A DNA stretch of 64,000 nt from Bacteroidales bacterium (GTDB lineage Bacteria; Bacteroidota; Bacteroidia; Bacteroidales; F082), in the NCBI GenBank assembly GCA_017561025.1, contig JAFZDU010000074.1, positions 7,603-71,602 on the forward strand. The letters are read 5' to 3'. The notes under the pieces were generated by a model. The model had not been told where the DNA came from and ran no database searches. It saw only the letters and a program-made list of their open reading frames with translations. Positions 1-64,000 of this stretch are shown one piece after another. The position numbers and the translations under genes are program-made. How positions within the stretch are numbered: the first letter of the stretch is position 1; every line of letters starts with the position of its first letter.

Positions 1-13
1 TTTGCCTTTTTAT

Positions 14-21
14 TATCTTTG
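14..21 (+). promoter_or_regulatory. Bacteroidota -7 box TATCTTTG upstream of ftsY
   Basis: Exact TAnnTTTG match 18 nt upstream of ATG 39. Confidence 0.5.
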
Positions 22-38
22 CAAAAAAGTATAAGATT

Positions 39-1016
39 ATGGGTATTTTTTCATTTTTCAAGAGAAACAAAGAAGTCGTTCAAGAACAGAAACAGGAACT
101 CGACAAAGGTTTGGAAAAGACACGTACAAGTGTATTTGACAGAATTTCTAAAGCTATCATCGGAAAGTCTAAAGTGGATGATGAAGTGCTCGATAATCTT
201 GAAGAGATTCTGGTGACTTCAGACGTCGGCGTCGACACAACTCTTAAAATCATCGCTCGTATCCAAGAACGTGTCGCACGTGACAAATATCTCGGAACAA
301 ATGAATTGAACCGTATCCTTAAAGAAGAAATCGCTGCCTTGTTGCAGGAAAACAATTCCGGTGACGGCACCACATTCGATATTCCAGCCGATAAGAAACC
401 TTACGTTATCTTGGTTGTTGGCGTTAATGGTGTTGGCAAGACGACTACCATCGGCAAATTAGCTCATAACTTCAAGAAAGCAGGACTGAGCGTGATGCTC
501 GGCGCTTCTGATACCTTTAGAGCTGCTGCTGTCGACCAACTCACTATCTGGTCGGAACGCGTTGGCGTGCCTATCGTTTCTCATGGCATGAACGCTGACC
601 CGGCATCAGTGGCATACGACGCAGTGAAGACTGCCGTTGAGCAAAACGTCGACGTCGTCATCATCGACACAGCAGGTCGCCTCCATAACAAGGTGAACCT
701 CATGAACGAGTTGTCTAAGATTAGAAAAGTTTGCCAGAAGGTCATTCCAGACGCACCACACGAAGTGCTTCTCGTCCTCGATGCGTCAACAGGTCAGAAC
801 GCCATCGAACAGGCACGTCAGTTTATGGCAGCTACAGAAGTCAACGCTCTTGCTCTCACTAAGTTGGATGGCACAGCAAAAGGCGGCGTGGTCATAGGCA
901 TCTCCGACCAGTTCAAGATTCCGGTAAAATATATCGGCGTGGGCGAAGGTATGGACCATCTCCAGATTTTCGATAGAAACGATTTCGTTAACAGCCTTTT
1001 CGAAGGAAGAAACTAA
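39..1016 (+). CDS. ftsY: Signal recognition particle receptor FtsY
   Basis: 325-aa ORF with SRP-GTPase motifs GVNGVGKTTTIGKLA (G1), DTAGRL (G3) and LTKLDGTAKGG (G4). Confidence 0.95.
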   Translation: MGIFSFFKRNKEVVQEQKQELDKGLEKTRTSVFDRISKAIIGKSKVDDEVLDNLEEILVTSDVGVDTTLKIIARIQERVARDKYLGTNELNRILKEEIAALLQENNSGDGTTFDIPADKKPYVILVVGVNGVGKTTTIGKLAHNFKKAGLSVMLGASDTFRAAAVDQLTIWSERVGVPIVSHGMNADPASVAYDAVKTAVEQNVDVVIIDTAGRLHNKVNLMNELSKIRKVCQKVIPDAPHEVLLVLDASTGQNAIEQARQFMAATEVNALALTKLDGTAKGGVVIGISDQFKIPVKYIGVGEGMDHLQIFDRNDFVNSLFEGRN

Positions 1017-1024
1017 TCTCACAA

Positions 1025-2341
1025 ATGAAAAAACCTAGACTCAATATCGTTACGCTCGGCTGTTCTAAAAACAAGGTTGACTCAGAGCGCCTCGCAGCCT
1101 CGCTCGAATACAGATATGACATAGTTCACGATTCTGACAAGAAATCTGACGTGGTGATAATAAACACCTGCGGATTCATTGGCGACGCCAAGGAAGAGTC
1201 AATCGACACAATCCTCGAATACGCAGAACTCAGAAGAGCCAAGAAGATAAAGAGACTTTACGTCACAGGTTGCCTCTCGCAACGATATCGTAAAGATCTA
1301 CAAGAGGAGATTCACGAAGTAGACGGATTCTATGGAGTGGAAGCAGTGCAACTCATCGCAAACGATATTTTGAGAAATGAGGAATTAGGAATTAGAAATG
1401 AGGAATTAAGTGAGGAATATAATGTTAACAGAGTTTTGTCAACTCCTGATCATTATGCTTATCTCAAGATTTCTGAAGGCTGCAACAGACGCTGTGCTTT
1501 CTGCGCTATTCCTTTGATTCGCGGCGAACATGTATCAGTGCCTATGGAGACTCTTATCCAAGAGGCTGAGCTTCTCGCCAAAAAAGGCGTCAAGGAACTT
1601 ATCCTCATCGCTCAAGACTTGACATATTACGGCCGTGACATCGACGGTCAATATCATATTGTGGAACTCGTCAAACGTCTCCTCGAGATAAAAGAGTTCG
1701 AATGGATCAGACTGCATTACGGCTATCCACAAGGATTCCCTGACGAGTTGTTAGACCTCATGAACCAAGAACCTAGAATCTGTAATTATATCGACCTTCC
1801 ATTACAGCATATCAGCACGCCTATCTTGAAAAACATGAGAAGAGGCGTCGATAAGGAACAGACTATCAACTTCGTGAAAAACGCTCGCAATAGAGTTCCT
1901 GGCATCGCCTTCAGAACAACTTTTATAGTAGGTTTCCCAGGCGAGACAGAAGAGCAGTTTGAAGAGCTATGCGATTTCATCAGAGAGATGAAGTTTGAAC
2001 GCGCTGGCGTATTCGCTTACTCTCCAGAAGAGGGAACTCCTGCTTACGAAATGGAAGACGACGTCCCTGAAGAAGTCAAGCAACAACGCGTCGACGATAT
2101 CATGGCAATACAGCAAAACATTTCTTTAGAGACAAACGAAAAACGAGTCGGCACTGTAGAAAAAGTCATCATCGACAGAATTGAAGGTGATTACTACATC
2201 GGAAGAACTCAATACGACTCACCTGAAGTAGATGATGAAATATTGATCTCACTCGATGATGCTGATCTTGAAATCGGAACTTTCGTAAACGCTAAGATCG
2301 TCAAAGCAGATTATTTCGATTTATATGCGGAGATAGTTTAA
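1025..2341 (+). CDS. rimO: Ribosomal protein S12 methylthiotransferase RimO
   Basis: N-terminal MTTase cysteines (LGCSKN, NTCGF, TGCL), radical-SAM CNRRCAFCAIP and a C-terminal TRAM-like tail. Carries an in-frame repeat insertion at 1373-1420. Confidence 0.9.
   Translation: MKKPRLNIVTLGCSKNKVDSERLAASLEYRYDIVHDSDKKSDVVIINTCGFIGDAKEESIDTILEYAELRRAKKIKRLYVTGCLSQRYRKDLQEEIHEVDGFYGVEAVQLIANDILRNEELGIRNEELSEEYNVNRVLSTPDHYAYLKISEGCNRRCAFCAIPLIRGEHVSVPMETLIQEAELLAKKGVKELILIAQDLTYYGRDIDGQYHIVELVKRLLEIKEFEWIRLHYGYPQGFPDELLDLMNQEPRICNYIDLPLQHISTPILKNMRRGVDKEQTINFVKNARNRVPGIAFRTTFIVGFPGETEEQFEELCDFIREMKFERAGVFAYSPEEGTPAYEMEDDVPEEVKQQRVDDIMAIQQNISLETNEKRVGTVEKVIIDRIEGDYYIGRTQYDSPEVDDEILISLDDADLEIGTFVNAKIVKADYFDLYAEIV
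1373..1420 (+). repeat. In-frame 21-nt tandem duplication of GAATTAGG-type words inside rimO
   Basis: AGAAATGAGGAATTAGGAATT / AGAAATGAGGAATTAAGTGAG encodes RNEELGI/RNEELSE. The 15-mer AATGAGGAATTAGGA (1376-1390) is identical to intergenic 58632-58646. Confidence 0.85.
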
Positions 2342-2374
2342 GACCACAAGACAACAGGACTACAAGACAACAAG
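2342..2374. repeat. Octamer word run GACCACAA GACAACAG GACTACAA GACAACAA
   Basis: Fills the rimO stop to next-ATG spacer. Confidence 0.8.
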
Positions 2375-2380
2375 TTTATT

Positions 2381-4003
2381 ATGAAGAAATACTTTTTATT
2401 TATAGCGATTATTGCAAGTATATTGGTTTCTTGTAAACCTGATCCTGAGAAACCAAGTGTTGTGACATTACCTGTTACAGAAATTACTGAGTCAACTGCA
2501 GTCAGTGGTGGCAATGTGACATCTGATGGCGGCGCTGAGGTGACATCAAGAGGTGTGTGCTGGAGCATAAATCAAAATCCTACAACGACCGACAATAAAA
2601 CTGTCGATGGAAGTGGAATAGGAGAGTTTACATCAAATATAAATGAGTTGAGCGACAGCACTACTTATTATGTTAGAGCTTATGCGACAAATAGCGAAGG
2701 AACTTCATACGGTGAGGAATATATTTTCACAACATTGAATATCGTTGATGGTGATGATGGTGATGATAATGGAGACGATAATGAAGGCGACGACAATGGT
2801 GATGATAATAACGATGAAGATGATGACAATGAAGAAGTCGTTGTTGAATTGCCAGTAGTTGCAACATTAGCTATTACTGAAATAACAGAGACATCTGCGA
2901 TTGCCGGTGGTGAAATTGCTTCAGATGGAGGAGCAGAAGTGACAGCAAGAGGCGTCTGTTGGAGCATAAACCAAAATCCAACAATAGAAAATGACAAGAC
3001 TGTCGATGGCAGCGGTGTCGGTTCATTCACATCAAATATAACAGGTCTGACACAAAATACAACATATTACGTAAGAGCATACGCAACAAACAGTGAAGGT
3101 ACATCATACGGCGAAGAAGTTTCTTTCACAACATTGGAAGAAGTCGTAATAGTTGCACCTACAGTAGTAACATTGGATGTTACAGAAGTGGCTCAGACAA
3201 CAGCAGTATCTGGTGGTGACGTCACATCTGACGGCGGTTCTGAAGTTTATTCAAGAGGTATATGTTGGGGCGTAAATCCTAATCCAACATTGGATGATGA
3301 TTTCACAACTAACGGAGACGGTCTCGGTGAGTTTACATGCAACATCGTCAATTTAACTCCAAATACAAAATATTACGTTAGAGCATTCGCTACAAACAGC
3401 GTCGGCACTTCATTCGGCGAACAAGTTGAATTCACTACTTTGGAAGTTGAAGAAGACGGAACAATCAATGGATATGAATATGTCGACTTAGGTTTGCCTA
3501 GCGGTTTGAAATGGGCTACACACAACATTGGCGCTACATCGCCATCAGAAAAAGGAGATATGTTCGCATGGGGTGAGATAAGTCCTAAAGCACAATATAC
3601 AGAAGCAAACTGCACTTCTTATGGTCTCAATATGCAAGACATCGCTGGTGACCCACAATACGACGCAGCACGTGCCAACTGGGGATCGACATGGAAAATG
3701 CCTAGCAAGAAAGACTTCGAAGAATTGATGAATGAATGTACTTGGGAATGGGTCGTTGATGTGAACGGCGTCGGATGCAAAAAAGTGACTGGTCCAAACG
3801 GAAATTCAATCATGCTTCCAATATCAGGATATGTTTATGAAAGTTCATACTATATGCAAGACTTCGGATATTACTGGACTTCAACGCCGATTTCTACATA
3901 CGAACAATTCTCATACGACTTCTTCTTCGATCAGGAATATAACCTCAGTATGGGTTACGATGATCGTTGCTACGGACAAGCAATTCGTCCTGTTTCGGAA
4001 TAA
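2381..4003 (+). CDS. Lipoprotein with three Fn3-like repeats, an acidic linker and a C-terminal DUF1566/Fib_succ_major-type domain
   Basis: Signal peptide with lipobox (ILVSC). A ~90-aa repeat (VTEIT..GG.V.SDGGAEVT.RGVCWS...TYYVRAYATNSEGTSYGEE) occurs 3 times. Linker DGDDGDDNGDDNEGDDNGDDNNDEDDDNEE. C-terminus YVDLGLPSGLKWATHNIGA...WKMPSKKDFEEL...YYWTST...GQAIRPV. Confidence 0.7.
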   Translation: MKKYFLFIAIIASILVSCKPDPEKPSVVTLPVTEITESTAVSGGNVTSDGGAEVTSRGVCWSINQNPTTTDNKTVDGSGIGEFTSNINELSDSTTYYVRAYATNSEGTSYGEEYIFTTLNIVDGDDGDDNGDDNEGDDNGDDNNDEDDDNEEVVVELPVVATLAITEITETSAIAGGEIASDGGAEVTARGVCWSINQNPTIENDKTVDGSGVGSFTSNITGLTQNTTYYVRAYATNSEGTSYGEEVSFTTLEEVVIVAPTVVTLDVTEVAQTTAVSGGDVTSDGGSEVYSRGICWGVNPNPTLDDDFTTNGDGLGEFTCNIVNLTPNTKYYVRAFATNSVGTSFGEQVEFTTLEVEEDGTINGYEYVDLGLPSGLKWATHNIGATSPSEKGDMFAWGEISPKAQYTEANCTSYGLNMQDIAGDPQYDAARANWGSTWKMPSKKDFEELMNECTWEWVVDVNGVGCKKVTGPNGNSIMLPISGYVYESSYYMQDFGYYWTSTPISTYEQFSYDFFFDQEYNLSMGYDDRCYGQAIRPVSE

Positions 4004-4031
4004 AATAACTTAATAATATAACACTAAAAAA

Positions 4032-4060
4032 AGAATACGTTGAATGGTGTGTTCTTTTTT
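4032..4060 (+). terminator. Intrinsic terminator after 2381-4003
   Basis: AGAATAC/GTGTTCT 7-bp stem (one U-G pair), 10-nt loop, T6. Confidence 0.6.
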
Positions 4061-4073
4061 GTTTATTAAAAAA

Positions 4074-4081
4074 TAGCTTTG
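4074..4081 (+). promoter_or_regulatory. -7 box TAGCTTTG upstream of the DUF368 gene
   Basis: Exact TAnnTTTG match just after the terminator at 4032-4060, 74 nt before ATG 4155. Confidence 0.4.
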
Positions 4082-4154
4082 ATAAATAAATATTATGTGT
4101 TGTAAAACATTAGCTGTTTTTCCACGTTTATGGAATAAAAATTGAGAAAAGATT

Positions 4155-5138
4155 TTGAAGGAAACAACAACTGATATGACAATAAAACAACAGATTATTA
4201 TATTCTTAAAAGGGATGGCGATGGGAATCGTGAATGTCATTCCTGTTTCAAGCGGTACGGTATCATTAATAATAGGTGTATTTGAACGTTTTATAAATTC
4301 AATAAAGTCATTAAATTTAAAAGCGTTCAAATTGTTATTCAAGGGTGAGTTCTCTGAGTTTGCCAAAAAGACTGATTTTAAATTCCTCATGACATTGATA
4401 TTGGGTATTTTGGCAGGTATGATTCTTACTGCCATCTCATTAAAGGCTATATTCAAGAAATATGAAATAGTGGCGTATGCCTTCTTCATCGGTTTGATAG
4501 TAGCCTCTGTCGTATATGTCTTTAAGATGATAGGCAAGAAGACGCCCAAGATGATACTGCTGATGATTGCAGCTATTGTGATTTCATTTTATCTTTCTAT
4601 AAAAAGCAATCCATATCCTAACGAAAATTTCCTTTACTTGATATTGTGTGGAGTTATAGGCTCATTGGGAATGATAGTTCCAGGTATATCCGGTTCTCAT
4701 CTTATGATGGTGATGGGTAATTATGAACTTATAGTGACGCAGGCCATTCCTGAAATAGCGCATTGGTCGACATTTGTACATGGAATGAGCATATTGCTTC
4801 CATTTCTGATAGGTTCTGTGATAAGCATCATCACTATATCTTATGTCCTGTCGTGGCTCATGAAGGAATTCCGGAATGAAACATTGTCAGTTCTTACAGG
4901 ATTTATGGTTGGAAGTCTGCCAGTGGTTTATCCATGGAAAGAAGTCCTTCCAGGCATGTACGACTACACCTTCCATCTCCCGACTATGGACGGACAGTTC
5001 GTTGCTGCAGTTATAATGGCGGTGGTAGGAGCCTCTTTGGTTTTGGTCTTGAGTCATTACTCCAAGAAAAAAGAAGAGAGGATGATGAGGAGAAAACAAA
5101 AGAAACTGCAGAGACAATTGAAGAGACAAGACCGTTGA
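4155..5138 (+). CDS. DUF368 family membrane protein (PopT-like candidate undecaprenyl-phosphate translocase)
   Basis: Polytopic membrane ORF with the two DUF368 half-motifs GMAMGIVNVIPVSSGTVSLIIGVFE and VPGISGSHLMMVMGNYE. Basic C-terminal tail. Start could also be ATG 4176. Confidence 0.75.
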   Translation: MKETTTDMTIKQQIIIFLKGMAMGIVNVIPVSSGTVSLIIGVFERFINSIKSLNLKAFKLLFKGEFSEFAKKTDFKFLMTLILGILAGMILTAISLKAIFKKYEIVAYAFFIGLIVASVVYVFKMIGKKTPKMILLMIAAIVISFYLSIKSNPYPNENFLYLILCGVIGSLGMIVPGISGSHLMMVMGNYELIVTQAIPEIAHWSTFVHGMSILLPFLIGSVISIITISYVLSWLMKEFRNETLSVLTGFMVGSLPVVYPWKEVLPGMYDYTFHLPTMDGQFVAAVIMAVVGASLVLVLSHYSKKKEERMMRRKQKKLQRQLKRQDR

Positions 5139-5169
5139 GCTTTGAACCGTTGGACCTTAAGGCTTAAAC
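5137..5169. repeat. Word run (GCTTTGAAC..CCTTAAGGCTTAAAC) between convergent genes
   Basis: Spans the gap between the DUF368 stop and the queH stop. Units resemble those at 53772-53800. Confidence 0.5.
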
Positions 5170-5174
5170 TAATT

Positions 5175-5747
5175 CTACCTCATACTGAATTCGCAACCGC
5201 AGTATCTTTGGTTGTAGAAGTTATATTCCTTTATTATTTCAATTCTTCTTTCGCTGAGACCTCCTTTGCGCCAGTTCTGTGTCCAGTATGTGACATCAGG
5301 GTAGTGGCTTTGAGCGAACAATCCTGCTTCTTCTATCTGTTCCAATGATTTCCATCGGCTTGATGCCAATGTTGTTGTAAATGCTGTTATTCCTCTTTCG
5401 TGGGCGTATTTAGCGGATTCGAGGAGACGTAGTTTGAAGCATTTAAGGCAGCGTCCGCCTCTCTCAGGTTCGTTTTCGAGACCTTTCATCTCGGTGAGCC
5501 ATTGCTCGTGATTGTAGTCAGCATCTACTATTTCCAATCCCAGACTTTGAGCGTAGCGGGTGCATTCGTCTTTTCTTATGATATATTCCTCTTCGGGATA
5601 TATGTTGGGATTGCAATAAAAAATAAGAGGCATGATGCCATTCTGCATCATGCACTCTATTATTGCTGAAGAACATGGGGCGCAGCATGTGTGGAGCAGC
5701 ACTTGCTTGACTCCGCCGGGCGCCTCTATTGTCAACTTCTTATTCAA
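5175..5747 (-). CDS. queH: Epoxyqueuosine reductase QueH (DUF208)
   Basis: 190 aa with LLHTCCAPCSS, GGRCLKCFKLRL and the C-terminal YCGCEFS cysteine motifs typical of DUF208/QueH. Confidence 0.85.
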   Translation of the reverse strand: MNKKLTIEAPGGVKQVLLHTCCAPCSSAIIECMMQNGIMPLIFYCNPNIYPEEEYIIRKDECTRYAQSLGLEIVDADYNHEQWLTEMKGLENEPERGGRCLKCFKLRLLESAKYAHERGITAFTTTLASSRWKSLEQIEEAGLFAQSHYPDVTYWTQNWRKGGLSERRIEIIKEYNFYNQRYCGCEFSMR

Positions 5748-5757
5748 TTTGATTCAA

Positions 5758-6930
5758 TTATTTTTTAACAACTTTTTGAACAGATGTTGAACCGTTGCTG
5801 TGTAATCTTACGAAGTAAACACCAGCTTCATATTCTGTCATATCGATAGTAGCTGTTTCACGTACTTCTGTAGCGAATAATTCTCTGCCGCAGATGTCGA
5901 ATAATTGAACGTGGTCAACTTCTTCTGATTCTATCATAATGTAGTTTGAAGTTGGGTTAGGATAGATTCTTGTGTTAACGCTGATGTTGTTAACTCTTGT
6001 TGTATCGTCATCGTTATCGTCGTCGTCGTCATCGCCACCTTCGATTTCATCGTATAAGAACATATAGTCTCTAACGTAAACGAGGTTGCCTGTTGATTGT
6101 TGGATGAGCCAGTATTCGTAAGAATCAACTTTGTGCTTCATTTGAGGAAGAAGTGGATAGCTGTTTTCTGGGTTTGAGAAGTGGAAGATTTCGTCAGCTG
6201 AAACTTCGTAGTCATATTCATAGATGCTTCTTTCTTGTGGAATGCCGTCAGCGCTGAATGTTGTTGTGATGTTAGCATTGCCGTATTCGTCATATTGTTG
6301 GACGAAGCTGCCCATCAAAGCCCAGTCGTATGACCATTGGAAGTACATAGAAGCTGCGAGGTAACCTTCTTCTTCTGTGTAGTAATGTTCAACTAATGTG
6401 CTGTTTTCGAATGTTCCGATGAATGGGTCTTGTTTTGCCAATTCTGCTTCGAGTTGGCCTAGGTCGTTATAGTGATATTCTACGATTTCGTATAAGTAAT
6501 TGTCGAATTCGAGTTCTCTACGAGTCATTTTGCCTTCGTCGTTGTATGAGTAGTAGTATGTACCACCGAGGATGCCACCCCAACCATCGTTGAAGTCGTT
6601 GTAGTTTTTACGTGTAGCTCTTAAGCCCATTTCATTGTATGTATAGTCAACCCAACATACTTTTCTCCAACCGTAGTCGAAGAGTTGGTGTGTTTGGACT
6701 GAAACGATGCGACCTTGTTCGTCATAAACGAGAGAGTCGATTAATTCCATTTGGTCTGCTAAGTCGATTTTGTGGATGCCTTGGAGGTTTGCTGATGCAT
6801 CGTCTAAGTATTGGTAGTTGTAAGTTTCAAAACCGTCAACTGACATGTAAGATGAAATACGGTATTTGTAGTTTTGTGCAAATGCCGGCATAGTCATGAC
6901 AACTAACAATAAAAGTAAAAATTTTCTCAT
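5758..6930 (-). CDS. T9SS-sorted secreted protein with YD-like repeats and a poly-Asp linker
   Basis: Signal peptide. Repeated Y.Y(N/D)..G motifs (YDEQGRIV, YTYNEMGLRATR, YSYNDEGKMTRR, YHYNDLGQL, YDEYGNA). GGDDDDDDNDDD linker. C-terminal IYPNPTSNYIMIES...GVYFVRLHSNG sorting domain. Confidence 0.8.
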   Translation of the reverse strand: MRKFLLLLLVVMTMPAFAQNYKYRISSYMSVDGFETYNYQYLDDASANLQGIHKIDLADQMELIDSLVYDEQGRIVSVQTHQLFDYGWRKVCWVDYTYNEMGLRATRKNYNDFNDGWGGILGGTYYYSYNDEGKMTRRELEFDNYLYEIVEYHYNDLGQLEAELAKQDPFIGTFENSTLVEHYYTEEEGYLAASMYFQWSYDWALMGSFVQQYDEYGNANITTTFSADGIPQERSIYEYDYEVSADEIFHFSNPENSYPLLPQMKHKVDSYEYWLIQQSTGNLVYVRDYMFLYDEIEGGDDDDDDNDDDTTRVNNISVNTRIYPNPTSNYIMIESEEVDHVQLFDICGRELFATEVRETATIDMTEYEAGVYFVRLHSNGSTSVQKVVKK

Positions 6931-6989
6931 GATTTTTTTGATTAGTTTAATGATTTAATAATGTTAATAATTCTAAAATTTCGAAGTCG

Positions 6990-6997
6990 CAAAGATA
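6990..6997 (-). promoter_or_regulatory. -7 box TATCTTTG (minus strand) for 5758-6930
   Basis: Plus strand reads CAAAGATA, 60 nt upstream of ATG 6930. Same geometry as the paralog. Confidence 0.5.
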
Positions 6998-7030
6998 ATA
7001 TTTTTATTGATAAAAATGAGGACGATAAAT

Positions 7031-7070
7031 AAAAAAAATAAGAGGCATGAAATGAAATATCACGCCTCTC
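7031..7070 (-). terminator. Intrinsic terminator after 7098-8273
   Basis: Minus strand AGAGGCGTGA...TCATGCCTCT (10 bp, one G-U) followed by U-rich TATTTTTTTT. Confidence 0.65.
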
Positions 7071-7097
7071 ATTTTATGAGTTTTATTCTTTATTCAA

Positions 7098-8273
7098 TCA
7101 GTTTTTGATAACTTTTTGAACTGCTGTTGCACCGTTGCTGTGTAATCTTAAGAAGTAAACACCAGCTTCGTATTCTTTCATGTCGATAGCTAAAGTGCCA
7201 CGTACTTCTGTAGCGAATAATTCTCTGCCGCAGATGTCTAAAACTTGAACGAAGTCAACTTCTTCTGATTCTACCATAACGTAGTCTGTTGTTGGGTTAG
7301 GATAGATTCTTGTGTTGACGCTGATGTTGTTAACGCTTGTTGTGTCGTCGTCATCATCATCGTCACCGTTGCCGATAACGTCATATAAGAATAAGTAGTC
7401 GATAACATAGATGAGACCTCCGTCAGCTGAGTTTTGGTCCATAGCCCAGTATTCATATGATTCGATCATATTGTGCATTTCTGGGAGTTGTGGGAAATCT
7501 TGTTCTGGGTTAGGGTAGAAGAAGATGTTTTCTGCTAATTCTTTGTCGTTGTATTTGAAAACTCTCTTTTCTTGAGCAACGCCAGCAGAACTTAATGTTT
7601 GAGCTACTGTACAGTTACCAACTTCGTCATATTCTTGAACGAGGTTTGATTGTAAAACCCAACCTCCGTCGTAAGAGAAATAAAGAGTTTCTGTGAGGTT
7701 GCCGTTTTCGTTGTAGTAGAATTCTGTTAAAGCGCTATCTTCATAAATGCCAGTGAATGGGTTGAGTTGAATTAATTCAGCTTCCATTAAACCAGCATTG
7801 TTGTAGCTGTAAGTTGCTTTTTCGTACATGATGCCACAGAAGTCGAGTTCTCTTAATGTTAATTGACCTTCTTCGTTGTATGTGTAGTAATATGTACCAC
7901 CGATTTGTGGACCCCAGCCATCGTGGAAGTCGTTGTAGTTAGTACGTGTAGCTCTTAATCCCATTTCGTTGTATGTGTAGTCGCACCAGCAAACTTTAAG
8001 CCATTCGCCATCGAGGAGTTGGTATGTTACTAAAGAAGCGATTTGGCCAGCTTCGTTGTAAACGAGTGAGTCGATGCATTCTACTGTTGGTTGTGAGAGC
8101 ATGTCGATTTCGTGAGCAGCTCTGATGTCTGTACCTAATACGTCTGAATAACCATAGTTGATTGTTTCGAAACCGTCTTCTGACATGAATGATGCGATAC
8201 GGAATTTGTAGTTGTCTTGTGCAAACATTGGCAATGTGGCGACAACTAACAACATAAGTAAAAATTTTCTCAT
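7098..8273 (-). CDS. Paralog of 5758-6930 (T9SS-sorted YD-like repeat protein)
   Basis: Colinear with the neighbouring ORF over its full length. NGDDDDDDD linker. IYPNPTTDYVMVES...GVYFLRLHSNG C-terminal domain. Confidence 0.8.
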   Translation of the reverse strand: MRKFLLMLLVVATLPMFAQDNYKFRIASFMSEDGFETINYGYSDVLGTDIRAAHEIDMLSQPTVECIDSLVYNEAGQIASLVTYQLLDGEWLKVCWCDYTYNEMGLRATRTNYNDFHDGWGPQIGGTYYYTYNEEGQLTLRELDFCGIMYEKATYSYNNAGLMEAELIQLNPFTGIYEDSALTEFYYNENGNLTETLYFSYDGGWVLQSNLVQEYDEVGNCTVAQTLSSAGVAQEKRVFKYNDKELAENIFFYPNPEQDFPQLPEMHNMIESYEYWAMDQNSADGGLIYVIDYLFLYDVIGNGDDDDDDDTTSVNNISVNTRIYPNPTTDYVMVESEEVDFVQVLDICGRELFATEVRGTLAIDMKEYEAGVYFLRLHSNGATAVQKVIKN

Positions 8274-8334
8274 GATTTTTTTTGTTTGTTTGATGATTTA
8301 ATAATGTTTGTTAATGATTTTTCGAATAAAGCTG

Positions 8335-8342
8335 CAAAGGTA
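8335..8342 (-). promoter_or_regulatory. -7 box TACCTTTG (minus strand) for 7098-8273
   Basis: Plus strand reads CAAAGGTA, 62 nt upstream of ATG 8273. An A9 tract (8346-8354) lies 3 nt further upstream. Confidence 0.5.
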
Positions 8343-8442
8343 ACATTTTTTTTTGTATGGCAAAGCATTAAAATGAAATTAATATTGGTCAAAAAAAAGG
8401 AAAAAAATCTCGTAAAAATTGTGAGTAAATGAAATGATTTAT

Positions 8443-8450
8443 TATATTTG
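8443..8450 (+). promoter_or_regulatory. -7 box TATATTTG for the hydBAC operon
   Basis: Exact match 31 nt upstream of ATG 8482. Confidence 0.55.
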
Positions 8451-8481
8451 CCACATCATTCATTAACAAACATTAAACAAA

Positions 8482-10407
8482 ATGGCAAAAATAAAATCAT
8501 TAGCAGAACTGAGAGCTTTGAAAGAAAAGTTTCAGTCTAATATTGACCTTCGTGAGAAGAGTGAAAACCCAGAAGCTTTGATTCAGACTAAAGATGCCAT
8601 GGCTGATAGTGAAGTTGGAAAGATTAAAATGCATGTGCTTTGCTGCGGCGGCACAGGATGTAAGTCATCAGCAAGTGACGAAATCGTTGCGAACTTTAAC
8701 ACCATATTAGAAGAAAAAGGTTTGCAAGAAGAAGTCATGGTTATCAAGACTGGTTGTTTTGGTTTCTGTGAAAAGGGACCTATAGTAAAAATGATACCTG
8801 ACAATACGTTTTACACTCAAGTAAAACCTGAAGATGTTAGAAGCATTGTTGAGGAACATATTATGCAAGGTTGCAAAGTGAAGGATCTCCTTTATGTAGA
8901 CCCTGAGACAAACGAACATGTCGAAGACTCTAAACATATGGGATTCTACAAGAAACAGCTTCGTATAGCTTTGCGTAACTGCGGTTTCATCAATCCTGAA
9001 GATATCCATGAATTTATTTCACGCGAAGGATATCTCGGTTTAGGCAAGGTCTTGACAGAGATGACACCACAGGAAGTCATTTCAGAAGTTACAGCATCAG
9101 GACTTCGCGGTAGAGGTGGCGCTGGTTTCCCAACAGGCGTTAAATGGGGTCTCTGCGCTAAGAATGAGGCTGACCAGAAATATGTAGTATGTAATGCTGA
9201 CGAAGGCGACCCGGGTGCATTCATGGACCGTTCTATCATGGAAGGTGACCCTCACTCAATCATCGAAGCTATGGCAATTTGCGGCTATGCAATCGGTGCA
9301 ACAAAAGGTCTTGTATATATCCGTGCAGAATATCCTCTCGCTATCGAACGTTTGCAGATAGCATTAGGTCAAGCTAGAGAATATGGTTTGTTAGGAACAG
9401 ACATCATGGGCAGCGGCTTCGACTTCGATATCGAGTTGCGTTATGGTGCAGGCGCTTTCGTTTGCGGTGAGGAGACAGCTCTCATCCACTCAATGGAAGG
9501 CCAACGTGGTGAACCTACTTTCAAACCGCCATTCCCAGCAGTGTCAGGTTATTTGAATAAACCAACTAACGTTAACAACGTTGAAACATTCGCTAACATT
9601 CCAATCATTATCACTAAAGGTGCAGATTGGTTTGCAAGCATAGGCTCAGAAAAATCAAAAGGAACAAAAGTATTCGCATTGGCAGGTCAAATCAACAACG
9701 TTGGTTTGATTGAAGTACCAATGGGAACAACACTCCGTGATATAGTATTTGAAATCGGTGGCGGTATCAAGAACAACCGTCAGTTCAAGGCTGTTCAGAC
9801 AGGTGGTCCTTCAGGCGGCTGCTTGACAAGCAAGCACTTGGATACTCCTATTGACTATGAAAGCTTGATGGCAGCAGGTTCAATGATGGGTTCAGGCGGT
9901 ATGGTCGTCATGGACGAGACATCATGTATGGTTGCTATAGCTAAGTTCTACCTTGAATTTACTTGCGAAGAAAGCTGCGGTAAATGTACACCATGCCGTG
10001 TTGGTAACAAACGTATGCTCGAGATTCTCGACAAAATTACCAAAGGCAACGGAACAATGCAAGACCTTCAAGAGTTGCGTAACCTCGCTGATGTTATCAA
10101 AGATACAGCATTGTGCGGTTTAGGTCAGACATCACCAAACCCAATCCTCTCTACATTAGACAACTTCTGGGATGAATACGTAGAACACGTCGTTGACAAG
10201 AAATGTCGCGCTGGCGCATGTAAGTCATTGATGAGCTACGAAATCGATCCTGCTAAGTGTATAGGCTGTGGCGCATGTAAACGCGTATGTCCACAAGACG
10301 CTATCTCAGGAGAAAAGAAGATGGCACATCACATCGATAACCTCAAGTGTATCAAGTGCGGTGCATGTTATGAAAAATGTAAGTTCGGTGCAATCTCTAT
10401 CAAATAA
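8482..10407 (+). CDS. hydB: [FeFe]-hydrogenase NADH-binding flavoprotein subunit (HydB, NuoF-like)
   Basis: N-terminal thioredoxin-like 2Fe-2S (CCGGTGCKSS...GCFGFCEKGP). NuoF core GRGGAGFPTG and GAGAFVCGEETAL. 4Fe-4S CGKCTPCRVG. Two C-terminal ferredoxin motifs CIGCGACKRVCP and CIKCGACYEKC. Confidence 0.9.
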   Translation: MAKIKSLAELRALKEKFQSNIDLREKSENPEALIQTKDAMADSEVGKIKMHVLCCGGTGCKSSASDEIVANFNTILEEKGLQEEVMVIKTGCFGFCEKGPIVKMIPDNTFYTQVKPEDVRSIVEEHIMQGCKVKDLLYVDPETNEHVEDSKHMGFYKKQLRIALRNCGFINPEDIHEFISREGYLGLGKVLTEMTPQEVISEVTASGLRGRGGAGFPTGVKWGLCAKNEADQKYVVCNADEGDPGAFMDRSIMEGDPHSIIEAMAICGYAIGATKGLVYIRAEYPLAIERLQIALGQAREYGLLGTDIMGSGFDFDIELRYGAGAFVCGEETALIHSMEGQRGEPTFKPPFPAVSGYLNKPTNVNNVETFANIPIIITKGADWFASIGSEKSKGTKVFALAGQINNVGLIEVPMGTTLRDIVFEIGGGIKNNRQFKAVQTGGPSGGCLTSKHLDTPIDYESLMAAGSMMGSGGMVVMDETSCMVAIAKFYLEFTCEESCGKCTPCRVGNKRMLEILDKITKGNGTMQDLQELRNLADVIKDTALCGLGQTSPNPILSTLDNFWDEYVEHVVDKKCRAGACKSLMSYEIDPAKCIGCGACKRVCPQDAISGEKKMAHHIDNLKCIKCGACYEKCKFGAISIK

Positions 10408-10427
10408 TATTAGAAAGGAACATAAAA

Positions 10428-12212
10428 ATGATAAAACTCACTATAGATAACAGACCGGTTGAAGTTGCAGAAGGCACAACTATTTTAAAGGCAGCTCGCC
10501 AAGCCGGCATTCATATTCCTACCCTATGTTATTTTGAATTGGCAGGAATGAATTTTGAAAACAAACCTGGCGGTTGCCGTGTCTGTGTAGTAGAAGTCGT
10601 AAAAGACTTCAACGGCAGACCACGTCGTAACCTCGCTCCAGCATGTGCTACCGAATGTGTTGAAGGCATGGAAGTGTTGACACACTCACAACGCGTCATC
10701 AACGCTCGTCGCACAGTCGTTGAGTTGATTCTCTCCGACCACCCAACAGATTGTCTCACCTGCGCTAAGTCAGGACAATGCGAATTGCAGACATTGGCAC
10801 AAACACTCGGTATCCGCGAGATACCTTACAAAGGCGAACAATCAACATATCGCGTCGATATGTCACCTTCAATCATCCGTGATGTCGACAAATGTATCAT
10901 GTGCCGTCGTTGCGAAAACGTATGTAACAATATCCAAAGCGTTGGTGCATTGTCAGCAGTGAACCGTGGCTTCCAAGCAGTAGTAGCTCCTGCTTTCGAA
11001 CAAGACATGGTCGACTCACCATGCGTAATGTGCGGTCAATGTGTTCAAGTATGTCCTGTAGGAGCCTTGAGCGAAGTAGACGATACACGCAAGGTCATGA
11101 TGGCTATCAACGATCCTAAGAAGACTGTCGTCGTACAAACTGCTCCAGCAGTACGCGTCGCTATAGGTGAAGAATTCGGCATGGAACCTGGAACAATAGT
11201 AACAGGACAGCTCGCAGCAGTATTGCGTCAGCTCGGATTCGACTACGTATTCGATACAGACTTCGCAGCCGACTTGACAATCATGGAAGAAGGTACAGAA
11301 TTGCTCGATCGTATCAAGAGATTTACAGAAGGCGATAAATCAGTTCGTCTCCCAATATTGACATCATGCTGCCCTGGATGGGTCAACTTCTTCGAACATA
11401 ACTTCCCAGATATGCTCGACGTCCCATCAACAGCAAAATCACCACAACAGATGTTCGGCGCTATAGCTAAGAGCTACTGGACAGAAAAAATGAATATCAA
11501 ACGTGAAGACTTGGTAGTGGTTTCTATCATGCCATGTCTCGCTAAAAAATACGAATGCAAACGTGAAGAGTTCTACGTAAACGGCAACCCTGACGTTGAC
11601 TACGTTCTCTCAACACGTGAGTTGGCTCGCTTGATAAAACAATTCAACTTAGACCTTAATGAAATGCCAACAGCCGACTTCGACGATCCTCTCGGCGAAT
11701 CAACAGGTGCAGCTGTCATCTTCGGCGTAACAGGCGGCGTTATCGAAGCAGCAACTCGTACAGCTTACGAAGTGTTCACAGGCAAGAAACTTGATAAGAT
11801 TGAATTCACAGAACTCCGTGGCCTCGAAGGCATCCGCGACGCTTGGGTCGACTTCAACGGAACTCCAATCCATATCGGTATCGCTCACGGTCTTAAGAAT
11901 GCTCGTACATTGCTCGAAAGAGTACGTAAAGGCGAAGAACAATTCCACGCTATAGAAGTCATGGCATGTCCTGGCGGATGTATCGGCGGAGCAGGCCAAC
12001 CTTACCACCACGGCAACAGCGATATCATCAAGAAACGCTTCGATGCTACTTACGAAGAAGATCGCAACAAACCTATCCGTAAGTCACACGAAAATCCATC
12101 AGTCATCAAGTTGTATAAGGAATTTCTTGGAGAACCATGTGGACATAAATCACATGAACTGTTACATACACACTATTTCGACAAATCAGACCATGTCGAG
12201 ATTGGCGAATGA
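10428..12212 (+). CDS. hydA: [FeFe]-hydrogenase catalytic subunit HydA
   Basis: N-terminal 2Fe-2S and 4Fe-4S clusters. H-cluster signatures TSCCPGWV, MPCLAKKYE and ACPGGCIGGAGQP. Confidence 0.93.
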   Translation: MIKLTIDNRPVEVAEGTTILKAARQAGIHIPTLCYFELAGMNFENKPGGCRVCVVEVVKDFNGRPRRNLAPACATECVEGMEVLTHSQRVINARRTVVELILSDHPTDCLTCAKSGQCELQTLAQTLGIREIPYKGEQSTYRVDMSPSIIRDVDKCIMCRRCENVCNNIQSVGALSAVNRGFQAVVAPAFEQDMVDSPCVMCGQCVQVCPVGALSEVDDTRKVMMAINDPKKTVVVQTAPAVRVAIGEEFGMEPGTIVTGQLAAVLRQLGFDYVFDTDFAADLTIMEEGTELLDRIKRFTEGDKSVRLPILTSCCPGWVNFFEHNFPDMLDVPSTAKSPQQMFGAIAKSYWTEKMNIKREDLVVVSIMPCLAKKYECKREEFYVNGNPDVDYVLSTRELARLIKQFNLDLNEMPTADFDDPLGESTGAAVIFGVTGGVIEAATRTAYEVFTGKKLDKIEFTELRGLEGIRDAWVDFNGTPIHIGIAHGLKNARTLLERVRKGEEQFHAIEVMACPGGCIGGAGQPYHHGNSDIIKKRFDATYEEDRNKPIRKSHENPSVIKLYKEFLGEPCGHKSHELLHTHYFDKSDHVEIGE

Positions 12213-12249
12213 AAAGTGTTATTTGTTTAATGATTAAAAAGTAAATATT

Positions 12250-12729
12250 ATGGCAGTTATAAAATTATCAGAATCCAAGATAAACTTCGTAAAGGATATA
12301 TGCAAGCAGTTCAACAATAATGGTGGCGAAGTCATCAACGTGCTCCATAAAGTACAAGGTGAATTCGGATACCTTTCAGCAGAAGTACAAGAATTGGTTG
12401 CAGAAGAATTACATATCCCTGTAGCAAGAGTTTATGGTATCGTTTCATTCTACTCATTCTTTACCATGACACCAAAAGGCCGCTTCCCAATATCAGTATG
12501 TTTGGGTACAGCATGCTACGTACGCGGTGCAGAGAAAGTCATCGATGAATTGAAACGTCAGCTCGCAGTACAAGTAGGCGGCACAACAGAAGACGGCAAG
12601 TTCTCATTGAACTGCTTACGCTGTGTCGGCGCCTGCGGCTTGGCACCAGTCATGATGATTGGCGACAAGGTATACGGCCGTGTAACACCAGATAAGGTAG
12701 CTGGTATCTTGGCAGAATACAATAATTGA
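12250..12729 (+). CDS. hydC: [FeFe]-hydrogenase 2Fe-2S subunit (HydC, NuoE-like)
   Basis: 159 aa with the NuoE-type cysteines CLGTACYVRG ... CLRCVGACGLAP. Confidence 0.85.
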   Translation: MAVIKLSESKINFVKDICKQFNNNGGEVINVLHKVQGEFGYLSAEVQELVAEELHIPVARVYGIVSFYSFFTMTPKGRFPISVCLGTACYVRGAEKVIDELKRQLAVQVGGTTEDGKFSLNCLRCVGACGLAPVMMIGDKVYGRVTPDKVAGILAEYNN

Positions 12730-12753
12730 GAATTATAAAAAACTCATAATTAT

Positions 12754-12789
12754 AGAACCTCGGAATCTTTTTCTGGGGTTCTTTTTTTT
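12754..12789 (+). terminator. Intrinsic terminator after hydC
   Basis: AGAACC..GGTTCT imperfect stem followed by T8. Confidence 0.5.
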
Positions 12790-12816
12790 GTTCAGGAATT
12801 CAGGAGTTCAGGAGTT
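12790..12816. repeat. Octamer word run GTTCAGGA ATTCAGGA GTTCAGGA
   Basis: Directly follows the hydC terminator. Confidence 0.8.
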
Positions 12817-12826
12817 TGTGGTGTTC

Positions 12827-12881
12827 GGTGCCTGAGCCTGTCGAAGGCACAATGTTCAGCGCTTCGACAAGATTTGCGACC
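12827..12881 (+). repeat. ~53-nt hairpin element, copy A (GGTGCCTGAGCCTGTCGAAGGCAC...CTTCGACAAG)
   Basis: About 80% identical to 40021-40073, same orientation. Confidence 0.8.
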
Positions 12882-12934
12882 GAATTCAAAAAAATCCTAA
12901 CGCCATCACCACATTACTTCATCACTAAAAAAAA

Positions 12935-12966
12935 CTTGTTGTCTTGAGTCTTGTAGACTTGTTGTC
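12935..12966. repeat. Octamer word run CTTGTTGT CTTGAGT CTTGTAGA CTTGTTGT
   Basis: Ends 9 nt before the -7 box of 12987. It is the reverse complement of the GACAACAA/GACTACAA family. Confidence 0.8.
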
Positions 12967-12974
12967 TTTTTTTA

Positions 12975-12982
12975 TATATTTG
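12975..12982 (+). promoter_or_regulatory. -7 box TATATTTG for 12987/13005
   Basis: Exact match only 4 nt before ATG 12987, which favours the downstream start at 13005. Confidence 0.45.
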
Positions 12983-12986
12983 TGAC

Positions 12987-14750
12987 ATGAAAAAATATCT
13001 AGTTATGAGAAAGATTGCATTAGTTACCATGTTGCTGTCAGCCTTAGTGTCTGGCGGTTTGAAAGCTCAGAGTTTCGTATCGACAGAGACACAGAAAAGA
13101 AATGTCCTTCTTGAAGAATATACCGGCAAAAACTGCAGCTGGTGCCCTGAAGGTCAGATGACAGCCAACGCTCTTGTTAGAAACAACCCAGGAAGAGTGT
13201 TCCTCGTTAACATCCATGGCGGTCCTTTTTCTCCAACAACAGATCCTAACCTCAACACCGACGACGGCACCAAAATGGTCGAGGATTACGGCATTACAGC
13301 TTATCCTGCAGGCTTCGTCAACAGAACTTCATTCTATGAAATAGCCCGCGAACAGTGGTCGGCTTATACCATGCGCCAGCTTCAACAAACAGCCGAATGT
13401 AATATTGATGGTCAGGTGATAATAGATCCAGCATCACGCATGGCGACAATAACAGTAGAGATATATTACACTGCAGATAGCAAAGAGTCGTTCAACTACC
13501 TCACAATCGCTATGTTACAAGATAACATCATGGGCGACCAGGCAGGTGGCAGCGCCAACCCAGAACAATATGTCAACGGAGAATATCGTCATATGCATAT
13601 CATGCGCGACATCATAACTCCTACATGGGGCGAGACAATCAGTCCGACAACAGCAGGAACTCTTATCACTAAGACATATTCTTACCCAATACCTCAAGTC
13701 ATAGGCGACCCTTACGGAGTGGAGGCGGTGTTGGAAGATCTCTCATTCGTGGCATTCGTTTCTGAAAGCGACGACGGAATCCAGACATGTCCTGTGCTTA
13801 ACGTCAATGAGTTGATAACAGTAATTGACAATGATGAGAATATTGCTCCTGTAATAAGCAAGGCATATCAAAAGTCAACAATATCATGTTCTGAACAAAA
13901 TGTATTATGCACAAATATCGTCAACGCTGGCAAAGAAGAAATTACCTCCTTATTGATAAAGGTGTCGACGGCAAATAATGAAGATGAATTCTTGTGGGAA
14001 GGCAATCTTCAATCTTATCATGAAATTTTGATTGAAAGCGATATCGACCTTTCAGCAGGTGATGAGGTTACAGTGGAAATTCTCGAGGTGAATGGCGAAG
14101 AATATCATTACGTAAAAACAGCGAAGATGATAATTGGAGAATGGCAGGATATTGAACTTAATGCTGAAGAAGAAACTTTCACTATTGAAGTGGTACAAGA
14201 TAAATACGGAAATCAGATTGAATGGTTCGCCTTGACAGCGGACTATGAAGTATTGGCATCAGGTGGTCCTTATCAGATGCTTTCACAACCTGGAACAGAG
14301 ATGCATCAGGTTGAGTTGACAGTGAAGGGCGGCGACTGCTTCAAGTTCGTCATCACCGATGCTGGCGGAAACGGTATCAGCGGTAACAACGGCGAAGGAT
14401 ATTACAGAATACTCAATTCCAACGGTGATGTCATCGTTGATGGCAGCGGCGACTTTGGTGCAGAAGCATCTCATCTTTTGTCTATAAACTTTAATGGAAC
14501 AAGTATAAATGAAACTGTAGATAATAATGTCAAGATTTATCCTAACCCTACACGTAATGAAGTCATGGTACAATGTGACGGAATGAAGAAGATAAGTCTT
14601 GCAACAGTCAGCGGACAGACTCTCGATGAAATGAATGTCGATGCCGACAAATATACACTCGACATGAGAAGTTACAATCCTGGAGTATATTTCATAAATG
14701 TAACTACAGAAAATAGAAATTTCGTAATTAAAGTCCTCAGAACTAACTAA
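12987..14750 (+). CDS. T9SS-sorted Omp28-like CxxC protein (modules A-B-C-CTD)
   Basis: Signal peptide. LLEEYTGKNCSWCPEG motif and the conserved Y.HMH..R...T..WG..I.PTTAG block. VQDKYGNQIEW module. IYPNPTRNEVMV...GVYFINV C-terminal domain. The -7 box at 12975-12982 suggests the true start is ATG 13005 (MRKIALV). Confidence 0.75.
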   Translation: MKKYLVMRKIALVTMLLSALVSGGLKAQSFVSTETQKRNVLLEEYTGKNCSWCPEGQMTANALVRNNPGRVFLVNIHGGPFSPTTDPNLNTDDGTKMVEDYGITAYPAGFVNRTSFYEIAREQWSAYTMRQLQQTAECNIDGQVIIDPASRMATITVEIYYTADSKESFNYLTIAMLQDNIMGDQAGGSANPEQYVNGEYRHMHIMRDIITPTWGETISPTTAGTLITKTYSYPIPQVIGDPYGVEAVLEDLSFVAFVSESDDGIQTCPVLNVNELITVIDNDENIAPVISKAYQKSTISCSEQNVLCTNIVNAGKEEITSLLIKVSTANNEDEFLWEGNLQSYHEILIESDIDLSAGDEVTVEILEVNGEEYHYVKTAKMIIGEWQDIELNAEEETFTIEVVQDKYGNQIEWFALTADYEVLASGGPYQMLSQPGTEMHQVELTVKGGDCFKFVITDAGGNGISGNNGEGYYRILNSNGDVIVDGSGDFGAEASHLLSINFNGTSINETVDNNVKIYPNPTRNEVMVQCDGMKKISLATVSGQTLDEMNVDADKYTLDMRSYNPGVYFINVTTENRNFVIKVLRTN

Positions 14751-14768
14751 TAAGAACTATTATAAAAC

Positions 14769-16883
14769 ATGAGAAAAAAATCTATCATTTTAGCATTGAT
14801 ATCGATGCTGTTTTTAACTAATAATCTTGTCGCTCAGGATTATGTCTCAACACAACCACAGAAGAGAAAAGCGTTGTTGGAAGAATTTACAGGAAGAAAC
14901 TGCCAGAACTGTCCTATGGGACACATGGTGGCAAACAATTTGGTGATTAACAATCCTGGTAATTTGTATGCAGTCAATGTTCACCTCGGACATTATTCTC
15001 CAACGAGTTACCCTAACTTTAATACGGATATGGGTGATGCTATCTATGGCGCTTTCGATATCACTGCTTATCCTCATGCTATTATAAATCGTACAACATC
15101 TTATAGTTTAAGTCGCGACCAATGGTATATCTATGTTAACGAACAATTGGCGCAGAATGCAGAATGTAACATCGATGGCGAGGTTATGATAGACCCTTCA
15201 ACACGTATGGCAAGCATCAACGTTGAGGTTTATTATACCGCTAACAGCAGTTCCAGCACCAACTATCTCAACATCTATATGTTGCAAGACAGTATCTGGG
15301 GCTCACAGGCTGGAGGTTCCGACAACCCTATGCAATATGAAAACGGATATTATTGCCACATGCATGTGCTTCGCGCTGCCTTGACACCAACATGGGGTGA
15401 TGCCATAAGTCCAACAACAGCGGGAACATTGATAAAGAAGACATATCAATATCAGATTCCACAGACGATAGGTTCTCCTAATGGCGTCGACGTAGACATC
15501 AACAACCTTACTTTCTTGGCATTCGTTACAGAGAAATACGACGGAACTCCAACACGACCAATCCTCAATGTCAAGGATTTGCATACATACCAAGGAACAT
15601 TGCTAAGTGTCTATCCTACTATAACTTCAATAGCACCATCAACAAAATTCCACTGTTCTAATGAAAAAGTCATCTCTGTGTCGGTGTATAATGCTGGCAT
15701 CAATAGCATCACATCAATGGAGATTGAAACTAGAGTCAACAATGGTTCTGTTGTTAAACACACTTGGGAAGGCGTGATACCATCACACGAGACCAAGGAA
15801 GTGGAAATTGAAGTTGAAGTGCCTGCTGGAAGCAGCAATGTAAGAGTCGAGATAGTTAAAGCCAACGACCAAGAGTTTGAGGAAGTTGCTAACACGACTG
15901 TACAGAATGATGGATGGGAAGAGATGGAAATTAACTCTGTTGAGGAGGAAGTCACAATTGAGATTATGCAGGACAAATACGGCAACCAGACCACATGGAA
16001 GCTCTTTGCATCCAATGGAAGTGTCATAACATCAGGCGGTCCTTATTCTATGTTGTCGGGAGCATCAGCAACGCAGTTGCATGAAATAAAGGTGAATATC
16101 TCTGCCGGCGAATGTATCAAGTTCGTCATTGAAGACGTGAACGGCAACGGCATCTGCTGTAACTATGGTGAAGGCTATTACAGAATCATCAATGCTAATG
16201 GCAATGTCGTTCTGGATGGAGACGGTGCTTTCGGAAGCAAGGCTGAGCATATCTTGTCTGTTGTTTATGATGAGATAGAGACAGAAAGTTTAGAGGCTCA
16301 GATTTGTGAAGGTGAGAGCTACACCGAATATGGATTTGAGTTTATTGAGCCAGCAGCTGGAACATATCACGAAACCAATCTTTACAACGGCATGCTTTAC
16401 ATCTTGGATCTCACTGTAGTTGCGAATCCGGTAGTCGTCATTGATGGAGCGACGACAATTGAGATAGGAGAGAGCGTTACCTTGACAGCAAGCGGTGCTG
16501 ATGCATACGTATGGTCTACGGGAGATAGCAGCGTTTCTATAACAGTAACGCCTGAAGAAACAACTACATATACTGTAGTGGGAACAAAAGACGGCTGCGA
16601 AGGAAGCGCCGAAATCACAGTAGAAGTGACAGTTGGTATAGGTGAAAATGAAACAATAGAAGCCAATATCTATCCTAATCCTACAAAAGACGAACTTATG
16701 ATAGAATGTCAAGGAATGAAAGAAATCACAGTCGTAATGCCAAACGGACAAGTCGTTGAGAAAATAAATGTAAGCGATGATAAATATGGGTTGGATATGA
16801 GCGATTACAGGTCAGGAATTTACTATGTGAAGATAATGACAAACGACAATAATGTTAGAGTCTATAAATCGGTAAGGATGTAA
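14769..16883 (+). CDS. T9SS-sorted Omp28-like CxxC protein (modules A-B-C-D-E-CTD)
   Basis: LLEEFTGRNCQNCPMGH, IMQDKYGNQTTW...GNGICCNYGEGYYRI, one ICEGESYTEYGF module, an SGADAYVWSTGDSS Ig-like module and IYPNPTKDELMIEC...GIYYVKI. Lies 18 nt after the previous ORF, so it is probably co-transcribed. Confidence 0.75.
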   Translation: MRKKSIILALISMLFLTNNLVAQDYVSTQPQKRKALLEEFTGRNCQNCPMGHMVANNLVINNPGNLYAVNVHLGHYSPTSYPNFNTDMGDAIYGAFDITAYPHAIINRTTSYSLSRDQWYIYVNEQLAQNAECNIDGEVMIDPSTRMASINVEVYYTANSSSSTNYLNIYMLQDSIWGSQAGGSDNPMQYENGYYCHMHVLRAALTPTWGDAISPTTAGTLIKKTYQYQIPQTIGSPNGVDVDINNLTFLAFVTEKYDGTPTRPILNVKDLHTYQGTLLSVYPTITSIAPSTKFHCSNEKVISVSVYNAGINSITSMEIETRVNNGSVVKHTWEGVIPSHETKEVEIEVEVPAGSSNVRVEIVKANDQEFEEVANTTVQNDGWEEMEINSVEEEVTIEIMQDKYGNQTTWKLFASNGSVITSGGPYSMLSGASATQLHEIKVNISAGECIKFVIEDVNGNGICCNYGEGYYRIINANGNVVLDGDGAFGSKAEHILSVVYDEIETESLEAQICEGESYTEYGFEFIEPAAGTYHETNLYNGMLYILDLTVVANPVVVIDGATTIEIGESVTLTASGADAYVWSTGDSSVSITVTPEETTTYTVVGTKDGCEGSAEITVEVTVGIGENETIEANIYPNPTKDELMIECQGMKEITVVMPNGQVVEKINVSDDKYGLDMSDYRSGIYYVKIMTNDNNVRVYKSVRM

Positions 16884-16916
16884 TTATAACATAGTTTGTA
16901 AACTACATTAAAATAA

Positions 16917-16948
16917 GGGAATACCATTGATTTGGTGTTCCTTTTTTT
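16917..16948 (+). terminator. Intrinsic terminator after 14769-16883
   Basis: GGAATACC/GGTGTTCC stem (one U-G) followed by T7. Confidence 0.65.
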
Positions 16949-17145
16949 ATTTAACAATTTTTTATCAACACATATTTATATTGTGGATTTTTTTGTATTT
17001 TAGCGCACTTTTTGGTTCTTATTAATAATGATTAATAACATGTTTTTTTGTGGTTGGAAGATTGTTGGGATATATTAGAATTTAATTGAGAAAACTATTA
17101 ACATAGTTCTATATAACACTTATTATTAACTAAATTTTAAATTTT

Positions 17146-20100
17146 ATGAAAAAGTTTTTAACTTTTTTGATGCTGATGGTGCTATTAGTGCCAAATGCAT
17201 TGCGAGCTGATGAGCTCATCATAGGAGAAGGTACTAACTCTACCAACAATGCTCCTTTTGCAAATTTTTACAGTAATTCATGGGTCGAGGCTATCTACCC
17301 AGCAAGTGAAATTGGTGAGTCAGGTCTTATCACATCAATTTCTTACTACAATGTCAGCCAAGGTTCTACTCTCAGCACTTATGACTTGAGAATTTACATG
17401 GCTGAGACAACTAAAAACACTATGTCAAGCACAAGCGACTGGACACCAATGGCTGATTTGGAATTAGTCTATGAGCATAACGATGTTGTGCTCGGTGGTG
17501 ATGCAGGATGGCAAAAATTCGAGTTGGACACACCTTATTTATATGAAGGTAAAGACAATCTCGTAGTTGTTGTTGCTAAGAAAACCTATGGCTATAGCGG
17601 AATGGCATGGCAATACACACCAACACCTAACACATGTTTGGTTCGTCGTAGCGACTTCTCTCCAGACAATTATGCAAACCACCCAGGAACAAATACAGAT
17701 TACACATGGGTGACAGACTTCAGATCTAACATTAAATTGGACTTCACTCCAAAAGCAGTTGATTGCTACAAAGTTTTATCATTAAACGTTGTAGAAACAG
17801 GAAAGAATACCATTACTATAGAATGGGAACCATATCCAGGACAATCAGAATGGGATGTTTTCGTTTCAATGACAGAAACACCTAACGAATTCACACAACC
17901 TACAGCAACAGTTTCAGAAACATCATACACTTTCACAGGCTTGAAAGGTTTCTCAAATTATAATGTTTACGTAAGAGGTAACTGCGGTTCATCAACAGGT
18001 AAATGGAAAGCTGCTAAGGCAAGTACAGACCCTGACTGGAACGGTGCAGGTACAGAAGAAGATCCATTCCTCATCTATTCAAGAAACGATTTATACATGC
18101 TTACAGTAAGTATGCAAAATGGTTTCAATACAGAAGGAAAATACTTCCTCCAAATGGCTGACATCGAAGGCATCGACTTCGCTATCGGTTCAGGTGCTAA
18201 ATTCCCATTTAGAGGCGTTTATGATGGTAACGGTTACTCAGTTGACCTTAACATCTATGGCAGCCACAACCAAGGTTTCTTCGAAACAGTTGGCGCTGGT
18301 ACAATCATCAGAAATCTTACAACAACAGGTAAGGTTGAATCACAATACTGGCAAACAGGCGGTGTCGTTGCTTACGTTGACTTATCAGCTGGCGTAGCAG
18401 AAGGCGGCCGTCACGTTGTTATTGAAAATTGCGTTAACAGAGCTAACCTCAAAAGTAATGACAACAATGTCGGTGGTATGCTCTCTGACTTCAACAGTAA
18501 TGGTACAGACTACCTTTACGTAAGAAATTGTGTCAACTACGGTACTATTACAGCTATTTCATCATCAAGTTATGCAGGTGGTATCGGCGGTAGAATGCAA
18601 AAAGACGCTGTTATCGAAAACTGTGTTAACTATGGTACTATCAATGGTCCATCATATATGGGCGGTATCATCGCTTATCCTAGAACAAACGTCAATATCA
18701 TCGACTGCTGCAACTACGGTGAAGTAAAAGGTACAGGCGAACGTATCGGCGGTATCTCTGGTTACAGCAGCGGCGGTAGCATCCATAACTGCTATAACGC
18801 AGGTACTGTAACAGGTAATAACTACATGGGTGGTATCATCGGTAGACTTAAGGCATCCTCAGAAAACCTTGGCGTTGTTTGCAATGTTTATAACGCAGGT
18901 GCTGTTGTAAGCTCTTCAAACAATACAGAAACAACAGGTGCTCTCGTAGGTTACAACGAAGGTGACTACTCAGTCGTTACAAATGCTTATTATTTAGAAG
19001 GTGTTTATGGCAATGCTTACGGTTCAACATGCAACGAAGCATTGATCAGCAATGTTTCTTCATTTACACAAGATGCAGAATTAGCATACAGATATCACTT
19101 GACAACAGCTGTTGAAGGAACAACAAACTTAGTAGCAGCATTGAACGCTTACGAAGGTTTAGGCAGCAACGAATGGTATGAAGATATCTATGGTAACTGC
19201 AAATATTTACCAACATTCAACATTGGCAACCCTCCAGGATTGGAATTCAATCCATCACCATTGGCAATGGGTCCACGTGCTATCGGCGCACAATTACACT
19301 CAGAAGTTGTTAAAGTAACTAACACAGGTTCTTTACCAATGGAAGTCACATTGTTAGAACTTGAAAGCGAAAGCTTCATTACATTTGACAATACAAAAGA
19401 AAACCCACAAGTTCCATTCATCCTTGAAGCAGGTAAGAGCGTTGATGTTTATATCACAACAAAATCTGACCCTTCAATTACTGCAAAAGAATACACAACA
19501 AGTATCGTTGCAATGTGGAACAACCAACGTACAGCATCAATCGGTACTATCACAGCTACAGCATACGTTCCAGCAGAAGGCGATGTAGTTGAAACAGCTA
19601 TCGCTGCAACAATGCCAATGAACGCTGCTGTTGACGGAACATCATTCGCTAACAACTACGAATTGCCAGGTTCAACACCAGACGCTTCTGACGTTGTTTA
19701 CGAAATCAATATTGACAAAGACGTATTGTTCAGCGCAGAAGTTGACGGCAACAATGCTAAAATCGCTCTCTATGCTGAAAACATGAACGGCGAATTATAT
19801 CCAAACACAGGAAACAACTATGTTGGTCCAGCAATCGCTCCAGTAGCAGACCTCGCATTCTTCTACTTCGGACAAGACGAATTCATTACACATTACGGTC
19901 AAGGTGCTAACGGTGCTAACGTATCAGCTATCTGCGGCAACTGTGTAAACTACGGTGCTAACTTAGTTCACCCTAGCAGAAGCATCGTCGATGACTTCTC
20001 ATCAGCAAAAGACATCGTCATCAACGAAATGGAATTCTTTGCATACCAAACAGGTTCAACAACAGAATCAACATTCACAGGCTTATACGTAAAGATCTAT

Positions 20101-23100
20101 GATGCTAGCCCACTCGAAGGCGGTAAAGTCGTTTGGGGTGATTTCGAAAACAATATCCTCACTTACTCAGAATGGACAGGTGTTTACAGAACAATGGCAA
20201 ATGATTTGGATGATGAAGAACGTCCTATCATGAGACTCGTCGCTTCTGACCTCGATATCAACCTCCCAGCAGGTACATACTGGGTTGAAGTAACTTCATC
20301 AGGTACATTAGGCAGCGGCCCATGGGGCGTTCCAAGAAGTATTTGGGGACAAAGCGCATCAGGCAACGCTCTCTTGAAAGAAGGTGACACATACGTTCCT
20401 TACTTAGACTCAGGTTACCAATTAGGCATGACAATGGTACTCAGAGAAGGTTACTCATACAGAGGCCGTCAAATGAATATCAATAGAAATGCAACAAGCG
20501 CAGCATCAGCAGCTTCAACAGAATTACAAGAATCAATGACAGAAGCTCAAATAGCACAAGCTGCTGCTACACGTGGTGAACAAAACATCAACAACATCAC
20601 ATTGGTTCCTGGTAAATATTACTTGGTTGCATCTTCAACAAGCGAAAACTACAACGTAATCGCTTCAACAGCAACAATCCCAACTCCAGCTCAACCAACA
20701 TTGGTTTACCCAGCTTACCAAGCTAAAAATATTGAAGCTCCTGTAACATTACGCTGGAACTTACCAGAATATGCAACAGAATACCAATTATTATTAGGTA
20801 CAACATTCCCTCCAACAGAAGTCGTTGTAGACTGGACAAGAGACTTGGCTAACGGTTACCAAGTAATCGACTTATACAGCCACAGCAACTACTTCTGGCA
20901 AGTTAATGTACGTAACTCTTCAGGTACAGTAGAAGGTCCAACATGGGCATTCACAACATCACTCCAAGTACCTCAAAGATTAAGCATCGAATCATCAAAA
21001 CTCTATCCAGGTAATGATGCTGTATTGTCATGGAAAGACGTTAACACACGTCAACACCGTGGTTATAACATTTACCAAGATGGCGTTAAGATCAACAAGA
21101 CTCCTGTTATCGCAACATCATATTCAATCTCAGACCTTGAATATAACATGGAAGGCTATGCATTCAATGTTACAGCTCTCTACGATGCAGGCGAATCAGA
21201 ATTATCAAATACAGTCAATGCTCTCATGACAGGCATGGGAACTGTTGAAGGTTACACATACGAAATCGACGGCGTAACACCAATCGCTGGCGTTGAAGTA
21301 GTATTGACAGGTTTGGATGAATACAATAAGACTACTACAGTAAACCTCGTATCAGACGAAAACGGTTTCTATTCAAGTGAAGTACTCGCTGGTACATACA
21401 ATGGCGTTGCTACAAAAGAAGCTTACCAATCAGCACAAATCAGCAATGTAGTCGTTGCTTATGACAACTTGACAACAGGTGCTAACTTCACATTGAGAGA
21501 AGTATTCTTCCCAGTTGAAGCTATCGTAGCAGAAGAAATCGACAACAACAGCGTCAATACATATTGGAGCTGGGACGAAATCACAGTTGTTGAACCATTC
21601 GATCCAATGTGGATCTACTACGACAATGGTGAATACAAATCATCAATCGGTACAGGTCAAGCAGCACCATGCTACTGGGCAGTATCATTCCCTAACACAG
21701 AAGAATACGCTGGTTCAGTTCTTTCAAAAGTTGCTGTATTCGACGCAGCTCCTGACTATGCAGGAACATACACAGCTAATATCTACCTCGGTGGCACAAC
21801 AGCTCCTGAAACATTAGTTGCAACACAAAGCGCACAATTAGTTGGTGTAGGTGACATGGTTGAAATCGTTCTCGACACTCCAGTTCAAATCGACGGTACA
21901 CAACCATTGTGGATCACATTCTACACATCAACAGTTACATATCCAGCAGCAGGTTGCGCATACGTAGGCGAAACTAACAGCGACTGGATCTCATTAGACG
22001 GCGCAACATGGGAACACGTAGCAACAGACTATCAATTGAACTACACATGGATGATCAGAGGCTTCTTGACAGATCCTAACGGCACAACAAGAGCTCTTAG
22101 CCGTGAAAGCTACAAACCTCAATTCGAAGGTGGCGTTTCAACAGGTACATTCGTAGCTGACGCAACAGCAGAAGCTAAATACGTTGGTCTCCCTGTTATC
22201 GAATCTAACAGAAACAACCGCGCTTTGAAATCATACAAATTATATCGTCACAACTACTTCGATGGTGAAATCACAGATGAAAACATCGTTCTCGTTGCTG
22301 AAGGTATCACAGACACAGCATATGTTGACAATGGCTGGGCTACATTAGAAGGCGGTGTATATAGCTGGGGTGTTTCAGCAGTTTACGAAGGTAACAGACA
22401 AGCTGAAAATGAATCACCAATAGTATGGTCTAACACTCTCGCTAAAGACATGTACACAAGCGTTGAAGTTAGCGTTGCTACAAACACAGAAGATTCAGCA
22501 GAAGGTACATTAGTTACATTTGTAAATATTTCAGAACCTGAAATGGGTTATGATTATGAAGTTGCATTAGATGCTACAGCATACTATGAATGGCCAGAAT
22601 TCCGTAAAGGTACTTACTCATTGACAATCATGAAAGCTGGTTTCAACTCATGTGCAAGAGGTGAAATCATGGAAATCTGGGACAACACTTCAGTTGACTG
22701 CTTACTCGAAGAAATCGCAGCAGCTGTTAACGGTCTCTACGTATCTCCAACAGGTTGGGCAATGTGGAAGAATGAACCAGCAGTTTACGGCGACGAAGCT
22801 ATGTATGACTTCGAAGGCGGTTTCCAAGGATGGACAACACTTGACGCTGATGGTGACGACCACAACTGGTATCATATCATCAACACACACTCACACAACG
22901 CTGACCCAATGCCATCACACTCAGGCGAAGGTCACGTAACATCAGAGTCATTCTGCTTCAACGAAGGCGCTCTTACACCAGATAACTACCTTGTATCTCC
23001 ACAAAAATTCGCTATCGGTTCAATGTCAGTATTGAAGTTCTGGGCAGCTGTCCAAGATTCAAACTTCCCAACAGAACACTTCGGTATCGCTGTTTCAACA

Positions 23101-26013
23101 AAGAGCAACGACAATCCAGAAGACTTCACAACAATATGGGAAACAACAATGCAAGCTAAGGGCGGCGTTAAAGGCGAAGGCCCAAGAGGTACAAGAGACT
23201 ACGGTCAATGGTATCAATTTGAAGTTGACCTCTCACAATACATCGGTCAAAATGCTTATGTAGCATTCCGTCACTTCGACAGCTACGACCAATTCTTCTT
23301 GTGCGTCGACGACGTTGAACTCGTTAACCAATTCGGTGGCGGTAACAGATCAATCGTCAACTACGATGTATATTTGAATGGTTACCTCGAAGATCAAATC
23401 ACTTCAACATACTATCAACATTCAGGTCTCATCTACGGTGAATATTATACAACAACAGTTGTTGCTAACTATACAACAGGTTCAAGTGATGCTATGTCAT
23501 ACAACTGGACAGCAGTTAAATGCGACAACTTCGAAGGCGTATCAGAATTCACAGCTGAATATGTAAACGGCAACGCAGTTCTCAACTGGGTCATCCCAGG
23601 AATGGAACCAGAAGTAAATGCTGAAACATTCACATACAGCTTCGATACAGACTTAGAAGGCTGGACAACAATCGACGGCAACGCTGACGGTCATATCTGG
23701 TATCATTCAACAGACAGTGAATTATATCACGCTGTATTGCCAGGCGATCCTCACTCAGGTGCTGGCTACGCTGGTTCAGAGTCATACTGCAACTATTACG
23801 GACCTCTCTTCCCTAACGATTATTTCGTAACACCTCAAAAATATGCAGTTGGCAACGGTGCTAAGATCTCATTCTGGGCTTGTTCAAAAGATAACTCTTG
23901 GGCTTCTGAACACTTCGGCGTAGCAGTTTCAACAGCTGGTAACACTTCAGAAGCTGACTTCACAACAATCGCTGAATGGACAATGACAGGTAAAGCTAAT
24001 GCTAAGGCTGTACGCGGCAGAGGCGAACAAGGCAACTGGTATCAATACGAAGTTGACTTAAGCGACTACGCTGGTCAAGAAATCTACGTTGCTATCCGTC
24101 ACTTCAACACAACAGACATGTTCATCTTGATGGTTGACGATGTTGAAATCACAACAGCTGGCAGAACAAGAGACAGCAAAGAAGGCACATGGATGTACTA
24201 CGATGATGGTAACTACGTTGACGGTATCGGCGGTCCTGCTTCATTCCAATGGGGTATCAAGTTACGCGCAGAAGACCTCGCTCAATACGCTCCAGCAAGC
24301 TTGACAAAGGTTTCTATCTACGACCGTCTCTCAACATCAGGCGTATTCAATATCTACTTAGGTGGCAATGCTGCTCCTCAAACAAAAGTTCATACACAAA
24401 CATACACATTGACAGGTGCTAACGACTTCGTTGAAATCGAATTGACAGAAGCAGTAGCAGTTGACGGTGCTGAAAACGTATGGGTTGTCTTCGAAACAAC
24501 AGACGGAACAAGCTTCCCTGCATCATGCACAGCAAGCACAGGCGATGCTGACGGTCGCTGGATTTCAACAGACGGCGTACAATGGTTCGACGTATTGACA
24601 GGTGCTGGCATCGACGCAACATGGATGATCCGTGCTTACATCGGTGAATCAGAAGGCGGTGAAGAAGACGACGATGATGACACAGAAACAGAAGCATTAT
24701 ACCTTGGTGCAATGTTATATCGTGATGGTGAATTAATCACTCCAGAACCAATTAAGACTGGCACATACTCAGAACCAGTTGAACCAGGTATGGAACACGA
24801 ATACTGCGTAAGAGTTGTTCACGCTGGCGCATTAGACAGCACATACTACGCAATGTCATGCCCAGAATGCATCGACTTCGTAGCAGCTCTCCCATGCGAT
24901 GCTCCAGAAGGCCTCTATGGCGTTCAAGCAACAGAAGGCGGTCAAACTGGTGTAAGCCTCGTATGGCCTTACTCATCACCAATGTCAGAATGGTTATACT
25001 ATGACAACGGCGTTAACGAAGACGCTATCGGAGGTCCTGCTTCATTCACATGGGGTATCATGTTCCCATCAGCAGCTATCGGCGGCTACGACGGAACAAT
25101 GTTGACAAAGGTAGCTATGTTCGACTATGCAGTATCAACAGGTGACATCCTCATCTACTACGGTGGCTCATCAGCTCCTGCAACATTGGTCCACAGCCAA
25201 CCTTACACAACATCAGGTCTCGGCCAATTCGTTGAATTCGAATTGACAGCAGCTCTCCCAATCGACATCACACAAAACCTCTGGGTTGCATTCTCAACAA
25301 CACAAGGTGCTAACTACCCAGCAGCAGTATGTAGCGATACAGGCGATCCTAACGGTCGTTGGATTACATTGGATGGCACAACATGGGAAGACGTTACAGC
25401 TTACGGCTTATACGACACTTGGATGATTCGTGCTTACGTAACTAATGAAGCTAAAGGTGAAATCTCATCTCTCGCTCCAATCACAGATTACGAATACACA
25501 GTAGGTACAGGCGAGTTTAAAGCTAACGGCGCAGCTAAAGGCCGCAGCTTAGACCACTATAACATCTATCGCGGTACTTCTGCAAACAACTTCGAATTGA
25601 TAGGCGAAAGCAACGAAGGTAAATACTTCGACGCAATCTCAACAACAGGCACATACTACTATCAAGTAACAGCTGTTTACAAAGCTAACGGCGAAGAATG
25701 CGAATCAGAACCTGCATCAGCATACGACAACCCTAACAACAATTACGTTGTAGTTGATGTTGTTTCAATCGATGAAAACGGTGTTAACGGCATGATGATC
25801 TATCCTAACCCAACAAACGGTAAGTTGAACATCACAGCTGAATATATGACACGTATCAGCATCACTAACACATTAGGTCAAACAATCTATGATCAAGAAG
25901 TCGACTCAGACAACCAAATCATCGATATGACTCAATATGAAGCTGGTGTTTACATGGTACGCATCACAACAGAAAACGGAGTAGCAGTAGAACGTGTTAC
26001 TGTCGTTAAATAA
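17146..26013 (+). CDS. Giant (2955 aa) T9SS-sorted adhesin/hemagglutinin with GLUG-like repeats, Fn3 domains and two HagA/gingipain-type cleaved-adhesin domains
   Basis: Signal peptide MKKFLTFLMLMVLLVPNALRAD. Repeats Y(A/M)GGI(G/I) and RIGGISGY (18340-18960). Two domains with WTT(L/I)D(A/G).(G/A)D.H.WYH...PDNYLVSPQ...EHFG(I/V)AVST...WYQ(F/Y)EVDLS...RHF...VDDVE(L/I), clearly similar to P. gingivalis HagA/Kgp adhesin modules. IYPNPTNGKLNI...GVYMVRI C-terminal domain. Confidence 0.85.
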   Translation: MKKFLTFLMLMVLLVPNALRADELIIGEGTNSTNNAPFANFYSNSWVEAIYPASEIGESGLITSISYYNVSQGSTLSTYDLRIYMAETTKNTMSSTSDWTPMADLELVYEHNDVVLGGDAGWQKFELDTPYLYEGKDNLVVVVAKKTYGYSGMAWQYTPTPNTCLVRRSDFSPDNYANHPGTNTDYTWVTDFRSNIKLDFTPKAVDCYKVLSLNVVETGKNTITIEWEPYPGQSEWDVFVSMTETPNEFTQPTATVSETSYTFTGLKGFSNYNVYVRGNCGSSTGKWKAAKASTDPDWNGAGTEEDPFLIYSRNDLYMLTVSMQNGFNTEGKYFLQMADIEGIDFAIGSGAKFPFRGVYDGNGYSVDLNIYGSHNQGFFETVGAGTIIRNLTTTGKVESQYWQTGGVVAYVDLSAGVAEGGRHVVIENCVNRANLKSNDNNVGGMLSDFNSNGTDYLYVRNCVNYGTITAISSSSYAGGIGGRMQKDAVIENCVNYGTINGPSYMGGIIAYPRTNVNIIDCCNYGEVKGTGERIGGISGYSSGGSIHNCYNAGTVTGNNYMGGIIGRLKASSENLGVVCNVYNAGAVVSSSNNTETTGALVGYNEGDYSVVTNAYYLEGVYGNAYGSTCNEALISNVSSFTQDAELAYRYHLTTAVEGTTNLVAALNAYEGLGSNEWYEDIYGNCKYLPTFNIGNPPGLEFNPSPLAMGPRAIGAQLHSEVVKVTNTGSLPMEVTLLELESESFITFDNTKENPQVPFILEAGKSVDVYITTKSDPSITAKEYTTSIVAMWNNQRTASIGTITATAYVPAEGDVVETAIAATMPMNAAVDGTSFANNYELPGSTPDASDVVYEINIDKDVLFSAEVDGNNAKIALYAENMNGELYPNTGNNYVGPAIAPVADLAFFYFGQDEFITHYGQGANGANVSAICGNCVNYGANLVHPSRSIVDDFSSAKDIVINEMEFFAYQTGSTTESTFTGLYVKIYDASPLEGGKVVWGDFENNILTYSEWTGVYRTMANDLDDEERPIMRLVASDLDINLPAGTYWVEVTSSGTLGSGPWGVPRSIWGQSASGNALLKEGDTYVPYLDSGYQLGMTMVLREGYSYRGRQMNINRNATSAASAASTELQESMTEAQIAQAAATRGEQNINNITLVPGKYYLVASSTSENYNVIASTATIPTPAQPTLVYPAYQAKNIEAPVTLRWNLPEYATEYQLLLGTTFPPTEVVVDWTRDLANGYQVIDLYSHSNYFWQVNVRNSSGTVEGPTWAFTTSLQVPQRLSIESSKLYPGNDAVLSWKDVNTRQHRGYNIYQDGVKINKTPVIATSYSISDLEYNMEGYAFNVTALYDAGESELSNTVNALMTGMGTVEGYTYEIDGVTPIAGVEVVLTGLDEYNKTTTVNLVSDENGFYSSEVLAGTYNGVATKEAYQSAQISNVVVAYDNLTTGANFTLREVFFPVEAIVAEEIDNNSVNTYWSWDEITVVEPFDPMWIYYDNGEYKSSIGTGQAAPCYWAVSFPNTEEYAGSVLSKVAVFDAAPDYAGTYTANIYLGGTTAPETLVATQSAQLVGVGDMVEIVLDTPVQIDGTQPLWITFYTSTVTYPAAGCAYVGETNSDWISLDGATWEHVATDYQLNYTWMIRGFLTDPNGTTRALSRESYKPQFEGGVSTGTFVADATAEAKYVGLPVIESNRNNRALKSYKLYRHNYFDGEITDENIVLVAEGITDTAYVDNGWATLEGGVYSWGVSAVYEGNRQAENESPIVWSNTLAKDMYTSVEVSVATNTEDSAEGTLVTFVNISEPEMGYDYEVALDATAYYEWPEFRKGTYSLTIMKAGFNSCARGEIMEIWDNTSVDCLLEEIAAAVNGLYVSPTGWAMWKNEPAVYGDEAMYDFEGGFQGWTTLDADGDDHNWYHIINTHSHNADPMPSHSGEGHVTSESFCFNEGALTPDNYLVSPQKFAIGSMSVLKFWAAVQDSNFPTEHFGIAVSTKSNDNPEDFTTIWETTMQAKGGVKGEGPRGTRDYGQWYQFEVDLSQYIGQNAYVAFRHFDSYDQFFLCVDDVELVNQFGGGNRSIVNYDVYLNGYLEDQITSTYYQHSGLIYGEYYTTTVVANYTTGSSDAMSYNWTAVKCDNFEGVSEFTAEYVNGNAVLNWVIPGMEPEVNAETFTYSFDTDLEGWTTIDGNADGHIWYHSTDSELYHAVLPGDPHSGAGYAGSESYCNYYGPLFPNDYFVTPQKYAVGNGAKISFWACSKDNSWASEHFGVAVSTAGNTSEADFTTIAEWTMTGKANAKAVRGRGEQGNWYQYEVDLSDYAGQEIYVAIRHFNTTDMFILMVDDVEITTAGRTRDSKEGTWMYYDDGNYVDGIGGPASFQWGIKLRAEDLAQYAPASLTKVSIYDRLSTSGVFNIYLGGNAAPQTKVHTQTYTLTGANDFVEIELTEAVAVDGAENVWVVFETTDGTSFPASCTASTGDADGRWISTDGVQWFDVLTGAGIDATWMIRAYIGESEGGEEDDDDDTETEALYLGAMLYRDGELITPEPIKTGTYSEPVEPGMEHEYCVRVVHAGALDSTYYAMSCPECIDFVAALPCDAPEGLYGVQATEGGQTGVSLVWPYSSPMSEWLYYDNGVNEDAIGGPASFTWGIMFPSAAIGGYDGTMLTKVAMFDYAVSTGDILIYYGGSSAPATLVHSQPYTTSGLGQFVEFELTAALPIDITQNLWVAFSTTQGANYPAAVCSDTGDPNGRWITLDGTTWEDVTAYGLYDTWMIRAYVTNEAKGEISSLAPITDYEYTVGTGEFKANGAAKGRSLDHYNIYRGTSANNFELIGESNEGKYFDAISTTGTYYYQVTAVYKANGEECESEPASAYDNPNNNYVVVDVVSIDENGVNGMMIYPNPTNGKLNITAEYMTRISITNTLGQTIYDQEVDSDNQIIDMTQYEAGVYMVRITTENGVAVERVTVVK

Positions 26014-26025
26014 TAACTAACTCAT

Positions 26026-26063
26026 AGAGACGTCACTGTAAAAAGGTGGCGTCTCTATTTTTT
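26026..26063 (+). terminator. Intrinsic terminator after the giant adhesin gene (GAGACGU-stem family)
   Basis: AGAGACGTCAC-9 nt-GTGGCGTCTCT (one U-G) followed by ATTTTTT. Confidence 0.75.
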
Positions 26064-26075
26064 AAATTATCAAAT

Positions 26076-27824
26076 ATGAAAAAGTATTTATTATCTCTTA
26101 TTATCGTACTATTCTCATTAGAACTGCTCAACGCTCAACAATATGTTGTAACAACTCCAACAAATAAGAATGTTCTTCTTGAAGAATATACCGGCAATTA
26201 TTGCACATACTGTCCAAACGGACACCGCATCGCCAATGAATTGGCAGCAAAATATCCTGGTAGAGTGTTCCCTATAAATATCCACGCGGGAAGTTTCGCT
26301 TCTACTAGCTATCCAAACATGACAACAACACAAGGTAACGAATATAATAATAACTTCGGTGTTACATCTTATCCAACAGGTATCCTCAACCGTATGGGTC
26401 AAGTTAGTTATACCCAATGGGAAAATAAGGTGGATGAAATGATGAAGGAAAATGCTATCGTCAACATCGCTGGCGACTATACAATCAACGCTGCAACACG
26501 TACTGTGCAGATCACTGTTGAGATGTATTACACTGGCAATAGCTCTGAATCAACAAACTACCTTACTATCTATATGTTACAAGATGACATCGTAGGTTAT
26601 CAGGCAGGTTCAAATTTAAACCCAACACAAATCGTCGACGGTCAATATAACCACACTCACGTGTTCCGTTCTGCTATCACATCAACATGGGGCGACGCTG
26701 TAAGTCCAACAACAGCAGGTTCTTTGATTACAAAGACTTACACTTACACAATCCCTCAGTCAATAGGCAGTCCTAACGGTGTTGACGTTGACATCAATAA
26801 GGTTTATTTCGTTGCTTTCCTTACAGAAAAAAATGAAGGTAACGTGACACGCCCAGTGCTCAACTCATGCAAACTCGGTGAACCTTCACCTAATATGTAT
26901 GTCGTTGACTTGTGCTACGGCGAAAGCTACACAGAACATGGTTTCAACTATAACAAACCAGCAGCAGGTTATTATGAAGAAATAAAGGAAAACAATGATG
27001 GCAGCTATTCATATTTATATCTCACTGTCTATCCTTCTTACACACGTAACCTCGAAATGGAAATCTGCGAAGGCGAGTCATTCCACTATGGCGCATTCCA
27101 CTTCGACAATCCAGAAGCTGGCGTACATACTCAAGAAAACGTCCTTCAAACTGTTGACGGCTGCGATAGTACAATCGTCATGACATTGACAGTTTATCCT
27201 TCTTATAACATCGAAATCACCGACGAAATCTGCGAAGGCGAAGATTATAAGAAACATGGTTTCAACCTCACAAACCTTTCAGCAGGTATTCATAACAAAA
27301 CACGTGAACTTGAAACAAATTTCGACTGCGATAGTATCGTCAATTTAGTATTGACAGTACATGAGGCACCTGAAGTTACTATTTCAGGCAATACAAACAT
27401 CTATTCAGGTGAAGGCGCAACATTGACAGCAAGCGGCGCTGACTCATATCTCTGGTCAACAGGCGAGACAACAGCTTCTATCACAGTTTATCCTTCTGCA
27501 ACAGCAACATATTCTGTAGTAGGAACAACTAACGGCTGCGACGATGAAGCAGAAGTTACTGTCAACGTAACTGTTGGAGTAGGTGAGAACGAATTGGAAA
27601 ACACTAAGGTTTATCCTAACCCAACAAATGGCGAATTGAAGATCGAATGCCTTGGAATGAGAGAGATTTCAGTCTTCATGCCAAACGGTCAATGTGTTGA
27701 AAATATCTATGTCAACGACGATGCATATACTTTAAACATGAGCGAATATAAGTCTGGCGTTTATTATGTTAAAATAACAACAAAAGACAATGCTGTTAAA
27801 GTATGCAAATCAGTGAAAATGTAA
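26076..27824 (+). CDS. T9SS-sorted Omp28-like CxxC protein (modules A-D-D-D-E-CTD)
   Basis: The ORF track starts at GTG 26046, inside the upstream terminator, so I use ATG 26076 (MKKYLLSLIIVLFSL). LLEEYTGNYCTYCPNGH. Three C.GES(Y/F)..(H/Y)G(F/A) modules. SGADSYLWSTGETT module. VYPNPTNGELKIEC...GVYYVKI. Confidence 0.75.
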   Translation: MKKYLLSLIIVLFSLELLNAQQYVVTTPTNKNVLLEEYTGNYCTYCPNGHRIANELAAKYPGRVFPINIHAGSFASTSYPNMTTTQGNEYNNNFGVTSYPTGILNRMGQVSYTQWENKVDEMMKENAIVNIAGDYTINAATRTVQITVEMYYTGNSSESTNYLTIYMLQDDIVGYQAGSNLNPTQIVDGQYNHTHVFRSAITSTWGDAVSPTTAGSLITKTYTYTIPQSIGSPNGVDVDINKVYFVAFLTEKNEGNVTRPVLNSCKLGEPSPNMYVVDLCYGESYTEHGFNYNKPAAGYYEEIKENNDGSYSYLYLTVYPSYTRNLEMEICEGESFHYGAFHFDNPEAGVHTQENVLQTVDGCDSTIVMTLTVYPSYNIEITDEICEGEDYKKHGFNLTNLSAGIHNKTRELETNFDCDSIVNLVLTVHEAPEVTISGNTNIYSGEGATLTASGADSYLWSTGETTASITVYPSATATYSVVGTTNGCDDEAEVTVNVTVGVGENELENTKVYPNPTNGELKIECLGMREISVFMPNGQCVENIYVNDDAYTLNMSEYKSGVYYVKITTKDNAVKVCKSVKM

Positions 27825-27851
27825 TTGATTTTTAACACTCTTATAGGTAAA

Positions 27852-27883
27852 GGGCGCGGTATTGAATCGCGTCCTTTTTTTTT
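27852..27883 (+). terminator. Intrinsic terminator after 26076-27824
   Basis: GGGCGCG/CGCGTCC stem (one G-U) followed by T9. Confidence 0.7.
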
Positions 27884-27928
27884 ATGAAAAATGCCAAAAA
27901 AATGACCTGTAATTATGAAAAATTTTCA

Positions 27929-27936
27929 TAATTTTG
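27929..27936 (+). promoter_or_regulatory. -7 box TAATTTTG for 28031-31780, overlapped by a 23-bp perfect palindrome
   Basis: Exact match. A second candidate TACTTTTG lies at 27960-27967. The palindrome AATTATGAAAA-A-TTTTCATAATT spans 27911-27933. Confidence 0.45.
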
Positions 27937-28030
27937 CAACTTTATTTTTAAAGTGAAAATACTTTTGTATATTATTGATTAGTAATTGAATAATTATAAA
28001 CTTATTTATCAAATTTAATTAAAATTCATT

Positions 28031-31000
28031 ATGAGAAAGTTCTTAACTTGTCTTATGGTTTTGGTGTTATTGGCACCTAACGCATTAAGAGCAGATGAGA
28101 AAAAACGTGATTCTTATCAGCCAGTTTACCAAGTGAAGGCAGATGCTATGAACGACAACACTGTCAAAGCATGCTGGAGCTGGGATGAAATCGTTCCTGA
28201 CAAACTTATGATTAACTTCGAGTCAGGTGAAATATCACAAGGCGATTTCAACAATGAAGTTTCTAACTACCCATGGGTTATCACAGAAAACGCTTACGAA
28301 GGCACTTACGCTATCAAATCTTCTAACGAAGGCAAACCAAACAGCACATCAGCAATCGAAATCACTGTCGACGTTCCTTACGACGGCGTTATGGGTTTCA
28401 ACTGCAGAGTGTCTAGTGAAACAAAATATGACTTCGGTCGTTTCTATATCGACGGCGTCATGATGCTTGAGACATCAGGTCTTAAAATGTGGCAATACAA
28501 AGAATATGAAATCACTGAAGGTACTCACACCTACAGATGGGAATACAAGAAAGATAACGGTACAGACAAACAAGAAGATACTTTCTATCTTGACAACATC
28601 AAACTCTTCGGTGAAGTAGAACCTTTCGAAGGCGGCTGGATCACATACAGCGACACTGCTTACGTTGAGTCGGTAAGCCCTGGTTACAACGCACAAATGT
28701 GGTGGGGCGTTAAATTCCCAAGAACAGAGTCATATAAAGATATGGTCCTCAGCGCTATCTCTGTATTCGACGCACAGCCAGGCGCAGGTAACTATACAGC
28801 TAACATCTTCATGGGTGGCGAAAACGCTCCTGAAGAATTGGTTTCAACACAAACATTCAGCTTGTCAGGTTCAGAACAATTCGTTGACGTAGCTCTTTCA
28901 ACACCAGTTGAAATTGAAGGCGACCAACCATTATGGATTACATTGCATTCAACAGACATCTTCGCTCCAGCAGCAGGTTGCGAATATGCTGACGATATCA
29001 ACAGCGACTGGCTCTCATTGAACGGAACAGATTGGGGTCACATCAAATCAGACTATGGTTTCCACTATTCATGGATGATCAAAGGTTATGTTGAAAATGT
29101 TGAAGGCAAGAGAGCAGAACTCGCTAATAATAACAGAGCAGAATTCAACTCATATAAAGTCTATCGCTACGACTGCTTCGCAGGTGAGATGTCAGAACAA
29201 ACAGTGACATTGCTCGCTGAAAACGTAACAGACACATTGTTCTTAGACAACGATTGGGCAGGCATGGAAGACGGTATCTACCAATGGGGCGTCTCTGCAG
29301 TTTATGACGGCAATAACGAATCTTCAATCACATGGTCAAACATCGTTGACAAAAACATGGTTGCTACAATGAATGTCAACGTTACAACAAACAACAACAA
29401 GACTGCTGAAGGTACTTTGGTAAGATTCATCAACCTCTCAGAACCAGGAATGGAATATGACTATGAAGTTGTTTTGGATGAAACAGGCGCTTGCTCATGG
29501 AAGAAATTCCGTAAAGGTATTTATGAAGTGACAATCTCAAACGATGGTTATTATTCATGCTACGACAGCGAAGTCATAGAAATCTGGGACGCAACAACAT
29601 TAAGCTGCGAACTCGAAGAAATAGTTGCTGCTGTTAACCTTTACGTCTCTCCAACAGGATGGGCAATGTGGAACGAAGAAGAAAACACTTCTAACGCTTT
29701 GAGCTATGACGTTTATTTGAACAACACATTATTAGAACAAGTAACAACAACATATTATCAACACTCAGACCTCACCGTTGGTCAGTCATACACAACAAAG
29801 GTCATCGCTAACTACGCTACTGGTGTCAGCGACCCAATGACATACACATGGACATATAGAGACTGTGACAACTATGAAGGCGTTTCTGACTTCACAGTGA
29901 AATATGCTAACGGCAAGGCAGTTCTTAACTGGACAGTTCCTGGAATCGACGTCTCACAAGAACCACATACATTATCATATGGTTTCGAAAATGACTTAGA
30001 CCAATGGACAAATATCGATGCTGACAACGACGGTCACGTTTGGTATCATAACTCAGAATATGAAGAACACGAAGTAGACCCAGTTGAAGCTCACACAGGC
30101 AACGGCTACATCTGTTCAGAGTCGTTCTGCAACGCTTTCACAGCTCTTACTCCAGACGATTATTTAGTATCTCCAGAAAAAGTCGTTGCTACAGCAACAT
30201 CAAAGATCACTTTCTGGGCATCAGCACAAGACGCTGCTTACGCTGCTGAACACTTCGGCGTCGCTGTTTCATCAGACGGCAACACTTCAGCTGACGACTT
30301 CGTAACCTTAGCAGAATGGACAATGACAGCAAAGAGCGGTGCTAAATCACAACGCGGCACAAGAAACCAAGGCAACTGGTATCAATATGAAGCTGACTTA
30401 AGTTCATACGAAGGTCAAGAAATCTGGGTTGCTATCCGTCACTTCAACACAACAGACATGTTCATCTTGTTAGTTGACGACGTACAACTCGTTGACGTTG
30501 CTCTCATCCCAGAAGTAAAAGAGACAGAAGCTCTCGGCGCTATGGTTTATCGTGATGGTCAACTCCTCAACACAACTCCAATCAGAACAGGCAGATTCTC
30601 AGAAAGCATGGCTGTTGAAACAGAACGCGAATATTGTGTCAGAGTCGTTTACGGCGGCGAAAAAGATGATACATACTACGCAATGTCATGCCCTGACTGT
30701 GAGTCACTCTTCTCACAAATGTTCTGCGACGCTCCAGAAGATCTCTATGGCGTTCAGTCATCTAACGAACAAGGCTTGATGGGCGTTCGCCTCGTATGGC
30801 CTTACTCAGCACCTACAACAAACTGGTTATATTATGACAACGGTCTTAAACTCGACGGCGTCGGCGGACCAGAAACATTCTTGTGGGGTGTCATGTTCCC
30901 AGCACAATCCCTCATCGGTTACGAAGGAACATCATTGACAAAAGTCACTATGTATGCTAACGCTATGTCAGAAGGTTTCATCTATATCTACAGCGGCGGT

Positions 31001-31780
31001 ATCACAACACCTGCATCAATGGTTCACGCTCAACAATATTCAACTGACGGTATAGCAGATGACTTCGAAGAATACGTATTGACAACACCAGTGAAAATCG
31101 ATGCTTCAAAGAACCTCTGGATCGTATTCAGCACAAATACAGGTACTATATTCCCAGCTGGTGTTGCTGCAGACTGTGGCGACCCTAACGCACGCTGGAT
31201 CTCATTGGACGGCTACACATGGGAAGACATGAGCATCTACGGTTTGAACTACTCATGGATGGTTCGTGGTTATGTATCTGACGACGATAAATTAGGTGGC
31301 GAGACACGCGCTTTGCAACACTATAACATCTATCGCGGTTCTTCAGAAAACGACTTCGAATTGATCGATAACACAACAGAAACAACTTACTTCGATGTTG
31401 TTAACGAAGGTACATATTACTATCAATTAACAGCAGTATATGAGCAAGAAGGAAAAGAATGCGAATCAGATCCTGCTAATGCTTATGAAAACGAAGAACA
31501 AGACTACATCATCGTTATCGTTAAGAAAGGTGAGTCATTAGATGAAAATGCTTTTGTCACTATGGTTTATCCAAACCCAGCAAAAGACGTCTTGAACATC
31601 AGCGCTGAAGCGATGACACGCGTAAGCATCATCAACACATTAGGTCAGACAGTATACGACCAAGCAGTTGACGCTGACGATGTAGTTCTCGATATGACAC
31701 AATTTAAATCAGGCGTCTATATGTTACGCATCGCAACAGAAAACGGCGTAGCAACACAACGCATCATGGTTAACAATTGA
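28031..31780 (+). CDS. 1249-aa T9SS-sorted adhesin, a shorter mosaic paralog of 17146-26013
   Basis: Near-identical signal peptide (MRKFLTCLMVLVLLAPNALRAD). One cleaved-adhesin domain (WTNIDADNDGHVWYH...PDDYLVSPE...EHFGVAVSS...WYQYEADLS...RHFNTTDMFILLVDDVQL). Two W.YYD..G...WM(I/V)(K/R)GYV modules. VYPNPAKDVLNI...GVYMLRI C-terminal domain. Confidence 0.85.
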   Translation: MRKFLTCLMVLVLLAPNALRADEKKRDSYQPVYQVKADAMNDNTVKACWSWDEIVPDKLMINFESGEISQGDFNNEVSNYPWVITENAYEGTYAIKSSNEGKPNSTSAIEITVDVPYDGVMGFNCRVSSETKYDFGRFYIDGVMMLETSGLKMWQYKEYEITEGTHTYRWEYKKDNGTDKQEDTFYLDNIKLFGEVEPFEGGWITYSDTAYVESVSPGYNAQMWWGVKFPRTESYKDMVLSAISVFDAQPGAGNYTANIFMGGENAPEELVSTQTFSLSGSEQFVDVALSTPVEIEGDQPLWITLHSTDIFAPAAGCEYADDINSDWLSLNGTDWGHIKSDYGFHYSWMIKGYVENVEGKRAELANNNRAEFNSYKVYRYDCFAGEMSEQTVTLLAENVTDTLFLDNDWAGMEDGIYQWGVSAVYDGNNESSITWSNIVDKNMVATMNVNVTTNNNKTAEGTLVRFINLSEPGMEYDYEVVLDETGACSWKKFRKGIYEVTISNDGYYSCYDSEVIEIWDATTLSCELEEIVAAVNLYVSPTGWAMWNEEENTSNALSYDVYLNNTLLEQVTTTYYQHSDLTVGQSYTTKVIANYATGVSDPMTYTWTYRDCDNYEGVSDFTVKYANGKAVLNWTVPGIDVSQEPHTLSYGFENDLDQWTNIDADNDGHVWYHNSEYEEHEVDPVEAHTGNGYICSESFCNAFTALTPDDYLVSPEKVVATATSKITFWASAQDAAYAAEHFGVAVSSDGNTSADDFVTLAEWTMTAKSGAKSQRGTRNQGNWYQYEADLSSYEGQEIWVAIRHFNTTDMFILLVDDVQLVDVALIPEVKETEALGAMVYRDGQLLNTTPIRTGRFSESMAVETEREYCVRVVYGGEKDDTYYAMSCPDCESLFSQMFCDAPEDLYGVQSSNEQGLMGVRLVWPYSAPTTNWLYYDNGLKLDGVGGPETFLWGVMFPAQSLIGYEGTSLTKVTMYANAMSEGFIYIYSGGITTPASMVHAQQYSTDGIADDFEEYVLTTPVKIDASKNLWIVFSTNTGTIFPAGVAADCGDPNARWISLDGYTWEDMSIYGLNYSWMVRGYVSDDDKLGGETRALQHYNIYRGSSENDFELIDNTTETTYFDVVNEGTYYYQLTAVYEQEGKECESDPANAYENEEQDYIIVIVKKGESLDENAFVTMVYPNPAKDVLNISAEAMTRVSIINTLGQTVYDQAVDADDVVLDMTQFKSGVYMLRIATENGVATQRIMVNN

Positions 31781-31799
31781 TAAGAGATTTTTATAAAAA

Positions 31800-31830
31800 C
31801 TCAGAATCTCAAAATCTCAGAATCTCAGAA
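31800..31830. repeat. Octamer word run CTCAGAAT CTCAAAAT CTCAGAAT CTCAGAA
   Basis: The last unit is the 5' arm of the terminator at 31823-31852. Confidence 0.8.
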
Positions 31831-31852
31831 ATGGGGTTCTGAGATTTTTTTT
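31823..31852 (+). terminator. Intrinsic terminator after 28031-31780
   Basis: TCTCAGAA/TTCTGAGA perfect 8-bp stem followed by T8. The 5' arm is the last unit of the word run at 31800-31830. Confidence 0.75.
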
Positions 31853-31864
31853 GACTTCGTGCTT

Positions 31865-31908
31865 CATCACCTGCTTATGATCTGTCGCTCCTAACGGAGC
31901 TGTTTTTT
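31865..31908 (+). repeat. CCTAACGG hairpin element, copy 1
   Basis: 29/38 identical to the reverse complement of 43253-43290. GCTCC-TAAC-GGAGC hairpin followed by T6. Confidence 0.65.
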
Positions 31909-31939
31909 GGAATTCAAGGTATCAGGAATTCAGGTTTCC
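31909..31939. repeat. Word run GGAATTCAAGG TATCAGGAATTCAGG
   Basis: GAATTCAGG-type units between the convergent adhesin and murB genes. Confidence 0.6.
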
Positions 31940-31964
31940 ACAATCACTAAAAAATCATTCTTAA

Positions 31965-31992
31965 TAAAAAAGACGCCACAGGGTGACGTCTC
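31965..31992 (-). terminator. Intrinsic terminator after murB (GAGACGU-stem family)
   Basis: Minus strand GGAGACGTCAC-CCT-GTGGCGTCT followed by TTTTTT. Same arms as the terminator at 26026. Confidence 0.7.
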
Positions 31993-31994
31993 CA

Positions 31995-32013
31995 CTTGTA
32001 GTCTTGTAGTCTC
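31995..32013. repeat. Word run CTTGTAGT CTTGTAGT CTC abutting the murB stop
   Basis: On the murB strand the order is stop, GACTACAA x2, then the terminator. Confidence 0.75.
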
Positions 32014-33073
32014 AAACAAGGTTCACTTCCGGTTTAATCTCAATGCCGAATTTCTCTTTCACGCTTTCCTGTATCTTCGTCATGAGGTCGAGAATCTCTT
32101 CAGGTCTGCCGCCGCCGTAATGAACCAGCACGAGCGCCTGCTTGTCCCAGACTCCCACATGATTCTCACGGTAGCCTTTCCATCCCGACTTGTCGATGAG
32201 CCATCCAGCAGGAATCTTCACTCCATTGTCGTTAGGATATGAAGGCACTTCAGGATATGTCTCTTTGATGCTTTGATATTTGTCGACATCGACGATAGGA
32301 TTCTGGAAGAAACTGCCGACGCTGCCAACGACACCTACTTCGGGCAATTTCTCCGCGCGTATCGTCTTGATCGCACTGGCGACGTCATATAGAGTAGGGG
32401 ATTCTATGTTTTTCTTGGAAAGATAATCTTTGATATTGCCATATTCCAACTTCAACTCAGCATTTCTCTTTAGTCTGAAGTCGATGGCGTAGATGAAATA
32501 TTTCTTGTTCTCTTCCTTCTTGAATATGCTGTTACGATAGGCGAACTCGCATTCTTCGTTGTCGAAGACGCGTTCCTCGCCGCTTTCAATGTCGATGGTA
32601 TAAACCTTTGTGATGCAGTCTTTCACCTCGCTGCCGTATGCGCCGATGTTCTGGACAGGAGCAGCACCCACGCTGCCAGGGATGTCGACGAGATTCTCTA
32701 ATCCGTAGAGATTGTTGCTAACAGTGAAATCAACGAAATCCTTCCAAACCTCACCCGACATGCACCTTACGGTAAGGAATTGAGGAATTGAGGAATTGAG
32801 GAATTGAGGAAATTCTTTATCCGTTGACTGTTGACCATCAACAAAAGTAATTCCTTTTAAATTGGAGTGTATTACTACTCCGTCAAAGTATTCTTCAGTG
32901 AAAAGAATGTTGCTTCCGCCTCCAAGGAAAAGTTTCTTAGATTCTTTAAATGTCTTGTCATCAATGAGTTTTTTTATGTCGTCCAATGAATTGACTTCGC
33001 AGAAATATTTTGCGATAACATTGAATCCCATTGTGTTTAAACCTTGAAGAGAATAATCTTTTTTCATCTGCAT
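32012..33073 (-). CDS. murB: UDP-N-acetylenolpyruvoylglucosamine reductase MurB
   Basis: LNTMGFNVIAKYF...LFLGGGSNILF...IPGSVGAAPVQNIGAYG...YRNSIFK. Start set to ATG 33073 (or 33067) because a TAATTTTG -7 box (33083-33090, minus) lies downstream of the ORF-track start at 33115. Contains an in-frame (AGGAATTG)x4 run. Confidence 0.88.
   Translation of the reverse strand: MQMKKDYSLQGLNTMGFNVIAKYFCEVNSLDDIKKLIDDKTFKESKKLFLGGGSNILFTEEYFDGVVIHSNLKGITFVDGQQSTDKEFPQFLNSSIPQFLTVRCMSGEVWKDFVDFTVSNNLYGLENLVDIPGSVGAAPVQNIGAYGSEVKDCITKVYTIDIESGEERVFDNEECEFAYRNSIFKKEENKKYFIYAIDFRLKRNAELKLEYGNIKDYLSKKNIESPTLYDVASAIKTIRAEKLPEVGVVGSVGSFFQNPIVDVDKYQSIKETYPEVPSYPNDNGVKIPAGWLIDKSGWKGYRENHVGVWDKQALVLVHYGGGRPEEILDLMTKIQESVKEKFGIEIKPEVNLV
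32775..32811 (-). repeat. Perfect (AGGAATTG)x4 + AGGAA octamer array inside murB
   Basis: Four exact 8-nt units, translated on the minus strand as PQFLNSSIPQFL. Confidence 0.95.
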
Positions 33074-33082
33074 ATTTTTTTT

Positions 33083-33090
33083 CAAAATTA
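33083..33090 (-). promoter_or_regulatory. -7 box TAATTTTG (minus strand) for murB
   Basis: Plus strand reads CAAAATTA, 10 nt upstream of ATG 33073. Confidence 0.45.
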
Positions 33091-33153
33091 AAAGTTTTTT
33101 GCTAAAGCGAGACATAAAAGAACTAATTTTATAAACTCAAAAAAGATATTAAA

Positions 33154-34269
33154 TTGAAACGTGTTATTGTATCAGTTATCAACGATTTAGTGACAGACCA
33201 GAGAGTCAATAAGTCGTGCCTTACACTTCAGAAAGCAGGATTCGAGGTGTTGTTGGTAGGTCGTAAGCAGAAGAAAAGTCCCGAAATGGATGAGCGTCCC
33301 TATCGTTCTCATCGCATGAGACTTATATTCGAAAAGGGTCCGCTTTTCTACGCGGAATATAATATCAGATTGTTTTTCTTCCTTATGTTCCATCGCGCCG
33401 ACTGCTTCTTGTCGAACGACCTAGACACTTTGCTGCCTTCTTTTTTAGTATCTAAGATAAAGAGAAAGAAACTCATCTACGACAGTCACGAATATTTCAC
33501 CGAGGTGCCTGAACTCGTAAGTCGTCCTAAGGTGCAGAAAGTGTGGCGTAGGATAGAAGAGTTCGTCTTGCCTAAGATGAAGGAGATGATAACAGTGAAT
33601 GAATCTATCGCGAATCTTTTCAGAGAGAAATACGGCATTAAGGTTCATATCATAAGAAACATCCCAATGCGCAAGATGCTGCCGGAACCTTCAACGCGTG
33701 AGAGACTGAATCTCCCTGACGACAAGCATATCCTCATTCTTCAAGGTTCTGGAATCAATATCCACAGAGGTTCAGAGGAACTCGTCGATGCTATGCAGTA
33801 TCTCGACGATTGTATATTGTTGATAATAGGTGGCGGCGACGTGCTTCCAATCTTGAAGAAAACGGTGGCAGAACGTCATCACGAAGACAGAGTGCGTTTC
33901 TATCCTCGCATGCCTTATAAAGACATGATGGCGATAACACGTCTCGCTGAGGTGGGCTTCACTCTCGATAAACCTAACAACCTCAACTATCTCTTCAGTC
34001 TGCCGAATAAGTTGTTCGACTACATACAAGCTAATGTCCCGATCATAGCATCGCATCTTCCTGAGATAGAAAGGATAATAAAAGATTATAACATCGGCAC
34101 ATTCGTCGACGACCATAATCCTCAGCATATTGCAGAGAAAATCAAGGAAGTGCTTTCTGATGAAAATACCTTGAAAACTTGGAAAAATAATCTTAACTTC
34201 GCAGCTCAAGAATTATGTTGGGAAAACGAAGAAAAAACTTTGATTAAAATATATGAGCAATACATCTGA
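33154..34269 (+). CDS. Glycosyltransferase (GT4-like)
   Basis: 371 aa with a GT-B C-terminal half (ILQGSGINIHRGSEELVDAM...LLIIGGGD...EVGFTLDKP...PNKLFDYIQANVPIIAS). TTG start at 33154. An in-frame stop at 33124 leaves no upstream ATG. Confidence 0.7.
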   Translation: MKRVIVSVINDLVTDQRVNKSCLTLQKAGFEVLLVGRKQKKSPEMDERPYRSHRMRLIFEKGPLFYAEYNIRLFFFLMFHRADCFLSNDLDTLLPSFLVSKIKRKKLIYDSHEYFTEVPELVSRPKVQKVWRRIEEFVLPKMKEMITVNESIANLFREKYGIKVHIIRNIPMRKMLPEPSTRERLNLPDDKHILILQGSGINIHRGSEELVDAMQYLDDCILLIIGGGDVLPILKKTVAERHHEDRVRFYPRMPYKDMMAITRLAEVGFTLDKPNNLNYLFSLPNKLFDYIQANVPIIASHLPEIERIIKDYNIGTFVDDHNPQHIAEKIKEVLSDENTLKTWKNNLNFAAQELCWENEEKTLIKIYEQYI

Positions 34270-35377
34270 TAAACATTTGCATATCGTAAGTTTCGATATT
34301 CCTTATCCTGCCAACTACGGCGGCGTTATTGACGTCTTCTTTAGAATTAAGGCGCTCTCGGAACGTGGTGTTAAAATTCATTTGCATTGTTTCGAATACG
34401 GACGCGAACACTCAGAATATCTTGAGAGGTTCTGCTACTCTGTAAATTATTATAAGAGAGAGACTAAACTGACAAAACTCTTTAATTCAATTCCTTATAT
34501 CGTTTGCTCCCGCGATTCTGAGGAGTTGCTAGAAAATCTCAAGAAAGACGACTATCCTATTTTGCTCGAAGGTCTGCATTGCTGTATGTTGCTTACCTGT
34601 GACGACTTGAAGGATAGAAATGTGATAGTGAGAGCTCATAATGTTGAACATGATTATTATGAACATCTTGCAAAGGTAGAAGTCGATTCAAAGAAGAAAT
34701 TATACCTCAAACAGGAAGTCGATAAACTCAGAAATTTCGAGTGTATCTTGAATAAGGCGAGCGCTATATTGGCGATTTCACAGAAAGACTACGAATATTT
34801 CTCTGAGAAATATAATAATGTATATAAGGTCACAGCATACAACGCTTATACTGAAGTCGACATCTTGGAAGGAAGCAGCGACTATGTCTTATATCATGGC
34901 AATCTGTCAGTGGCAGAGAATTATAGAGCTGCTGAAATACTTATTGAGACATTCGAGAATTTTGATGTCAAGTTGAAGATTGCTGGCATGAACCCTCCGC
35001 CTCATATCGTGAAACTTATTGAAGATGTGCCGAATATTGAACTTATCGATAGTCCTAGCGATCAGGTCTTGTTCGATCTTATACGTCATGCTCATATCAA
35101 TATCCTTGTGACAGAACAGGCTACTGGTCTTAAGTTGAAATTGCTGAACACTCTCTTCAATGGTCGATTCTGTCTCGTCAACGACAAGATGGTCGAAGGT
35201 CTGGATGTCAATGGATTATGTTATATCGTCAACGATTCAAATGCTATACGATTTGCTGTCAGTGAGCTTATGCCTCGTTCTTTCGATAAGCATCAGATAG
35301 AACGTCGTAGAAAGAATATGAAACATTTCTATGATATCGAAGAGGCGACAGATTTGTTGTTGAAGTTGATAGAGTAG
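34253..35377 (+). CDS. Glycosyltransferase-like protein (GT1/GT4-type fold)
   Basis: 374 aa. N-terminus LHIVSFDIPYPANYGGVIDVF. Overlaps the upstream GT by 17 nt (operon). The family call is weak and made from memory. Confidence 0.55.
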   Translation: MSNTSDKHLHIVSFDIPYPANYGGVIDVFFRIKALSERGVKIHLHCFEYGREHSEYLERFCYSVNYYKRETKLTKLFNSIPYIVCSRDSEELLENLKKDDYPILLEGLHCCMLLTCDDLKDRNVIVRAHNVEHDYYEHLAKVEVDSKKKLYLKQEVDKLRNFECILNKASAILAISQKDYEYFSEKYNNVYKVTAYNAYTEVDILEGSSDYVLYHGNLSVAENYRAAEILIETFENFDVKLKIAGMNPPPHIVKLIEDVPNIELIDSPSDQVLFDLIRHAHINILVTEQATGLKLKLLNTLFNGRFCLVNDKMVEGLDVNGLCYIVNDSNAIRFAVSELMPRSFDKHQIERRRKNMKHFYDIEEATDLLLKLIE

Positions 35378-35385
35378 GGGTAGGA

Positions 35386-35419
35386 GCATTATGCATTGTG
35401 AATTATGAATTATGAAATT
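35386..35419. repeat. Word run GCATTATG CATTGTG AATTATG AATTATG AAATT containing the methyltransferase start codon
   Basis: ATG 35412 is part of the last unit. Confidence 0.8.
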
Positions 35420-36992
35420 AAACAAGGTCTCAACTAAAAGTGCTGCCGAGCAACTGAATGTCTCTGTTGTAAGTATTCATAACTGGATTAAGGAAGGTAT
35501 CCTGAAAACCACCGACAATCGCATAACTCAGGAATCTCTCGAAGAGTTTAAGAGAGAGTATCTCAATAATAACAAACTTTCAGCTCGCGCGAACAAGCAA
35601 TATAAAGAGTCGCACAATCATAAGTCGTTGACAGAAGAGATAAAGAAAGATCTGAAGTCTTCTATGTCGGGCGACGAACTTTCTACAAAATACGAGTCTT
35701 CATTATCAGATTCATATAAAAATAAAGAAGGAATTTATTACACGCCTCAATATATAGTTGAGGATATGTTAAAATCTATTGACATTACGGAAGACAAAAT
35801 CTTCTTGGATCCTTGTTGTGGTTCGGGTAACTTCATCATAGAGGCTATAAGAAAAGGTGTCTCTCCAGAGAATGTCTATGGCTTTGATACTGATGAGAAT
35901 GCTGTCGCAATAACAAAGAAACGCATTAAAGAAATAAGCGGTTACGAAAGCAAAAATATCATCTGTGGAGACTTCTTAAACCAACAGCCAACAATCAACG
36001 GTCAACAGTTCGATTATATTTTTACAAATCCGCCTTGGGGAAAGAAAATCAATAAGGTGGATAAAATCAGATATTCTTCTTTATATAATTCAGGAAATAG
36101 CACCGACACATCGGCATTGTTTTACTTTGCCTGTTTGAATGTGTTAAAAAAAGATGGCAAGATTGGAATGTTATTACCTGATTCATTCTTTAACATAAGT
36201 TCGTTTGAAAACGCTCGTAAGTCGTTGATGACATTACAGATAAATCGTTTCGTCGATTATGGCAATGCATTCAAAGGACTGATGACCAAGGCGATGGCAT
36301 TTGTAGCTACAAATGGCGAATGGCAAAAGTCTGATGACAAAAGCTTTATAGAATGCGTGATTTATAATGTTAATAAACATTTACGTTCGCAGGAGAGTTT
36401 TGGTGATATACCTAAATGTATCTTTAATTTTCATATTGAAGAAAGTGAAAGCGATATAATACGTCGTGTATTTTCTGTGCCGCATATCAGGTTGAAAGAC
36501 AATGCGAAGTGGGGACTAGGTGTCATTACGGGAAACAACGAGAAAATCTGTAGGAAAGAGAAAGCCGTTGGTTGTGTTCCAATATATAGAGGTAAGGATA
36601 TTATGAAGAATGCCTTGGCAGAACCATCATTGTTTATAGATGAAAATCTAGAAGGATGTCGTCAGGTCGCAGACATGGAGTTGTATAAAGCTTCGGAGAA
36701 AGTGATATATCGTTTTATCTCTAATAAGATAGTCTGTTTTTATGATACAGAACAGCGATATATTTTAAACAGTGCAAACCTTTTTGTCTTGAATGAAGAT
36801 TTTCCAATATCATATTCGCAATTGGTTGATCTTTTGAATTCCGATTTCATGAACTGGCTTTTCAGAAGTATCTTCAATACGCACAAAATACTACGCGGCG
36901 ACTTGGAGTCATTGCCTATCTTTCACGAGTATTTTAAGAAATACGAAACCTTTTCTGAAGAAACTTTGAAGATGTATCTCTCTATCTTGTAG
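35412..36992 (+). CDS. Stand-alone gamma-class N6-adenine DNA methyltransferase (TaqI/Eco57I-like) with N-terminal HTH
   Basis: Motif I LDPCCGSGNFI precedes motif IV FTNPPWGKK. TaqI_C-like C-terminal half (IYRGKDIMKN). N-terminal LNVSVVSIHNWIKEGIL helix-turn-helix. No endonuclease gene on either side. Confidence 0.75.
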   Translation: MKLNKVSTKSAAEQLNVSVVSIHNWIKEGILKTTDNRITQESLEEFKREYLNNNKLSARANKQYKESHNHKSLTEEIKKDLKSSMSGDELSTKYESSLSDSYKNKEGIYYTPQYIVEDMLKSIDITEDKIFLDPCCGSGNFIIEAIRKGVSPENVYGFDTDENAVAITKKRIKEISGYESKNIICGDFLNQQPTINGQQFDYIFTNPPWGKKINKVDKIRYSSLYNSGNSTDTSALFYFACLNVLKKDGKIGMLLPDSFFNISSFENARKSLMTLQINRFVDYGNAFKGLMTKAMAFVATNGEWQKSDDKSFIECVIYNVNKHLRSQESFGDIPKCIFNFHIEESESDIIRRVFSVPHIRLKDNAKWGLGVITGNNEKICRKEKAVGCVPIYRGKDIMKNALAEPSLFIDENLEGCRQVADMELYKASEKVIYRFISNKIVCFYDTEQRYILNSANLFVLNEDFPISYSQLVDLLNSDFMNWLFRSIFNTHKILRGDLESLPIFHEYFKKYETFSEETLKMYLSIL

Positions 36993-37686
36993 TCTTGTAG
37001 TCTTGTTGACTTGTAGTCTTATCTATAACAGTTCCTTCATCGCATTTGATGATTCTTGATGGATATTTCAAGATGAGGTTATAGTTGTGTGTCGCCATGA
37101 AGATTGTTCTGCCTTTTGTGCAGATGTCGCGAAGCAGATCCATGATGTCGTTGGTGGTTTCAGGGTCGAGGTTGCCGGTAGGCTCGTCGGCCAAGATGAG
37201 AGCCGGGTCGTTGAGTAGCGCTCTTGCTATGGCGATGCTCTGCTGCTCGCCGCCCGACAACTGATGAGGCATAGATTTACGTTTGTTTGGAAGTCCCACT
37301 TGTTCCAGCACCTCGTCTATCCTTTTTGACATGGCAGACTTGTCTTTCCATCCAGTAGCGTCTAGCACGAAATAAAGATTGTCTTCTACGTTTCTGTCAT
37401 AAAGAAGCTGGAAGTCTTGAAACACTATGCCTATCTTTCTTCTGAGCATCGGGATGTCGCGTTTCTTTATCGTGCGGAGATTGTAGTCGGCGATGTTGAT
37501 ATCACCTTCTTTGGCAGGCAGGTCTGCATATAATGTCTTGAGAAGAGATGACTTGCCACTTCCTGTTCTTCCTATTAGATATACGAATTCGCCCTCTTCA
37601 ATTTCGAAGTTGACATCTTTCAACACGCAGTTATTGTGCTGAAATATGGAGGCATTCTTTAATGATATGACGCTTTTTGAATTCAT
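36982..37686 (-). CDS. ftsE: Cell-division ABC ATPase FtsE-like
   Basis: Walker A GRTGSGKSSLL, signature LSGGEQQ and Walker B LILADEPTGNLD. The last ~13 codons (DKTTSQQDYKTTR) are encoded by an octamer repeat run. Confidence 0.8.
   Translation of the reverse strand: MNSKSVISLKNASIFQHNNCVLKDVNFEIEEGEFVYLIGRTGSGKSSLLKTLYADLPAKEGDINIADYNLRTIKKRDIPMLRRKIGIVFQDFQLLYDRNVEDNLYFVLDATGWKDKSAMSKRIDEVLEQVGLPNKRKSMPHQLSGGEQQSIAIARALLNDPALILADEPTGNLDPETTNDIMDLLRDICTKGRTIFMATHNYNLILKYPSRIIKCDEGTVIDKTTSQQDYKTTR
36985..37021. repeat. Octamer word run TCTTGTAG x2, TCTTGTTG, ACTTGTAG, TCTTA
   Basis: Contains the stop codons of both convergent genes (methyltransferase TAG 36990-36992, ftsE TAG 36982-36984 on the minus strand). 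Confidence 0.9.
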
Positions 37687-37712
37687 AATTTACAATTCAT
37701 AATTCATAATGC
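37681..37712. repeat. Word run of ATTCATAA-type units around the ftsE start codon
   Basis: Reverse complement of the GAATTATG family seen at 35386 and 52857. Confidence 0.75.
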
Positions 37713-37726
37713 AAATATATAAAAAA

Positions 37727-37756
37727 GGCTAAAGGCGAAAGACAAAAGTCTAAAGG
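37727..37756. repeat. Word run GGCTAAAG GCGAAAGA CAAAAGTCTAAAGG
   Basis: xxCTAAAG family. Confidence 0.75.
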
Positions 37757-37772
37757 AAAAAAATCAAATTTA

Positions 37773-37829
37773 AGACGCATCAACGACATATTGTCTATTT
37801 TAATTGTGTCGTGTGACACGTCTCTACAA
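37773..37829 (-). repeat. AGACG...CGTCT-CTACAA hairpin element H1
   Basis: AGACGCATCAACGAC-20 nt-GTCGTGTGACACGTCT + CTACAA. Both plus-strand mismatches become G-U pairs on the minus strand. Confidence 0.75.
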
Positions 37830-37843
37830 ATTCCTAATTACTA

Positions 37844-37896
37844 AGACGCTTCAATGTTTGTTTATTTATGTAGGAATCATTGAAACGTCTCTACAA
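37844..37896 (-). repeat. Hairpin element H2
   Basis: AGACGCTTCAATG-21 nt-CATTGAAACGTCT + CTACAA. Confidence 0.85.
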
Positions 37897-37914
37897 ATTG
37901 CTGATTCCTAATTA

Positions 37915-38766
37915 TCACCAGCTTCCTCCAGCGCCGCCGCCACCGAAGCTGCCGCCGCCGAATCCGCTGAATCCTCCGCCGCCGAAACCACCAGATCCGC
38001 CTGAGAAATTGTTCCAATTGTTGTGATGATGATGATGTCGATTGCTGCTGTTGTTGAGTACGCTCAACCAGAACAATGTCCTCCAGAATGATGAGTCGTC
38101 TTTTCTGGATGAGATAGTGGTGCCGACTTTATTCGCTAATTTGATATATAAAATCATTGCTGCCATTCCTATTAAGATGAATATCAATGCAGCTAGTTCT
38201 GAGTTTTCTTCTGTGGATTTGTCTGATGAGAAACCGCCGGAGGCGAGCTTTATTATTGAGTCGATGGCATTGTTGACACCGCCGTAATAGTCGTTGTATT
38301 TGAATGCTGGTATCATCTGGTTCTCGATGATACGTTTTGCCAATGCGTCGGGAACATATTGTTCGAGGCCGTATCCGACGCTGATGAACACCTCACCTTT
38401 AGTTTCATTCTTTGGTTTTACTAAGATAACGATGCCGTTGTTTTCTTTTGTTCCTACGCCCCATTTCTCGCCGAGTTGATATGCGAAATCCGCTGCCGTA
38501 GTGCCTTGTAAGTCGTTGACGAATACCACGGCGATTTGTGTCGACGTAGTGTCGTTGTAGTTTCTGAGTTTATATTCAAGACTGTTAACCTGAGATGCTG
38601 TCAGAGTGTTAGTGAAATCGTTGACAAGTCGAGGAGGTGACGGACGACTAGGAATCAGCTGAGCATGGCATATAAAAACCATGAATAATAATAAAAATAA
38701 TGTGGCGAACTTTTTCTGTCCACTAATCCACACGAAATTGTCACTGATATTTTTGTTATTTGTCAT
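37915..38766 (-). CDS. TPM domain membrane protein (YgcG-like) with Gly-rich tail
   Basis: Signal/TM, then a TPM-type core (VNDFTNTLT...QIAVVFVNDLQG...NGIVILV...VFISVGYGLE), a TM segment, then HHHHH...GGSGGFGGGGFSGFGGGSFGGGGAGGSW. Confidence 0.75.
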   Translation of the reverse strand: MTNNKNISDNFVWISGQKKFATLFLLLFMVFICHAQLIPSRPSPPRLVNDFTNTLTASQVNSLEYKLRNYNDTTSTQIAVVFVNDLQGTTAADFAYQLGEKWGVGTKENNGIVILVKPKNETKGEVFISVGYGLEQYVPDALAKRIIENQMIPAFKYNDYYGGVNNAIDSIIKLASGGFSSDKSTEENSELAALIFILIGMAAMILYIKLANKVGTTISSRKDDSSFWRTLFWLSVLNNSSNRHHHHHNNWNNFSGGSGGFGGGGFSGFGGGSFGGGGAGGSW

Positions 38767-38795
38767 TATTGTAAATTATTATTTCCTAATAGAAT

Positions 38796-38853
38796 AGACG
38801 CTTCAATTACGTATTGTTCATTTTTATGGTGTAATTTGAAACGTCTTTACCAA
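38796..38853 (-). repeat. Hairpin element H3
   Basis: AGACGCTTCAATTAC...GTAATTTGAAACGTCT + TTACCAA. Confidence 0.8.
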
Positions 38854-38870
38854 TCATTCCTAATTATAAA

Positions 38871-38896
38871 GTCGCACGTCCGTGCGCCTCTACGCG
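38871..38896 (-). repeat. Mini hairpin followed by a TCTAC tail
   Basis: GTCGCAC-GTCC-GTGCGCC then TCTACGCG. Possibly a degenerate member of the H family. Confidence 0.4.
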
Positions 38897-38905
38897 AAAT
38901 TTTTT

Positions 38906-38943
38906 AATTCCTCAAATCCTCAATTCCTTAAATCCTCAGATTC
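38906..38943. repeat. Word run abutting the stop of 38943-39377
   Basis: Minus strand GAATCTGAGGATTTAAGGAATTGAGGATTTGAGGAATT, with stop triplets spaced 8 nt apart that cover all three frames. Confidence 0.85.
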
Positions 38944-39377
38944 TAACTAAAAGAAATCTCATCACTAAGTTCATTGACGTCATCGCTTTGATAAGGGAAG
39001 TAAGTCTTGAGTTTCTCGCCGCATTTCAATATTCCAGCGATGAGTCCGTCGGCGAATCTGTTCTCTTTGAACTTGGTTGTCATCTCGTCTTTGATGTCGT
39101 TCCAGAAGTCGTGTTCCACCTTTTTGTTGATGCCTTCGTCGCCTATGATGGCGAATTTATGGTCTTTTACGGCGAGGTAGAACAAGATGCCGTTGCGCGC
39201 GGCAGTACGATCCATCTTTAAATCGTAAAACACTTCTGCCGCGCGCTCCAGAGTCTCTTCTTTACAATGATTCTCAATATGCACTCTGATCTCGCCGGAG
39301 GTGTTGAGTTCCGCTTCCTTGATGGCAGCGACAATGTCGTGCTGCTCTTCCTTCGAAAAGAATGTTCTTGATGTCAT
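38943..39377 (-). CDS. TPM domain protein (cytoplasmic/short form)
   Basis: 144 aa with FSKEEQHDIVAAIKEAELNTSGEIRVHIE...FAIIGDEGI, as in TLP18.3/Psb32/MOLO-1-type domains. Confidence 0.7.
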   Translation of the reverse strand: MTSRTFFSKEEQHDIVAAIKEAELNTSGEIRVHIENHCKEETLERAAEVFYDLKMDRTAARNGILFYLAVKDHKFAIIGDEGINKKVEHDFWNDIKDEMTTKFKENRFADGLIAGILKCGEKLKTYFPYQSDDVNELSDEISFS

Positions 39378-39395
39378 TATGTTTATTTTTTTAAA

Positions 39396-39983
39396 TTAAA
39401 ATTCAACTTTAGGCGCTACCTCAGCACCTGCTGCTGCCTCGAAATATGCTTTCTTGTCGAAACCAAACATATTGGCAACGATGTTGGTAGGGAATCTGCG
39501 TAATCCTGTGTTGTATTCTTTCACAGCGTCGTTGAAGTTCTTGCGCTCCACAGAGATGCGGTTCTCTGTTCCTTCAAGCTGCGCCTGCAACTCTCTGAAG
39601 TTTTCGTTTGCCTTCAAGTCAGGATATTTCTCCACTGTGACCAAAAGTCTCGACAATGCGCCTGACAACTGATCTTGCGCTGCCTGGAATGCCTTGATGT
39701 TTTCTTCTGTCATATTGTCGGCATTGAAGTTGACAGATGTCGCTTTGGCACGTGCTGCTACTACGTCGGTCAAAACTTGTTGCTCATGTTCTGCGTAGCC
39801 TTTTACTGTCGCTACTAAGTTAGGGATGAGGTCGGCACGACGTTGATATACGTTCTCAACCTGAGCCCATTTTGAATTTACATTCTCTTCCTTGTTGACC
39901 AAGCTGTTGTATTTGCCTATAAACCAAAAGACAATCAAGGCAACAACGCCAACGATTAAAATAATGGTGTTTTTGTTTTTCAT
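39396..39983 (-). CDS. lemA: LemA family protein
   Basis: N-terminal TM, then NSLVNKEENVNSKWAQVENVYQRRADLIPNLV...YPDLKANENFRELQ...RRFPTNIVA. Start set to ATG 39983 (MKNKNT). The 33 upstream ORF-track codons are encoded by a repeat element. Confidence 0.85.
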   Translation of the reverse strand: MKNKNTIILIVGVVALIVFWFIGKYNSLVNKEENVNSKWAQVENVYQRRADLIPNLVATVKGYAEHEQQVLTDVVAARAKATSVNFNADNMTEENIKAFQAAQDQLSGALSRLLVTVEKYPDLKANENFRELQAQLEGTENRISVERKNFNDAVKEYNTGLRRFPTNIVANMFGFDKKAYFEAAAGAEVAPKVEF

Positions 39984-40020
39984 ATTTTCTCCTTTTTTGT
40001 TGCTGTGAACTTGAACTGGC

Positions 40021-40073
40021 GGTGCCTGAGCTTGTCGAAGGTACAATCTGTCACTTCGACAAGCTCTGTGACC
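40021..40073 (+). repeat. ~53-nt hairpin element, copy B, flanked by GTTCA-type word runs (40004-40019, 40074-40110)
   Basis: Contains a perfect 13-bp stem GAGCTTGTCGAAG/CTTCGACAAGCTC (40028-40040 / 40054-40066). Lies between the htpG stop and the lemA start. Confidence 0.85.
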
Positions 40074-40099
40074 ATAGTTCAAAGTTCAGTGTTCATAGT

Positions 40100-42001
40100 T
40101 CAAAGTTCACCAAAACTTCTCTTAACAAACTCATTCAAATCTTTACCTTTCAATAAGTTCTTTGAAAGGCGTGCTAAGTCGTATAATTGTTTGATTGTGT
40201 TCTTCTGTGCTTCTTCGTCTTTGTCGGCGAGACCTGCAACGACAGGGTTGTTGACGTTGAGCATGAGGGTGTAGCTGTCTGGCATTGTGCCCCACATCTG
40301 CATTCCGCCGCCCATGGCGCTCATCTCTTTCATACGGCGCATGAACTCGTTTTGTATTATTTCAACAGGAGCGTCGTCTTCGCCTAAGTTGCTGAATTCA
40401 ACGTGGTATGTGACTTTATCGATGATGTTGTCAAATGCCTTCTTGATGTTTTCTTTTTGTTCGTCGTTGAGTTTTGACTCTTTGCTTTCGTCTTCTTTCT
40501 CAATGAGTTTGTCGATAGAAGCAGAGTCGACGCGAGCGAATGAGCAGTCGCCGTATTTTTGTTCTAATGTGCTGATAAAGTGTGAGTCGAGGATGCCGTC
40601 TAACATAAGGACGCTGTAGCCTTTGCTCTTTGCGTTTTCGATGTTGCTGTATTGCTCGTCAGCGTTAGTCGCATAGAGATAAACGAGTCTGTTGTCCTTG
40701 TTCTTCTGGTTTTCTTCGATATGCTTCTTGTATTCTTCTAATGTATAGTAGATGCCGTCGGTGTCTTTTACGAGCATGAATTTCTCTGCTCTCTCGAAGA
40801 ACTTAGGATCTGCTATCATGCCGTATTCGATGAAGACGCTGATGTCGTCCCATTTCTTTTCGTATTCAGCGCGGTCTTTCTTAAAGAGTTCTTCAAGTTT
40901 CTCAGCGACTTTCTTGGTGATATAACCAGAAATCTTCTTGACGTTCTGGTCGTTTTGCAAGAATGAACGGCTTACGTTCAATGGGATGTCTGGTGAGTCG
41001 ATGACGCCGTGGAGCATTGTCAAGAACTCTGGCAAGATGCCGTCGACAGAGTCTGTAACGAAAACTTCGTTGCAATAGAGTTGTATCTTGTTGCGTTGAA
41101 ATTCGTATCTGTTCTTGATTTTAGGGAAGTATAAGATACCTGTCAAGTTGAAAGGATAATCGACGTTGAGGTGGATGTGGAACAAGGGTGTCTCGAAGTT
41201 CATCGGATACAAGACATGATAGAAGTCGTCGTATTCCTTGTCTTCTATTGATGATGGTGACTTCTTCCAGAGTGGAGCGACGTCGTTGATGATCCAAGGT
41301 TTCTCTACTGACTGTGTCTTTGGTTTGCCGTCTTCGTCATTCTCGCCTTCGATGATTTCTTCGACATTCTTTGTTCCGAATTGGATTGGTACTGACAAGA
41401 ACTTACAGTATTTGTTCAGCAACTCGCGGATCTTGCTTTCTTCGAGGAAGTCGGCGCAGTCGTCGGAGATATAAAGAATGACATCTGTTCCGCGTGAGCC
41501 TTTTGGTATCTCGTTCATTGTGTATTCAGGACTGCCGTCGCATTCCCACATAACGCCTTTTTCTTCTTCTGTCTGTCTGAATGACTTGCTGATGAGAGCC
41601 ACTTTGTTTGACACCATGAATGATGAGTAGAATCCTAAACCGAAGTGACCTATGATGTTAGCTGCTTCTGCCTCGCTTTGTGTCTTGAATTTCTCCACGA
41701 ATTCTGTAGCGCCAGAGAAGGCGATTTGGTTGATGTATTTGTCGACTTCAGCGCTTGTCATGCCGATGCCGTTGTCGCGGATGGTGAGAGTCTTTTTCTG
41801 CTTGTCGATCTCGACTCTGATGGTGAGGTCGCCGAGTTCGCCTTTGAATTCGCCTGCTGAAGCGAGAGTCTTGAGTTTGTTGGTCGCATCGACAGCGTTG
41901 CTTACGATCTCACGTAAGAATATTTCGTTTTCTGAATATAAGAACTTCTTGATTACAGGAAAAATGTTTTCCGTTTTTACACCTATTGAACCTGTTTGCA
42001 T
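40100..42001 (-). CDS. htpG: Molecular chaperone HtpG (Hsp90)
   Basis: 633 aa with IFLREIVSNAVDA (GHKL ATPase N box) and IGHFGLGFYSSFMV. Confidence 0.95.
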   Translation of the reverse strand: MQTGSIGVKTENIFPVIKKFLYSENEIFLREIVSNAVDATNKLKTLASAGEFKGELGDLTIRVEIDKQKKTLTIRDNGIGMTSAEVDKYINQIAFSGATEFVEKFKTQSEAEAANIIGHFGLGFYSSFMVSNKVALISKSFRQTEEEKGVMWECDGSPEYTMNEIPKGSRGTDVILYISDDCADFLEESKIRELLNKYCKFLSVPIQFGTKNVEEIIEGENDEDGKPKTQSVEKPWIINDVAPLWKKSPSSIEDKEYDDFYHVLYPMNFETPLFHIHLNVDYPFNLTGILYFPKIKNRYEFQRNKIQLYCNEVFVTDSVDGILPEFLTMLHGVIDSPDIPLNVSRSFLQNDQNVKKISGYITKKVAEKLEELFKKDRAEYEKKWDDISVFIEYGMIADPKFFERAEKFMLVKDTDGIYYTLEEYKKHIEENQKNKDNRLVYLYATNADEQYSNIENAKSKGYSVLMLDGILDSHFISTLEQKYGDCSFARVDSASIDKLIEKEDESKESKLNDEQKENIKKAFDNIIDKVTYHVEFSNLGEDDAPVEIIQNEFMRRMKEMSAMGGGMQMWGTMPDSYTLMLNVNNPVVAGLADKDEEAQKNTIKQLYDLARLSKNLLKGKDLNEFVKRSFGEL

Positions 42002-42096
42002 ATCTGTATATTTTTAAAGTTATTATTTTTTTCTGACATTCGCGATGTCAAACAATATGCCACGAAGGTGTCACTGACAAAATGACTTTTTAAAAT

Positions 42097-42125
42097 GTCT
42101 AAAGGCTAAAGACCAAAGTCTAAGG
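42097..42125. repeat. Word run GTCTAAAG GCTAAAGA CCAAAGTCTAAGG
   Basis: xxCTAAAG family, in the htpG upstream region. Confidence 0.75.
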
Positions 42126-42196
42126 TTTTTTGAAACCAATATACACTAAAATCTGCCTTTTACACTTTAAAGCTATTCTAAATTTTAACAACAAAA

Positions 42197-42344
42197 CTTT
42201 AGTCATTTGTCTTTTGACTTTTGTCATTAGTCAATTTCTTTGGGCGTTCCGGCTTTGCCGTCGGGCTTTCCGCTATATCTTTGCTTGCTCCGTTATCACT
42301 CCGCTCGCAAAGGATGCCGCTCCAATCCCTAACGCATTGGGGCG
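42197..42344 (+). repeat. Left arm of a ~150-bp inverted repeat (word run + GC-rich element)
   Basis: The blocks TTTGGGCGTTCCGGCT, CCGTCGGGCTTTCCGCT.TATCTTTGCT.GCTCC and GCTCGCAAAGGATGCCGCTCCAATCCCTAACGCA recur reverse-complemented at 44692-44836. Confidence 0.9.
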
Positions 42345-42461
42345 ATGAGTAACAAACTGCGAGCCTTGAGCAAGAGAACTGAAGCTGTTAAAAAAAAATT
42401 CTTAAACTTATAATTTCAATTGATAATTTTTCTATATTCGTAGCATTAAAAATTTACAATT

Positions 42462-43106
42462 ATGAAGAAAATCTATTTAATTATGACGCTTTGTATGATT
42501 ATGGTGTCATGTAAGCCAGATGGTGGTAATGGAAGACATGAAGATCATGAATATGTTGACCTCGGTTTAAGCGTAAAATGGGCTACATGTAATGTTGGAG
42601 CGAAATCGCCAGAAGGCTATGGACTATATTTTGCTTGGGGTGAGACAACTACAAAATCAGAGTACAATTCATCTAACTGCCCTATCTACGGACTTAGTGT
42701 GTCGGAGTTGCAATCACAAGAATATATAGATAGCGTGGGCAATCTTATGCCACAATATGATGCCGCTACAGCCAACTGGGGCGGTGATTGGAGAATGCCG
42801 ACAAGAACAGAACAAGAAGAATTATTGGATAACTGCACATGGAGTTGGGTGTCGCAAAACGGAGTTAATGGTTATAAGGTGACATCTAAGGTAAACGGTA
42901 ATAGTATTTATTTGCCTGCTGCTGGGTTTCGTGACGGGTCATTGCTTTTCAGCGATGGATATATAGGCCAATACTGGAGTTCTTCGCCTCTTGAAACCAA
43001 TCATTATGGTGCTTTTATGTTGTATTTTTATAGTGATGTTCAGCGTATGGATGGAAGTTATCGCGTTCTTGGTCAAAGCGTTCGTCCTGTCCTAGAAGAA
43101 AAGTAG
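42462..43106 (+). CDS. Small lipoprotein with DUF1566/Fib_succ_major-type domain
   Basis: Lipobox MVSC. YVDLGLSVKWATCNVGA...FAWGE...YDAATANWGGDWRMPTRTEQEELL...YWSSSP...GQSVRPV. Paralogous to the C-terminus of 2381-4003. Confidence 0.7.
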   Translation: MKKIYLIMTLCMIMVSCKPDGGNGRHEDHEYVDLGLSVKWATCNVGAKSPEGYGLYFAWGETTTKSEYNSSNCPIYGLSVSELQSQEYIDSVGNLMPQYDAATANWGGDWRMPTRTEQEELLDNCTWSWVSQNGVNGYKVTSKVNGNSIYLPAAGFRDGSLLFSDGYIGQYWSSSPLETNHYGAFMLYFYSDVQRMDGSYRVLGQSVRPVLEEK

Positions 43107-43154
43107 AGACATATCAGAATTCGTTTGAAAATAAGAATTTTGTTGCGTCTTTTG
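43107..43154 (+). terminator. Imperfect AGAC...GCGTCT hairpin directly after the stop of 42462-43106
   Basis: 16 paired positions (12 Watson-Crick, 2 U-G, 2 mismatches) followed by TTTT. Confidence 0.4.
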
Positions 43155-43187
43155 CATAATCTTTTTAAATGCACTTTCGACTAAAAT

Positions 43188-43243
43188 TCCCTCATTGAGT
43201 GATGAAAATATTAAAATCAAGCACTCATTGAGGGATTTTTTTT
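43188..43243 (+). terminator. Second terminator after 42462-43106
   Basis: TCCCTCATTGAGTG...CACTCATTGAGGGA (one central mismatch) followed by T8. Confidence 0.65.
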
Positions 43244-43252
43244 GTTCAAAAC

Positions 43253-43318
43253 CAGTCCCGTTAGGGACGTCAGACCATAGGCAGGCGGTGGAGCGCGTAG
43301 CTCGCCTGTGAAAAAAGA
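43253..43318 (-). repeat. CCTAACGG hairpin element, copy 2, plus adjacent GC-rich hairpin
   Basis: GTCCC-GTTA-GGGAC hairpin and CAGGCG..GAGC-GCGTA-GCTC-GCCTG hairpin. Confidence 0.65.
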
Positions 43319-43354
43319 TTCGTTTTGATAGAATGAATCTTCGCTGTTTTTTAC

Positions 43355-43362
43355 TATGTTTG
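43355..43362 (+). promoter_or_regulatory. -7 box TATGTTTG for the methyltransferase gene
   Basis: Exact match 72 nt upstream of ATG 43434. The predicted leader contains the word run at 43374-43406. Confidence 0.4.
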
Positions 43363-43373
43363 CAAATTGAAAA

Positions 43374-43406
43374 GTCTAATGGTTAAAGGCAAAAGACTAA
43401 AGTCTG
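43374..43406. repeat. Word run GTCTAATG GTTAAAGG CAAAAGACTAAAGTCTG
   Basis: xxCTAAAG family, in the methyltransferase leader. Confidence 0.75.
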
Positions 43407-43433
43407 TTAGTCGTTGACAAAAAAAATCGAATT

Positions 43434-44687
43434 ATGCAAAATTTCATAGATAAACTACAATCATCATTAAAAGAAGGTTCATTTGTAAAACTGACGTTGT
43501 CAAAACCAGTAGGGACGCGATTAATCGCATACGTAGGGACGCGATTAATCGCGTCCGTACAAGGACAATCAATAGAAGAATTACGTAACGTCTACGTGAA
43601 ACCTATCATCCTCAAAAACGAGAAGATGTATTCTTTCACATATCGTTACGAGAGAAGAGACGAGACCAAGAACTATGACGCTGAGCAGACTCTTGAGGTA
43701 ATCACGGAATTGCTTTCTGGAATATTTCTCAATGCTTCGTTGTTCACTCTTACTGAAGACGTCACTCTTCTCGTGAGCAAGAAAGGCAAGGCTACTGTCA
43801 TGTGCAAGGCTGTCAAGGAACAGAGAGAGCAGAACGTGCAGCACGACAAAGTCAAGAATCGTCTGATAAATACGGATAATCCTTGGTGGTTTAAGTTAGG
43901 TCTGACAACACGCGAAGGCAAGGTCACTGCTGACATGCAGCATAAGTTCAAGCAGATTTGCAAATATGTCGAGATTGTTGACGGCGTGATGAAGAACGTG
44001 AAGTTCGATGGCAAGATCCGCATCGCCGACATGGGAGCAGGGAAAGGTTATCTCACTTTTGCCTTATATGAATATCTCACACAGAAATGCAAATACGACA
44101 TCATGATGGAAGGCGTGGAGATACGTCCTGACTTAGTCGTTAAAATCAACGAGATAATAAAAGAATCAAATTTGAAAGACTTTCGTTTTGTGGAAAGTAG
44201 TATAGAATCCTTCGGATGTGGATGTCAACAGACAATGCCAAAGGTTCAAAGTTCAGAGTTCAAAGTTCAAAGTCAATTAGATGTCCTCATCGCTCTTCAT
44301 GCATGCAACACTGCCACCGACGATGCTATTATAAAAGGTATAAAGTCTGGGGCTAAGTTAATCATCTGCGCTCCTTGTTGTCACAAGCAGATCCGTCAGG
44401 AGATGGAGAAGTCGAAAGTCGTTGATCCTATCACACGTTACGGCATCTTCCTGGAACGTCAGGCGGTGATGATTACTGATGCGATACGGGCCTTGATAAT
44501 GGAATATTACGGTTACAAGACACAGGTGATGGAGTTCATCGAGATGGAACATACTCCTAAAAACATATTGCTCGTTGGAAGAAAGAGCGATGCACCGGTC
44601 GATAAAGAATCCATTTTGAAGCAGATAGAAGAATTGAAGAAACAATACGGAATAGAGAGACATTATCTGGAGAGAATCTTTGATTAA
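43434..44687 (+). CDS. Class I SAM-dependent methyltransferase (Methyltransf_32-like)
   Basis: SAM motif IADMGAGKGYLTFALY and LIALHACNTATDDAI. Carries two in-frame repeat insertions (43509-43556 and 44243-44274). Confidence 0.7.
   Translation: MQNFIDKLQSSLKEGSFVKLTLSKPVGTRLIAYVGTRLIASVQGQSIEELRNVYVKPIILKNEKMYSFTYRYERRDETKNYDAEQTLEVITELLSGIFLNASLFTLTEDVTLLVSKKGKATVMCKAVKEQREQNVQHDKVKNRLINTDNPWWFKLGLTTREGKVTADMQHKFKQICKYVEIVDGVMKNVKFDGKIRIADMGAGKGYLTFALYEYLTQKCKYDIMMEGVEIRPDLVVKINEIIKESNLKDFRFVESSIESFGCGCQQTMPKVQSSEFKVQSQLDVLIALHACNTATDDAIIKGIKSGAKLIICAPCCHKQIRQEMEKSKVVDPITRYGIFLERQAVMITDAIRALIMEYYGYKTQVMEFIEMEHTPKNILLVGRKSDAPVDKESILKQIEELKKQYGIERHYLERIFD
43509..43556 (+). repeat. In-frame 24-nt tandem duplication carrying a 20-nt perfect palindrome, inside the methyltransferase CDS
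   Basis: GTAGGGACGCGATTAATCGCATAC / GTAGGGACGCGATTAATCGCGTCC. The palindrome GGACGCGATTAATCGCGTCC spans 43537-43556. Encodes VGTRLIAY/VGTRLIAS. Confidence 0.9.
44243..44274 (+). repeat. In-frame GTTCAAAG word run inside the methyltransferase CDS
   Basis: GGTTCAAA GTTCAGA GTTCAAA GTTCAAAGTC. The 17-mer at 44258-44274 is the reverse complement of intergenic 61027-61043. Confidence 0.85.
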
Positions 44688-44691
44688 CTTT

Positions 44692-44836
44692 CCCCTTTGC
44701 GTTAGGGATTGGAGCGGCATCCTTTGCGAGCGGAGCGAGCAAAGATAGAGCGGAAAGCCCGACGGCGGAGCTGAAGGCGTAGCCGGAACGCCCAAAAAAA
44801 GACTAAAGACTAATGACAAAAGCCGAAAGACTAAAG
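44692..44836 (-). repeat. Right arm of the ~150-bp inverted repeat
   Basis: See 42197-44344. Starts 5 nt after the methyltransferase stop. Followed by further word units at 44845-44883. Confidence 0.9.
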
Positions 44837-44984
44837 AATTTTTAGATTAAAGTTTGAAATGTAAAGAGGTTAAAGTCCAAGGCAAAAAATAAATTTAAAA
44901 AACTCTTTCCATATAAATAAAAATGTTTATCTTCGTGGACTTGAAAAAAACACAAAGTATTTAACGTTAAAAAAAATAAATATC

Positions 44985-46010
44985 ATGCAAAACATTGAAT
45001 GGTCAAAACTTCCATTTGGTTATTATCCAACTAATTACAATGTTCGTTGTTACTACAGAAACGGACAATGGGGCGAATTAGAAGTAAGCTCAGAAACATC
45101 TATCAATATTCACATGGCAGCAACATGTTTGCACTATGGTCAAGAAGCATTCGAAGGTTTGAAGGCTTTCCGTGGTGTTGATGGTAAAGTTCGTATTTTC
45201 CGTTTGGAAGAAAACGCTAAACGTTTGCAATCATCATGCGATGGTATCATGATGCCACAATTCCCAATCGAGAAGTTTGAAGAAGCTATGAAGAAATGTG
45301 TTCAGCTCAATGCAGAATTCATTCCTCCATTTGAAAGCGGCGCTTCTTTATATCTCCGTCCATTGATCATTGGTACAGGCATCCGCGTTGGTGTTAGCCC
45401 AGCTGACGAATATTTGTTCTTAGTATTTGCAACACCAGTAGGTCCTTACTTCAAAGGCGGTTTCCAAGCTAACCCATATGTCATCACACGTAAATATGAC
45501 CGTGCAGCTCCTCTCGGAACAGGTACATACAAAGTTGGTGGCAACTACGCTGCAAGTATGCGTCCTCACATGGAAGCATGCCAAGGCGGTAAATACGCTT
45601 GCGAATTCTATCTCGACGCTAAAGAAAAATGTTATATCGACGAAGCTGGCGCAGCTAACTTCTTCGCTATTAAAGACAATACATACATCACTCCATTGTC
45701 AACATCAATTCTCCCATCAATCACAAACAAGAGCTTGATGTTCTTGGCAGAAAAAATGGGTATGAAAGTAGAACGTCGTCCAATCCACGTTGACGAACTC
45801 GCTACATTCGAAGAAGCTGGTGCTTGCGGTACAGCAGCTGTTATCAGCCCTATCTCACGTATCGACGACCTCGACAATGACAAGTCATACGTATTCGGTG
45901 ATGGCAAACCAGGTCCACAAAGTGAAAAGTTATATAACAAACTTCGTGGTATCCAAACAGGTGCAGAAGCTGACGAATATGGCTGGATCACTATGGTAGA
46001 AGGTATATAA
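44985..46010 (+). CDS. ilvE: Branched-chain amino acid aminotransferase
   Basis: 341 aa of class IV aminotransferase type: LHYGQEAFEGLKAFR, YLRPLIIGTG, GTGTYKVGGNYAAS. Confidence 0.9.
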   Translation: MQNIEWSKLPFGYYPTNYNVRCYYRNGQWGELEVSSETSINIHMAATCLHYGQEAFEGLKAFRGVDGKVRIFRLEENAKRLQSSCDGIMMPQFPIEKFEEAMKKCVQLNAEFIPPFESGASLYLRPLIIGTGIRVGVSPADEYLFLVFATPVGPYFKGGFQANPYVITRKYDRAAPLGTGTYKVGGNYAASMRPHMEACQGGKYACEFYLDAKEKCYIDEAGAANFFAIKDNTYITPLSTSILPSITNKSLMFLAEKMGMKVERRPIHVDELATFEEAGACGTAAVISPISRIDDLDNDKSYVFGDGKPGPQSEKLYNKLRGIQTGAEADEYGWITMVEGI

Positions 46011-46061
46011 TATATGAAAAAATTATCCCTAAGCAGATGAGTTTTTTCATAGCTTTGTTTG

Positions 46062-46091
46062 AGCGCCGTTGTTTTTACGGCGCTTTTTTTG
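46062..46091 (+). terminator. Intrinsic terminator after ilvE
   Basis: AGCGCCGT/ACGGCGCT perfect 8-bp stem followed by T7. Confidence 0.8.
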
Positions 46092-46149
46092 TTTTAAAAA
46101 AAACTTAAAAAAATCATTCTTACCTATTGATTATTTGTGATTAAAAGTG

Positions 46150-46157
46150 TATTTTTG
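46150..46157 (+). promoter_or_regulatory. -7 box TATTTTTG for 46215-47972
   Basis: Exact match 58 nt upstream of the ATG. Confidence 0.45.
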
Positions 46158-46214
46158 CGCCTTAATAATTAGATATAAATCGAAATTAATAAATCTAAAT
46201 TAAAATTTAATCAA

Positions 46215-47972
46215 ATGAAAAAATTTACTTTCTTAATGTGTGCAGTATTGGCTTGCTTACTTCAAGTTAATGCACAACAATTCGTTTCTACAGAAGTACA
46301 AAATAGAAACGCAATGATCGAAGAATTTACAGGAAGAAACTGCGGTTACTGTCCAGACGGTCACGTTATCGCTAACTCAATCGTTCATGCTAACCCAGGT
46401 AGAGTATGGGCAGTTAACGTTCACGCAGGTGGATACGCTCCAACATCATACCCTAACTTCAACACAGGCGTTAGTACAACAATCTGCAACGGTTTCCAAG
46501 TAACAGGTTTCCCAGCTGGCGTTGTTAACCGTTCAACAGCACAAGCTCAAGGCCGTGGTTCATGGCAATCATTAACAAACCAACAACTTTCACAAGTTGC
46601 TGAATGTAACGTAGCTGGTCAAGTTGTTATTAACCCTGTAACACGTCTCGCAAAAATCACTGTTGAGGTTTACTATACAGCTAACAGCGCTTCAGATAAA
46701 AACTACCTCACAATATATATGTTGCAAGACAGTATCTGGGGTTCACAATCAGGCGGCAGCTCAAACCCTGAACAATATGTAGGTGGTAACTACTGCCACA
46801 TGCACATCCTCCGCGATGCTATCACAGCTGACTGGGGTGATGAAATTGCTCCAACAACAGCAGGTACTTTAATCACAAAAGAATACGTTTACGAAATCCC
46901 AGCTTCAATCGGTTCACCAAACGGCGTTGAAGTTGACCTCGAAAATATTGCATTCCTCGCTTTTGTAGAAGAAAAACAACAAGGCGCAACATACCGTCCT
47001 ATTCTCAACGTTAACGAATTAACAATGACACAAGGTACAGAAGAAGCTATCTATCCAATCATCGCTAACGTAGCAGCAGCTTCAGGTTTCTCATGTTCAA
47101 CAACAAGAACTTTAAAACTCGACCTCGTTAATGGCGGTTTAGATGAATTGACATCTCTCAAATATCAAGTTAAAGTTGCTGACAACGAGCCAATCGAATT
47201 CACATGGGAAGGCAGCATCGCTTCATACCAAAGCTCATCAATCGAAGTCGATGTTGAAATTCCTTTCGGTTCACACGATGTTGAAGTTAAGATCGTTGAA
47301 GCTAACGGTACAGCATACGAATTTGCTAAAGAAGCTACAATCAAGAGCGAAGAATGGGTAAATGTTGCTATCGAAGGTGAAACAGAAGAACTTTCAATCG
47401 AAATTATGCAAGATAAATACGGCAACCAAATCACATGGCAACTCCTTGCTTCAGACAACACAGTTATCGCTGAAGGCGGTCCTTACCAAATGTTAGTCGG
47501 TGGTTCAGCTGCTACACAATTACACATCCAAAAAGCTACAGTTAACAAAGGTGACTGCGTTAAATTCGTTATCAAAGACAACGTAGGTAACGGTATCTGC
47601 TGCAGCTTCGGTGAAGGTTACTACCAAATCAAAGACAGCAAAGACAATATCGTTGTTGATGGCGACGGCGACTTCGGTTCAGAAGCATCAGCATTATTGT
47701 CAATCGGTGATGGCGTTGCTGTTGAAGAAATTGAAACAGTTGAAACATTAAATATCTTCCCTAACCCTGTAAAAGACGTTCTTACAGTTAAAGGTGAAAA
47801 CATGAGCCAAGTTGTTATCTGCAACGCTTTAGGTCAAGTTGTTGAATCAATCAACACAAACGACAGCGAAGTTAGAGTTAACGTAAGCGCATTCCAAAAC
47901 GGTATGTATTTCATCAACGTTATCGATAACAACGGTGTTATGACAACAACAAAAGTATCAGTTTTACATTGA
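46215..47972 (+). CDS. T9SS-sorted Omp28-like CxxC protein (modules A-B-C-CTD)
   Basis: MIEEFTGRNCGYCPDGH, IMQDKYGNQITW...GNGICCSFGEGYYQI and IFPNPVKDVLTV...GMYFINV. Confidence 0.78.
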   Translation: MKKFTFLMCAVLACLLQVNAQQFVSTEVQNRNAMIEEFTGRNCGYCPDGHVIANSIVHANPGRVWAVNVHAGGYAPTSYPNFNTGVSTTICNGFQVTGFPAGVVNRSTAQAQGRGSWQSLTNQQLSQVAECNVAGQVVINPVTRLAKITVEVYYTANSASDKNYLTIYMLQDSIWGSQSGGSSNPEQYVGGNYCHMHILRDAITADWGDEIAPTTAGTLITKEYVYEIPASIGSPNGVEVDLENIAFLAFVEEKQQGATYRPILNVNELTMTQGTEEAIYPIIANVAAASGFSCSTTRTLKLDLVNGGLDELTSLKYQVKVADNEPIEFTWEGSIASYQSSSIEVDVEIPFGSHDVEVKIVEANGTAYEFAKEATIKSEEWVNVAIEGETEELSIEIMQDKYGNQITWQLLASDNTVIAEGGPYQMLVGGSAATQLHIQKATVNKGDCVKFVIKDNVGNGICCSFGEGYYQIKDSKDNIVVDGDGDFGSEASALLSIGDGVAVEEIETVETLNIFPNPVKDVLTVKGENMSQVVICNALGQVVESINTNDSEVRVNVSAFQNGMYFINVIDNNGVMTTTKVSVLH

Positions 47973-47992
47973 TATTTCCATAAATAAATAAT

Positions 47993-48025
47993 GAGACGTT
48001 GCTTTTAGCAGCGTCTCTTTTTTTT
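47993..48025 (+). terminator. Intrinsic terminator after 46215-47972 (GAGACGU-stem family)
   Basis: GAGACGTTGC-TTTTA-GCAGCGTCTC (one U-G) followed by T8. Confidence 0.8.
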
Positions 48026-48044
48026 CATAATAAATCTAAACCAA

Positions 48045-51000
48045 ATGAAAAAACTTACTTTCTTAATGCTGACTGTCTTAGTTTGCTTGTTGCAAGTCAA
48101 TGCTCAGCAGTTCGTTTCTACAGAAGTACAAAATAGAAACGCTATCATTGAAGAATTCACAGGAAGAAATTGCGGATACTGCCCTGATGGTCACGTTATC
48201 GCTAACTCAATCGTTCACGCTAACCCAGGTAGAGTATGGGCAGTTAATGTCCATGCCGGCGGTTACGCTCCAACATCTTATCCTAACTTCAATACAGATG
48301 TCACCAATACTATCATGAACGGTTTTAGTGTTACCAGTTTCCCTTCAGGCGTTGTTAACCGTTCAACGGCAACAGCTCAAGGTCGCGGTTCATGGCAATC
48401 ATTAACAACACAGCAACTTTCTCAAACAGCAGAATGTAACGTTGGCGGTCAAGCTATCATCAATCCTCTTACACGCACAGCAAAGATCAACGTTGAAGTA
48501 TATTATACATCAAACAGCGCTTCTTCAACAAACTATCTCACAATAGTTATGTTGCAAGATAGTATCTGGGGCTCACAGTCAGGCGGCAGCTCAAACCCTG
48601 ATCAATATGTAGGTGGTCAATATTGCCACATGCACATCCTCCGCGATGCAATCACTGCTGACTGGGGCGACCAAATCTCTCCAACAACAGCAGGTACTTT
48701 GATCTCAAAAGAATATATGTACCAAATCCCTGAATCAATAGGTTCTCCTAATGGTGTTGCAGTCGACCTCGATAATATCATTTTCTTAGCTTATGTATCA
48801 GAAAAATATCAAGGAACACCAACACGTGCTATCCTCAACGTAAACGAGTTGAACACAATGCAAGGCTCAGAAGAAGACTTGTATCCTTATATCACAAACG
48901 TAGCTCCAACAACATCTATCTCATGTTCAACAACAAAGACAATGAAGATAGATTTAGTCAACGGCGGTTTGCAAACTCTTACATCATTGAAGTTACAAGC
49001 AAAGGTTGGTAATTCACAACCTGTTGAATTCGATTGGAATGGTAATGTTCCTTCTTATGGATTGTTCTCAATTGAAAAAGATCTCAACGTTCCTTTCGGA
49101 TCACATATCGTAGAAGTTAAAATCATTCAAGCAAACGGCACTGCATTCGAGTTTTCAAAAGAAACAGTAATCGATAGCGAAGAATGGACTGAAGTTCAAA
49201 TCGATGGCGAGAAAGAAGAACTCACAATCAATATCATGCAAGATAAATATGGCAACCAAACCACATGGGAACTCATTGCATCAGACTACAGCGTTATCGC
49301 TTCTGGTGGACCTTACACAATGTTGGTAGGCGGTTCAACAGCAACACAATTACATACTGAAAAAGCAACAGTAAATAGCGGCGACTGTGTCAAATTCGTT
49401 ATTAAAGACAATATTGGCAATGGCATCTGCTGCCAATACGGTGAAGGCTACTATCAAATCAAAGATAGCAAAGGTAACATACTTGTTGATGGCGACGGCG
49501 CATTCGGTTCAGAAGCATCTGTTCTTTTGTCAATCCAAGGTAATGATGACGGAGAAGACGATGGTGATGATGATGACGATGACAACAACGGCGAAGTTAA
49601 CGCAGATTATGTTTCAACAACACCACAAAACAGAAACCTTCTCATCGAAGAGTTCACAGGAAGAAACTGTCCTAACTGCCCAGCAGGTCATATCATCTCA
49701 AGCGGCATCACACATGACAATCCTGGAAGAGCATGGAGCATGGGTATCCACTCAGGTTATTTCGCTGTGACAACATATCCTAACTTCAATACAGATATCA
49801 GTGCTATCTTCACTGATCCTTACGATGATGTTCAAGGCGGTCTCGGTTATCCTGCTGCTGTTTTGAACCGTTCAACAGAAGAAGCATTGGGAAGAGGCTA
49901 CTGGGAAGCAGCTGCTGCTGAACAACTCCAAATCGCTGCTGAATGTAATGTAGGCGGTCATGTCACTATCGACCCTATCACTCGCAAGGCTTATATCACA
50001 ACAGAAGTTTACTACACAGCAAACAGCGCTGAGTCAACAAACTATCTCACTATCGTTATGTTGCAAGATAGTATCGCTGGTCAGCAAGCATACGGTCATA
50101 CTAACCCTGCTCAAGATCTCGGCGATGACATGTATTGCCACATGCACGTCCTCCGCGATGTCGTTACTTCTTCATGGGGTGATGCTATAACTCCTACAAC
50201 AGAAGGTTCTTTGGTTAAGAAGACTTACGAATATAGCATTCCAGAAATCATCGGCGACCCTAACGGCGTGACCGTTGATTTGGATAATATCTACTTCATC
50301 GCTTTTGTTACTGAGAAATATCAAGGCATGCCAACACGTCCAATCTTGAATGTTAACAAATTATCACAAGAACAATCGACAGGCATGGCAGTGTCACCTT
50401 ATATCTCAGACCTCGTAATGGAAGAAGGCGTATTCTGCGCTAACTCAAGAACATTCAAAAACTACGTTAAGAACGTCGGTTCTTCAGCACTCACATCAAT
50501 GAAGTTTGAAGTTAAAACTGCTGACGGTAATGTAGTTGAACATTCATGGGAAGGCAACATCGCTCCCGATGCAACAGAACGTATCGACATCACTTTAGAT
50601 ATTCCTTTCGGCAACAACGAAATAGATTTCAATATCGTTGAGGCTAACGCTCAATCTCATGACTATACTAAATCTGTTATGGCTCTCTGCGATGAATGGG
50701 ATGAATATGATACAGGTTGTATAGAAGAAATACCATTGACAATTGAAATCATGCAAGATAAATATGGTAACCATACAACATGGGAGTTCATGTCATCAGA
50801 TAACACAGTCTTAGCTTCAGGCGGTCCTTACAGCTATTTGCCTAACGCTAATTCAGAATTACATACTTACACAGTTAATGTTATGGAAGACTGTTATAAA
50901 TTCGTTATTTATGACAGCTATGGCAATGGTATCTGCTGCGGTGAAGATGGCGACGGATATTACAGAATCCTTGACGAAGGCGGCAATATCGTCGTCGATG

Positions 51001-51308
51001 GTAACGGCGAATTCGAAGACATCGCTTACAGCATTCTTTCAGTCAAGACATCAGGATCTGTTAACGATGTGATTGCATCTGCATATAATATTTATCCTAA
51101 CCCAGCAAAAGATATGATAACAGTGAAAGGTGCAAATATGAGCCAAATCAAGGTTTACAATGCCTTAGGTCAGATGGTTAAAGCTATAGACTGCGACGCA
51201 AATGAAATGAATATCAGTGTTAATAACTTGCAAAATGGAATCTATTTCATCAATATCACAAATGATAAAGGTGAAATGACAACGAGCAAAGTCTCAATTC
51301 AACATTGA
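48045..51308 (+). CDS. T9SS-sorted fusion of two Omp28-like units (A-B-C-acidic linker-A-B-C-CTD)
   Basis: First unit is ~85% identical to 46215-47972 at its N-terminus. Linker GNDDGEDDGDDDDDDNNGE. Second unit restarts at YVSTTPQNRNLLIEEFTGRNCPNCPAGH with no signal peptide. Single C-terminal domain IYPNPAKDMITV...GIYFINI. Confidence 0.8.
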   Translation: MKKLTFLMLTVLVCLLQVNAQQFVSTEVQNRNAIIEEFTGRNCGYCPDGHVIANSIVHANPGRVWAVNVHAGGYAPTSYPNFNTDVTNTIMNGFSVTSFPSGVVNRSTATAQGRGSWQSLTTQQLSQTAECNVGGQAIINPLTRTAKINVEVYYTSNSASSTNYLTIVMLQDSIWGSQSGGSSNPDQYVGGQYCHMHILRDAITADWGDQISPTTAGTLISKEYMYQIPESIGSPNGVAVDLDNIIFLAYVSEKYQGTPTRAILNVNELNTMQGSEEDLYPYITNVAPTTSISCSTTKTMKIDLVNGGLQTLTSLKLQAKVGNSQPVEFDWNGNVPSYGLFSIEKDLNVPFGSHIVEVKIIQANGTAFEFSKETVIDSEEWTEVQIDGEKEELTINIMQDKYGNQTTWELIASDYSVIASGGPYTMLVGGSTATQLHTEKATVNSGDCVKFVIKDNIGNGICCQYGEGYYQIKDSKGNILVDGDGAFGSEASVLLSIQGNDDGEDDGDDDDDDNNGEVNADYVSTTPQNRNLLIEEFTGRNCPNCPAGHIISSGITHDNPGRAWSMGIHSGYFAVTTYPNFNTDISAIFTDPYDDVQGGLGYPAAVLNRSTEEALGRGYWEAAAAEQLQIAAECNVGGHVTIDPITRKAYITTEVYYTANSAESTNYLTIVMLQDSIAGQQAYGHTNPAQDLGDDMYCHMHVLRDVVTSSWGDAITPTTEGSLVKKTYEYSIPEIIGDPNGVTVDLDNIYFIAFVTEKYQGMPTRPILNVNKLSQEQSTGMAVSPYISDLVMEEGVFCANSRTFKNYVKNVGSSALTSMKFEVKTADGNVVEHSWEGNIAPDATERIDITLDIPFGNNEIDFNIVEANAQSHDYTKSVMALCDEWDEYDTGCIEEIPLTIEIMQDKYGNHTTWEFMSSDNTVLASGGPYSYLPNANSELHTYTVNVMEDCYKFVIYDSYGNGICCGEDGDGYYRILDEGGNIVVDGNGEFEDIAYSILSVKTSGSVNDVIASAYNIYPNPAKDMITVKGANMSQIKVYNALGQMVKAIDCDANEMNISVNNLQNGIYFINITNDKGEMTTSKVSIQH

Positions 51309-51334
51309 TTTATGACGAAAGTCTAAAGACAAAA

Positions 51335-51367
51335 GGCTAAAGGTTTTCCCGACCTTTAGCCTTTTTT
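51335..51367 (+). terminator. Intrinsic terminator after 48045-51308
   Basis: GGCTAAAGGT/ACCTTTAGCC perfect 10-bp stem followed by T6. The 5' arm continues the word run at 51321-51343. Confidence 0.8.
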
Positions 51368-51380
51368 GTTATATTTCAAT

Positions 51381-51411
51381 AAGAGACGCAAAGACACAGA
51401 GACGCAGAGAC
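51381..51411. repeat. Word run AAGAGACGCA AAGACACA GAGACGCA GAGAC
   Basis: Lies downstream of the ion-channel gene stop (minus strand). Confidence 0.6.
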
Positions 51412-51420
51412 TGTTGTTCT

Positions 51421-52194
51421 CTAGTTCCTCTTCCCCTCTATCTCCTCTAACTTCCTCTCAATCCTATCAAGTTGTTTCTTGATATCGTCGTTGTTGTCTT
51501 CTGCCATGGCATCAACAAAGACAGAGTTGATGAATGATAATCCTATGATGCCGCCACCGCATAATAAAAGACAGAAATAGAGTCGAGATATTTTTCCAAT
51601 AAATGGTGATGTTGCTGCAGCTATTGTGTCTGGTATCTCATACCATCCTTCTAATGTAAAGATTCTAAATACAGTATATATGGAGTCGAGTGGGGTGGAG
51701 AAGAACTCTGGTGCTATGTTCTTATACAGACAGCAGTTAATCAGACTGGAAATAAAAATTATTATCACGAATCCCAACAGTATTGCTCTCGATTGTTTCA
51801 AGGCTCTGGCAAATCCTTTTGTAATCTGGCTTATATTTGGGAAGAACTTGAATACTCTGAAAATCCTGAATATCCTTAAAAGACGCAGCGCCAGAATAAC
51901 AGAGAGATTGGAGAGTGACGAGTTGATGAATAATGTTGTGATAGAAGGAACGGACAAAAGTATTATGATAAAATCAAATCTGTCCCATCCGTTTTCCCAG
52001 AATTTCTTGAAACCGTATTCCCTGATTTTCACTATCATCTCTATGATGAAAAAGATAGTGATGAAAATATCGAAATGCATCAGCATGTAATTGTTAATGC
52101 CGGATTCTGTAAGGAATATTATCAATGTATTGATGATAATTATTGATAGAATGACACTTTCATTAAGGAATATTTTTTTCAATTTTGATAGCAT
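51421..52194 (-). CDS. Voltage-gated ion channel family protein (BacNav-like, single 6-TM domain)
   Basis: S4 with Arg every third residue (LRLLRIFRIFRVFKF). Pore motif FRIFTLEGWYEI. C-terminal coiled-coil-like DDIKKQLDRIERKLEEIEGKR. Confidence 0.75.
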   Translation of the reverse strand: MLSKLKKIFLNESVILSIIIINTLIIFLTESGINNYMLMHFDIFITIFFIIEMIVKIREYGFKKFWENGWDRFDFIIILLSVPSITTLFINSSLSNLSVILALRLLRIFRIFRVFKFFPNISQITKGFARALKQSRAILLGFVIIIFISSLINCCLYKNIAPEFFSTPLDSIYTVFRIFTLEGWYEIPDTIAAATSPFIGKISRLYFCLLLCGGGIIGLSFINSVFVDAMAEDNNDDIKKQLDRIERKLEEIEGKRN

Positions 52195-52239
52195 AATTAT
52201 TTATGATTTAATTGATAACAAAATTAAAAAAAATATTTT

Positions 52240-52247
52240 TACTTTTG
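52240..52247 (+). promoter_or_regulatory. -7 box TACTTTTG for 52275-52760
   Basis: Exact match 28 nt upstream of the ATG. Confidence 0.5.
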
Positions 52248-52274
52248 TCTTATATATTTTTAACATGAATTAAA

Positions 52275-52760
52275 ATGAAAATTAAATCATTCTTTCCCTG
52301 GGATTCATTGATAAGTGTAATTACTATTATATTTAATGCAATATTTCTGTTTTGTGTTTGGGATGCTTTTCAAACTGGAGTCTTGTTGTTTGAAATTATT
52401 TCATTATGCTTTATAACAATACCTGTTTTATTTTTGCCACTTAGATTGGTCGTTACCGATGAAAATGTAATTATATATAGACTTTGTGGAATGGTAAAGA
52501 TAAAATTGTCTGATATTATGTCTTGTTATATAATAGAAGATAGTTATGAATTTTTTAATAATGGAGCCAGAAGATTTGGTAGCGGAGGAATGTACGGAGT
52601 ATTGGGACATTTTAAACATGATAAACTTGGAAAAATGAGATGCTTCGTCACTCATAGAGAACAATGTTTTATAATAAAAAAGAAAGACGGTAAAATCTTT
52701 GTAATCACATCTCCAAGACGGAAAGAGATAGTAGAGTTCATTAATAAAAATAAGGTTTAA
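52275..52760 (+). CDS. Membrane protein with bacterial PH-like domain (bPH_5-like)
   Basis: Two N-terminal TM helices, then RRFGSGGMYGVLGHFKHDKLGKMRCFVTHREQCFIIKKKDGKIFVITSPRRKEIVEFI. The family call is from memory. TACTTTTG box lies 28 nt upstream. Confidence 0.5.
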   Translation: MKIKSFFPWDSLISVITIIFNAIFLFCVWDAFQTGVLLFEIISLCFITIPVLFLPLRLVVTDENVIIYRLCGMVKIKLSDIMSCYIIEDSYEFFNNGARRFGSGGMYGVLGHFKHDKLGKMRCFVTHREQCFIIKKKDGKIFVITSPRRKEIVEFINKNKV

Positions 52761-52804
52761 CGTCATTACAACATTAAACCTTATTTTAATTGTTTATTTA
52801 TATT

Positions 52805-52857
52805 AGACGCATCAATGTGTGTTTATTTTAATAGGAATCATTGATACGTCTCTACAA
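52805..52857 (-). repeat. Hairpin element H4
   Basis: AGACGCATCAATG-21 nt-CATTGATACGTCT + CTACAA. About 85% identical to H2, including the loop, with one compensatory pair change. Confidence 0.85.
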
Positions 52858-52882
52858 TTATGCATTATGAATTATGAATTAC
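52857..52882. repeat. Word run ATTATGC ATTATGA ATTATGA ATTAC overlapping the pyrF stop
   Basis: GAATTATG family. On the pyrF strand the order is stop, run, then H4. Confidence 0.8.
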
Positions 52883-53688
52883 AAAAACGCTGCCATTTGT
52901 TCTTGTAATTTCTTTGCTTCATCAGCTGCTTTTTCTGCGAAGTCTTGTTCTTTTGAAGCGTAGATGATGCCTCTTGATGAGTTGACCAACAAACCGCATT
53001 CTTTGTTGAGACCGAATTTAGCTACTGCTGCCAAGTCGCCGCCTTGTGCTCCAACGCCAGGAACCAAGAAGAAGTGATTTGGCAACATCTGTCTGATTTC
53101 GCCTAATTCTTCAGGGTGTGTTGCGCCAACAACGTACATCATCTTGCTGTCGTCAGCCCATGTGCTTGACTTAGCGAGAACTTCTTTGTAAAGTTCACGA
53201 CCTTCAATGTTGAGGTATTGGAAATCTTTTGAACCTTTGTTTGAAGTGAGTGCTAACAAGATAACCCATTTGTCTTCGAAGCCTAAGAATGGTTCTACTG
53301 AATCTAACCCCATGTAAGGAGCTACTGTGATAGCGTCGCTGCTCATTGATTCGAAGAATGCTCTTGCGTAGTTAGCTGATGTGTTGCCGATATCGCCTCT
53401 CTTAGCGTCAGCGATGACGAAAATCTCAGGATAGTTAGCTTTGATGTATTTTATTGTCTTGTCCAAGCTTTCCCAGCCTTTAGCGCCGTATACTTCGTAG
53501 AAAGCAGTGTTAGGTTTGTAAGCTACTGTATATTGAGCTGTTGCATCGATGATTTGCTTGTTGAATTCGAAGACTGGATCTTCACATTCTAAAAGATGTT
53601 GAGGAATCTTGTTGATGTCGGTGTCTAAACCAACGCAAAGGAATGATTTCTTTGCAAATATCTGTTCTACTAATTGTTGTTTGTTCAT
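52879..53688 (-). CDS. pyrF: Orotidine 5'-phosphate decarboxylase
   Basis: 269 aa with LCVGLDTD and [13 protein letters not shown] (type 2 PyrF). Confidence 0.9.
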
Positions 53689-53699
53689 GGTATTATATT

Positions 53700-53800
53700 T
53701 TAGTTTAAAGTTTATGGTTTAAAGTGGTTTTAAAGTTGATAGTTTAAAGTTATTAAGTTTATAAAATTCAACCTTAAACCTTAAGCTTTAAGCCTTAAAC
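53700..53800. repeat. ~100-nt word palindrome between prfA and pyrF
   Basis: The left half has four (G)GTTTAAAG-type units. The right half has CCTTAAAC/CTTTAAGC units, which are their reverse complements. Confidence 0.8.
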
Positions 53801-53828
53801 AAATTTAATTTTAACTTTCAGTTTTCTA

Positions 53829-54902
53829 TTATATATTTTCCTTAAGGCGTTCAGCGTTTTCTGCCATCTGGAGTTTTTCTATTATCTCGTTGATGTCGCC
53901 GTCGATGATAGCCTGCAAGTTATAAATTGTCAGGTTGATACGATGGTCGGTAACGCGTCCTTGTGGATAGTTGTATGTTCTGATCTTTGCTGAGCGGTCG
54001 CCTGTCGACACCATTGTCTTTCTCTGCGAAGCGATGCTTTCCAAGTATTTGTTGTATTCTTGTTCGTAGAGACGTGTTCTCAAGACTTTCATCGCTGTTG
54101 CCAAGTTCTTGATCTGTGATTTCTCGTCTTGGCATGAAACTACGATACCGCTAGGGATGTGTGTCAGACGTACAGCAGAATAAGTAGTGTTAACCGACTG
54201 TCCACCTGGACCTGATGCGCAGAATGTCTCTTTGCGGATATCTTTTTCGTTAAGTTCTACGTCGAATTCTTCTGCTTCAGGGAGAACTACTACTGACGCT
54301 GCTGATGTATGGATTCTGCCTTGAGTCTCTGTCTTAGGTACACGTTGAACGCGGTGAACGCCCGACTCGAATTTAAGGAGTCCGTAGGCGCCGTCGCCGA
54401 TAACGTTGAATACTATTTCCTTGAAACCGCCTGCTGTGCCTTCGTTGAGTTCAACGACTTCTATCTTCCAGCCTTTTGTCTCGCAGTATCTGATATACAT
54501 TCTGTAGAGGTCGCCGGCGAAGATAGAAGCCTCGTCGCCACCGCTGCCGGCACGTATTTCCATTACGGCGTTCTTGTCGTCTGTCGGATCTTTAGGGATG
54601 AGCATGACACGGATTTCTTCTTCAATAGTCTCACGTCTTTGTTCTGCCTCATTGAGTTCTTCCTGTGCCATCTCGCGCATATCATCGTCTTTCTCGTTCT
54701 TCAAGATTTCTTTGGCTTCCTCTATGTTAGCCAAGAGGTTCTTATATTCCTTGAAAGCAGCAACGATAGGTTCCAACTCTTTGTAGTCCTTGTTGATCTT
54801 GACGAAACGTTTCATGTCGCCAATAATCTCAGGGTCGTTGAGCTGTTCACCTAATGTCTCCCATTTGGTTTTTATATCTTCTAACTTATCAATGATTTCC
54901 AT
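53829..54902 (-). CDS. prfA: Peptide chain release factor 1
   Basis: GGQSVNT (GGQ), a P.T-type tripeptide ([14 protein letters not shown]) and an uninterrupted frame. Confidence 0.93.
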
Positions 54903-54922
54903 CTTTGGTAGGTTATTTTTTA

Positions 54923-56089
54923 TTAATATTCGAATGTGCCGAATTCGCTCTTGATAGTAAGTTGTTTCTTTTCTGATGCTTCAACGTGACCGACAATCTG
55001 AGCTTCGATATTGAATTCTTTTGCTATTTGAATCATTTCTTCAGCAGCTTTCTCGTTTGTATAAATCTCAAGACGGTGACCCATGTTGAATACCTTATAC
55101 ATTTCTTTCCAGTCTGTTCCTGACGACTCTTGAATCATTCTGAAGAGTGGAGGAAGTTTGAACATATTGTCTTTCACGATATGGAGACTGTTGGTGAAGT
55201 GGAGCACTTTTGTTTGTGCGCCGCCGCTGCAGTGGATGATACCGTTAATCTGTTTTCTGAAGTTGTTCAAGATTGGAACCATCAATGGGAGATATGTACG
55301 GGTAGGAGAGAGGATGAGTTTGCCTACGTCAACGCCTTCTATCTCTGTCGGTTCTGTCAATGTATGAGGACCTGAATAGATTAAGTCTTCAGGAATTGAA
55401 TGGTCGAAGCTTTCTTCGTATTTCTCTGCTAAGTAGTGACCTAAAACATCGTGACGTGCTGATGTGAGGCCGTTGCTGCCCATACCGCCGTTGTAGCTTG
55501 TTTCGTATGTTGCTTGTCCTGATGAAGCGAAACCTACGATTACGTCGCCTGCTTGGATATTGTTTTCAACTACTTCGTCTCTTCTCATGCGAGCTGTCAC
55601 TGTGCTGTCGACGATAACTGTACGTACCAAGTCGCCGACGTCGGCTGTCTCGCCGCCTGTGAGGTAGATGCCGCAACCGAGTGAACGTAATTTAGCGAGG
55701 AATTCTTCTGTGCCGTTGATGATGGCTGAGATAACTTCGCCAGGGATTAGGTTCTTGTTACGTCCAATTGTTGATGAAAGAAGCATCTTGTCAGTTGCGC
55801 CAATACATAAGAGGTCGTCGGTGTTCATGACTATAGCATCTTGTGCTATGCCTGACCATACTGAAAGGTCGCCTGTTTCTTTCCAATAGAGATATGCCAA
55901 TGATGACTTGGTGCCTGCTCCGTCGGCGTGCATGATGTTGCAGAATTCATCATCGCCACCCATGACGTCAGGTATGATTTTACAGAATGCATTAGGATAT
56001 AATCCTTTGTCTAAATTTTTTATTGCATTGTGAATGTCTTCTTTTTCTGCAGAGACACCACGAAGTTGATAACGCTTTTCTACTGACAT
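54923..56089 (-). CDS. purM: Phosphoribosylformylglycinamidine cyclo-ligase (AIR synthase, long Bacteroidota form)
   Basis: 388 aa with [20 protein letters not shown]...[22 protein letters not shown] and PurM-like N and C domains. Confidence 0.8.
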
Positions 56090-56094
56090 AGCTT

Positions 56095-58557
56095 TTATTT
56101 GTTAAAGATGAGATTCATGGTTTCGGTGTCGATGGTGAACTCTCCGAATTGTTTGAGAGTCTTTTCTCCGATAAGCCAATCTGTTCTCAAATTGTTATAT
56201 ACTCTTACTTTTACATTTTTCACTGAACGGTTTGCAATCCACATCTCTTTGATGATGAACTCTGCTCTGTCGGCAACAGCGCCAATGGTGATGATTCTCT
56301 CTATGTTCTCACCAATGAAGTCGTCTTTTGTGATGACGCCGTCGTTCAACATCTTCATGACTTTTTTCTGTGATACTCCAAATTCGAAGTCTTTGTCGTA
56401 TGTTATATTTTCTGTATATGCATTGACTGTAGCCTTGAATGATATATATCCTTGTTTGTCCACTGCAATGGATACTTTGTTGTCGTCAGGTCTCATGTTG
56501 ACATTGGCCATCTGTTCGTCGCTGATGTTCTCGCGTGGTATATAGTCTTTGCTGATGACTCTGAATTCTGTTCTACGATTCAGTTGATGTGCAAATTCTT
56601 TCAACTCGTCGTTTGATAAGTTCTTGATATAATCTTCTGTGAGAGTTGTTCCTGCTTTGATAGTGAATCCGTTGAATGTATAGTCTTTATGCAATGTTCT
56701 TGGCACGCGTTCTCCATATCCTTTTGCAGTGAGACGGAATGGGTCAATACCTCTGATGACGAGATAGTCGCATACTGACTGGGCACGTCTTTGTGATAAG
56801 ATATCGTTCTTTTCGTGAGTGTCGCGGCTATCGGTATGTGAGCCTAATTCAATTGCGATGCTTGGGTTGACTTGTAACAATTCAATGAGTCCTCTGAGTG
56901 AGTCTTCAAACTGCGGTCTTAATTCCCATTTTGACAATTCGTACAAGATATCAGGAAGTACGATAGGCATATCTGGAATTACGCTAATCTCATAATCCTT
57001 ATTGAAGTCTCTGCTGAACTCCAGTCCTACAGTGCTGATAGTGTCTGTGAAACTGAAGAAGTTTTTCTTTTCAATGCTAAGGATATATATGTTGTTAGCT
57101 TTTATCTGTGTGTTGGTGAACAAGAATGCTCCTTTTTCACTACTGTTGGTTGTGAAGTTTGAGCCATCTGAGCCGCTTACTTTTACTGTTGCACCTTCAA
57201 CATATTGGAGGCTGTTTTGGTTCTTGATGGTTCCGCTGATGGTGAATAGGACAGGAGGTTCGATGAAATAGTATATGTCGTCATCGAGTCCGTTTTTCAC
57301 GTCTCTGTTGCTGATGAAGAAACCTCTTTCTTCTGACGGATGGAATGTGATTCCATAATCATTGCCAATAGAATTTATTGGTGATTTGAGGTTTACTGGA
57401 GCTGACCATTCTCCTAATGAGTCTAATGTAGTGACGTAGATGTCGAGTCCGCCCATTCCGCCATGACCGTTAGAAGCGAAATATAGAGTGCTGTCGTTTC
57501 TCATATATGGATAGAGTTCGTCACCTTCAGTGTTGATGATTTCGCCTATGTTTCTAGGACGGCCGAATTTTTCTGAAGTGCTTTCTCTTTCTGACATCCA
57601 GATGTCTTTTCCGCCTATTCCGCCTTTACGTTCTGAAGCGAAGAAGAGTTTTAATTCGTCGCTCGATAATGTTGGGTGCCCTACGACATCGAGACTGTCG
57701 ATGGTTGTTATTTCCACTGCTACAGGTTCGCTCCATGCGCTACCTGTGCGTGATGACTTCATAATCTGGCAGCCTGATTCTCTTTTCTTATGATTTGGAC
57801 AACGTGTGAAATACATTGTCGAGAAGTTCTTGTTCATGAAAGGAGTTCCTTCGCTGCCTGTTGAGTTGATTCCTTCTTCGTCGGCCAATACAGCTTCTTC
57901 CCATTCGCCTTGTTTGTTCATTCTTGCGATGTAGAAGTCTGCGAAGCTTTGGCCTGTGATAGCGTCTTTTTCTTTAGAGACGCCGCCTTCTCTTGTTGAA
58001 GAGAATATCACTTCATTGTAATTGTTTGAGACCCATGCCACGCCGAATTCAGCTGCTTTAGAGTTGATTTTCTTCAGTCGTGTCACTTCATATTTTGAAG
58101 GAAATTCTATCCATTCTTTGATATATTGCATGTCTTCCAATGCAGCGAAGCCTCTTGGGTCGTCAGGAACTAATTCGTTGTATATTGTATAGTATTCTGC
58201 AGCCAATTCATATTTCTGGTTTCTTTTCAGTACGTCGGCATAGTTGAGGTATACTATAGGGTTTTCTTTAGGGAATTCAGTTCTGAGTAATCTCTTGTAT
58301 TGTGACTCTGCAAGTTTTGGAGCTTCTGTGAGTCGGTAGCATTCTGCAAGACGGTAGGTGATATGGATACGATCTTCTTCGTATTTTTTCTTTCCTGTCT
58401 TTTTGTATGCTTTTTTATATCTTTCTATTGCAACATTGTATTGTTTGCGTTCGAATGCTATGTCGGCAGATTTGCTAGGGCTTTTACGTTGAGCGCAAAC
58501 AGGTTCTGCGGCACCTAAAACAATGACTATGAGTATGAGAAATAATTTCTTTAACAT
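56095..58557 (-). CDS. OmpA family protein with TPR, TolB-like beta-propeller repeats and a C-terminal extension
   Basis: Signal peptide, TPR-like N-terminus and repeated ELYPYMRNDSTLYFASN-type propeller blades. OmpA_C motif ELGSHTDSRDTHEKNDILSQRRAQSVCDYL. About 170 extra C-terminal residues. Confidence 0.75.
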   Translation of the reverse strand: MLKKLFLILIVIVLGAAEPVCAQRKSPSKSADIAFERKQYNVAIERYKKAYKKTGKKKYEEDRIHITYRLAECYRLTEAPKLAESQYKRLLRTEFPKENPIVYLNYADVLKRNQKYELAAEYYTIYNELVPDDPRGFAALEDMQYIKEWIEFPSKYEVTRLKKINSKAAEFGVAWVSNNYNEVIFSSTREGGVSKEKDAITGQSFADFYIARMNKQGEWEEAVLADEEGINSTGSEGTPFMNKNFSTMYFTRCPNHKKRESGCQIMKSSRTGSAWSEPVAVEITTIDSLDVVGHPTLSSDELKLFFASERKGGIGGKDIWMSERESTSEKFGRPRNIGEIINTEGDELYPYMRNDSTLYFASNGHGGMGGLDIYVTTLDSLGEWSAPVNLKSPINSIGNDYGITFHPSEERGFFISNRDVKNGLDDDIYYFIEPPVLFTISGTIKNQNSLQYVEGATVKVSGSDGSNFTTNSSEKGAFLFTNTQIKANNIYILSIEKKNFFSFTDTISTVGLEFSRDFNKDYEISVIPDMPIVLPDILYELSKWELRPQFEDSLRGLIELLQVNPSIAIELGSHTDSRDTHEKNDILSQRRAQSVCDYLVIRGIDPFRLTAKGYGERVPRTLHKDYTFNGFTIKAGTTLTEDYIKNLSNDELKEFAHQLNRRTEFRVISKDYIPRENISDEQMANVNMRPDDNKVSIAVDKQGYISFKATVNAYTENITYDKDFEFGVSQKKVMKMLNDGVITKDDFIGENIERIITIGAVADRAEFIIKEMWIANRSVKNVKVRVYNNLRTDWLIGEKTLKQFGEFTIDTETMNLIFNK

Positions 58558-58595
58558 ATAAAAACCTTTTATAAGGTGTAACGTAATTTATGTTA

Positions 58596-58603
58596 CAAAA
58601 GTA
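58596..58603 (-). promoter_or_regulatory. -7 box TACTTTTG (minus strand) for the OmpA-family/purM/prfA transcription unit
   Basis: Plus strand reads CAAAAGTA, 39 nt upstream of ATG 58557. Confidence 0.5.
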
Positions 58604-58631
58604 TGAAAAAAAATGATATGATTTTAAAAAT

Positions 58632-58664
58632 AATGAGGAATTAGGAGTTAGGAATTAGGAATGA
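58632..58664. repeat. Word run AATGAGGAATTAGGAGTTAGGAATTAGGAATGA
   Basis: GAATTAGG family. Shares a 15-mer with the rimO insertion. Confidence 0.8.
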
Positions 58665-58704
58665 TTTTTTTGAGCCATTCACCATTAAAGTAGTGCTATA
58701 ATCA

Positions 58705-58734
58705 ATATAAAAGAGGCGTCATTTGACGCCTCTT
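58705..58734 (-). terminator. Terminator hairpin spanning the stop codon of 58719-59270
   Basis: AAGAGGCGTCA/TGACGCCTCTT 11-bp palindrome. On the minus strand it is followed by TTTATATT. One arm encodes the last residues (RGV). Confidence 0.55.
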
Positions 58735-59270
58735 ACAACCATGCCTATAGTTATACTATGAATGTTTAGTATGTTACAATCTTTTAATGGTAAAGAGTAA
58801 TTGTAATGCAATCGTATCATCCAGATATCATTTCTCTTTGATTTTTTATTGTTTAGAAATTCTAAATCAACATTTACCCCAATTGAAGATATGGGAGTGC
58901 TTTTCAAATTATAGTCATTACTATGATTCATAATGCCGAATCCTAATAATGGTGTAATTTGTAAAATACTTTTGTCAGTTAGATTGTAACCGGTCAGTAT
59001 GCCATAATTGAACATAGTGTTTTTTGAGTTCCATCCACCTTGACTATAAAGAGAAGTTTGTATTCGATTGTGATATAAATCTATACCCCATTTACAATTT
59101 CCATAACTATTGATGTTGTTAGTGGAGAATTCTTTGCTGATGCTGATTCCTCCTGAAATAGATGTTCCGAAACACCATTTTGAATGTGAAGGTGATTCTT
59201 GACCTATACATAAATTTGCATAAGTCAACTGCATAACAAAAACTAGAAGTAATAAATTAATTTTTTTCAT
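58719..59270 (-). CDS. Hypothetical secreted protein, possible small outer-membrane beta-barrel
   Basis: 183 aa with a signal peptide (MKKINLLLLVFVMQLTYA), alternating aromatic/Gly-rich strands and a C-terminal hydrophobic strand. No family recognised. Confidence 0.4.
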   Translation of the reverse strand: MKKINLLLLVFVMQLTYANLCIGQESPSHSKWCFGTSISGGISISKEFSTNNINSYGNCKWGIDLYHNRIQTSLYSQGGWNSKNTMFNYGILTGYNLTDKSILQITPLLGFGIMNHSNDYNLKSTPISSIGVNVDLEFLNNKKSKRNDIWMIRLHYNYSLPLKDCNILNIHSITIGMVVRGVK

Positions 59271-59385
59271 TTTGTTTGGTTTAAAATATAGCCCTATTTA
59301 TTTTATGTGATATAGCAGAAGGGCATTTACCGCCTCATCGGCAGCAAAAATATATATATTAAACTATTCAAAAATATGTTTTTGA

Positions 59386-60939
59386 TTATATAAGTCCTTC
59401 TTTGAGGCTATTTTGCATGAAATCAATCAGCTTATTGTTATTGAGTGATTCTTTAAGTTTACTTGTTACTCTCTTGCGACGACTTACAATGCCTTGATAT
59501 GATAATGATAGTAATCCTGCTTTTTGAATTTCTGTCAAAGGAAGAATGGAAATGAAGCAATAATCAAGTTCGATACTGCTCATGTCTGAATGCTTTGATG
59601 TGAATTTGTGTGTGAAGTCATTGAATATGGAATCTATAGTTGTTTTATACATGCTAATTTCAGTAGTAGTAAGTGGATTCTTAAAATACATTATACTGTC
59701 TCCCATCAAATCTTTGTTGTTATCGCATCTTTCTATAATTGATATAACTATCTCTGTTTCTTGAAATGCTTTCCATTTTTCTAAATACAAAGTGTTGGTT
59801 ACTTCCTCGCAATTTGATGCCTTATTTTTTATAGCATTAAGTTTTATTGTTACAACAATGACAATTACTATTATTACAAAAATACATATAGGTTGAGCAC
59901 TTTTTTTATTGCTTTCAATCTTTATTTTGTTTGTTAGATAATTGTCGTATGTCTTTGATATTTCTGAATTTTGGATTTTAAGATCTAAATACGTTCTTTG
60001 GATTTCACGATGCAAGCTCGCATATTTAGCAGATTCTTTTTCATTACCTAATTCTTTATAAATTTCAGCTAAACCTTCTGCTGCATCTCTTTGATCAAAT
60101 AAATCTGGTGAGCGGAATGCTTCCAGAGCATAATACAAAGCAGAGTCATATTCTTTTTCTGCATAATATGCATAAGCAGCAGCCCTATTCATGGAATAGT
60201 ATATGGATGTATATTTAGGCACATTTTGTAGTGCTTTGTTTCGAAGTATTAAGGCTGAGTCTTGTTTGTGAATTGACCTATAATAATATGATAAACAGTA
60301 ATAATAGTAGGCTTTTTCATAAGATTGTTCTGGAAACTTGGATAGATAATTTTCGGCTGTCTTTATGTAATATAAATTAGTATCCGGATTGTTCCCGTTT
60401 TTGTCAAGCATATCACAAAAACTTCCTAATGTCAAATATTCAACTGCCAAGTGCGATGAGTCGTTACACTCATGAAATTCATTTATACATTCCAATAATA
60501 AATCGAAAGATTTATTGAAATGCTCAGATAAAAGAAATAATGATGAAATTTTCTTATATATTAAACCTGTCAAATAGTGTTTCTTTATATCATAGTATTG
60601 ACTGTTTATATTATCTAATGTTTTTAAAGATATAACATAATTGTTCATGGCATTATTATAATCTAAATTTGCAGCATTTATACTGCCTAAAATATGGTAA
60701 GACCTGGCTTTGTTCCATTTTATTTCTAGATCATTATGAATTATGTCGAGAGAGTCAAAATAATTTGCCACATGTAAGATTGCTGAATCATTGTAAATTT
60801 GATGCCAACTATTTAATAGCTGTTCGTGCATGTCAATAACTATTTCATATTGTGTTTTATAATCTAATGTGTTATCATCTGTAGTGACATCATATGTTGT
60901 TATCAATGATAGTATTAACAAGATTAAAGTAGTTTGCAT
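59386..60939 (-). CDS. TPR-repeat membrane protein, possible DUF6377-like regulator
   Basis: N-terminal hydrophobic segment, TPR-like Y/A-rich repeats, a central TM (ICIFVIIVIVIVVTI) and a C-terminal ~130 aa with a weak HTH-like segment (LTEIQKAGLLSLSYQGIVSRRKRVTSKL). Start moved to ATG 60939 because a TACATTTG box sits at 60960-60967. Confidence 0.4.
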   Translation of the reverse strand: MQTTLILLILSLITTYDVTTDDNTLDYKTQYEIVIDMHEQLLNSWHQIYNDSAILHVANYFDSLDIIHNDLEIKWNKARSYHILGSINAANLDYNNAMNNYVISLKTLDNINSQYYDIKKHYLTGLIYKKISSLFLLSEHFNKSFDLLLECINEFHECNDSSHLAVEYLTLGSFCDMLDKNGNNPDTNLYYIKTAENYLSKFPEQSYEKAYYYYCLSYYYRSIHKQDSALILRNKALQNVPKYTSIYYSMNRAAAYAYYAEKEYDSALYYALEAFRSPDLFDQRDAAEGLAEIYKELGNEKESAKYASLHREIQRTYLDLKIQNSEISKTYDNYLTNKIKIESNKKSAQPICIFVIIVIVIVVTIKLNAIKNKASNCEEVTNTLYLEKWKAFQETEIVISIIERCDNNKDLMGDSIMYFKNPLTTTEISMYKTTIDSIFNDFTHKFTSKHSDMSSIELDYCFISILPLTEIQKAGLLSLSYQGIVSRRKRVTSKLKESLNNNKLIDFMQNSLKEGLI

Positions 60940-60959
60940 AATTATTATGGTTAACAATG

Positions 60960-60967
60960 CAAATGTA
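60960..60967 (-). promoter_or_regulatory. -7 box TACATTTG (minus strand) for the TPR protein gene
   Basis: Plus strand reads CAAATGTA. It lies upstream of ATG 60939 but overlaps the ORF-track start region at 60957. Confidence 0.4.
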
Positions 60968-61026
60968 ATATTTTTTTCTTAGATCCTTTTATACATTTGA
61001 ATCCAAGAAACTCAATATCGCAGAAT

Positions 61027-61064
61027 GACTTTGAACTTTGAACTGTTGTCTGTTGTCTGTTGTC
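61027..61064. repeat. Word runs (GACTTTGAA CTTTGAAC)(TGTTGTC x3)
   Basis: Distal to the secDF terminator. Confidence 0.85.
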
Positions 61065-61096
61065 AAAAAAAAGAGCCCCTGAAAATCAGGAGCTCT
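61065..61096 (-). terminator. Intrinsic terminator after secDF
   Basis: Minus strand AGAGCTCCTGA-TTT-TCAGGGGCTCT (one U-G) followed by T8. Confidence 0.75.
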
Positions 61097-61101
61097 CTCA
61101 A

Positions 61102-61133
61102 CTTTAGCCATTAGCCATTAGCCATTAGCCAAT
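61102..61133. repeat. Octamer run (CCATTAGC)x3.5 abutting the secDF stop
   Basis: On the secDF strand TAA is followed by TTGGCTAATGGCTAATGGCTAATGGCTAAAG. Confidence 0.9.
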
Positions 61134-64000
61134 TATTTCTTTTTTGTATTAGCTGCTTCTAATTCTGCATCGTATTCTTTACCTTTGAAAAGTCTGTATG
61201 CCAAAGGTGTAGCGATGAACATTGAAGAGAATGTACCAGCGATCATACCAACTAACAATGCGAATACGAAACCGCGGATTGTTTCACCACCGAAGATGAA
61301 GATTGCTAACAATACGACTATTGTTGTACCTGATGTGTTGATAGAACGTAACAATGTGCTGTTGTTTGCACTGTTGAAGAGCTCTCTCCAGCCTTTCTTA
61401 GGGAATAATGTAACGTTTTCACGTACACGGTCGAAGATAACCACTGTGTTGTTGATTGAGTAACCGATGATTGTCAAAACAGCAGCGATGAATGATTGGT
61501 TGACTTCCATTGTGAATGGTAATACATTGTTGAGCAATGAGTACATACCGATAACGATCAATGTGTCGTGAGCCAAACAAACGATGCTTGACAAACCATA
61601 TTGCCATCTTCTGAAACGGATAGCGATGTAAACGAACATAACAACGAGTGATACGATAACAGCAACGACAGCTTTACGTGTTACGTCGTCAGCAACTGTA
61701 GCACCAACTTTTTGTGAGCTTAAGATACCGAGTAATACGTTGCTCTTGTCTGAGTCTGTTGTGAATTGTTCGTATGTCATTTCTGTGTTGTACAAGCCTT
61801 TGAGTGCGTTGTAGATGAGACCTTGGATTTCTGCGTCAACGTCTTGTGCGTTGTCGTTGATCTTATAGTCTGTTGTTATCTTAACTTGGCGGCTTGGACC
61901 GTATGTCTTAACTTCTGGAACGCTTTCGAATTCTTTAACGTTTGCTAAAGCGCTGCGTACTTCGTTAACTGTAACGTCTTTGTCGAAACGTACAACATAG
62001 TTACGTCCACCTTTGAAGTCGATACCGAGGTTTAATCCACGTACTGCGATTGAACCAACGCTGATAACGATGAAGATAACTGCGATGATAGCTGCTCTCT
62101 TACCGAAACCGATGAAGTCGAATGCTGTGTTCTTTAAGAAGTCGCGTGTGGCGTTATTTGAGAAGTTGATGTTCTTGTCTTTCTTCAACCAGCCTTCAAA
62201 TACTAAACGTGAGATGAAGATTGATGTGAACAATGATGTAGCGATACCAATCATCAATGTTGTTGCGAAACCTTGAACAGGACCTGTACCGAATTGGAAC
62301 AATACGAATGCTGTCAAGAATGTTGTGATGTTACCGTCGATGATAGCTGAGTAAGCAGCTTTGTAACCGTCTGCGATAGCTGTTCTTAAACCTTTACCTG
62401 CGCGTAATTCTTCTTTGATACGTTCGAAGATGATAACGTTAGAGTCAACTGCCATACCGAGTGTCAAAACGATACCTGCGAGACCTGGCAATGTCAATAC
62501 TGTTCCGAATGATGCTAATACGCCGAACATGAAGAAGATGTTGACTAATAAAGCTGCGTCTGCTGCGATACCAGCTTTGTTGTAGAAGAACATCATATAA
62601 ATAAGAACGAGGATGAAAGCGATGATGAGTGACCAGAGACCTGATTGGATAGCTTCTTGACCTAATGATGGACCAACAACGTTTTCTTCGAGGATTCTTG
62701 CTGGAGCTGGTAATTTACCTGCTTTCAAGATGTTAGCTAAGTCTTGTGCTTCTTCAACTGTCATGTCACCGCCAGAGATTGATGAACGTACGCTTGGGAT
62801 TTCATCGTTAACAACTGGATATGAATATACGTAGTTGTCGAGAACGATAGCAACTTGTCTGCCGATGTTTTCACCTGTTAAGCGTTTCCATGCTTTAGCG
62901 CCTTCGCTGTTCATTTGGATTGTAACTTCAACGCGACCGTTTTGATCGTAGTCTTGACGAGCGTCAACGATAACTTCACCGCCGAGAGCAGCTTTGTTGT
63001 CACGTGATGTCTTTAATGCAACGAGGTCGATATATTCAACGCCACCCATTGTGTTAGGTTTTACGCACCATGCGAATCTAACGTTACGTGGGAATACGTT
63101 CTTAACTTGCTTGAGCATTCTGTTGATGTTAGCTGTATCTTTTACTAAAGCCATACCAACGCGTGCTGTTTGAGCTGGGTATGTTTGACCCATTTCGTTT
63201 TGATAGTAAGAAGGTGTCAAATAGTTGTAGATAGGGAAGTTAGCTCTCATTTCTTTCAAAGCTTCTTCTTGTGCTTTTAAAGTGTCGTTTGCTAAAAGAG
63301 CTGGTTCGTTATCACTATTTTCTTCTTTAACTTCTTCTGTTAAAGCTTCGTTTGCTTTGTTGATTTCAGCAAGACGTTTGTTAGCTTCGTCGAAATATTC
63401 GTAAAGTTCTGTGAAGTTGTATGTTTCCCAGAATTCGAGTTGTGCTGTACCTTGTAAGAGTTTGCGAACACGTTTAGGATCTTTGATACCTGGGAGTTCA
63501 ACAAGGATACGTCCTGAGTTTTCTAATTTTTGGATGTTTGGTTGTGCAACGCCGAAACGGTCGATACGTGTTCTTAAGATTTGGTATGAACGGTCGATAG
63601 CGCTGTTTGTTTCGTCTTTGATAACGCTCAAAACTTCAGCGTTTGTTGAGTTGACTGTTATACCTTTGTCTTTGAATTCGAACAAGAAGATAGGAGCTAA
63701 TTTTGCATTAGGATCTAATTGTTGGAAAGCGTCACCGAACAAGTCAACATAATCTCTTTGGCTGTTGAGGTGTTGTTCGTTAGCCATTTGGATAGCTTGG
63801 ACGAAAACTGGGTCTGTGCTGTGGCCTGAAAGAACTTCGATGATGTCTGGAACTGAAACTTCCATCATAACGTTCATACCACCTTTAAGGTCGAGACCTA
63901 AGTTGATTTCCATTTCTTTTGCTTGACGATAAGTTTGTCCTAATGGATAAACTTTCACTGTGCTCATTGAATCTAAATAATAAGTTTCTCTAGCACTTTG
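61133..64000 (-). CDS. secDF: Protein translocase subunit SecDF (fused), 5' end outside the window
   Basis: INLGLDLKGGMNV and two RND-like 6-TM bundles. The reading frame stays open upstream of the ORF-track Met (63967) to the window edge. Confidence 0.9.
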   Translation of the reverse strand, partial: QSARETYYLDSMSTVKVYPLGQTYRQAKEMEINLGLDLKGGMNVMMEVSVPDIIEVLSGHSTDPVFVQAIQMANEQHLNSQRDYVDLFGDAFQQLDPNAKLAPIFLFEFKDKGITVNSTNAEVLSVIKDETNSAIDRSYQILRTRIDRFGVAQPNIQKLENSGRILVELPGIKDPKRVRKLLQGTAQLEFWETYNFTELYEYFDEANKRLAEINKANEALTEEVKEENSDNEPALLANDTLKAQEEALKEMRANFPIYNYLTPSYYQNEMGQTYPAQTARVGMALVKDTANINRMLKQVKNVFPRNVRFAWCVKPNTMGGVEYIDLVALKTSRDNKAALGGEVIVDARQDYDQNGRVEVTIQMNSEGAKAWKRLTGENIGRQVAIVLDNYVYSYPVVNDEIPSVRSSISGGDMTVEEAQDLANILKAGKLPAPARILEENVVGPSLGQEAIQSGLWSLIIAFILVLIYMMFFYNKAGIAADAALLVNIFFMFGVLASFGTVLTLPGLAGIVLTLGMAVDSNVIIFERIKEELRAGKGLRTAIADGYKAAYSAIIDGNITTFLTAFVLFQFGTGPVQGFATTLMIGIATSLFTSIFISRLVFEGWLKKDKNINFSNNATRDFLKNTAFDFIGFGKRAAIIAVIFIVISVGSIAVRGLNLGIDFKGGRNYVVRFDKDVTVNEVRSALANVKEFESVPEVKTYGPSRQVKITTDYKINDNAQDVDAEIQGLIYNALKGLYNTEMTYEQFTTDSDKSNVLLGILSSQKVGATVADDVTRKAVVAVIVSLVVMFVYIAIRFRRWQYGLSSIVCLAHDTLIVIGMYSLLNNVLPFTMEVNQSFIAAVLTIIGYSINNTVVIFDRVRENVTLFPKKGWRELFNSANNSTLLRSINTSGTTIVVLLAIFIFGGETIRGFVFALLVGMIAGTFSSMFIATPLAYRLFKGKEYDAELEAANTKKK

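Follow-up and report, generated by a model that had tools for sequence, protein, structure and literature searches.

Five proteins encoded in a 64-kb stretch of Bacteroidales DNA (hereafter the window) are ordinary, well-preserved members of an already catalogued but poorly studied family of the Omp28/HBP35 type, and all five carry the marks of T9SS cargo. Their shared N-terminal unit, module A, is predicted to consist of a thioredoxin-like half, with a Glu six residues upstream of a CxxC motif and a Pro before strand 3, followed by an Omp28 β-sandwich. The interpretation that we favor, with a probability of roughly 0.6, is that these are paralogous T9SS cargoes in which module A functions as a unit of thiol-disulfide exchange outside the cell or at its surface.

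Organization of the gene array

Five forward-strand ORFs, starting at positions 12987, 14769, 26076, 46215 and 48045 (Table 1), together hold six copies of the ~250-residue module A, and the pattern E[ED][FY]TGxxCxxCP occurs in the window exactly six times. Per-module HMMs resolved the layouts A-B-C-CTD for both p12987 and p46215, A-B-C-D-E-CTD for p14769, A-D-D-D-E-CTD for the third gene (26046/26076) and A-B-C-A-B-C-CTD for p48045. An earlier interpretation of this DNA made without database searches (the sequence-only reading) had proposed these ORF positions, the six copies and the layouts; the ORF list, the pattern and the HMMs bear it out in each respect. The sequences deviate from its consensus strings for modules A and D in several places: p46215 has MIEEF where (L/I)(L/I)EEF had been given, p12987 has CPEGQ in place of the GH ending and also GDPYGVEAVLEDL, the C-terminal copy in p48045 (p48045-C) has the variants PTTEG and GDPNGV, and the second of the three D copies in p26046 is a degenerate CEGESFHYGAF. 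The designation p26046 reflects a mechanical ORF call that begins the third gene at GTG 26046; alignment with the signal peptides of the other paralogues makes ATG 26076 (MKKYLL...) the better start, and a terminator-like hairpin of the preceding 2955-aa gene, recognized by eye in the sequence, lies just upstream of 26076. The layouts behind the proposed modular shuffling were thus confirmed, but they are not peculiar to this genome: all five recur in related MAGs, and across the family module A occurs in dozens of other layouts. A 94% identical locus is carried by the MAG JAZQZR01. The array probably grew by tandem duplication, by the replacement of domains (B-C versus D-D-D-E) and by the in-frame fusion of two neighboring genes.

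The last of these processes is evident in p48045, which, judged from its sequence, is a fusion of two adjacent genes. Residues 1-497 of this protein and p46215 are 77% identical, its two halves are ~50% identical to each other, and the acidic linker between them takes the place of the CTD that would end an upstream unit and of the signal peptide that would open a downstream one. The 'VNAD' within the linker resembles a vestigial signal-peptide end, and in a related locus (L005) the downstream unit stands as a gene of its own, whose product starts MKRIF...QINAQQYVST. The neighbors of the segment 46215-51308 encode a class IV aminotransferase, an ion channel, a bPH domain protein and an OMP decarboxylase, and none of these neighboring genes offers a functional link to it. 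Upstream of p46215 stands TATTTTTG, a match to TAnnTTTG, the Bacteroides -7 promoter consensus; because such matches occur on the forward strand at a background of 0.56 per kb, it is suggestive only as a candidate promoter element. A sigma-70 promoter scan, which is unsuited to Bacteroidota, gave 12 sites, fewer than the 15.4 in shuffled controls, and was discarded.

Table 1. Coordinates of the array genes, their parts and flanking elements in the window
Feature	Position	Strand	Evidence or score
Paralogue p12987, 587 aa, A-B-C-CTD; CxxC 13134-13145; motif end CPEGQ	12987..14750	+	
Paralogue p14769, 704 aa, A-B-C-D-E-CTD; CxxC 14901-14912	14769..16883	+	
Paralogue p26076, 582 aa counted from ATG, A-D-D-D-E-CTD; CxxC 26202-26213	26076..27824	+	
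TATTTTTG, match to TAnnTTTG, 58 nt upstream of p46215 ATG	46150..46157	+	
p46215, 585 aa: signal peptide, A, B, C, T9SS CTD	46215..47972	+	AF2 pLDDT 85
Sec signal peptide of p46215, ending VNA/QQ; mature N-terminal Gln	46215..46274	+	sequence; AF2 model
Module A (aa 21-272): thioredoxin-like ~aa 30-125, Omp28 β-sandwich ~aa 130-272	46275..47030	+	
C43-G-Y-C46 motif of p46215	46341..46352	+	
YCHMHILR, the YxHxHxxR signature of the Omp28 β-sandwich	46791..46814	+	
Module B, Ig-like β-sandwich (aa 276-381)	47040..47357	+	AF2 model, module HMM
Module C, eight-strand β-sandwich (aa 384-498), with GNGICC vicinal cysteines	47364..47708	+	
T9SS type A CTD of p46215	47748..47969	+	PF18962 48.8 bits, TIGR04183 42.8 bits
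Terminator-like hairpin between p46215 and p48045, 11-bp stem then T8	47993..48017	+	
p48045, 1087 aa: signal peptide, A-B-C, acidic linker, A-B-C, CTD	48045..51308	+	
First module A of p48045; CxxC 48171-48182	48105..48809	+	
First B (48870-49190) and first C (49191-49538) of p48045	48870..49538	+	
Acidic linker GNDDGEDDGDDDDDDNNGEVNAD of p48045	49539..49607	+	
Second module A of p48045; CxxC 49668-49679; YCHMHVLR 50133-50156	49605..50321	+	
Second B (50388-50699) and second C (50724-51047) of p48045	50388..51047	+	
T9SS type A CTD of p48045	51084..51305	+	PF18962 58.9 bits
Terminator-like hairpin 3' of p48045, 15-bp stem	51331..51365	+	
PorE-like T9SS component (TPR, PD40, CarboxypepD_reg, OmpA)	56095..58557	-	

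Secretion signals and genomic context

All five proteins combine an N-terminal Sec signal with a CTD above cut-off, as expected of T9SS type A cargo: PF18962 (Por_Secre_tail) matches them with E-values of 5e-9 to 6e-16 (36.8-58.9 bits, cut-off 27) and TIGR04183 with 28.2-47.5 bits (cut-off 23). The T9SS cargo status claimed by the sequence-only reading is thereby upheld. In the AF2 model of p46215 the signal peptide forms a helix at residues 2-15, with low pLDDT at 16-19. The window contains nine CTD proteins in total and, from the secretion machinery itself, one component, a PorE-like gene (with the PorE domain order given in PMC12773672), which indicates that the organism possesses the secretion system needed by these cargoes. 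Members of other superfamily branches have a gene for a TlpA-like periplasmic redoxin next to their own; this TlpA/DUF6029 cassette is missing from the window and from 79 of 79 related T9SS-type loci, and no reductant or partner gene was found near the window genes.

Family assignment

Membership of the five proteins in the Omp28 family, which the sequence-only reading had suggested, is established by the Pfam model PF11551: all score above its gathering cut-off of 34.9 bits (73.9, 141.4 over two stretches, 77.2, 78.7 and 100.0 bits; E 2e-20 to 3e-41), and homologues at 70-87% identity bear the NCBI name 'Omp28-related outer membrane protein'. The PF11551 model spans the sandwich half alone (aa ~92-257), and the partial matches to two NCBI models, NF033782 and NF045500, span the CxxC region. 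On NF033782 (cut-off 150 bits) the four single-copy proteins fall below the threshold at 95-138 bits, p48045 reaches 171.5 bits as a sum over two stretches, and Omp28 of the Porphyromonas gingivalis type scores 317 bits; the lipobox expected by this model is replaced in the window proteins by SPase I-type signal peptides with an A/Q end. NF045500, which combines a 200-bit cut-off with an in-frame TGA, gives them 25-57 bits, and all six motifs have Cys codons. The family comprises 3952 clusters at 50% identity, with some relatives fusing module A to Peptidase_C10 or Peptidase_S8.

Structure of module A and the accompanying modules

The thioredoxin-like fold that had been surmised around the CxxC motif is supported by structure prediction, structural searches and profile-profile comparisons. 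In the AF2 model of p46215 (pLDDT 85) the elements follow each other as strand (33-39), C43xxC46, helix (46-59), strand (64-70), helix (85-93), P100, strand (101-104) and helix (114-125), with the fourth strand a mere bridge; helix 1 of the predicted topology thus begins at the CxxC, and the Pro precedes strand 3. A Foldseek search with the module A model recovered HBP35 (5y1a) as the top PDB match (E 2e-12, TM 0.59) and the thioredoxin-like 2axo in second place (TM 0.63 over 222 residues). The latter, AGR_C_4864 of Agrobacterium, has 9% identity and zero sequence-level match to module A; it is presumably a DUF1223 entry with an ELFTSxGCSSCP-type motif.

At the level of profiles, module A matched Omp28 (2r2c) with an E-value of 2e-15 and HBP35 (5y1a) with 2.8e-9, the CGYCP of the latter being in register; these two P. 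gingivalis proteins are its nearest relatives of solved structure. The same profile gave a weak match to the archaeal thioredoxin 1fo5 of M. jannaschii (E 0.035). With hhalign, E. coli thioredoxin was aligned at E 3e-5 (probability 73%) such that C32, C35, D26 and P76 of TrxA correspond to C43, C46, E37 and P100 of module A. Both thioredoxins share with module A the CxxC at the start of a helix, the buried acidic residue six positions upstream and the cis-Pro in register, but the sequence signal is weak and module A differs in its fused β-sandwich and bridge-like fourth strand. No Pfam thioredoxin-clan model matched the five proteins at E<=0.01, and one paralogue gave a TraF-like match (E 0.008). 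A profile link to the TlpA-like redoxins had the right register but was not significant (hhalign E 0.07, probability 0.8%), and was dropped.

Module B is a β-sandwich in the AF2 model, in agreement with its earlier description as Ig-like. Module C, which stays a β-sandwich of unassigned family, yielded no meaningful match in Pfam (sub-threshold DUF1508 in 8 of 17 members, the remainder noise) and zero matches to the PDB by sequence; its best Foldseek hit was MmpS5 (E 2e-3), and lectin, CBM and cleaved-adhesin matches were non-significant.

Conservation of the CxxC site and selenocysteine-containing relatives

Both cysteines are conserved in the wider family, as had been anticipated: the CxxC is present in ~94% of the best 149 distant representatives, where it lies within the mere 29 columns conserved at >=90%, and none of the 29 classic Omp28 lipoproteins lacks it. 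Y193, H195, H197 and R200 of the sandwich signature are conserved in 91-97% of representatives. In around 5% of the representatives one cysteine or the pair is gone (CxxD, SxxD), so module A can persist without the pair. A structural disulfide between C131 and C194 was also considered; its weak co-occurrence signal (odds ratio 3.2, p 0.02, a figure that ignores phylogeny) led us not to claim it.

A metagenomic search with E[DE][FY]TGxx-TGA-xxCP returned 127 matches. With the TGA translated as a sense codon, 113 of them match the module A model, and in most of these the frame stays open across the whole stretch examined. There are hence at least 113 metagenomic relatives with an in-frame TGA for the first Cys, corresponding to the NCBIfam "Omp28-related selenoprotein"; one that was tested scored 603 bits on NF045500 against the cut-off of 200, and another, L167, combines UxxC with the T9SS-type layout A-CTD. 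No selenocysteine was seen in the window or its close relatives, where 133 of 133 motifs (window and loci L001-L083) have Cys codons. The conservation of the CxxC, together with the exchange of selenocysteine and cysteine in relatives, argues for a redox-active site.

Comparison with characterized relatives

The sequence-only reading had regarded a CxxC thioredoxin-like domain as unusual on a T9SS substrate. This is refuted by P. gingivalis HBP35, a T9SS CTD cargo with cysteine-dependent thioredoxin activity, whose insulin reduction is lost in C48S/C51S (PMC2907840). Like the window proteins, HBP35 combines a signal peptide, a CxxC (CGYCP, with the same dipeptide as p46215), a YxHxH sandwich and a CTD, and both phmmer and profile comparisons align the module A CxxC with its C48/C51. 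It differs in its ~18% identity, in lacking H50 and modules B to E, in falling below the Pfam Omp28 threshold, and in being a single gene of a haem auxotroph as opposed to a five-gene array. With P. gingivalis Omp28 (2r2c), module A shares E[ED][FY]TGxxCxxCP, the IHxG strand, the Pro loop and YxHxHxxR, and it aligns to nearly all of the NF033782 profile (positions 19-236); the sandwich motif reads NYEHNHVLR in Omp28 and YLHQH in HBP35. Unlike the window proteins, Omp28 is a ~290-aa lipoprotein with a lipobox Cys (...SCD or ACD) and without a CTD or extra domains, and its gene resides in a TlpA-like/DUF6029 cassette. The NF045500 selenoproteins also possess module A, with the first Cys of the motif encoded by in-frame TGA (UPYCPSAS), but are mostly marine, ~380 aa long, equipped with a different C-terminal extension and cassette-associated.

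Functional interpretation and alternatives

The five cargoes belong to a member of the Bacteroidales from the herbivore gut that stands near Candidatus Limimorpha. Under the thiol-disulfide exchange model, each protein would be exported by Sec, with a signal peptide ending at A/Q, and its CTD would be recognized; as in other T9SS type A cargo, cleavage and attachment to the cell surface would follow. Module A would be the working part, performing exchange on extracellular proteins or on those of its own surface, as HBP35 does in vitro; the β-sandwich with its conserved YxHxHxxR patch may supply substrate or ligand binding, and modules B, C, D and E may serve as β-sandwich spacers or binding domains that keep module A off the membrane. 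The family membership, the predicted fold, the conservation of the site, the Sec/Cys exchange in relatives and the gene fusion are results of the analysis, whereas the redox catalysis by these five proteins, their surface anchoring and their physiological substrate are inferred. Besides the conserved site and its selenocysteine variants, the TlpA-like neighbors in other branches and the peptidase fusions speak for the model. Against it weigh the absence of a Pfam thioredoxin-clan match above threshold, the weak comparison with TlpA-like redoxins, the relatives that have lost cysteines, and the absence of a reductant or partner gene nearby.

Module A might instead be mainly a ligand-binding unit, which would take up haem, porphyrin or a metal ion via the CxxC and H50, H70, H195 and H197, making the five proteins surface scavengers. 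HBP35 binds haemin, even as a 27-kDa form without the thioredoxin motif (PMC2907840), which implicates the sandwich half, in which Omp28, HBP35 and module A all conserve YxHxH; moreover, H50 lies four residues past the second Cys (CxxCPxGH), and the conservation of all four histidines would fit metal or haem binding too. We nevertheless consider this unlikely as the main function, given that H50 is missing from most lipoprotein and selenoprotein relatives that retain C/UxxC (CPAA, CPSAS), that selenocysteine in place of the first Cys is typical of redox catalysis, and that the reductase activity of HBP35 needs its cysteines; haem binding and redox activity can also coexist. Less probable still is a role as adhesins or a structural coat, in which module A would be a folded head stabilized by a CxxC disulfide and modules B, C, D and E would bind plant or host surfaces. 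The loss of the cysteines in some relatives, the weak lectin, CBM and cleaved-adhesin structural matches of module C and the presence of other large T9SS Cleaved_Adhesin proteins nearby (2955 aa and 1249 aa) would suit such a role, but the module C matches lack significance (best E 2e-3), the CxxC, upstream acid and Pro are among the best-conserved columns while B and C are replaceable, and selenocysteine variants are costly and not known in a structural role.

A further comparison concerns Paraprevotella clara 00502, a T9SS cargo that promotes the autolysis of host trypsin after capturing it at the cell surface (PMC9477747); its homologue in P. xylaniphila is EGG54658. As another surface-anchored, multi-Ig protein of a gut Bacteroidales with T9SS dependence and the same NCBI/Prokka name, it might suggest a similar activity for the window proteins (PMC9477747). 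We regard this as very improbable: 00502 is described as a WD40 propeller with five Ig-like domains in ~1260 aa, a propeller-based layout different from theirs, and neither the EEFTG nor the YxHxH signature appears among its published peptides. A search with an 80-aa stretch rebuilt from those peptides returned solely a 96-aa fragment.

Wider implications

The extracellular disulfide chemistry of strict anaerobes has been little studied; within this superfamily activity has been measured for HBP35 only, and a literature search on 'Omp28-related' proteins found almost nothing. The C/UxxC site, the TlpA-like/DUF6029 neighborhood of the lipoprotein and selenoprotein branches, and the fusions to C10 and S8 peptidases suggest that Omp28-type proteins are better viewed as surface redox enzymes than as generic outer-membrane antigens. 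A bolder generalization, which we hold to be rather doubtful, is that the whole Omp28 superfamily constitutes a so far unrecognized thiol/selenol redox system of the outer membrane and cell surface in Bacteroidota, with the T9SS paralogues opening disulfide-rich proteins. Were this true, a DUF6029 outer-membrane barrel would connect the lipoprotein and selenoprotein forms to a periplasmic TlpA-like redoxin, the T9SS-anchored forms would display the same catalytic head on β-sandwich stalks, and the Limimorpha-like gut paralogues would be extracellular disulfide reductases aiding the degradation of dietary or host proteins, with protease inhibitors, trypsin-like enzymes and haemoproteins as candidate substrates. 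The locus itself presents no new principle, but its natural variants, with a single head, a double head or alternative stalks, are well suited to tests of module A.

Family assignment and domain architectures

The five genes named here by their start coordinates (p12987 to p48045) encode members of the Omp28/HBP35 superfamily. All five products exceed the Pfam gathering score of PF11551 (74-141 bits), the double-headed 1087-aa p48045 in two stretches, and all pass the sorting-domain models PF18962 and TIGR04183. The sequence-only reading had proposed these five open reading frames and their Omp28 assignment, and both stand; for the third gene, the ATG at 26076 is preferable to the mechanical GTG at 26046. 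The module layouts of that reading were recovered exactly by pairwise BLAST and by HMMs of the single modules, for which the window proteins and their homologues supplied the sequences. The window contains exactly six instances of the motif E[ED][FY]TGxxCxxCP, matching the six copies claimed for the ~250-aa module A, and the consensus strings are correct overall, with small deviations such as CPEGQ in p12987.

Their subfamily already carries the NCBI label 'Omp28-related outer membrane protein', a name also borne by P. clara 00502, the one other studied protein so called and a possible relative. The window proteins are not Omp28 lipoproteins proper, because they fall below the NF033782 cut-off and lack a lipobox; the Omp28-related selenoprotein family was likewise rejected as their identity. 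The locus offers good experimental access to an understudied family and is not a new kind of system.

The standard plan of T9SS cargo comprises a functional domain, one or more Ig-like domains and a C-terminal sorting domain, the CTD (PMC7712824). Here, module B is an Ig-like sandwich, module D a Cys-bearing repeat of ~50 aa and module E an Ig-like domain with SGADxYxWSTG; a Pfam search matched no model to D or E. Module C, modelled alone (pLDDT 89), is a predicted eight-strand sandwich with no relative in Pfam, among PDB sequences or, at significance, in Foldseek. Most copies of C bear a vicinal Cys-Cys (GNGICC; p46215 residues 460-464, window 47592-47606), in place of which p12987 has GNGISG and some homologues have GNGINN or GNGITS.

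Features of the window and of related loci
Feature	Location	Strand	Description
p12987	start 12987	+	A-B-C-CTD
p14769	start 14769	+	A-B-C-D-E-CTD
p26076	start 26076	+	A-D-D-D-E-CTD
p46215	start 46215	+	A-B-C-CTD
p48045	start 48045	+	A-B-C-linker-A-B-C-CTD
Strong terminator-like hairpin	47993-48017	+	just 27 nt (48018-48044) ahead of p48045 ATG
Two tandem T9SS cargo	5758-6930, 7098-8273	-	~390 aa each; sorting domain, no other Pfam match
NuoF-like flavoprotein, [FeFe] hydrogenase large subunit, NuoE-like 2Fe-2S protein	8482-12729	+	three genes
Giant T9SS cargo	17146-26013	+	2955 aa; Cleaved_Adhesin / choice-of-anchor J domains
Giant T9SS cargo	28031-31780	+	1249 aa; Cleaved_Adhesin / choice-of-anchor J domains
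ORF	34253-35377	+	374 aa; no Pfam match at E<=0.001
526-aa protein	35412-36992	+	HTH, N6_Mtase, Eco57I, TaqI_C
PorE-like T9SS component	56095-58557	-	820 aa; TPR, PD40 (WD40-like), CarboxypepD_reg, OmpA
ORF	58719-59270	-	183 aa; no Pfam match at E<=0.001
ORF	59386-60957	-	523 aa; no Pfam match at E<=0.001
Sec-type relative (metagenome contig)	L167, from 409		T9SS-type A-CTD, 355 aa; in-frame TGA at first motif Cys
Three-gene cassettes (outside window)	L205:3729-6885, L207:3725-6825, L210:2671-5876, L212:2789-5834		examples among L204-L212

Predicted fold and conservation of the CxxC site

A thioredoxin-like fold around the CxxC, on which the earlier proposal had hinged, is borne out as a prediction by AlphaFold2, Foldseek and hhalign. 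The model of the 585-aa p46215 (41 input sequences, mean pLDDT 85) places a strand at 33-39, C43xxC46 where helix 46-59 begins, a strand at 64-70, a helix at 85-93, P100, a strand at 101-104 and a helix at 114-125. The all-β domain at 131-273 is the region covered by PF11551, and beyond residue 273 follow the sandwiches B and C, a disordered linker and the CTD. Against the PDB, Foldseek ranked P. gingivalis HBP35 first (5y1a; E 2e-12, TM 0.59) and the thioredoxin-like 2axo second (TM 0.63), all remaining matches being generic multi-Ig proteins. A module A profile of 30 diverse sequences matched, among solved proteins, Omp28 2r2c (E 2e-15), HBP35 (E 2.8e-9, with CGYCP in register) and an archaeal thioredoxin (E 0.035). 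With E. coli thioredoxin, hhalign (E 3e-5, probability 73%) paired C32, C35, D26 and cis-Pro76 with C43, C46, E37 and P100. No Pfam thioredoxin-clan model reached threshold on the window proteins, and the assignment therefore rests on the model, HBP35 and a moderate profile signal.

At 50% identity, the relatives of module A gathered by exhaustive searching form 3952 clusters. Among the best 149 of the representatives (35-70% identity), both cysteines are present in ~94%, so that their conservation extends to the wider family, as the earlier proposal also required, and they belong to just 29 columns conserved at >=90%, which also include E36, T39, G40, P47, H50, H70, P100, N105, R106, Y193, H195, H197 and R200; eight representatives lack one cysteine or the pair. 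The form E[ED][FY]TGxxCxNCP occurs in 29/29 full-length classic Omp28 lipoproteins gathered using the 2r2c sequence, the P. gingivalis type among them.

Probable redox activity and selenocysteine-bearing relatives

The view that such a CxxC domain is unusual on a T9SS substrate is contradicted by HBP35, itself T9SS cargo: it outpaces E. coli thioredoxin in reducing insulin, and its C48S/C51S mutant is inactive (PMC2907840). Searching metagenomes for motifs in which TGA replaces the first Cys codon recovered at least 120 stretches; with TGA read as sense, 113 of 127 among the matches listed fit the module A model, most with a frame open across the whole stretch examined. One such relative reaches 603 bits against NCBIfam NF045500 ('Omp28-related selenoprotein'), and weakly matches thioredoxin-type models too. 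The L167 protein, with the motif ILEEFTGTG-U-IGCPGGH and with H50, H70, P100 and YxHxHxxR kept, is a candidate T9SS cargo with selenocysteine. At the first position of a CxxC, exchange between Sec and Cys usually marks a catalytic redox residue.

We propose that module A may act in thiol-disulfide exchange with proteins at the surface or outside the cell, with C43 as the probable attacking residue, that its YxHxHxxR sandwich may bind either the substrate or a ligand, for example haem, and that the window proteins would be anchored at the cell surface. Haemin binding by HBP35 maps to the part without the CxxC (PMC2907840). Speculatively, reducing power at the surface could come from environmental thiols or sulfide in the strongly reduced gut.

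Architectural history and contexts in relatives

The layouts found in 79 related genome loci were A-B-C-CTD (78), A-CTD (8), A-B-C-A-B-C-CTD (7), A-B-C-D-E-CTD (6) and A-D-D-D-E-CTD (3), and ~97 distinct layouts of module A occur among distant representatives. Since the same layouts recur in relatives, they are old and conserved and do not reflect a recent event in this genome. Gene comparison identifies p48045 as a fusion: L005 and L006, the closest metagenome-assembled genomes (MAGs), encode the downstream unit separately, behind a signal peptide of its own (MKRIF...QINAQQYVST), and in L011 and L016 there are two separate genes, each with a CTD. In p48045 an acidic linker ending ...EVNAD replaces the first unit's CTD and the second unit's signal peptide; the fused form is found in more distant MAGs too.

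Four distant members of the lipoprotein type had sufficient flanking sequence, and in all four the Omp28 lipoprotein gene (CxNC) is preceded by the same two genes, for a TlpA-like periplasmic redoxin (WCKPC, signal peptide) and then a DUF6029 protein. The latter ends in Phe, contains a conserved CxGGVCR and is a putative outer-membrane barrel, DUF6029 having been compared to the Wzi outer-membrane barrel (PMC9603273). Among 120 listed selenoprotein loci, HMMs matched TlpA-like proteins in 29, DUF6029 in 34 and both in 23; the same HMMs found nothing in the 79 T9SS-type loci save one TlpA-like match, and nothing in the 64-kb window. This pattern ties the superfamily to envelope thiol chemistry, with the window subfamily deployed without the cassette, on which our literature search found no paper.

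In some relatives module A is fused to Peptidase_C10 with an Inhibitor_I69 prodomain, Peptidase_S8 or BNR repeats. The metagenome proteins P0130, P0133 and P0145 are such fusions (1700-2400 aa), and several giant module A fusion proteins have CxxD in place of CxxC.

Source and surroundings in the window

The exact 585-aa protein is present on ENA metagenome contigs, and the closest genomes are Bacteroidales MAGs from guts of yak, deer, horse and buffalo, several named Candidatus Limimorpha, the best reaching 94% identity across module A. Directly beside 46215-51308 lie unrelated housekeeping genes. Both p46215 and p48045 are flanked by terminator-like hairpins; a TAnnTTTG box precedes p46215 by 58 nt, and none occurs within 150 nt before p48045.

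The window encodes nine CTD-bearing proteins in all. The PorE-like protein has the domain order published for the T9SS component PorE (PMC12773672). The two giant cargo genes share a strand with the first three Omp28-like paralogues and are interspersed among them. Directly upstream of the first of these paralogues, the NuoF-like, hydrogenase and NuoE-like genes look like a trimeric hydrogenase, possibly electron-bifurcating, and the 526-aa protein fits a type IIG-like restriction-modification methyltransferase.

Follow-up and report, generated by a model that had tools for sequence, protein, structure and literature searches.

Dense heptamer and octamer tandem arrays in the intergenic DNA of a gut Bacteroidales lineage

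The window analysed here is a 64-kb stretch of DNA from a gut anaerobe of ca 40% GC, with compact intergenic DNA (8.2%). The secDF gene is located on the minus strand (61133..63967; Pfam SecD_SecF_C, SecDF_P1_head and Sec_GG) and its TAA stop codon occupies 61133..61135 in the list of open reading frames. One base past the stop lies an exact heptamer run, (TGGCTAA)x4 (61104..61131, minus; TRF period 7, 4.0 copies, 100%), the TAA triplets of which fall in frames 2, 0, 1 and 2. An intrinsic terminator follows (61065..61099, minus), recognized from sequence and fold. It is composed of a 14-bp hairpin (GAGAGCUCCUGA UUU UCAGGGGCUCU) and a U8 tract, which is A8 at 61065-61072 on the plus strand. The RNA fold of the 121-nt stretch gives -36.5 kcal/mol, with a z value of -3.2. 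Two further exact runs are found beyond: (GACAACA)x3.1 immediately past the U-tract (61043..61064, minus; TRF) and (GTTCAAA)x2.4 (61028..61044, minus; TRF period 7). The original prediction described this order of stop, four-copy run, hairpin with U8 and two more runs correctly, but all three runs are made of heptamers: TGGCTAA is the four-copy unit rather than GGCTAATG, and (GTTCAAA)x2.4 stands in place of the octamer proposed for the last run.

Tandem arrays were called with TRF (period 7 or 8, 2.8-12 copies, 65-100% matches, head-to-tail without spacer). The sample covers ca 330 kb of MAGs from a clade defined by a SecDF identity of 87% or more (Ca. Limimorpha-like genomes of the herbivore gut). 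Array-rich DNA is seen in the 5-15 kb around secDF in 21 related genomes, and over all 64 kb of the window. The sample yielded 209 arrays of 90 distinct canonical units, with a median length of 32 nt. All 22 other positions named in the original prediction correspond to tandem or near-tandem words, those at 31909 and 44845 being weak.

At two sites, the run iterates the 5' arm of a terminator, as had been noticed (31795-31850 and 51318-51365). The octamer run (CTCAGAAT)x4.6 (31795..31832, plus; TRF, fold) makes this arm with its final two units, for the terminator of gene 28031..31780. The NCTAAAG heptamer run at 51318..51343 (plus; TRF, fold) starts from the stop codon of gene 48045..51308, with its last unit making up the 5' arm of the hairpin at 51331-51365. 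Such iteration concerns a minority of arrays: an exact reverse complement of the unit lies close to 19 of the 209, versus 9 in controls. A second octamer run, (AGAGACGC)x3.8, lies at 51382..51411 (plus; TRF).

Several other arrays include or directly follow a stop codon. On the minus strand, (GAGGAWTT)x4 (38906..38943; TRF) starts from the stop codon of gene 38943..39377 and carries stops in three frames, (ACTNTGA)x4.9 (40076..40109; TRF) includes the stop codon of htpG (40100..42001), and (TTCATAA)x3.7 (52856..52881; TRF) starts from that of pyrF (52879..53688). (TCTTGTAG)x4.5 (36985..37020; TRF) extends over the region where two convergent genes overlap at their 3' ends. The 39-nt gap between a stop and the next start is filled by (GACNACAR)x4 (2342..2372, plus; TRF). 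Three-frame stop coverage was found, or found absent, at exactly the sites where it had been so described. It is absent at 12790-12816 and 31800-31830 and thus cannot be the whole explanation, as the original prediction concluded.

Start codons are reached by (ATTATGA)x4.1, whose last unit holds that of gene 35412..36992 (35388..35416, plus; TRF), and by (AATTCAT)x4.4, which overlaps one and is accompanied upstream of it by (AAAGGCT)x4.7 (37680..37756; TRF). Two arrays are located upstream of promoters: (CTTGTNGT)x3.8 before that of gene 12987..14750 (12934..12962, plus; TRF) and (TTCCTAA)x4.4 ca 45-75 nt before the TAnnTTTG-type promoter of gene 56095..58557 (58632..58662, minus; TRF). (GTTCAGGA)x3.4 (12790..12816, plus; TRF) lies past a terminator and flanks a GC-rich hairpin module. 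The prfA-pyrF gap holds two runs, (AGTTTAA)x7.9 and (AACCTTA)x4.4 (53702..53800; TRF). NCTAAAG-type runs are also found at 42098..42125 (plus; 4 units, from sequence), at 43375..43402 (plus; 4 degenerate units, from sequence) and at 42202..42233 (minus; TRF, Rfam), the last adjoining a Flavo-1 motif copy; a second copy is adjoined by (AAAGACT)x5.7 (44798..44837, plus; TRF, Rfam). These two Flavo-1 copies are the only Rfam matches in the window, and they lie beside arrays, none being on an array.

Arrays within genes stay in the reading frame. In murB, an exact (CTCAATTC)x4.6 (32775..32811, minus; TRF) encodes ..EFPQFLNSSIPQFL.. and corresponds to a 15-residue gap against the solved MurB structure 4jay. 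The length of this loop in homologues shifts by steps of 8 amino acids (24 nt), that is three units. Similarly, (GAATTAG)x4.7 lies in the linker of a MiaB-like radical-SAM gene (1376..1408, plus; TRF, Pfam) and (GTTCAAA)x4.9 within a methyltransferase gene (44239..44273, plus; TRF, Pfam). Such arrays add new loops to essential proteins such as MurB. They also mislead the calling of start codons and ORFs: some murB calls, for example, include a translated array as an N-terminal extension.

Arrays are in large excess. With at least 3 copies, the window contains 15 arrays of period 7 and 8 of period 8, compared with 0.1 and 0.03 in 30 dinucleotide shuffles. The view that the runs form a non-random class across the window is borne out (23 arrays versus ca 0.13). 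The unit had been described as almost always 8 and sometimes 7 or 9. This does not hold: about 15 of the 25 positions have period 7 and 8 have period 8, and period 9 shows no enrichment. In the intergenic DNA of the window, lag autocorrelation gives z=9.1 at lag 7 and z=5.3 at lag 8. In 26.6 kb of clade intergenic DNA, the values rise to 30 and 27.6, and harmonics appear at lags 14, 16, 21 and 24. Coding DNA shows period 3 only, without peaks at 7 or 8. The same lengths stand out at the two-copy stage. In intergenic DNA, exact duplications of 7 nt number 91 (expected 2.3) and those of 8 nt 35 (expected 1.0), while duplications of 4, 5, 6, 9 and 10 nt are at or under chance. The pattern persists outside arrays.

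As regards location, 178 of the 209 arrays are intergenic, in 8.2% of the DNA, and 31 lie in the 91.8% called coding. Proximity within ca 60 nt of a start or stop codon, pointed out in the original prediction, is uninformative (72% observed versus 68% when arrays are placed at random in these intergenic regions). The true positional signal is that arrays directly abut stop codons: of the 99 on the stop side, 46 reach the stop, versus 8% at random, and of the 56 on the start side only 3 reach a start. A stop triplet is part of the unit in 87% of the stop-abutting arrays, which often begin within the last codons. On their sense strand, A makes up 41% and C 9%. Stops close all three frames at a median of 36 nt past the stop codon in the clade and 83 nt in relatives (p=2e-10), and the median spacer between stop and hairpin is 34 nt in the clade versus 23 nt in relatives (p=5e-5), both comparisons being unmatched for G+C.

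The units are mostly A/T-rich and occur in both orientations, and the same words are also found inside coding regions. Word families recur beyond chance, as had been proposed, with 21 close pairs of array units versus 4.35 +/- 1.95 for letter-shuffled units, but the family given as xxCTAAAG is the 7-mer NCTAAAG. The arrays are seeded locally: units often duplicate nearby sequence, for example the context of the stop codon or one arm of a terminator. Within the prfA-pyrF gap, units follow the local stop context, GAGAATTAG being accompanied by GAGTTAG units and GAAAATTGA by AAATTGA units. The proto-repeat GAATTAG-GAATTGTAG stands alone in L058 and reaches 8 units in L015; in other species or strains, this gap is occupied by other arrays or by a REP-like hairpin.

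The arrays are restricted to the lineage. Their density per 10 kb is 6.43 in the clade (ca one per 1.5 kb), compared with 0.57 in relatives (770 kb) and 0.70 in other Bacteroidia (810 kb), in which period 7 is also the commonest class. Sister lineages at 73-76% SecDF identity are largely without arrays. Within the clade, the secDF terminator hairpin is conserved in most orthologues, and most members carry some array in the stop-terminator spacer, with a variable sequence. This persistence could reflect selection.

Between close strains, arrays are the main source of indels. L003 and L004 (95.4% identity) differ by 19 indels in 14.8 kb, nearly all within arrays, including indels of 7 nt (one unit), 24 nt (three units) and 8 nt. 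The array at 51382 has one extra unit in strain L186, the one at 52856 has 2 to 4 units across relatives, and the run at 51318 has 4, 6 and 11 units in relatives. At 12934, strains differ by point changes. The array at 12790 is identical in 7 strains, its entire module being missing in L167, and the run at 58632 is conserved in L002, L003, L004, L010 and L015. Among strains of at least 99% identity the arrays are unchanged, including the exact 4.6-copy murB run, and are thus not hypermutable. Wholly unrelated array modules can occupy one site in strains 97-100% identical in the flanking genes: the htpG 3' site has three such modules (97-100% identity in htpG). At 38906..38943, other strains have a (GGAATTA)x4 allele. 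In some of these unrelated modules, an inverted copy of the array comes directly after it (htpG-lemA gap), and both terminator arms are lengthened by one common unit in L167; such features are also seen in L001, L058 and L032. Arrays lie at both edges of a 2.45-kb segment missing from L001 and L058, which (GACAACA)x3.1 borders at the secDF end (synteny break at 61064). GC-hairpin, REP-like and Flavo-1 modules are flanked by arrays as well. A Y1 transposase gene is found near one locus, L175.

The original prediction knew of no described class of element with this organisation. However, intergenic, lineage-specific and variable heptamer repeats have been published (PMC2670836; PMC4679880; PMC4692102), and the arrays belong to the known long SSR or STRR-like heptamer repeats, of which they are a dense new example. 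The closest precedent is found in Xanthomonas and Nostoc, where the heptameric SSRs GGGAATC and GGGGAYT are ca 90% intergenic and located mostly 0-50 bp past a stop (Rehm et al. 2015, PMC4692102). These are also tandem 7-nt units, lineage-specific, with some inverted pairs, and their length and sequence differ widely among close relatives. Whereas those genomes are dominated by one G-rich, quadruplex-capable unit, at least 90 mostly A/T-rich units are found here, in short arrays, with octamers nearly as frequent as heptamers. For the long SSRs of Mrazek, Guo and Shah (2007), as reported in PMC4679880 and PMC4060949, units measure 5-11 nt with heptamers most abundant, and the proposed cause is polymerase slippage with a footprint of ca 7 nt. 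The present arrays share with long SSRs head-to-tail units of this size, excess, a non-coding or in-frame position and whole-unit changes. On the same accounts, long SSRs likewise have non-triplet units kept out of coding DNA and a sporadic taxonomy, but occur mainly in large, high-GC genomes of non-pathogens, unlike the compact intergenic regions and ca 40% GC seen here.

STRR were reportedly first described by Mazel et al. in 1990. The STRR1-3 units are CCCCAGT, TTGGTCA and CAACAGT. None of the three is among the 90 canonical units and the host is a Bacteroidales, so that strict STRR1-3 can be set aside; STRR comprise a small set of defined heptamers found in heterocystous cyanobacteria, whereas other units and another phylum are involved here. 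The likeness lies in tandem, intergenic 7-bp units able to form hairpins. STRR are intergenic in many operons, and roles in transcript stability or translational coupling have been speculated (PMC2670836). TAACTGA direct repeats, in 2-6 copies mostly just upstream of start codons and in sense orientation, are known from Beggiatoaceae, cyanobacteria and five Bacteroidetes including Paludibacter (MacGregor 2015, PMC4679880). They too are intergenic heptamers near gene boundaries, and some of their Bacteroidetes hosts hold further heptamer repeats. That system has one unit on the start side, whereas our arrays favour the stop side; TAACTGA is absent in any rotation or strand from the 209 arrays, and the scarcity of start-abutting arrays (3/56) also speaks against it. 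Like the arrays, the repeats of Methanoperedens Borgs are genome-specific, fast-evolving and A-enriched on the coding strand; they form protein loops when in frame and have flanking partial repeats that suggest local seeding. Borg units are longer (ca 18-50 nt or more) and perfect, are about half in ORFs and reside on archaeal extrachromosomal elements (PMC9879509).

Other classes were rejected. Phase-variation SSRs do not fit, as most arrays follow stops or lie upstream of promoters and are identical at 99% strain identity or above. CRISPR arrays have repeats of 23-50 nt with unique spacers, versus contiguous units of 7-8 nt here. A structured RNA family finds no Rfam match on the arrays of the window. 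REP, BIME or MITE elements are discounted because the arrays share no consensus and a reverse-complement unit is nearby in 19/209. Separate REP-like hairpins and Flavo-1 copies co-occur with the arrays.

On balance, we consider it likely that the runs are locally born hepta- and octanucleotide microsatellites, kept where a frameshift is harmless and probably without sequence-specific function. A local stretch of 7 or 8 bases would duplicate in tandem, the seed being the last codons and stop, a terminator 5' arm or a REP-like hairpin's end. Copy number would then rise or fall by whole units through slipped-strand mispairing during replication or repair, while point mutations let the array drift. 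Since 7 and 8 are not multiples of three, arrays would survive only at tolerant sites, namely the stop-terminator spacer, the stretch from a terminator to the next promoter and, rarely, loops in coding regions, where changes by three units at once preserve the reading frame. The lineage would make such duplications ca ten times more often than its relatives. Stops in all frames, alternative terminator arms and a stop-to-hairpin spacer longer by ca 11 nt would be by-products of arrays that individually have probably no sequence-specific function. We infer both slippage as the molecular mechanism and neutrality. The data show directly the excess, the placement, the seeding from local sequence, the polymorphism in unit steps and the restriction to one lineage. 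The microsatellite reading is also supported by the published heptamer repeats, which are equally intergenic, stop-proximal and variable (PMC4692102; PMC4679880). Several observations argue against it. Generic slippage does not predict lengths as sharp as the 7/8 ruler at the two-copy stage, word families recur at unrelated loci above chance, and stops are abutted by 46 of 99 arrays versus 8% at random. The short ancestral spacer (median 23 nt in relatives) accounts for some of this abutment, though probably not for the whole. The lack of hypermutability also speaks against this reading, and unrelated modules in near-identical strains look like allele replacement or one-step generation rather than stepwise slippage.

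A rival reading is that a dedicated, length-ruled process distinct from ordinary polymerase slippage makes the arrays, which would be scars clustered at the junctions of inserted or replaced modules. We regard this as unlikely. Candidates would be templated synthesis during break repair (direct by loop-out, inverted by snap-back), ligation of unprocessed 7-8 nt flaps or a staggered cut of 7-8 bp by a mobile element. Duplications specific to 7/8, with nothing at 6 or 9, point in this direction, as do the array and inverted-array hairpins (htpG-lemA gap, terminator arms of L167, and L001, L058 and L032), the arrays edging the 2.45-kb segment and the GC-hairpin, REP-like and Flavo-1 modules, the unrelated alleles at one site in near-identical strains, and the Y1 transposase gene near L175. 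Yet clear single- and three-unit steps occur in otherwise collinear sequence, the exact (TGGCTAA)x4 would require repeated events in one register, and no target-site duplication or element end can be defined at the arrays. In addition, a mild heptamer preference exists across unrelated Bacteroidia and is reported across prokaryotes (PMC4679880), so that a clade-specific element is not required. It is conceivable, at rather long odds, that the clade acquired length-ruled local copying of 7/8 bases, direct or snap-back inverted, through changed flap processing, repair synthesis or a mobile-element nuclease as candidate sources, and that stop-proximal arrays are perhaps kept as all-frame stops or spacers before terminators. 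In that case, a comparison between array-rich genomes and their array-poor sisters could reveal the long-sought cause of heptamer repeats, noted for 35 years in cyanobacteria, xanthomonads, Beggiatoaceae and others. Dense arrays next to array-poor sisters make the lineage useful for comparing gene content or indel spectra, and many of its strains and species are already in public metagenomes.

Selected mRNA cis-elements appear improbable. The arrays would close all frames past the stop and hold the hairpin off the terminating ribosome or, in a variant, offer A-rich, C-poor single-stranded platforms for an RNA-binding protein and 3'-end stability, upstream arrays tuning promoters. The stop-side bias in abutment, the composition of the sense strand, the earlier frame closure and longer spacer than in relatives (G+C unmatched), the upkeep of some array in the secDF spacer despite sequence change, and the promoter-upstream run conserved across five species are all consistent with this. 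Regulatory roles have also been proposed for the Nostoc and Beggiatoaceae repeats. However, 90 distinct units argue against a single binding motif, they occur in both orientations, and the same words exist in coding regions. Moreover, close relatives have a REP-like hairpin or nothing in place of an array with no other change, and relatives do with 23-nt spacers without arrays. The stop-triplet content would be automatic if the stop codon itself is the seed. Among the functions that the original prediction offered, rightly as speculation, terminator tuning fits a few arrays only, and RNA-protein binding arrays fit 90 units poorly.

Assembly or contamination artefacts are extremely improbable. 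Repeats can in principle mis-assemble in MAGs, but nothing was found in favour of this idea: arrays of 22-50 nt are shorter than assembly reads and k-mers, orthologous sites hold the same arrays in MAGs and contigs that many projects produced independently and with different assemblers, and the arrays are identical base for base in up to seven independent strains.

The runs at the 3' end of secDF (61133-63967, minus strand; Pfam SecD_SecF_C, SecDF_P1_head and Sec_GG) show how the arrays are arranged. On the minus strand, the TAA stop codon is followed, after one base, by an exact (TGGCTAA)x4 run (61104-61131), then by a 14-bp hairpin and U8 (61065-61099) and by two further runs, (GACAACA)x3 (61043-61064) and (GTTCAAA)x2.4 (61028-61044). 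This is the layout of the original prediction, but all three runs have a period of 7, not 8. The (GGCTAATG)x4 and (GTTCAAAG)x2 runs read there are miscounts of the TGGCTAA and GTTCAAA heptamers.

With Tandem Repeats Finder, the window yields 15 arrays of period 7 and 8 of period 8 with three or more copies, against 0.1 and 0.03 expected from 30 dinucleotide-preserving shuffles. The word runs are real and strongly non-random. Their unit length, first given as almost always 8, is 7 at about 15 and 8 at 8 of the 25 coordinates initially proposed, among which 31909 and 44845 are weak. Likewise, the supposed octamer family xxCTAAAG is a heptamer, NCTAAAG, with A, G and T about equally frequent as its first base; conservation of its runs is partly imposed by the search filter. 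GAC/GTC mini-hairpins occur in 5 of the 7 NCTAAAG runs of the window, for ca 53% expected, which is not significant. In the window and 21 close loci, the autocorrelation of intergenic DNA is highest at lag 7 (z=30) and at lag 8 (z=27.6), with harmonics at lags 14, 16, 21 and 24. Coding DNA of the same set shows period 3 only. Periods 5, 6 and 9-12 are essentially absent among the arrays of the 333 kb scanned. The arrays use 90 different units, occurring in both orientations, which rules out a single binding motif.

Location was counted over the same 333 kb, 8.2% of which is intergenic. Period-7/8 arrays number 178 in intergenic regions and 31 in called ORFs. Proximity to a start or stop codon within 60 nt, first noted for nearly all runs, is uninformative (72% observed, 68% with random placement) because the median intergenic region is only 107 nt. 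The true boundary signal is direct abutment of stop codons: 46 of 99 stop-side arrays overlap the stop codon or lie at most 3 nt from it, as compared with 3 of 56 start-side arrays equally close to the start and 8% for random placement. This bias is partly expected, since promoter and leader fill the zone upstream of starts and since little room separates stop codon and terminator (a median of 34 nt in the clade, that is, genomes whose SecDF identity is at least 87%, and of 23 nt in relatives).

When GTDB species genomes were scanned with SecDF, the matches were exclusively uncultured Bacteroidales MAGs of herbivore-gut origin, several of which carry the label Candidatus Limimorpha. The top matches are 97% identical. 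Density is 6.43 period-7/8 arrays per 10 kb in 21 loci with SecDF identity of at least 87% (269 kb), 0.57 in 59 loci at 76% or less (770 kb) and 0.70 in 80 contigs that prfA retrieved from other Bacteroidia (810 kb). As all relatives in the prfA metagenome scan are at most 81% identical, these contigs were used as an outgroup and not as strain data. Period 7 remains the most frequent class in them. Because of this and of the density contrast, the feature is a ca 10-fold, lineage-specific boost of a general weak heptamer preference. Four of the outgroup contigs (L120, L121, L129 and L156) each hold several arrays, so independent bursts may have occurred in other Bacteroidia. Period-11 arrays are unexpectedly common in this outgroup (n=15). 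Array-poor sister lineages can still hold long arrays: 3' of secDF in Ca. Limimorpha caballi (L029, 72% SecDF identity, ca 8930-9130), a heptamer array (AACCTTT/AACCCTC) of more than 25 copies is preceded by a 10-mer run (CACCACGAAT).

Comparison with related genomes showed that arrays differ by whole units. Between two loci of 95.4% identity (L003 and L004), nearly all of 19 indels in 14.8 kb fall within arrays; among these are a +7-nt change of one unit, a 24-nt change of three units and an 8-nt change. In other strains and species, 92-97% identical to the window, the run at 51382 has gained one unit, that at 52856 varies from 2 to 4 units, and that at 51318 has 4, 6 or 11 units before an unchanged terminator. 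Arrays recur at orthologous sites and are base-identical in up to seven strains. An assembly artefact is rejected, as assemblies from many projects hold the same arrays at these sites. Arrays are identical at strain identities of at least 99% and are thus not hypermutable contingency loci; phase variation is rejected on array position and between-strain stability.

Array units often copy neighbouring unique sequence. In the prfA-pyrF gap, where prfA ends with ..LKEN-stop in all species, the context GAGAATTAG is continued by (GAGTTAG)n and the context GAAAATTGA by (AAATTGA)n. At this site, one clade member (L058) has only a proto-repeat, GAATTAG-GAATTGTAG, and another (L015) has eight units. 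Seeding from local sequence accounts for the stop triplet found in 87% of stop-abutting arrays and for the stop in every frame after three units. The proposed iteration of the terminator 5' arm is seen at 31795 and 51318. It is not a general rule, with 19 of 209 arrays for 9 in controls.

The arrays are probably microsatellites. Units of 7 or 8 nt would be born out of local sequence, then added or lost by slipped-strand mispairing, and arrays would be kept only at sites tolerating frameshifts. All-frame stops, alternative terminator arms and the longer stop-to-hairpin spacer would be by-products.

Some in-gene arrays preserve the reading frame. murB holds an exact (CTCAATTC)x4.6 array that matches a 15-residue gap relative to solved MurB structures, and the corresponding loop varies among homologues in 8-residue steps, equal to three units. 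In-frame heptamer runs also occur in a MiaB-like gene and a methyltransferase gene. In the ABC ATPase gene upstream of secDF, a linker has 0-22 extra residues across the clade, encoded by arrays that differ between members; outgroups have no extra residues there. Arrays also touch gene calls. Some database murB calls open with MEGQRTTDNRQQT, a translated (GACAACN) array. For the LemA-family gene (39396-40082), the TTG start as listed falls within an array; it is probably incorrect. Both public gene calls and a conserved AAAAAGGAGAAAAT-ATG context place the start at 39983, so that the htpG-lemA gap is ca 115 nt, not 17 nt.

The microsatellite reading does not account for the 7/8 length ruler, which is very sharp and already there at birth. 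Among exact two-copy intergenic duplications, 91 are 7 nt long and 35 are 8 nt long (2.3 and 1.0 expected); outside arrays, the counts are 10 versus 1.8 and 7 versus 0.8, respectively. Those of 4, 5, 6, 9 and 10 nt are at or below chance in intergenic DNA. Equally unaccounted for are recurrent words, unrelated or inverted modules and module-edge arrays. The same word families turn up at loci unrelated to one another, with 21 close pairs of units versus 4.35 +/- 1.95 for letter-shuffled units. The htpG-lemA gap holds three unrelated modules among strains 97-100% identical in htpG; in two of the three, an array precedes an inverted copy of itself. In one strain, the same unit extends both arms of a terminator. 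Finally, inserted or swapped modules have arrays at their edges. On these grounds, two rivals stay alive. That a dedicated duplication or repair process generates the arrays is unlikely; for a transposon footprint, element ends and target duplications were not definable. We regard as still more doubtful that the arrays are selected stop-proximal elements acting at the RNA level. It is favoured by a sense strand rich in A and poor in C, by the fact that some array persists in the secDF spacer and by a shorter distance to the point where every frame is closed (36 nt in the clade versus 83 nt in relatives, which are not G+C-matched), but the diversity and double orientation of the units and the ease with which arrays are replaced argue against it.

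Although such a class was thought to be undescribed, heptamer tandem repeats are known (PMC4679880, PMC2670836, PMC4692102). As reported in PMC4679880, Mrazek (2007) found heptanucleotides to be the most abundant class of prokaryotic long SSRs, with a sporadic distribution, and proposed slippage tied to the polymerase footprint. Cyanobacterial STRRs are 7-bp, hairpin-capable intergenic repeats of unknown function (PMC2670836). Repeats of TAACTGA are known from Beggiatoaceae, cyanobacteria and five Bacteroidetes (PMC4679880). GGGAATC repeats of Xanthomonas and Nostoc are ca 90% intergenic, mostly 0-50 bp past the stop of the upstream gene, at times form inverted pairs and vary among close relatives (PMC4692102). 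Borg tandem repeats share with the present arrays A-enrichment, starts inside ORF ends and in-frame loop creation (PMC9879509). Unlike known heptamer repeats, the present arrays come from gut Bacteroidales, are very dense, have very diverse units and include octamers nearly as often as heptamers. They fail strict STRR, TAACTGA, phase-variation, REP/MITE and CRISPR definitions. Comparing so dense a lineage with its sisters offers a route into this old unexplained phenomenon, and the sharp 7/8 ruler adds to the value of the case.

Several separate modules lie near arrays. Two inverted copies of the Rfam motif Flavo-1 (42255-42348, minus strand, 44 bits; 44694-44768, plus strand, 41.5 bits; gathering score 42) bracket genes 42462-43106 and 43434-44687, and an NCTAAAG-type run adjoins each. 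Because its matches in Flavobacterium psychrophilum lie on either strand relative to transcripts and many of them are not transcribed (PMC9723704), Flavo-1 may be a DNA-level repeat. An imperfect palindrome of REP-like type (..AGACGCNTCAATG..N..CATTGANACGTCTCTACAATT) is scattered through intergenic regions of the window (about 37764-37828, 37835-37895, 38797-38858 and 52812-52856) and of compared loci (L004, L015, L058, L179-L186), and words of the AATTAGG type often flank it. Its presence varies between close strains, at sites holding arrays in others. Locus L175 has a fragment of a Y1 transposase gene (PF01797) at its edge. A GC-rich hairpin module (..GAGCCTGTCGAAG..loop..CTTCGACAAG..), flanked by runs of GTTCAGGA/GTTCAAG and CTTGTAGT, occupies several unrelated intergenic sites (window ~12817-12890 and ~39990-40060; clade locus L005 ~3085-3160). 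Strain L167 lacks the whole module, though the adjacent gene is 99.7% identical. A 2.45-kb segment (58614-61063) with arrays at both edges separates the secDF terminator from the next promoter and carries two genes without Pfam match (58719-59270 and 59386-60957). It is missing in L001, L058 and most relatives, and a 62-nt exact copy of its upstream end (60964-61025) is found elsewhere in L005. Two further strains of the window's species (99% identity) have, immediately 3' of the murB terminator, an IS with a DDE_Tnp_1 transposase (L161, 1717-3315) in place of the intergenic sequence found at 31781-31990 in the window.
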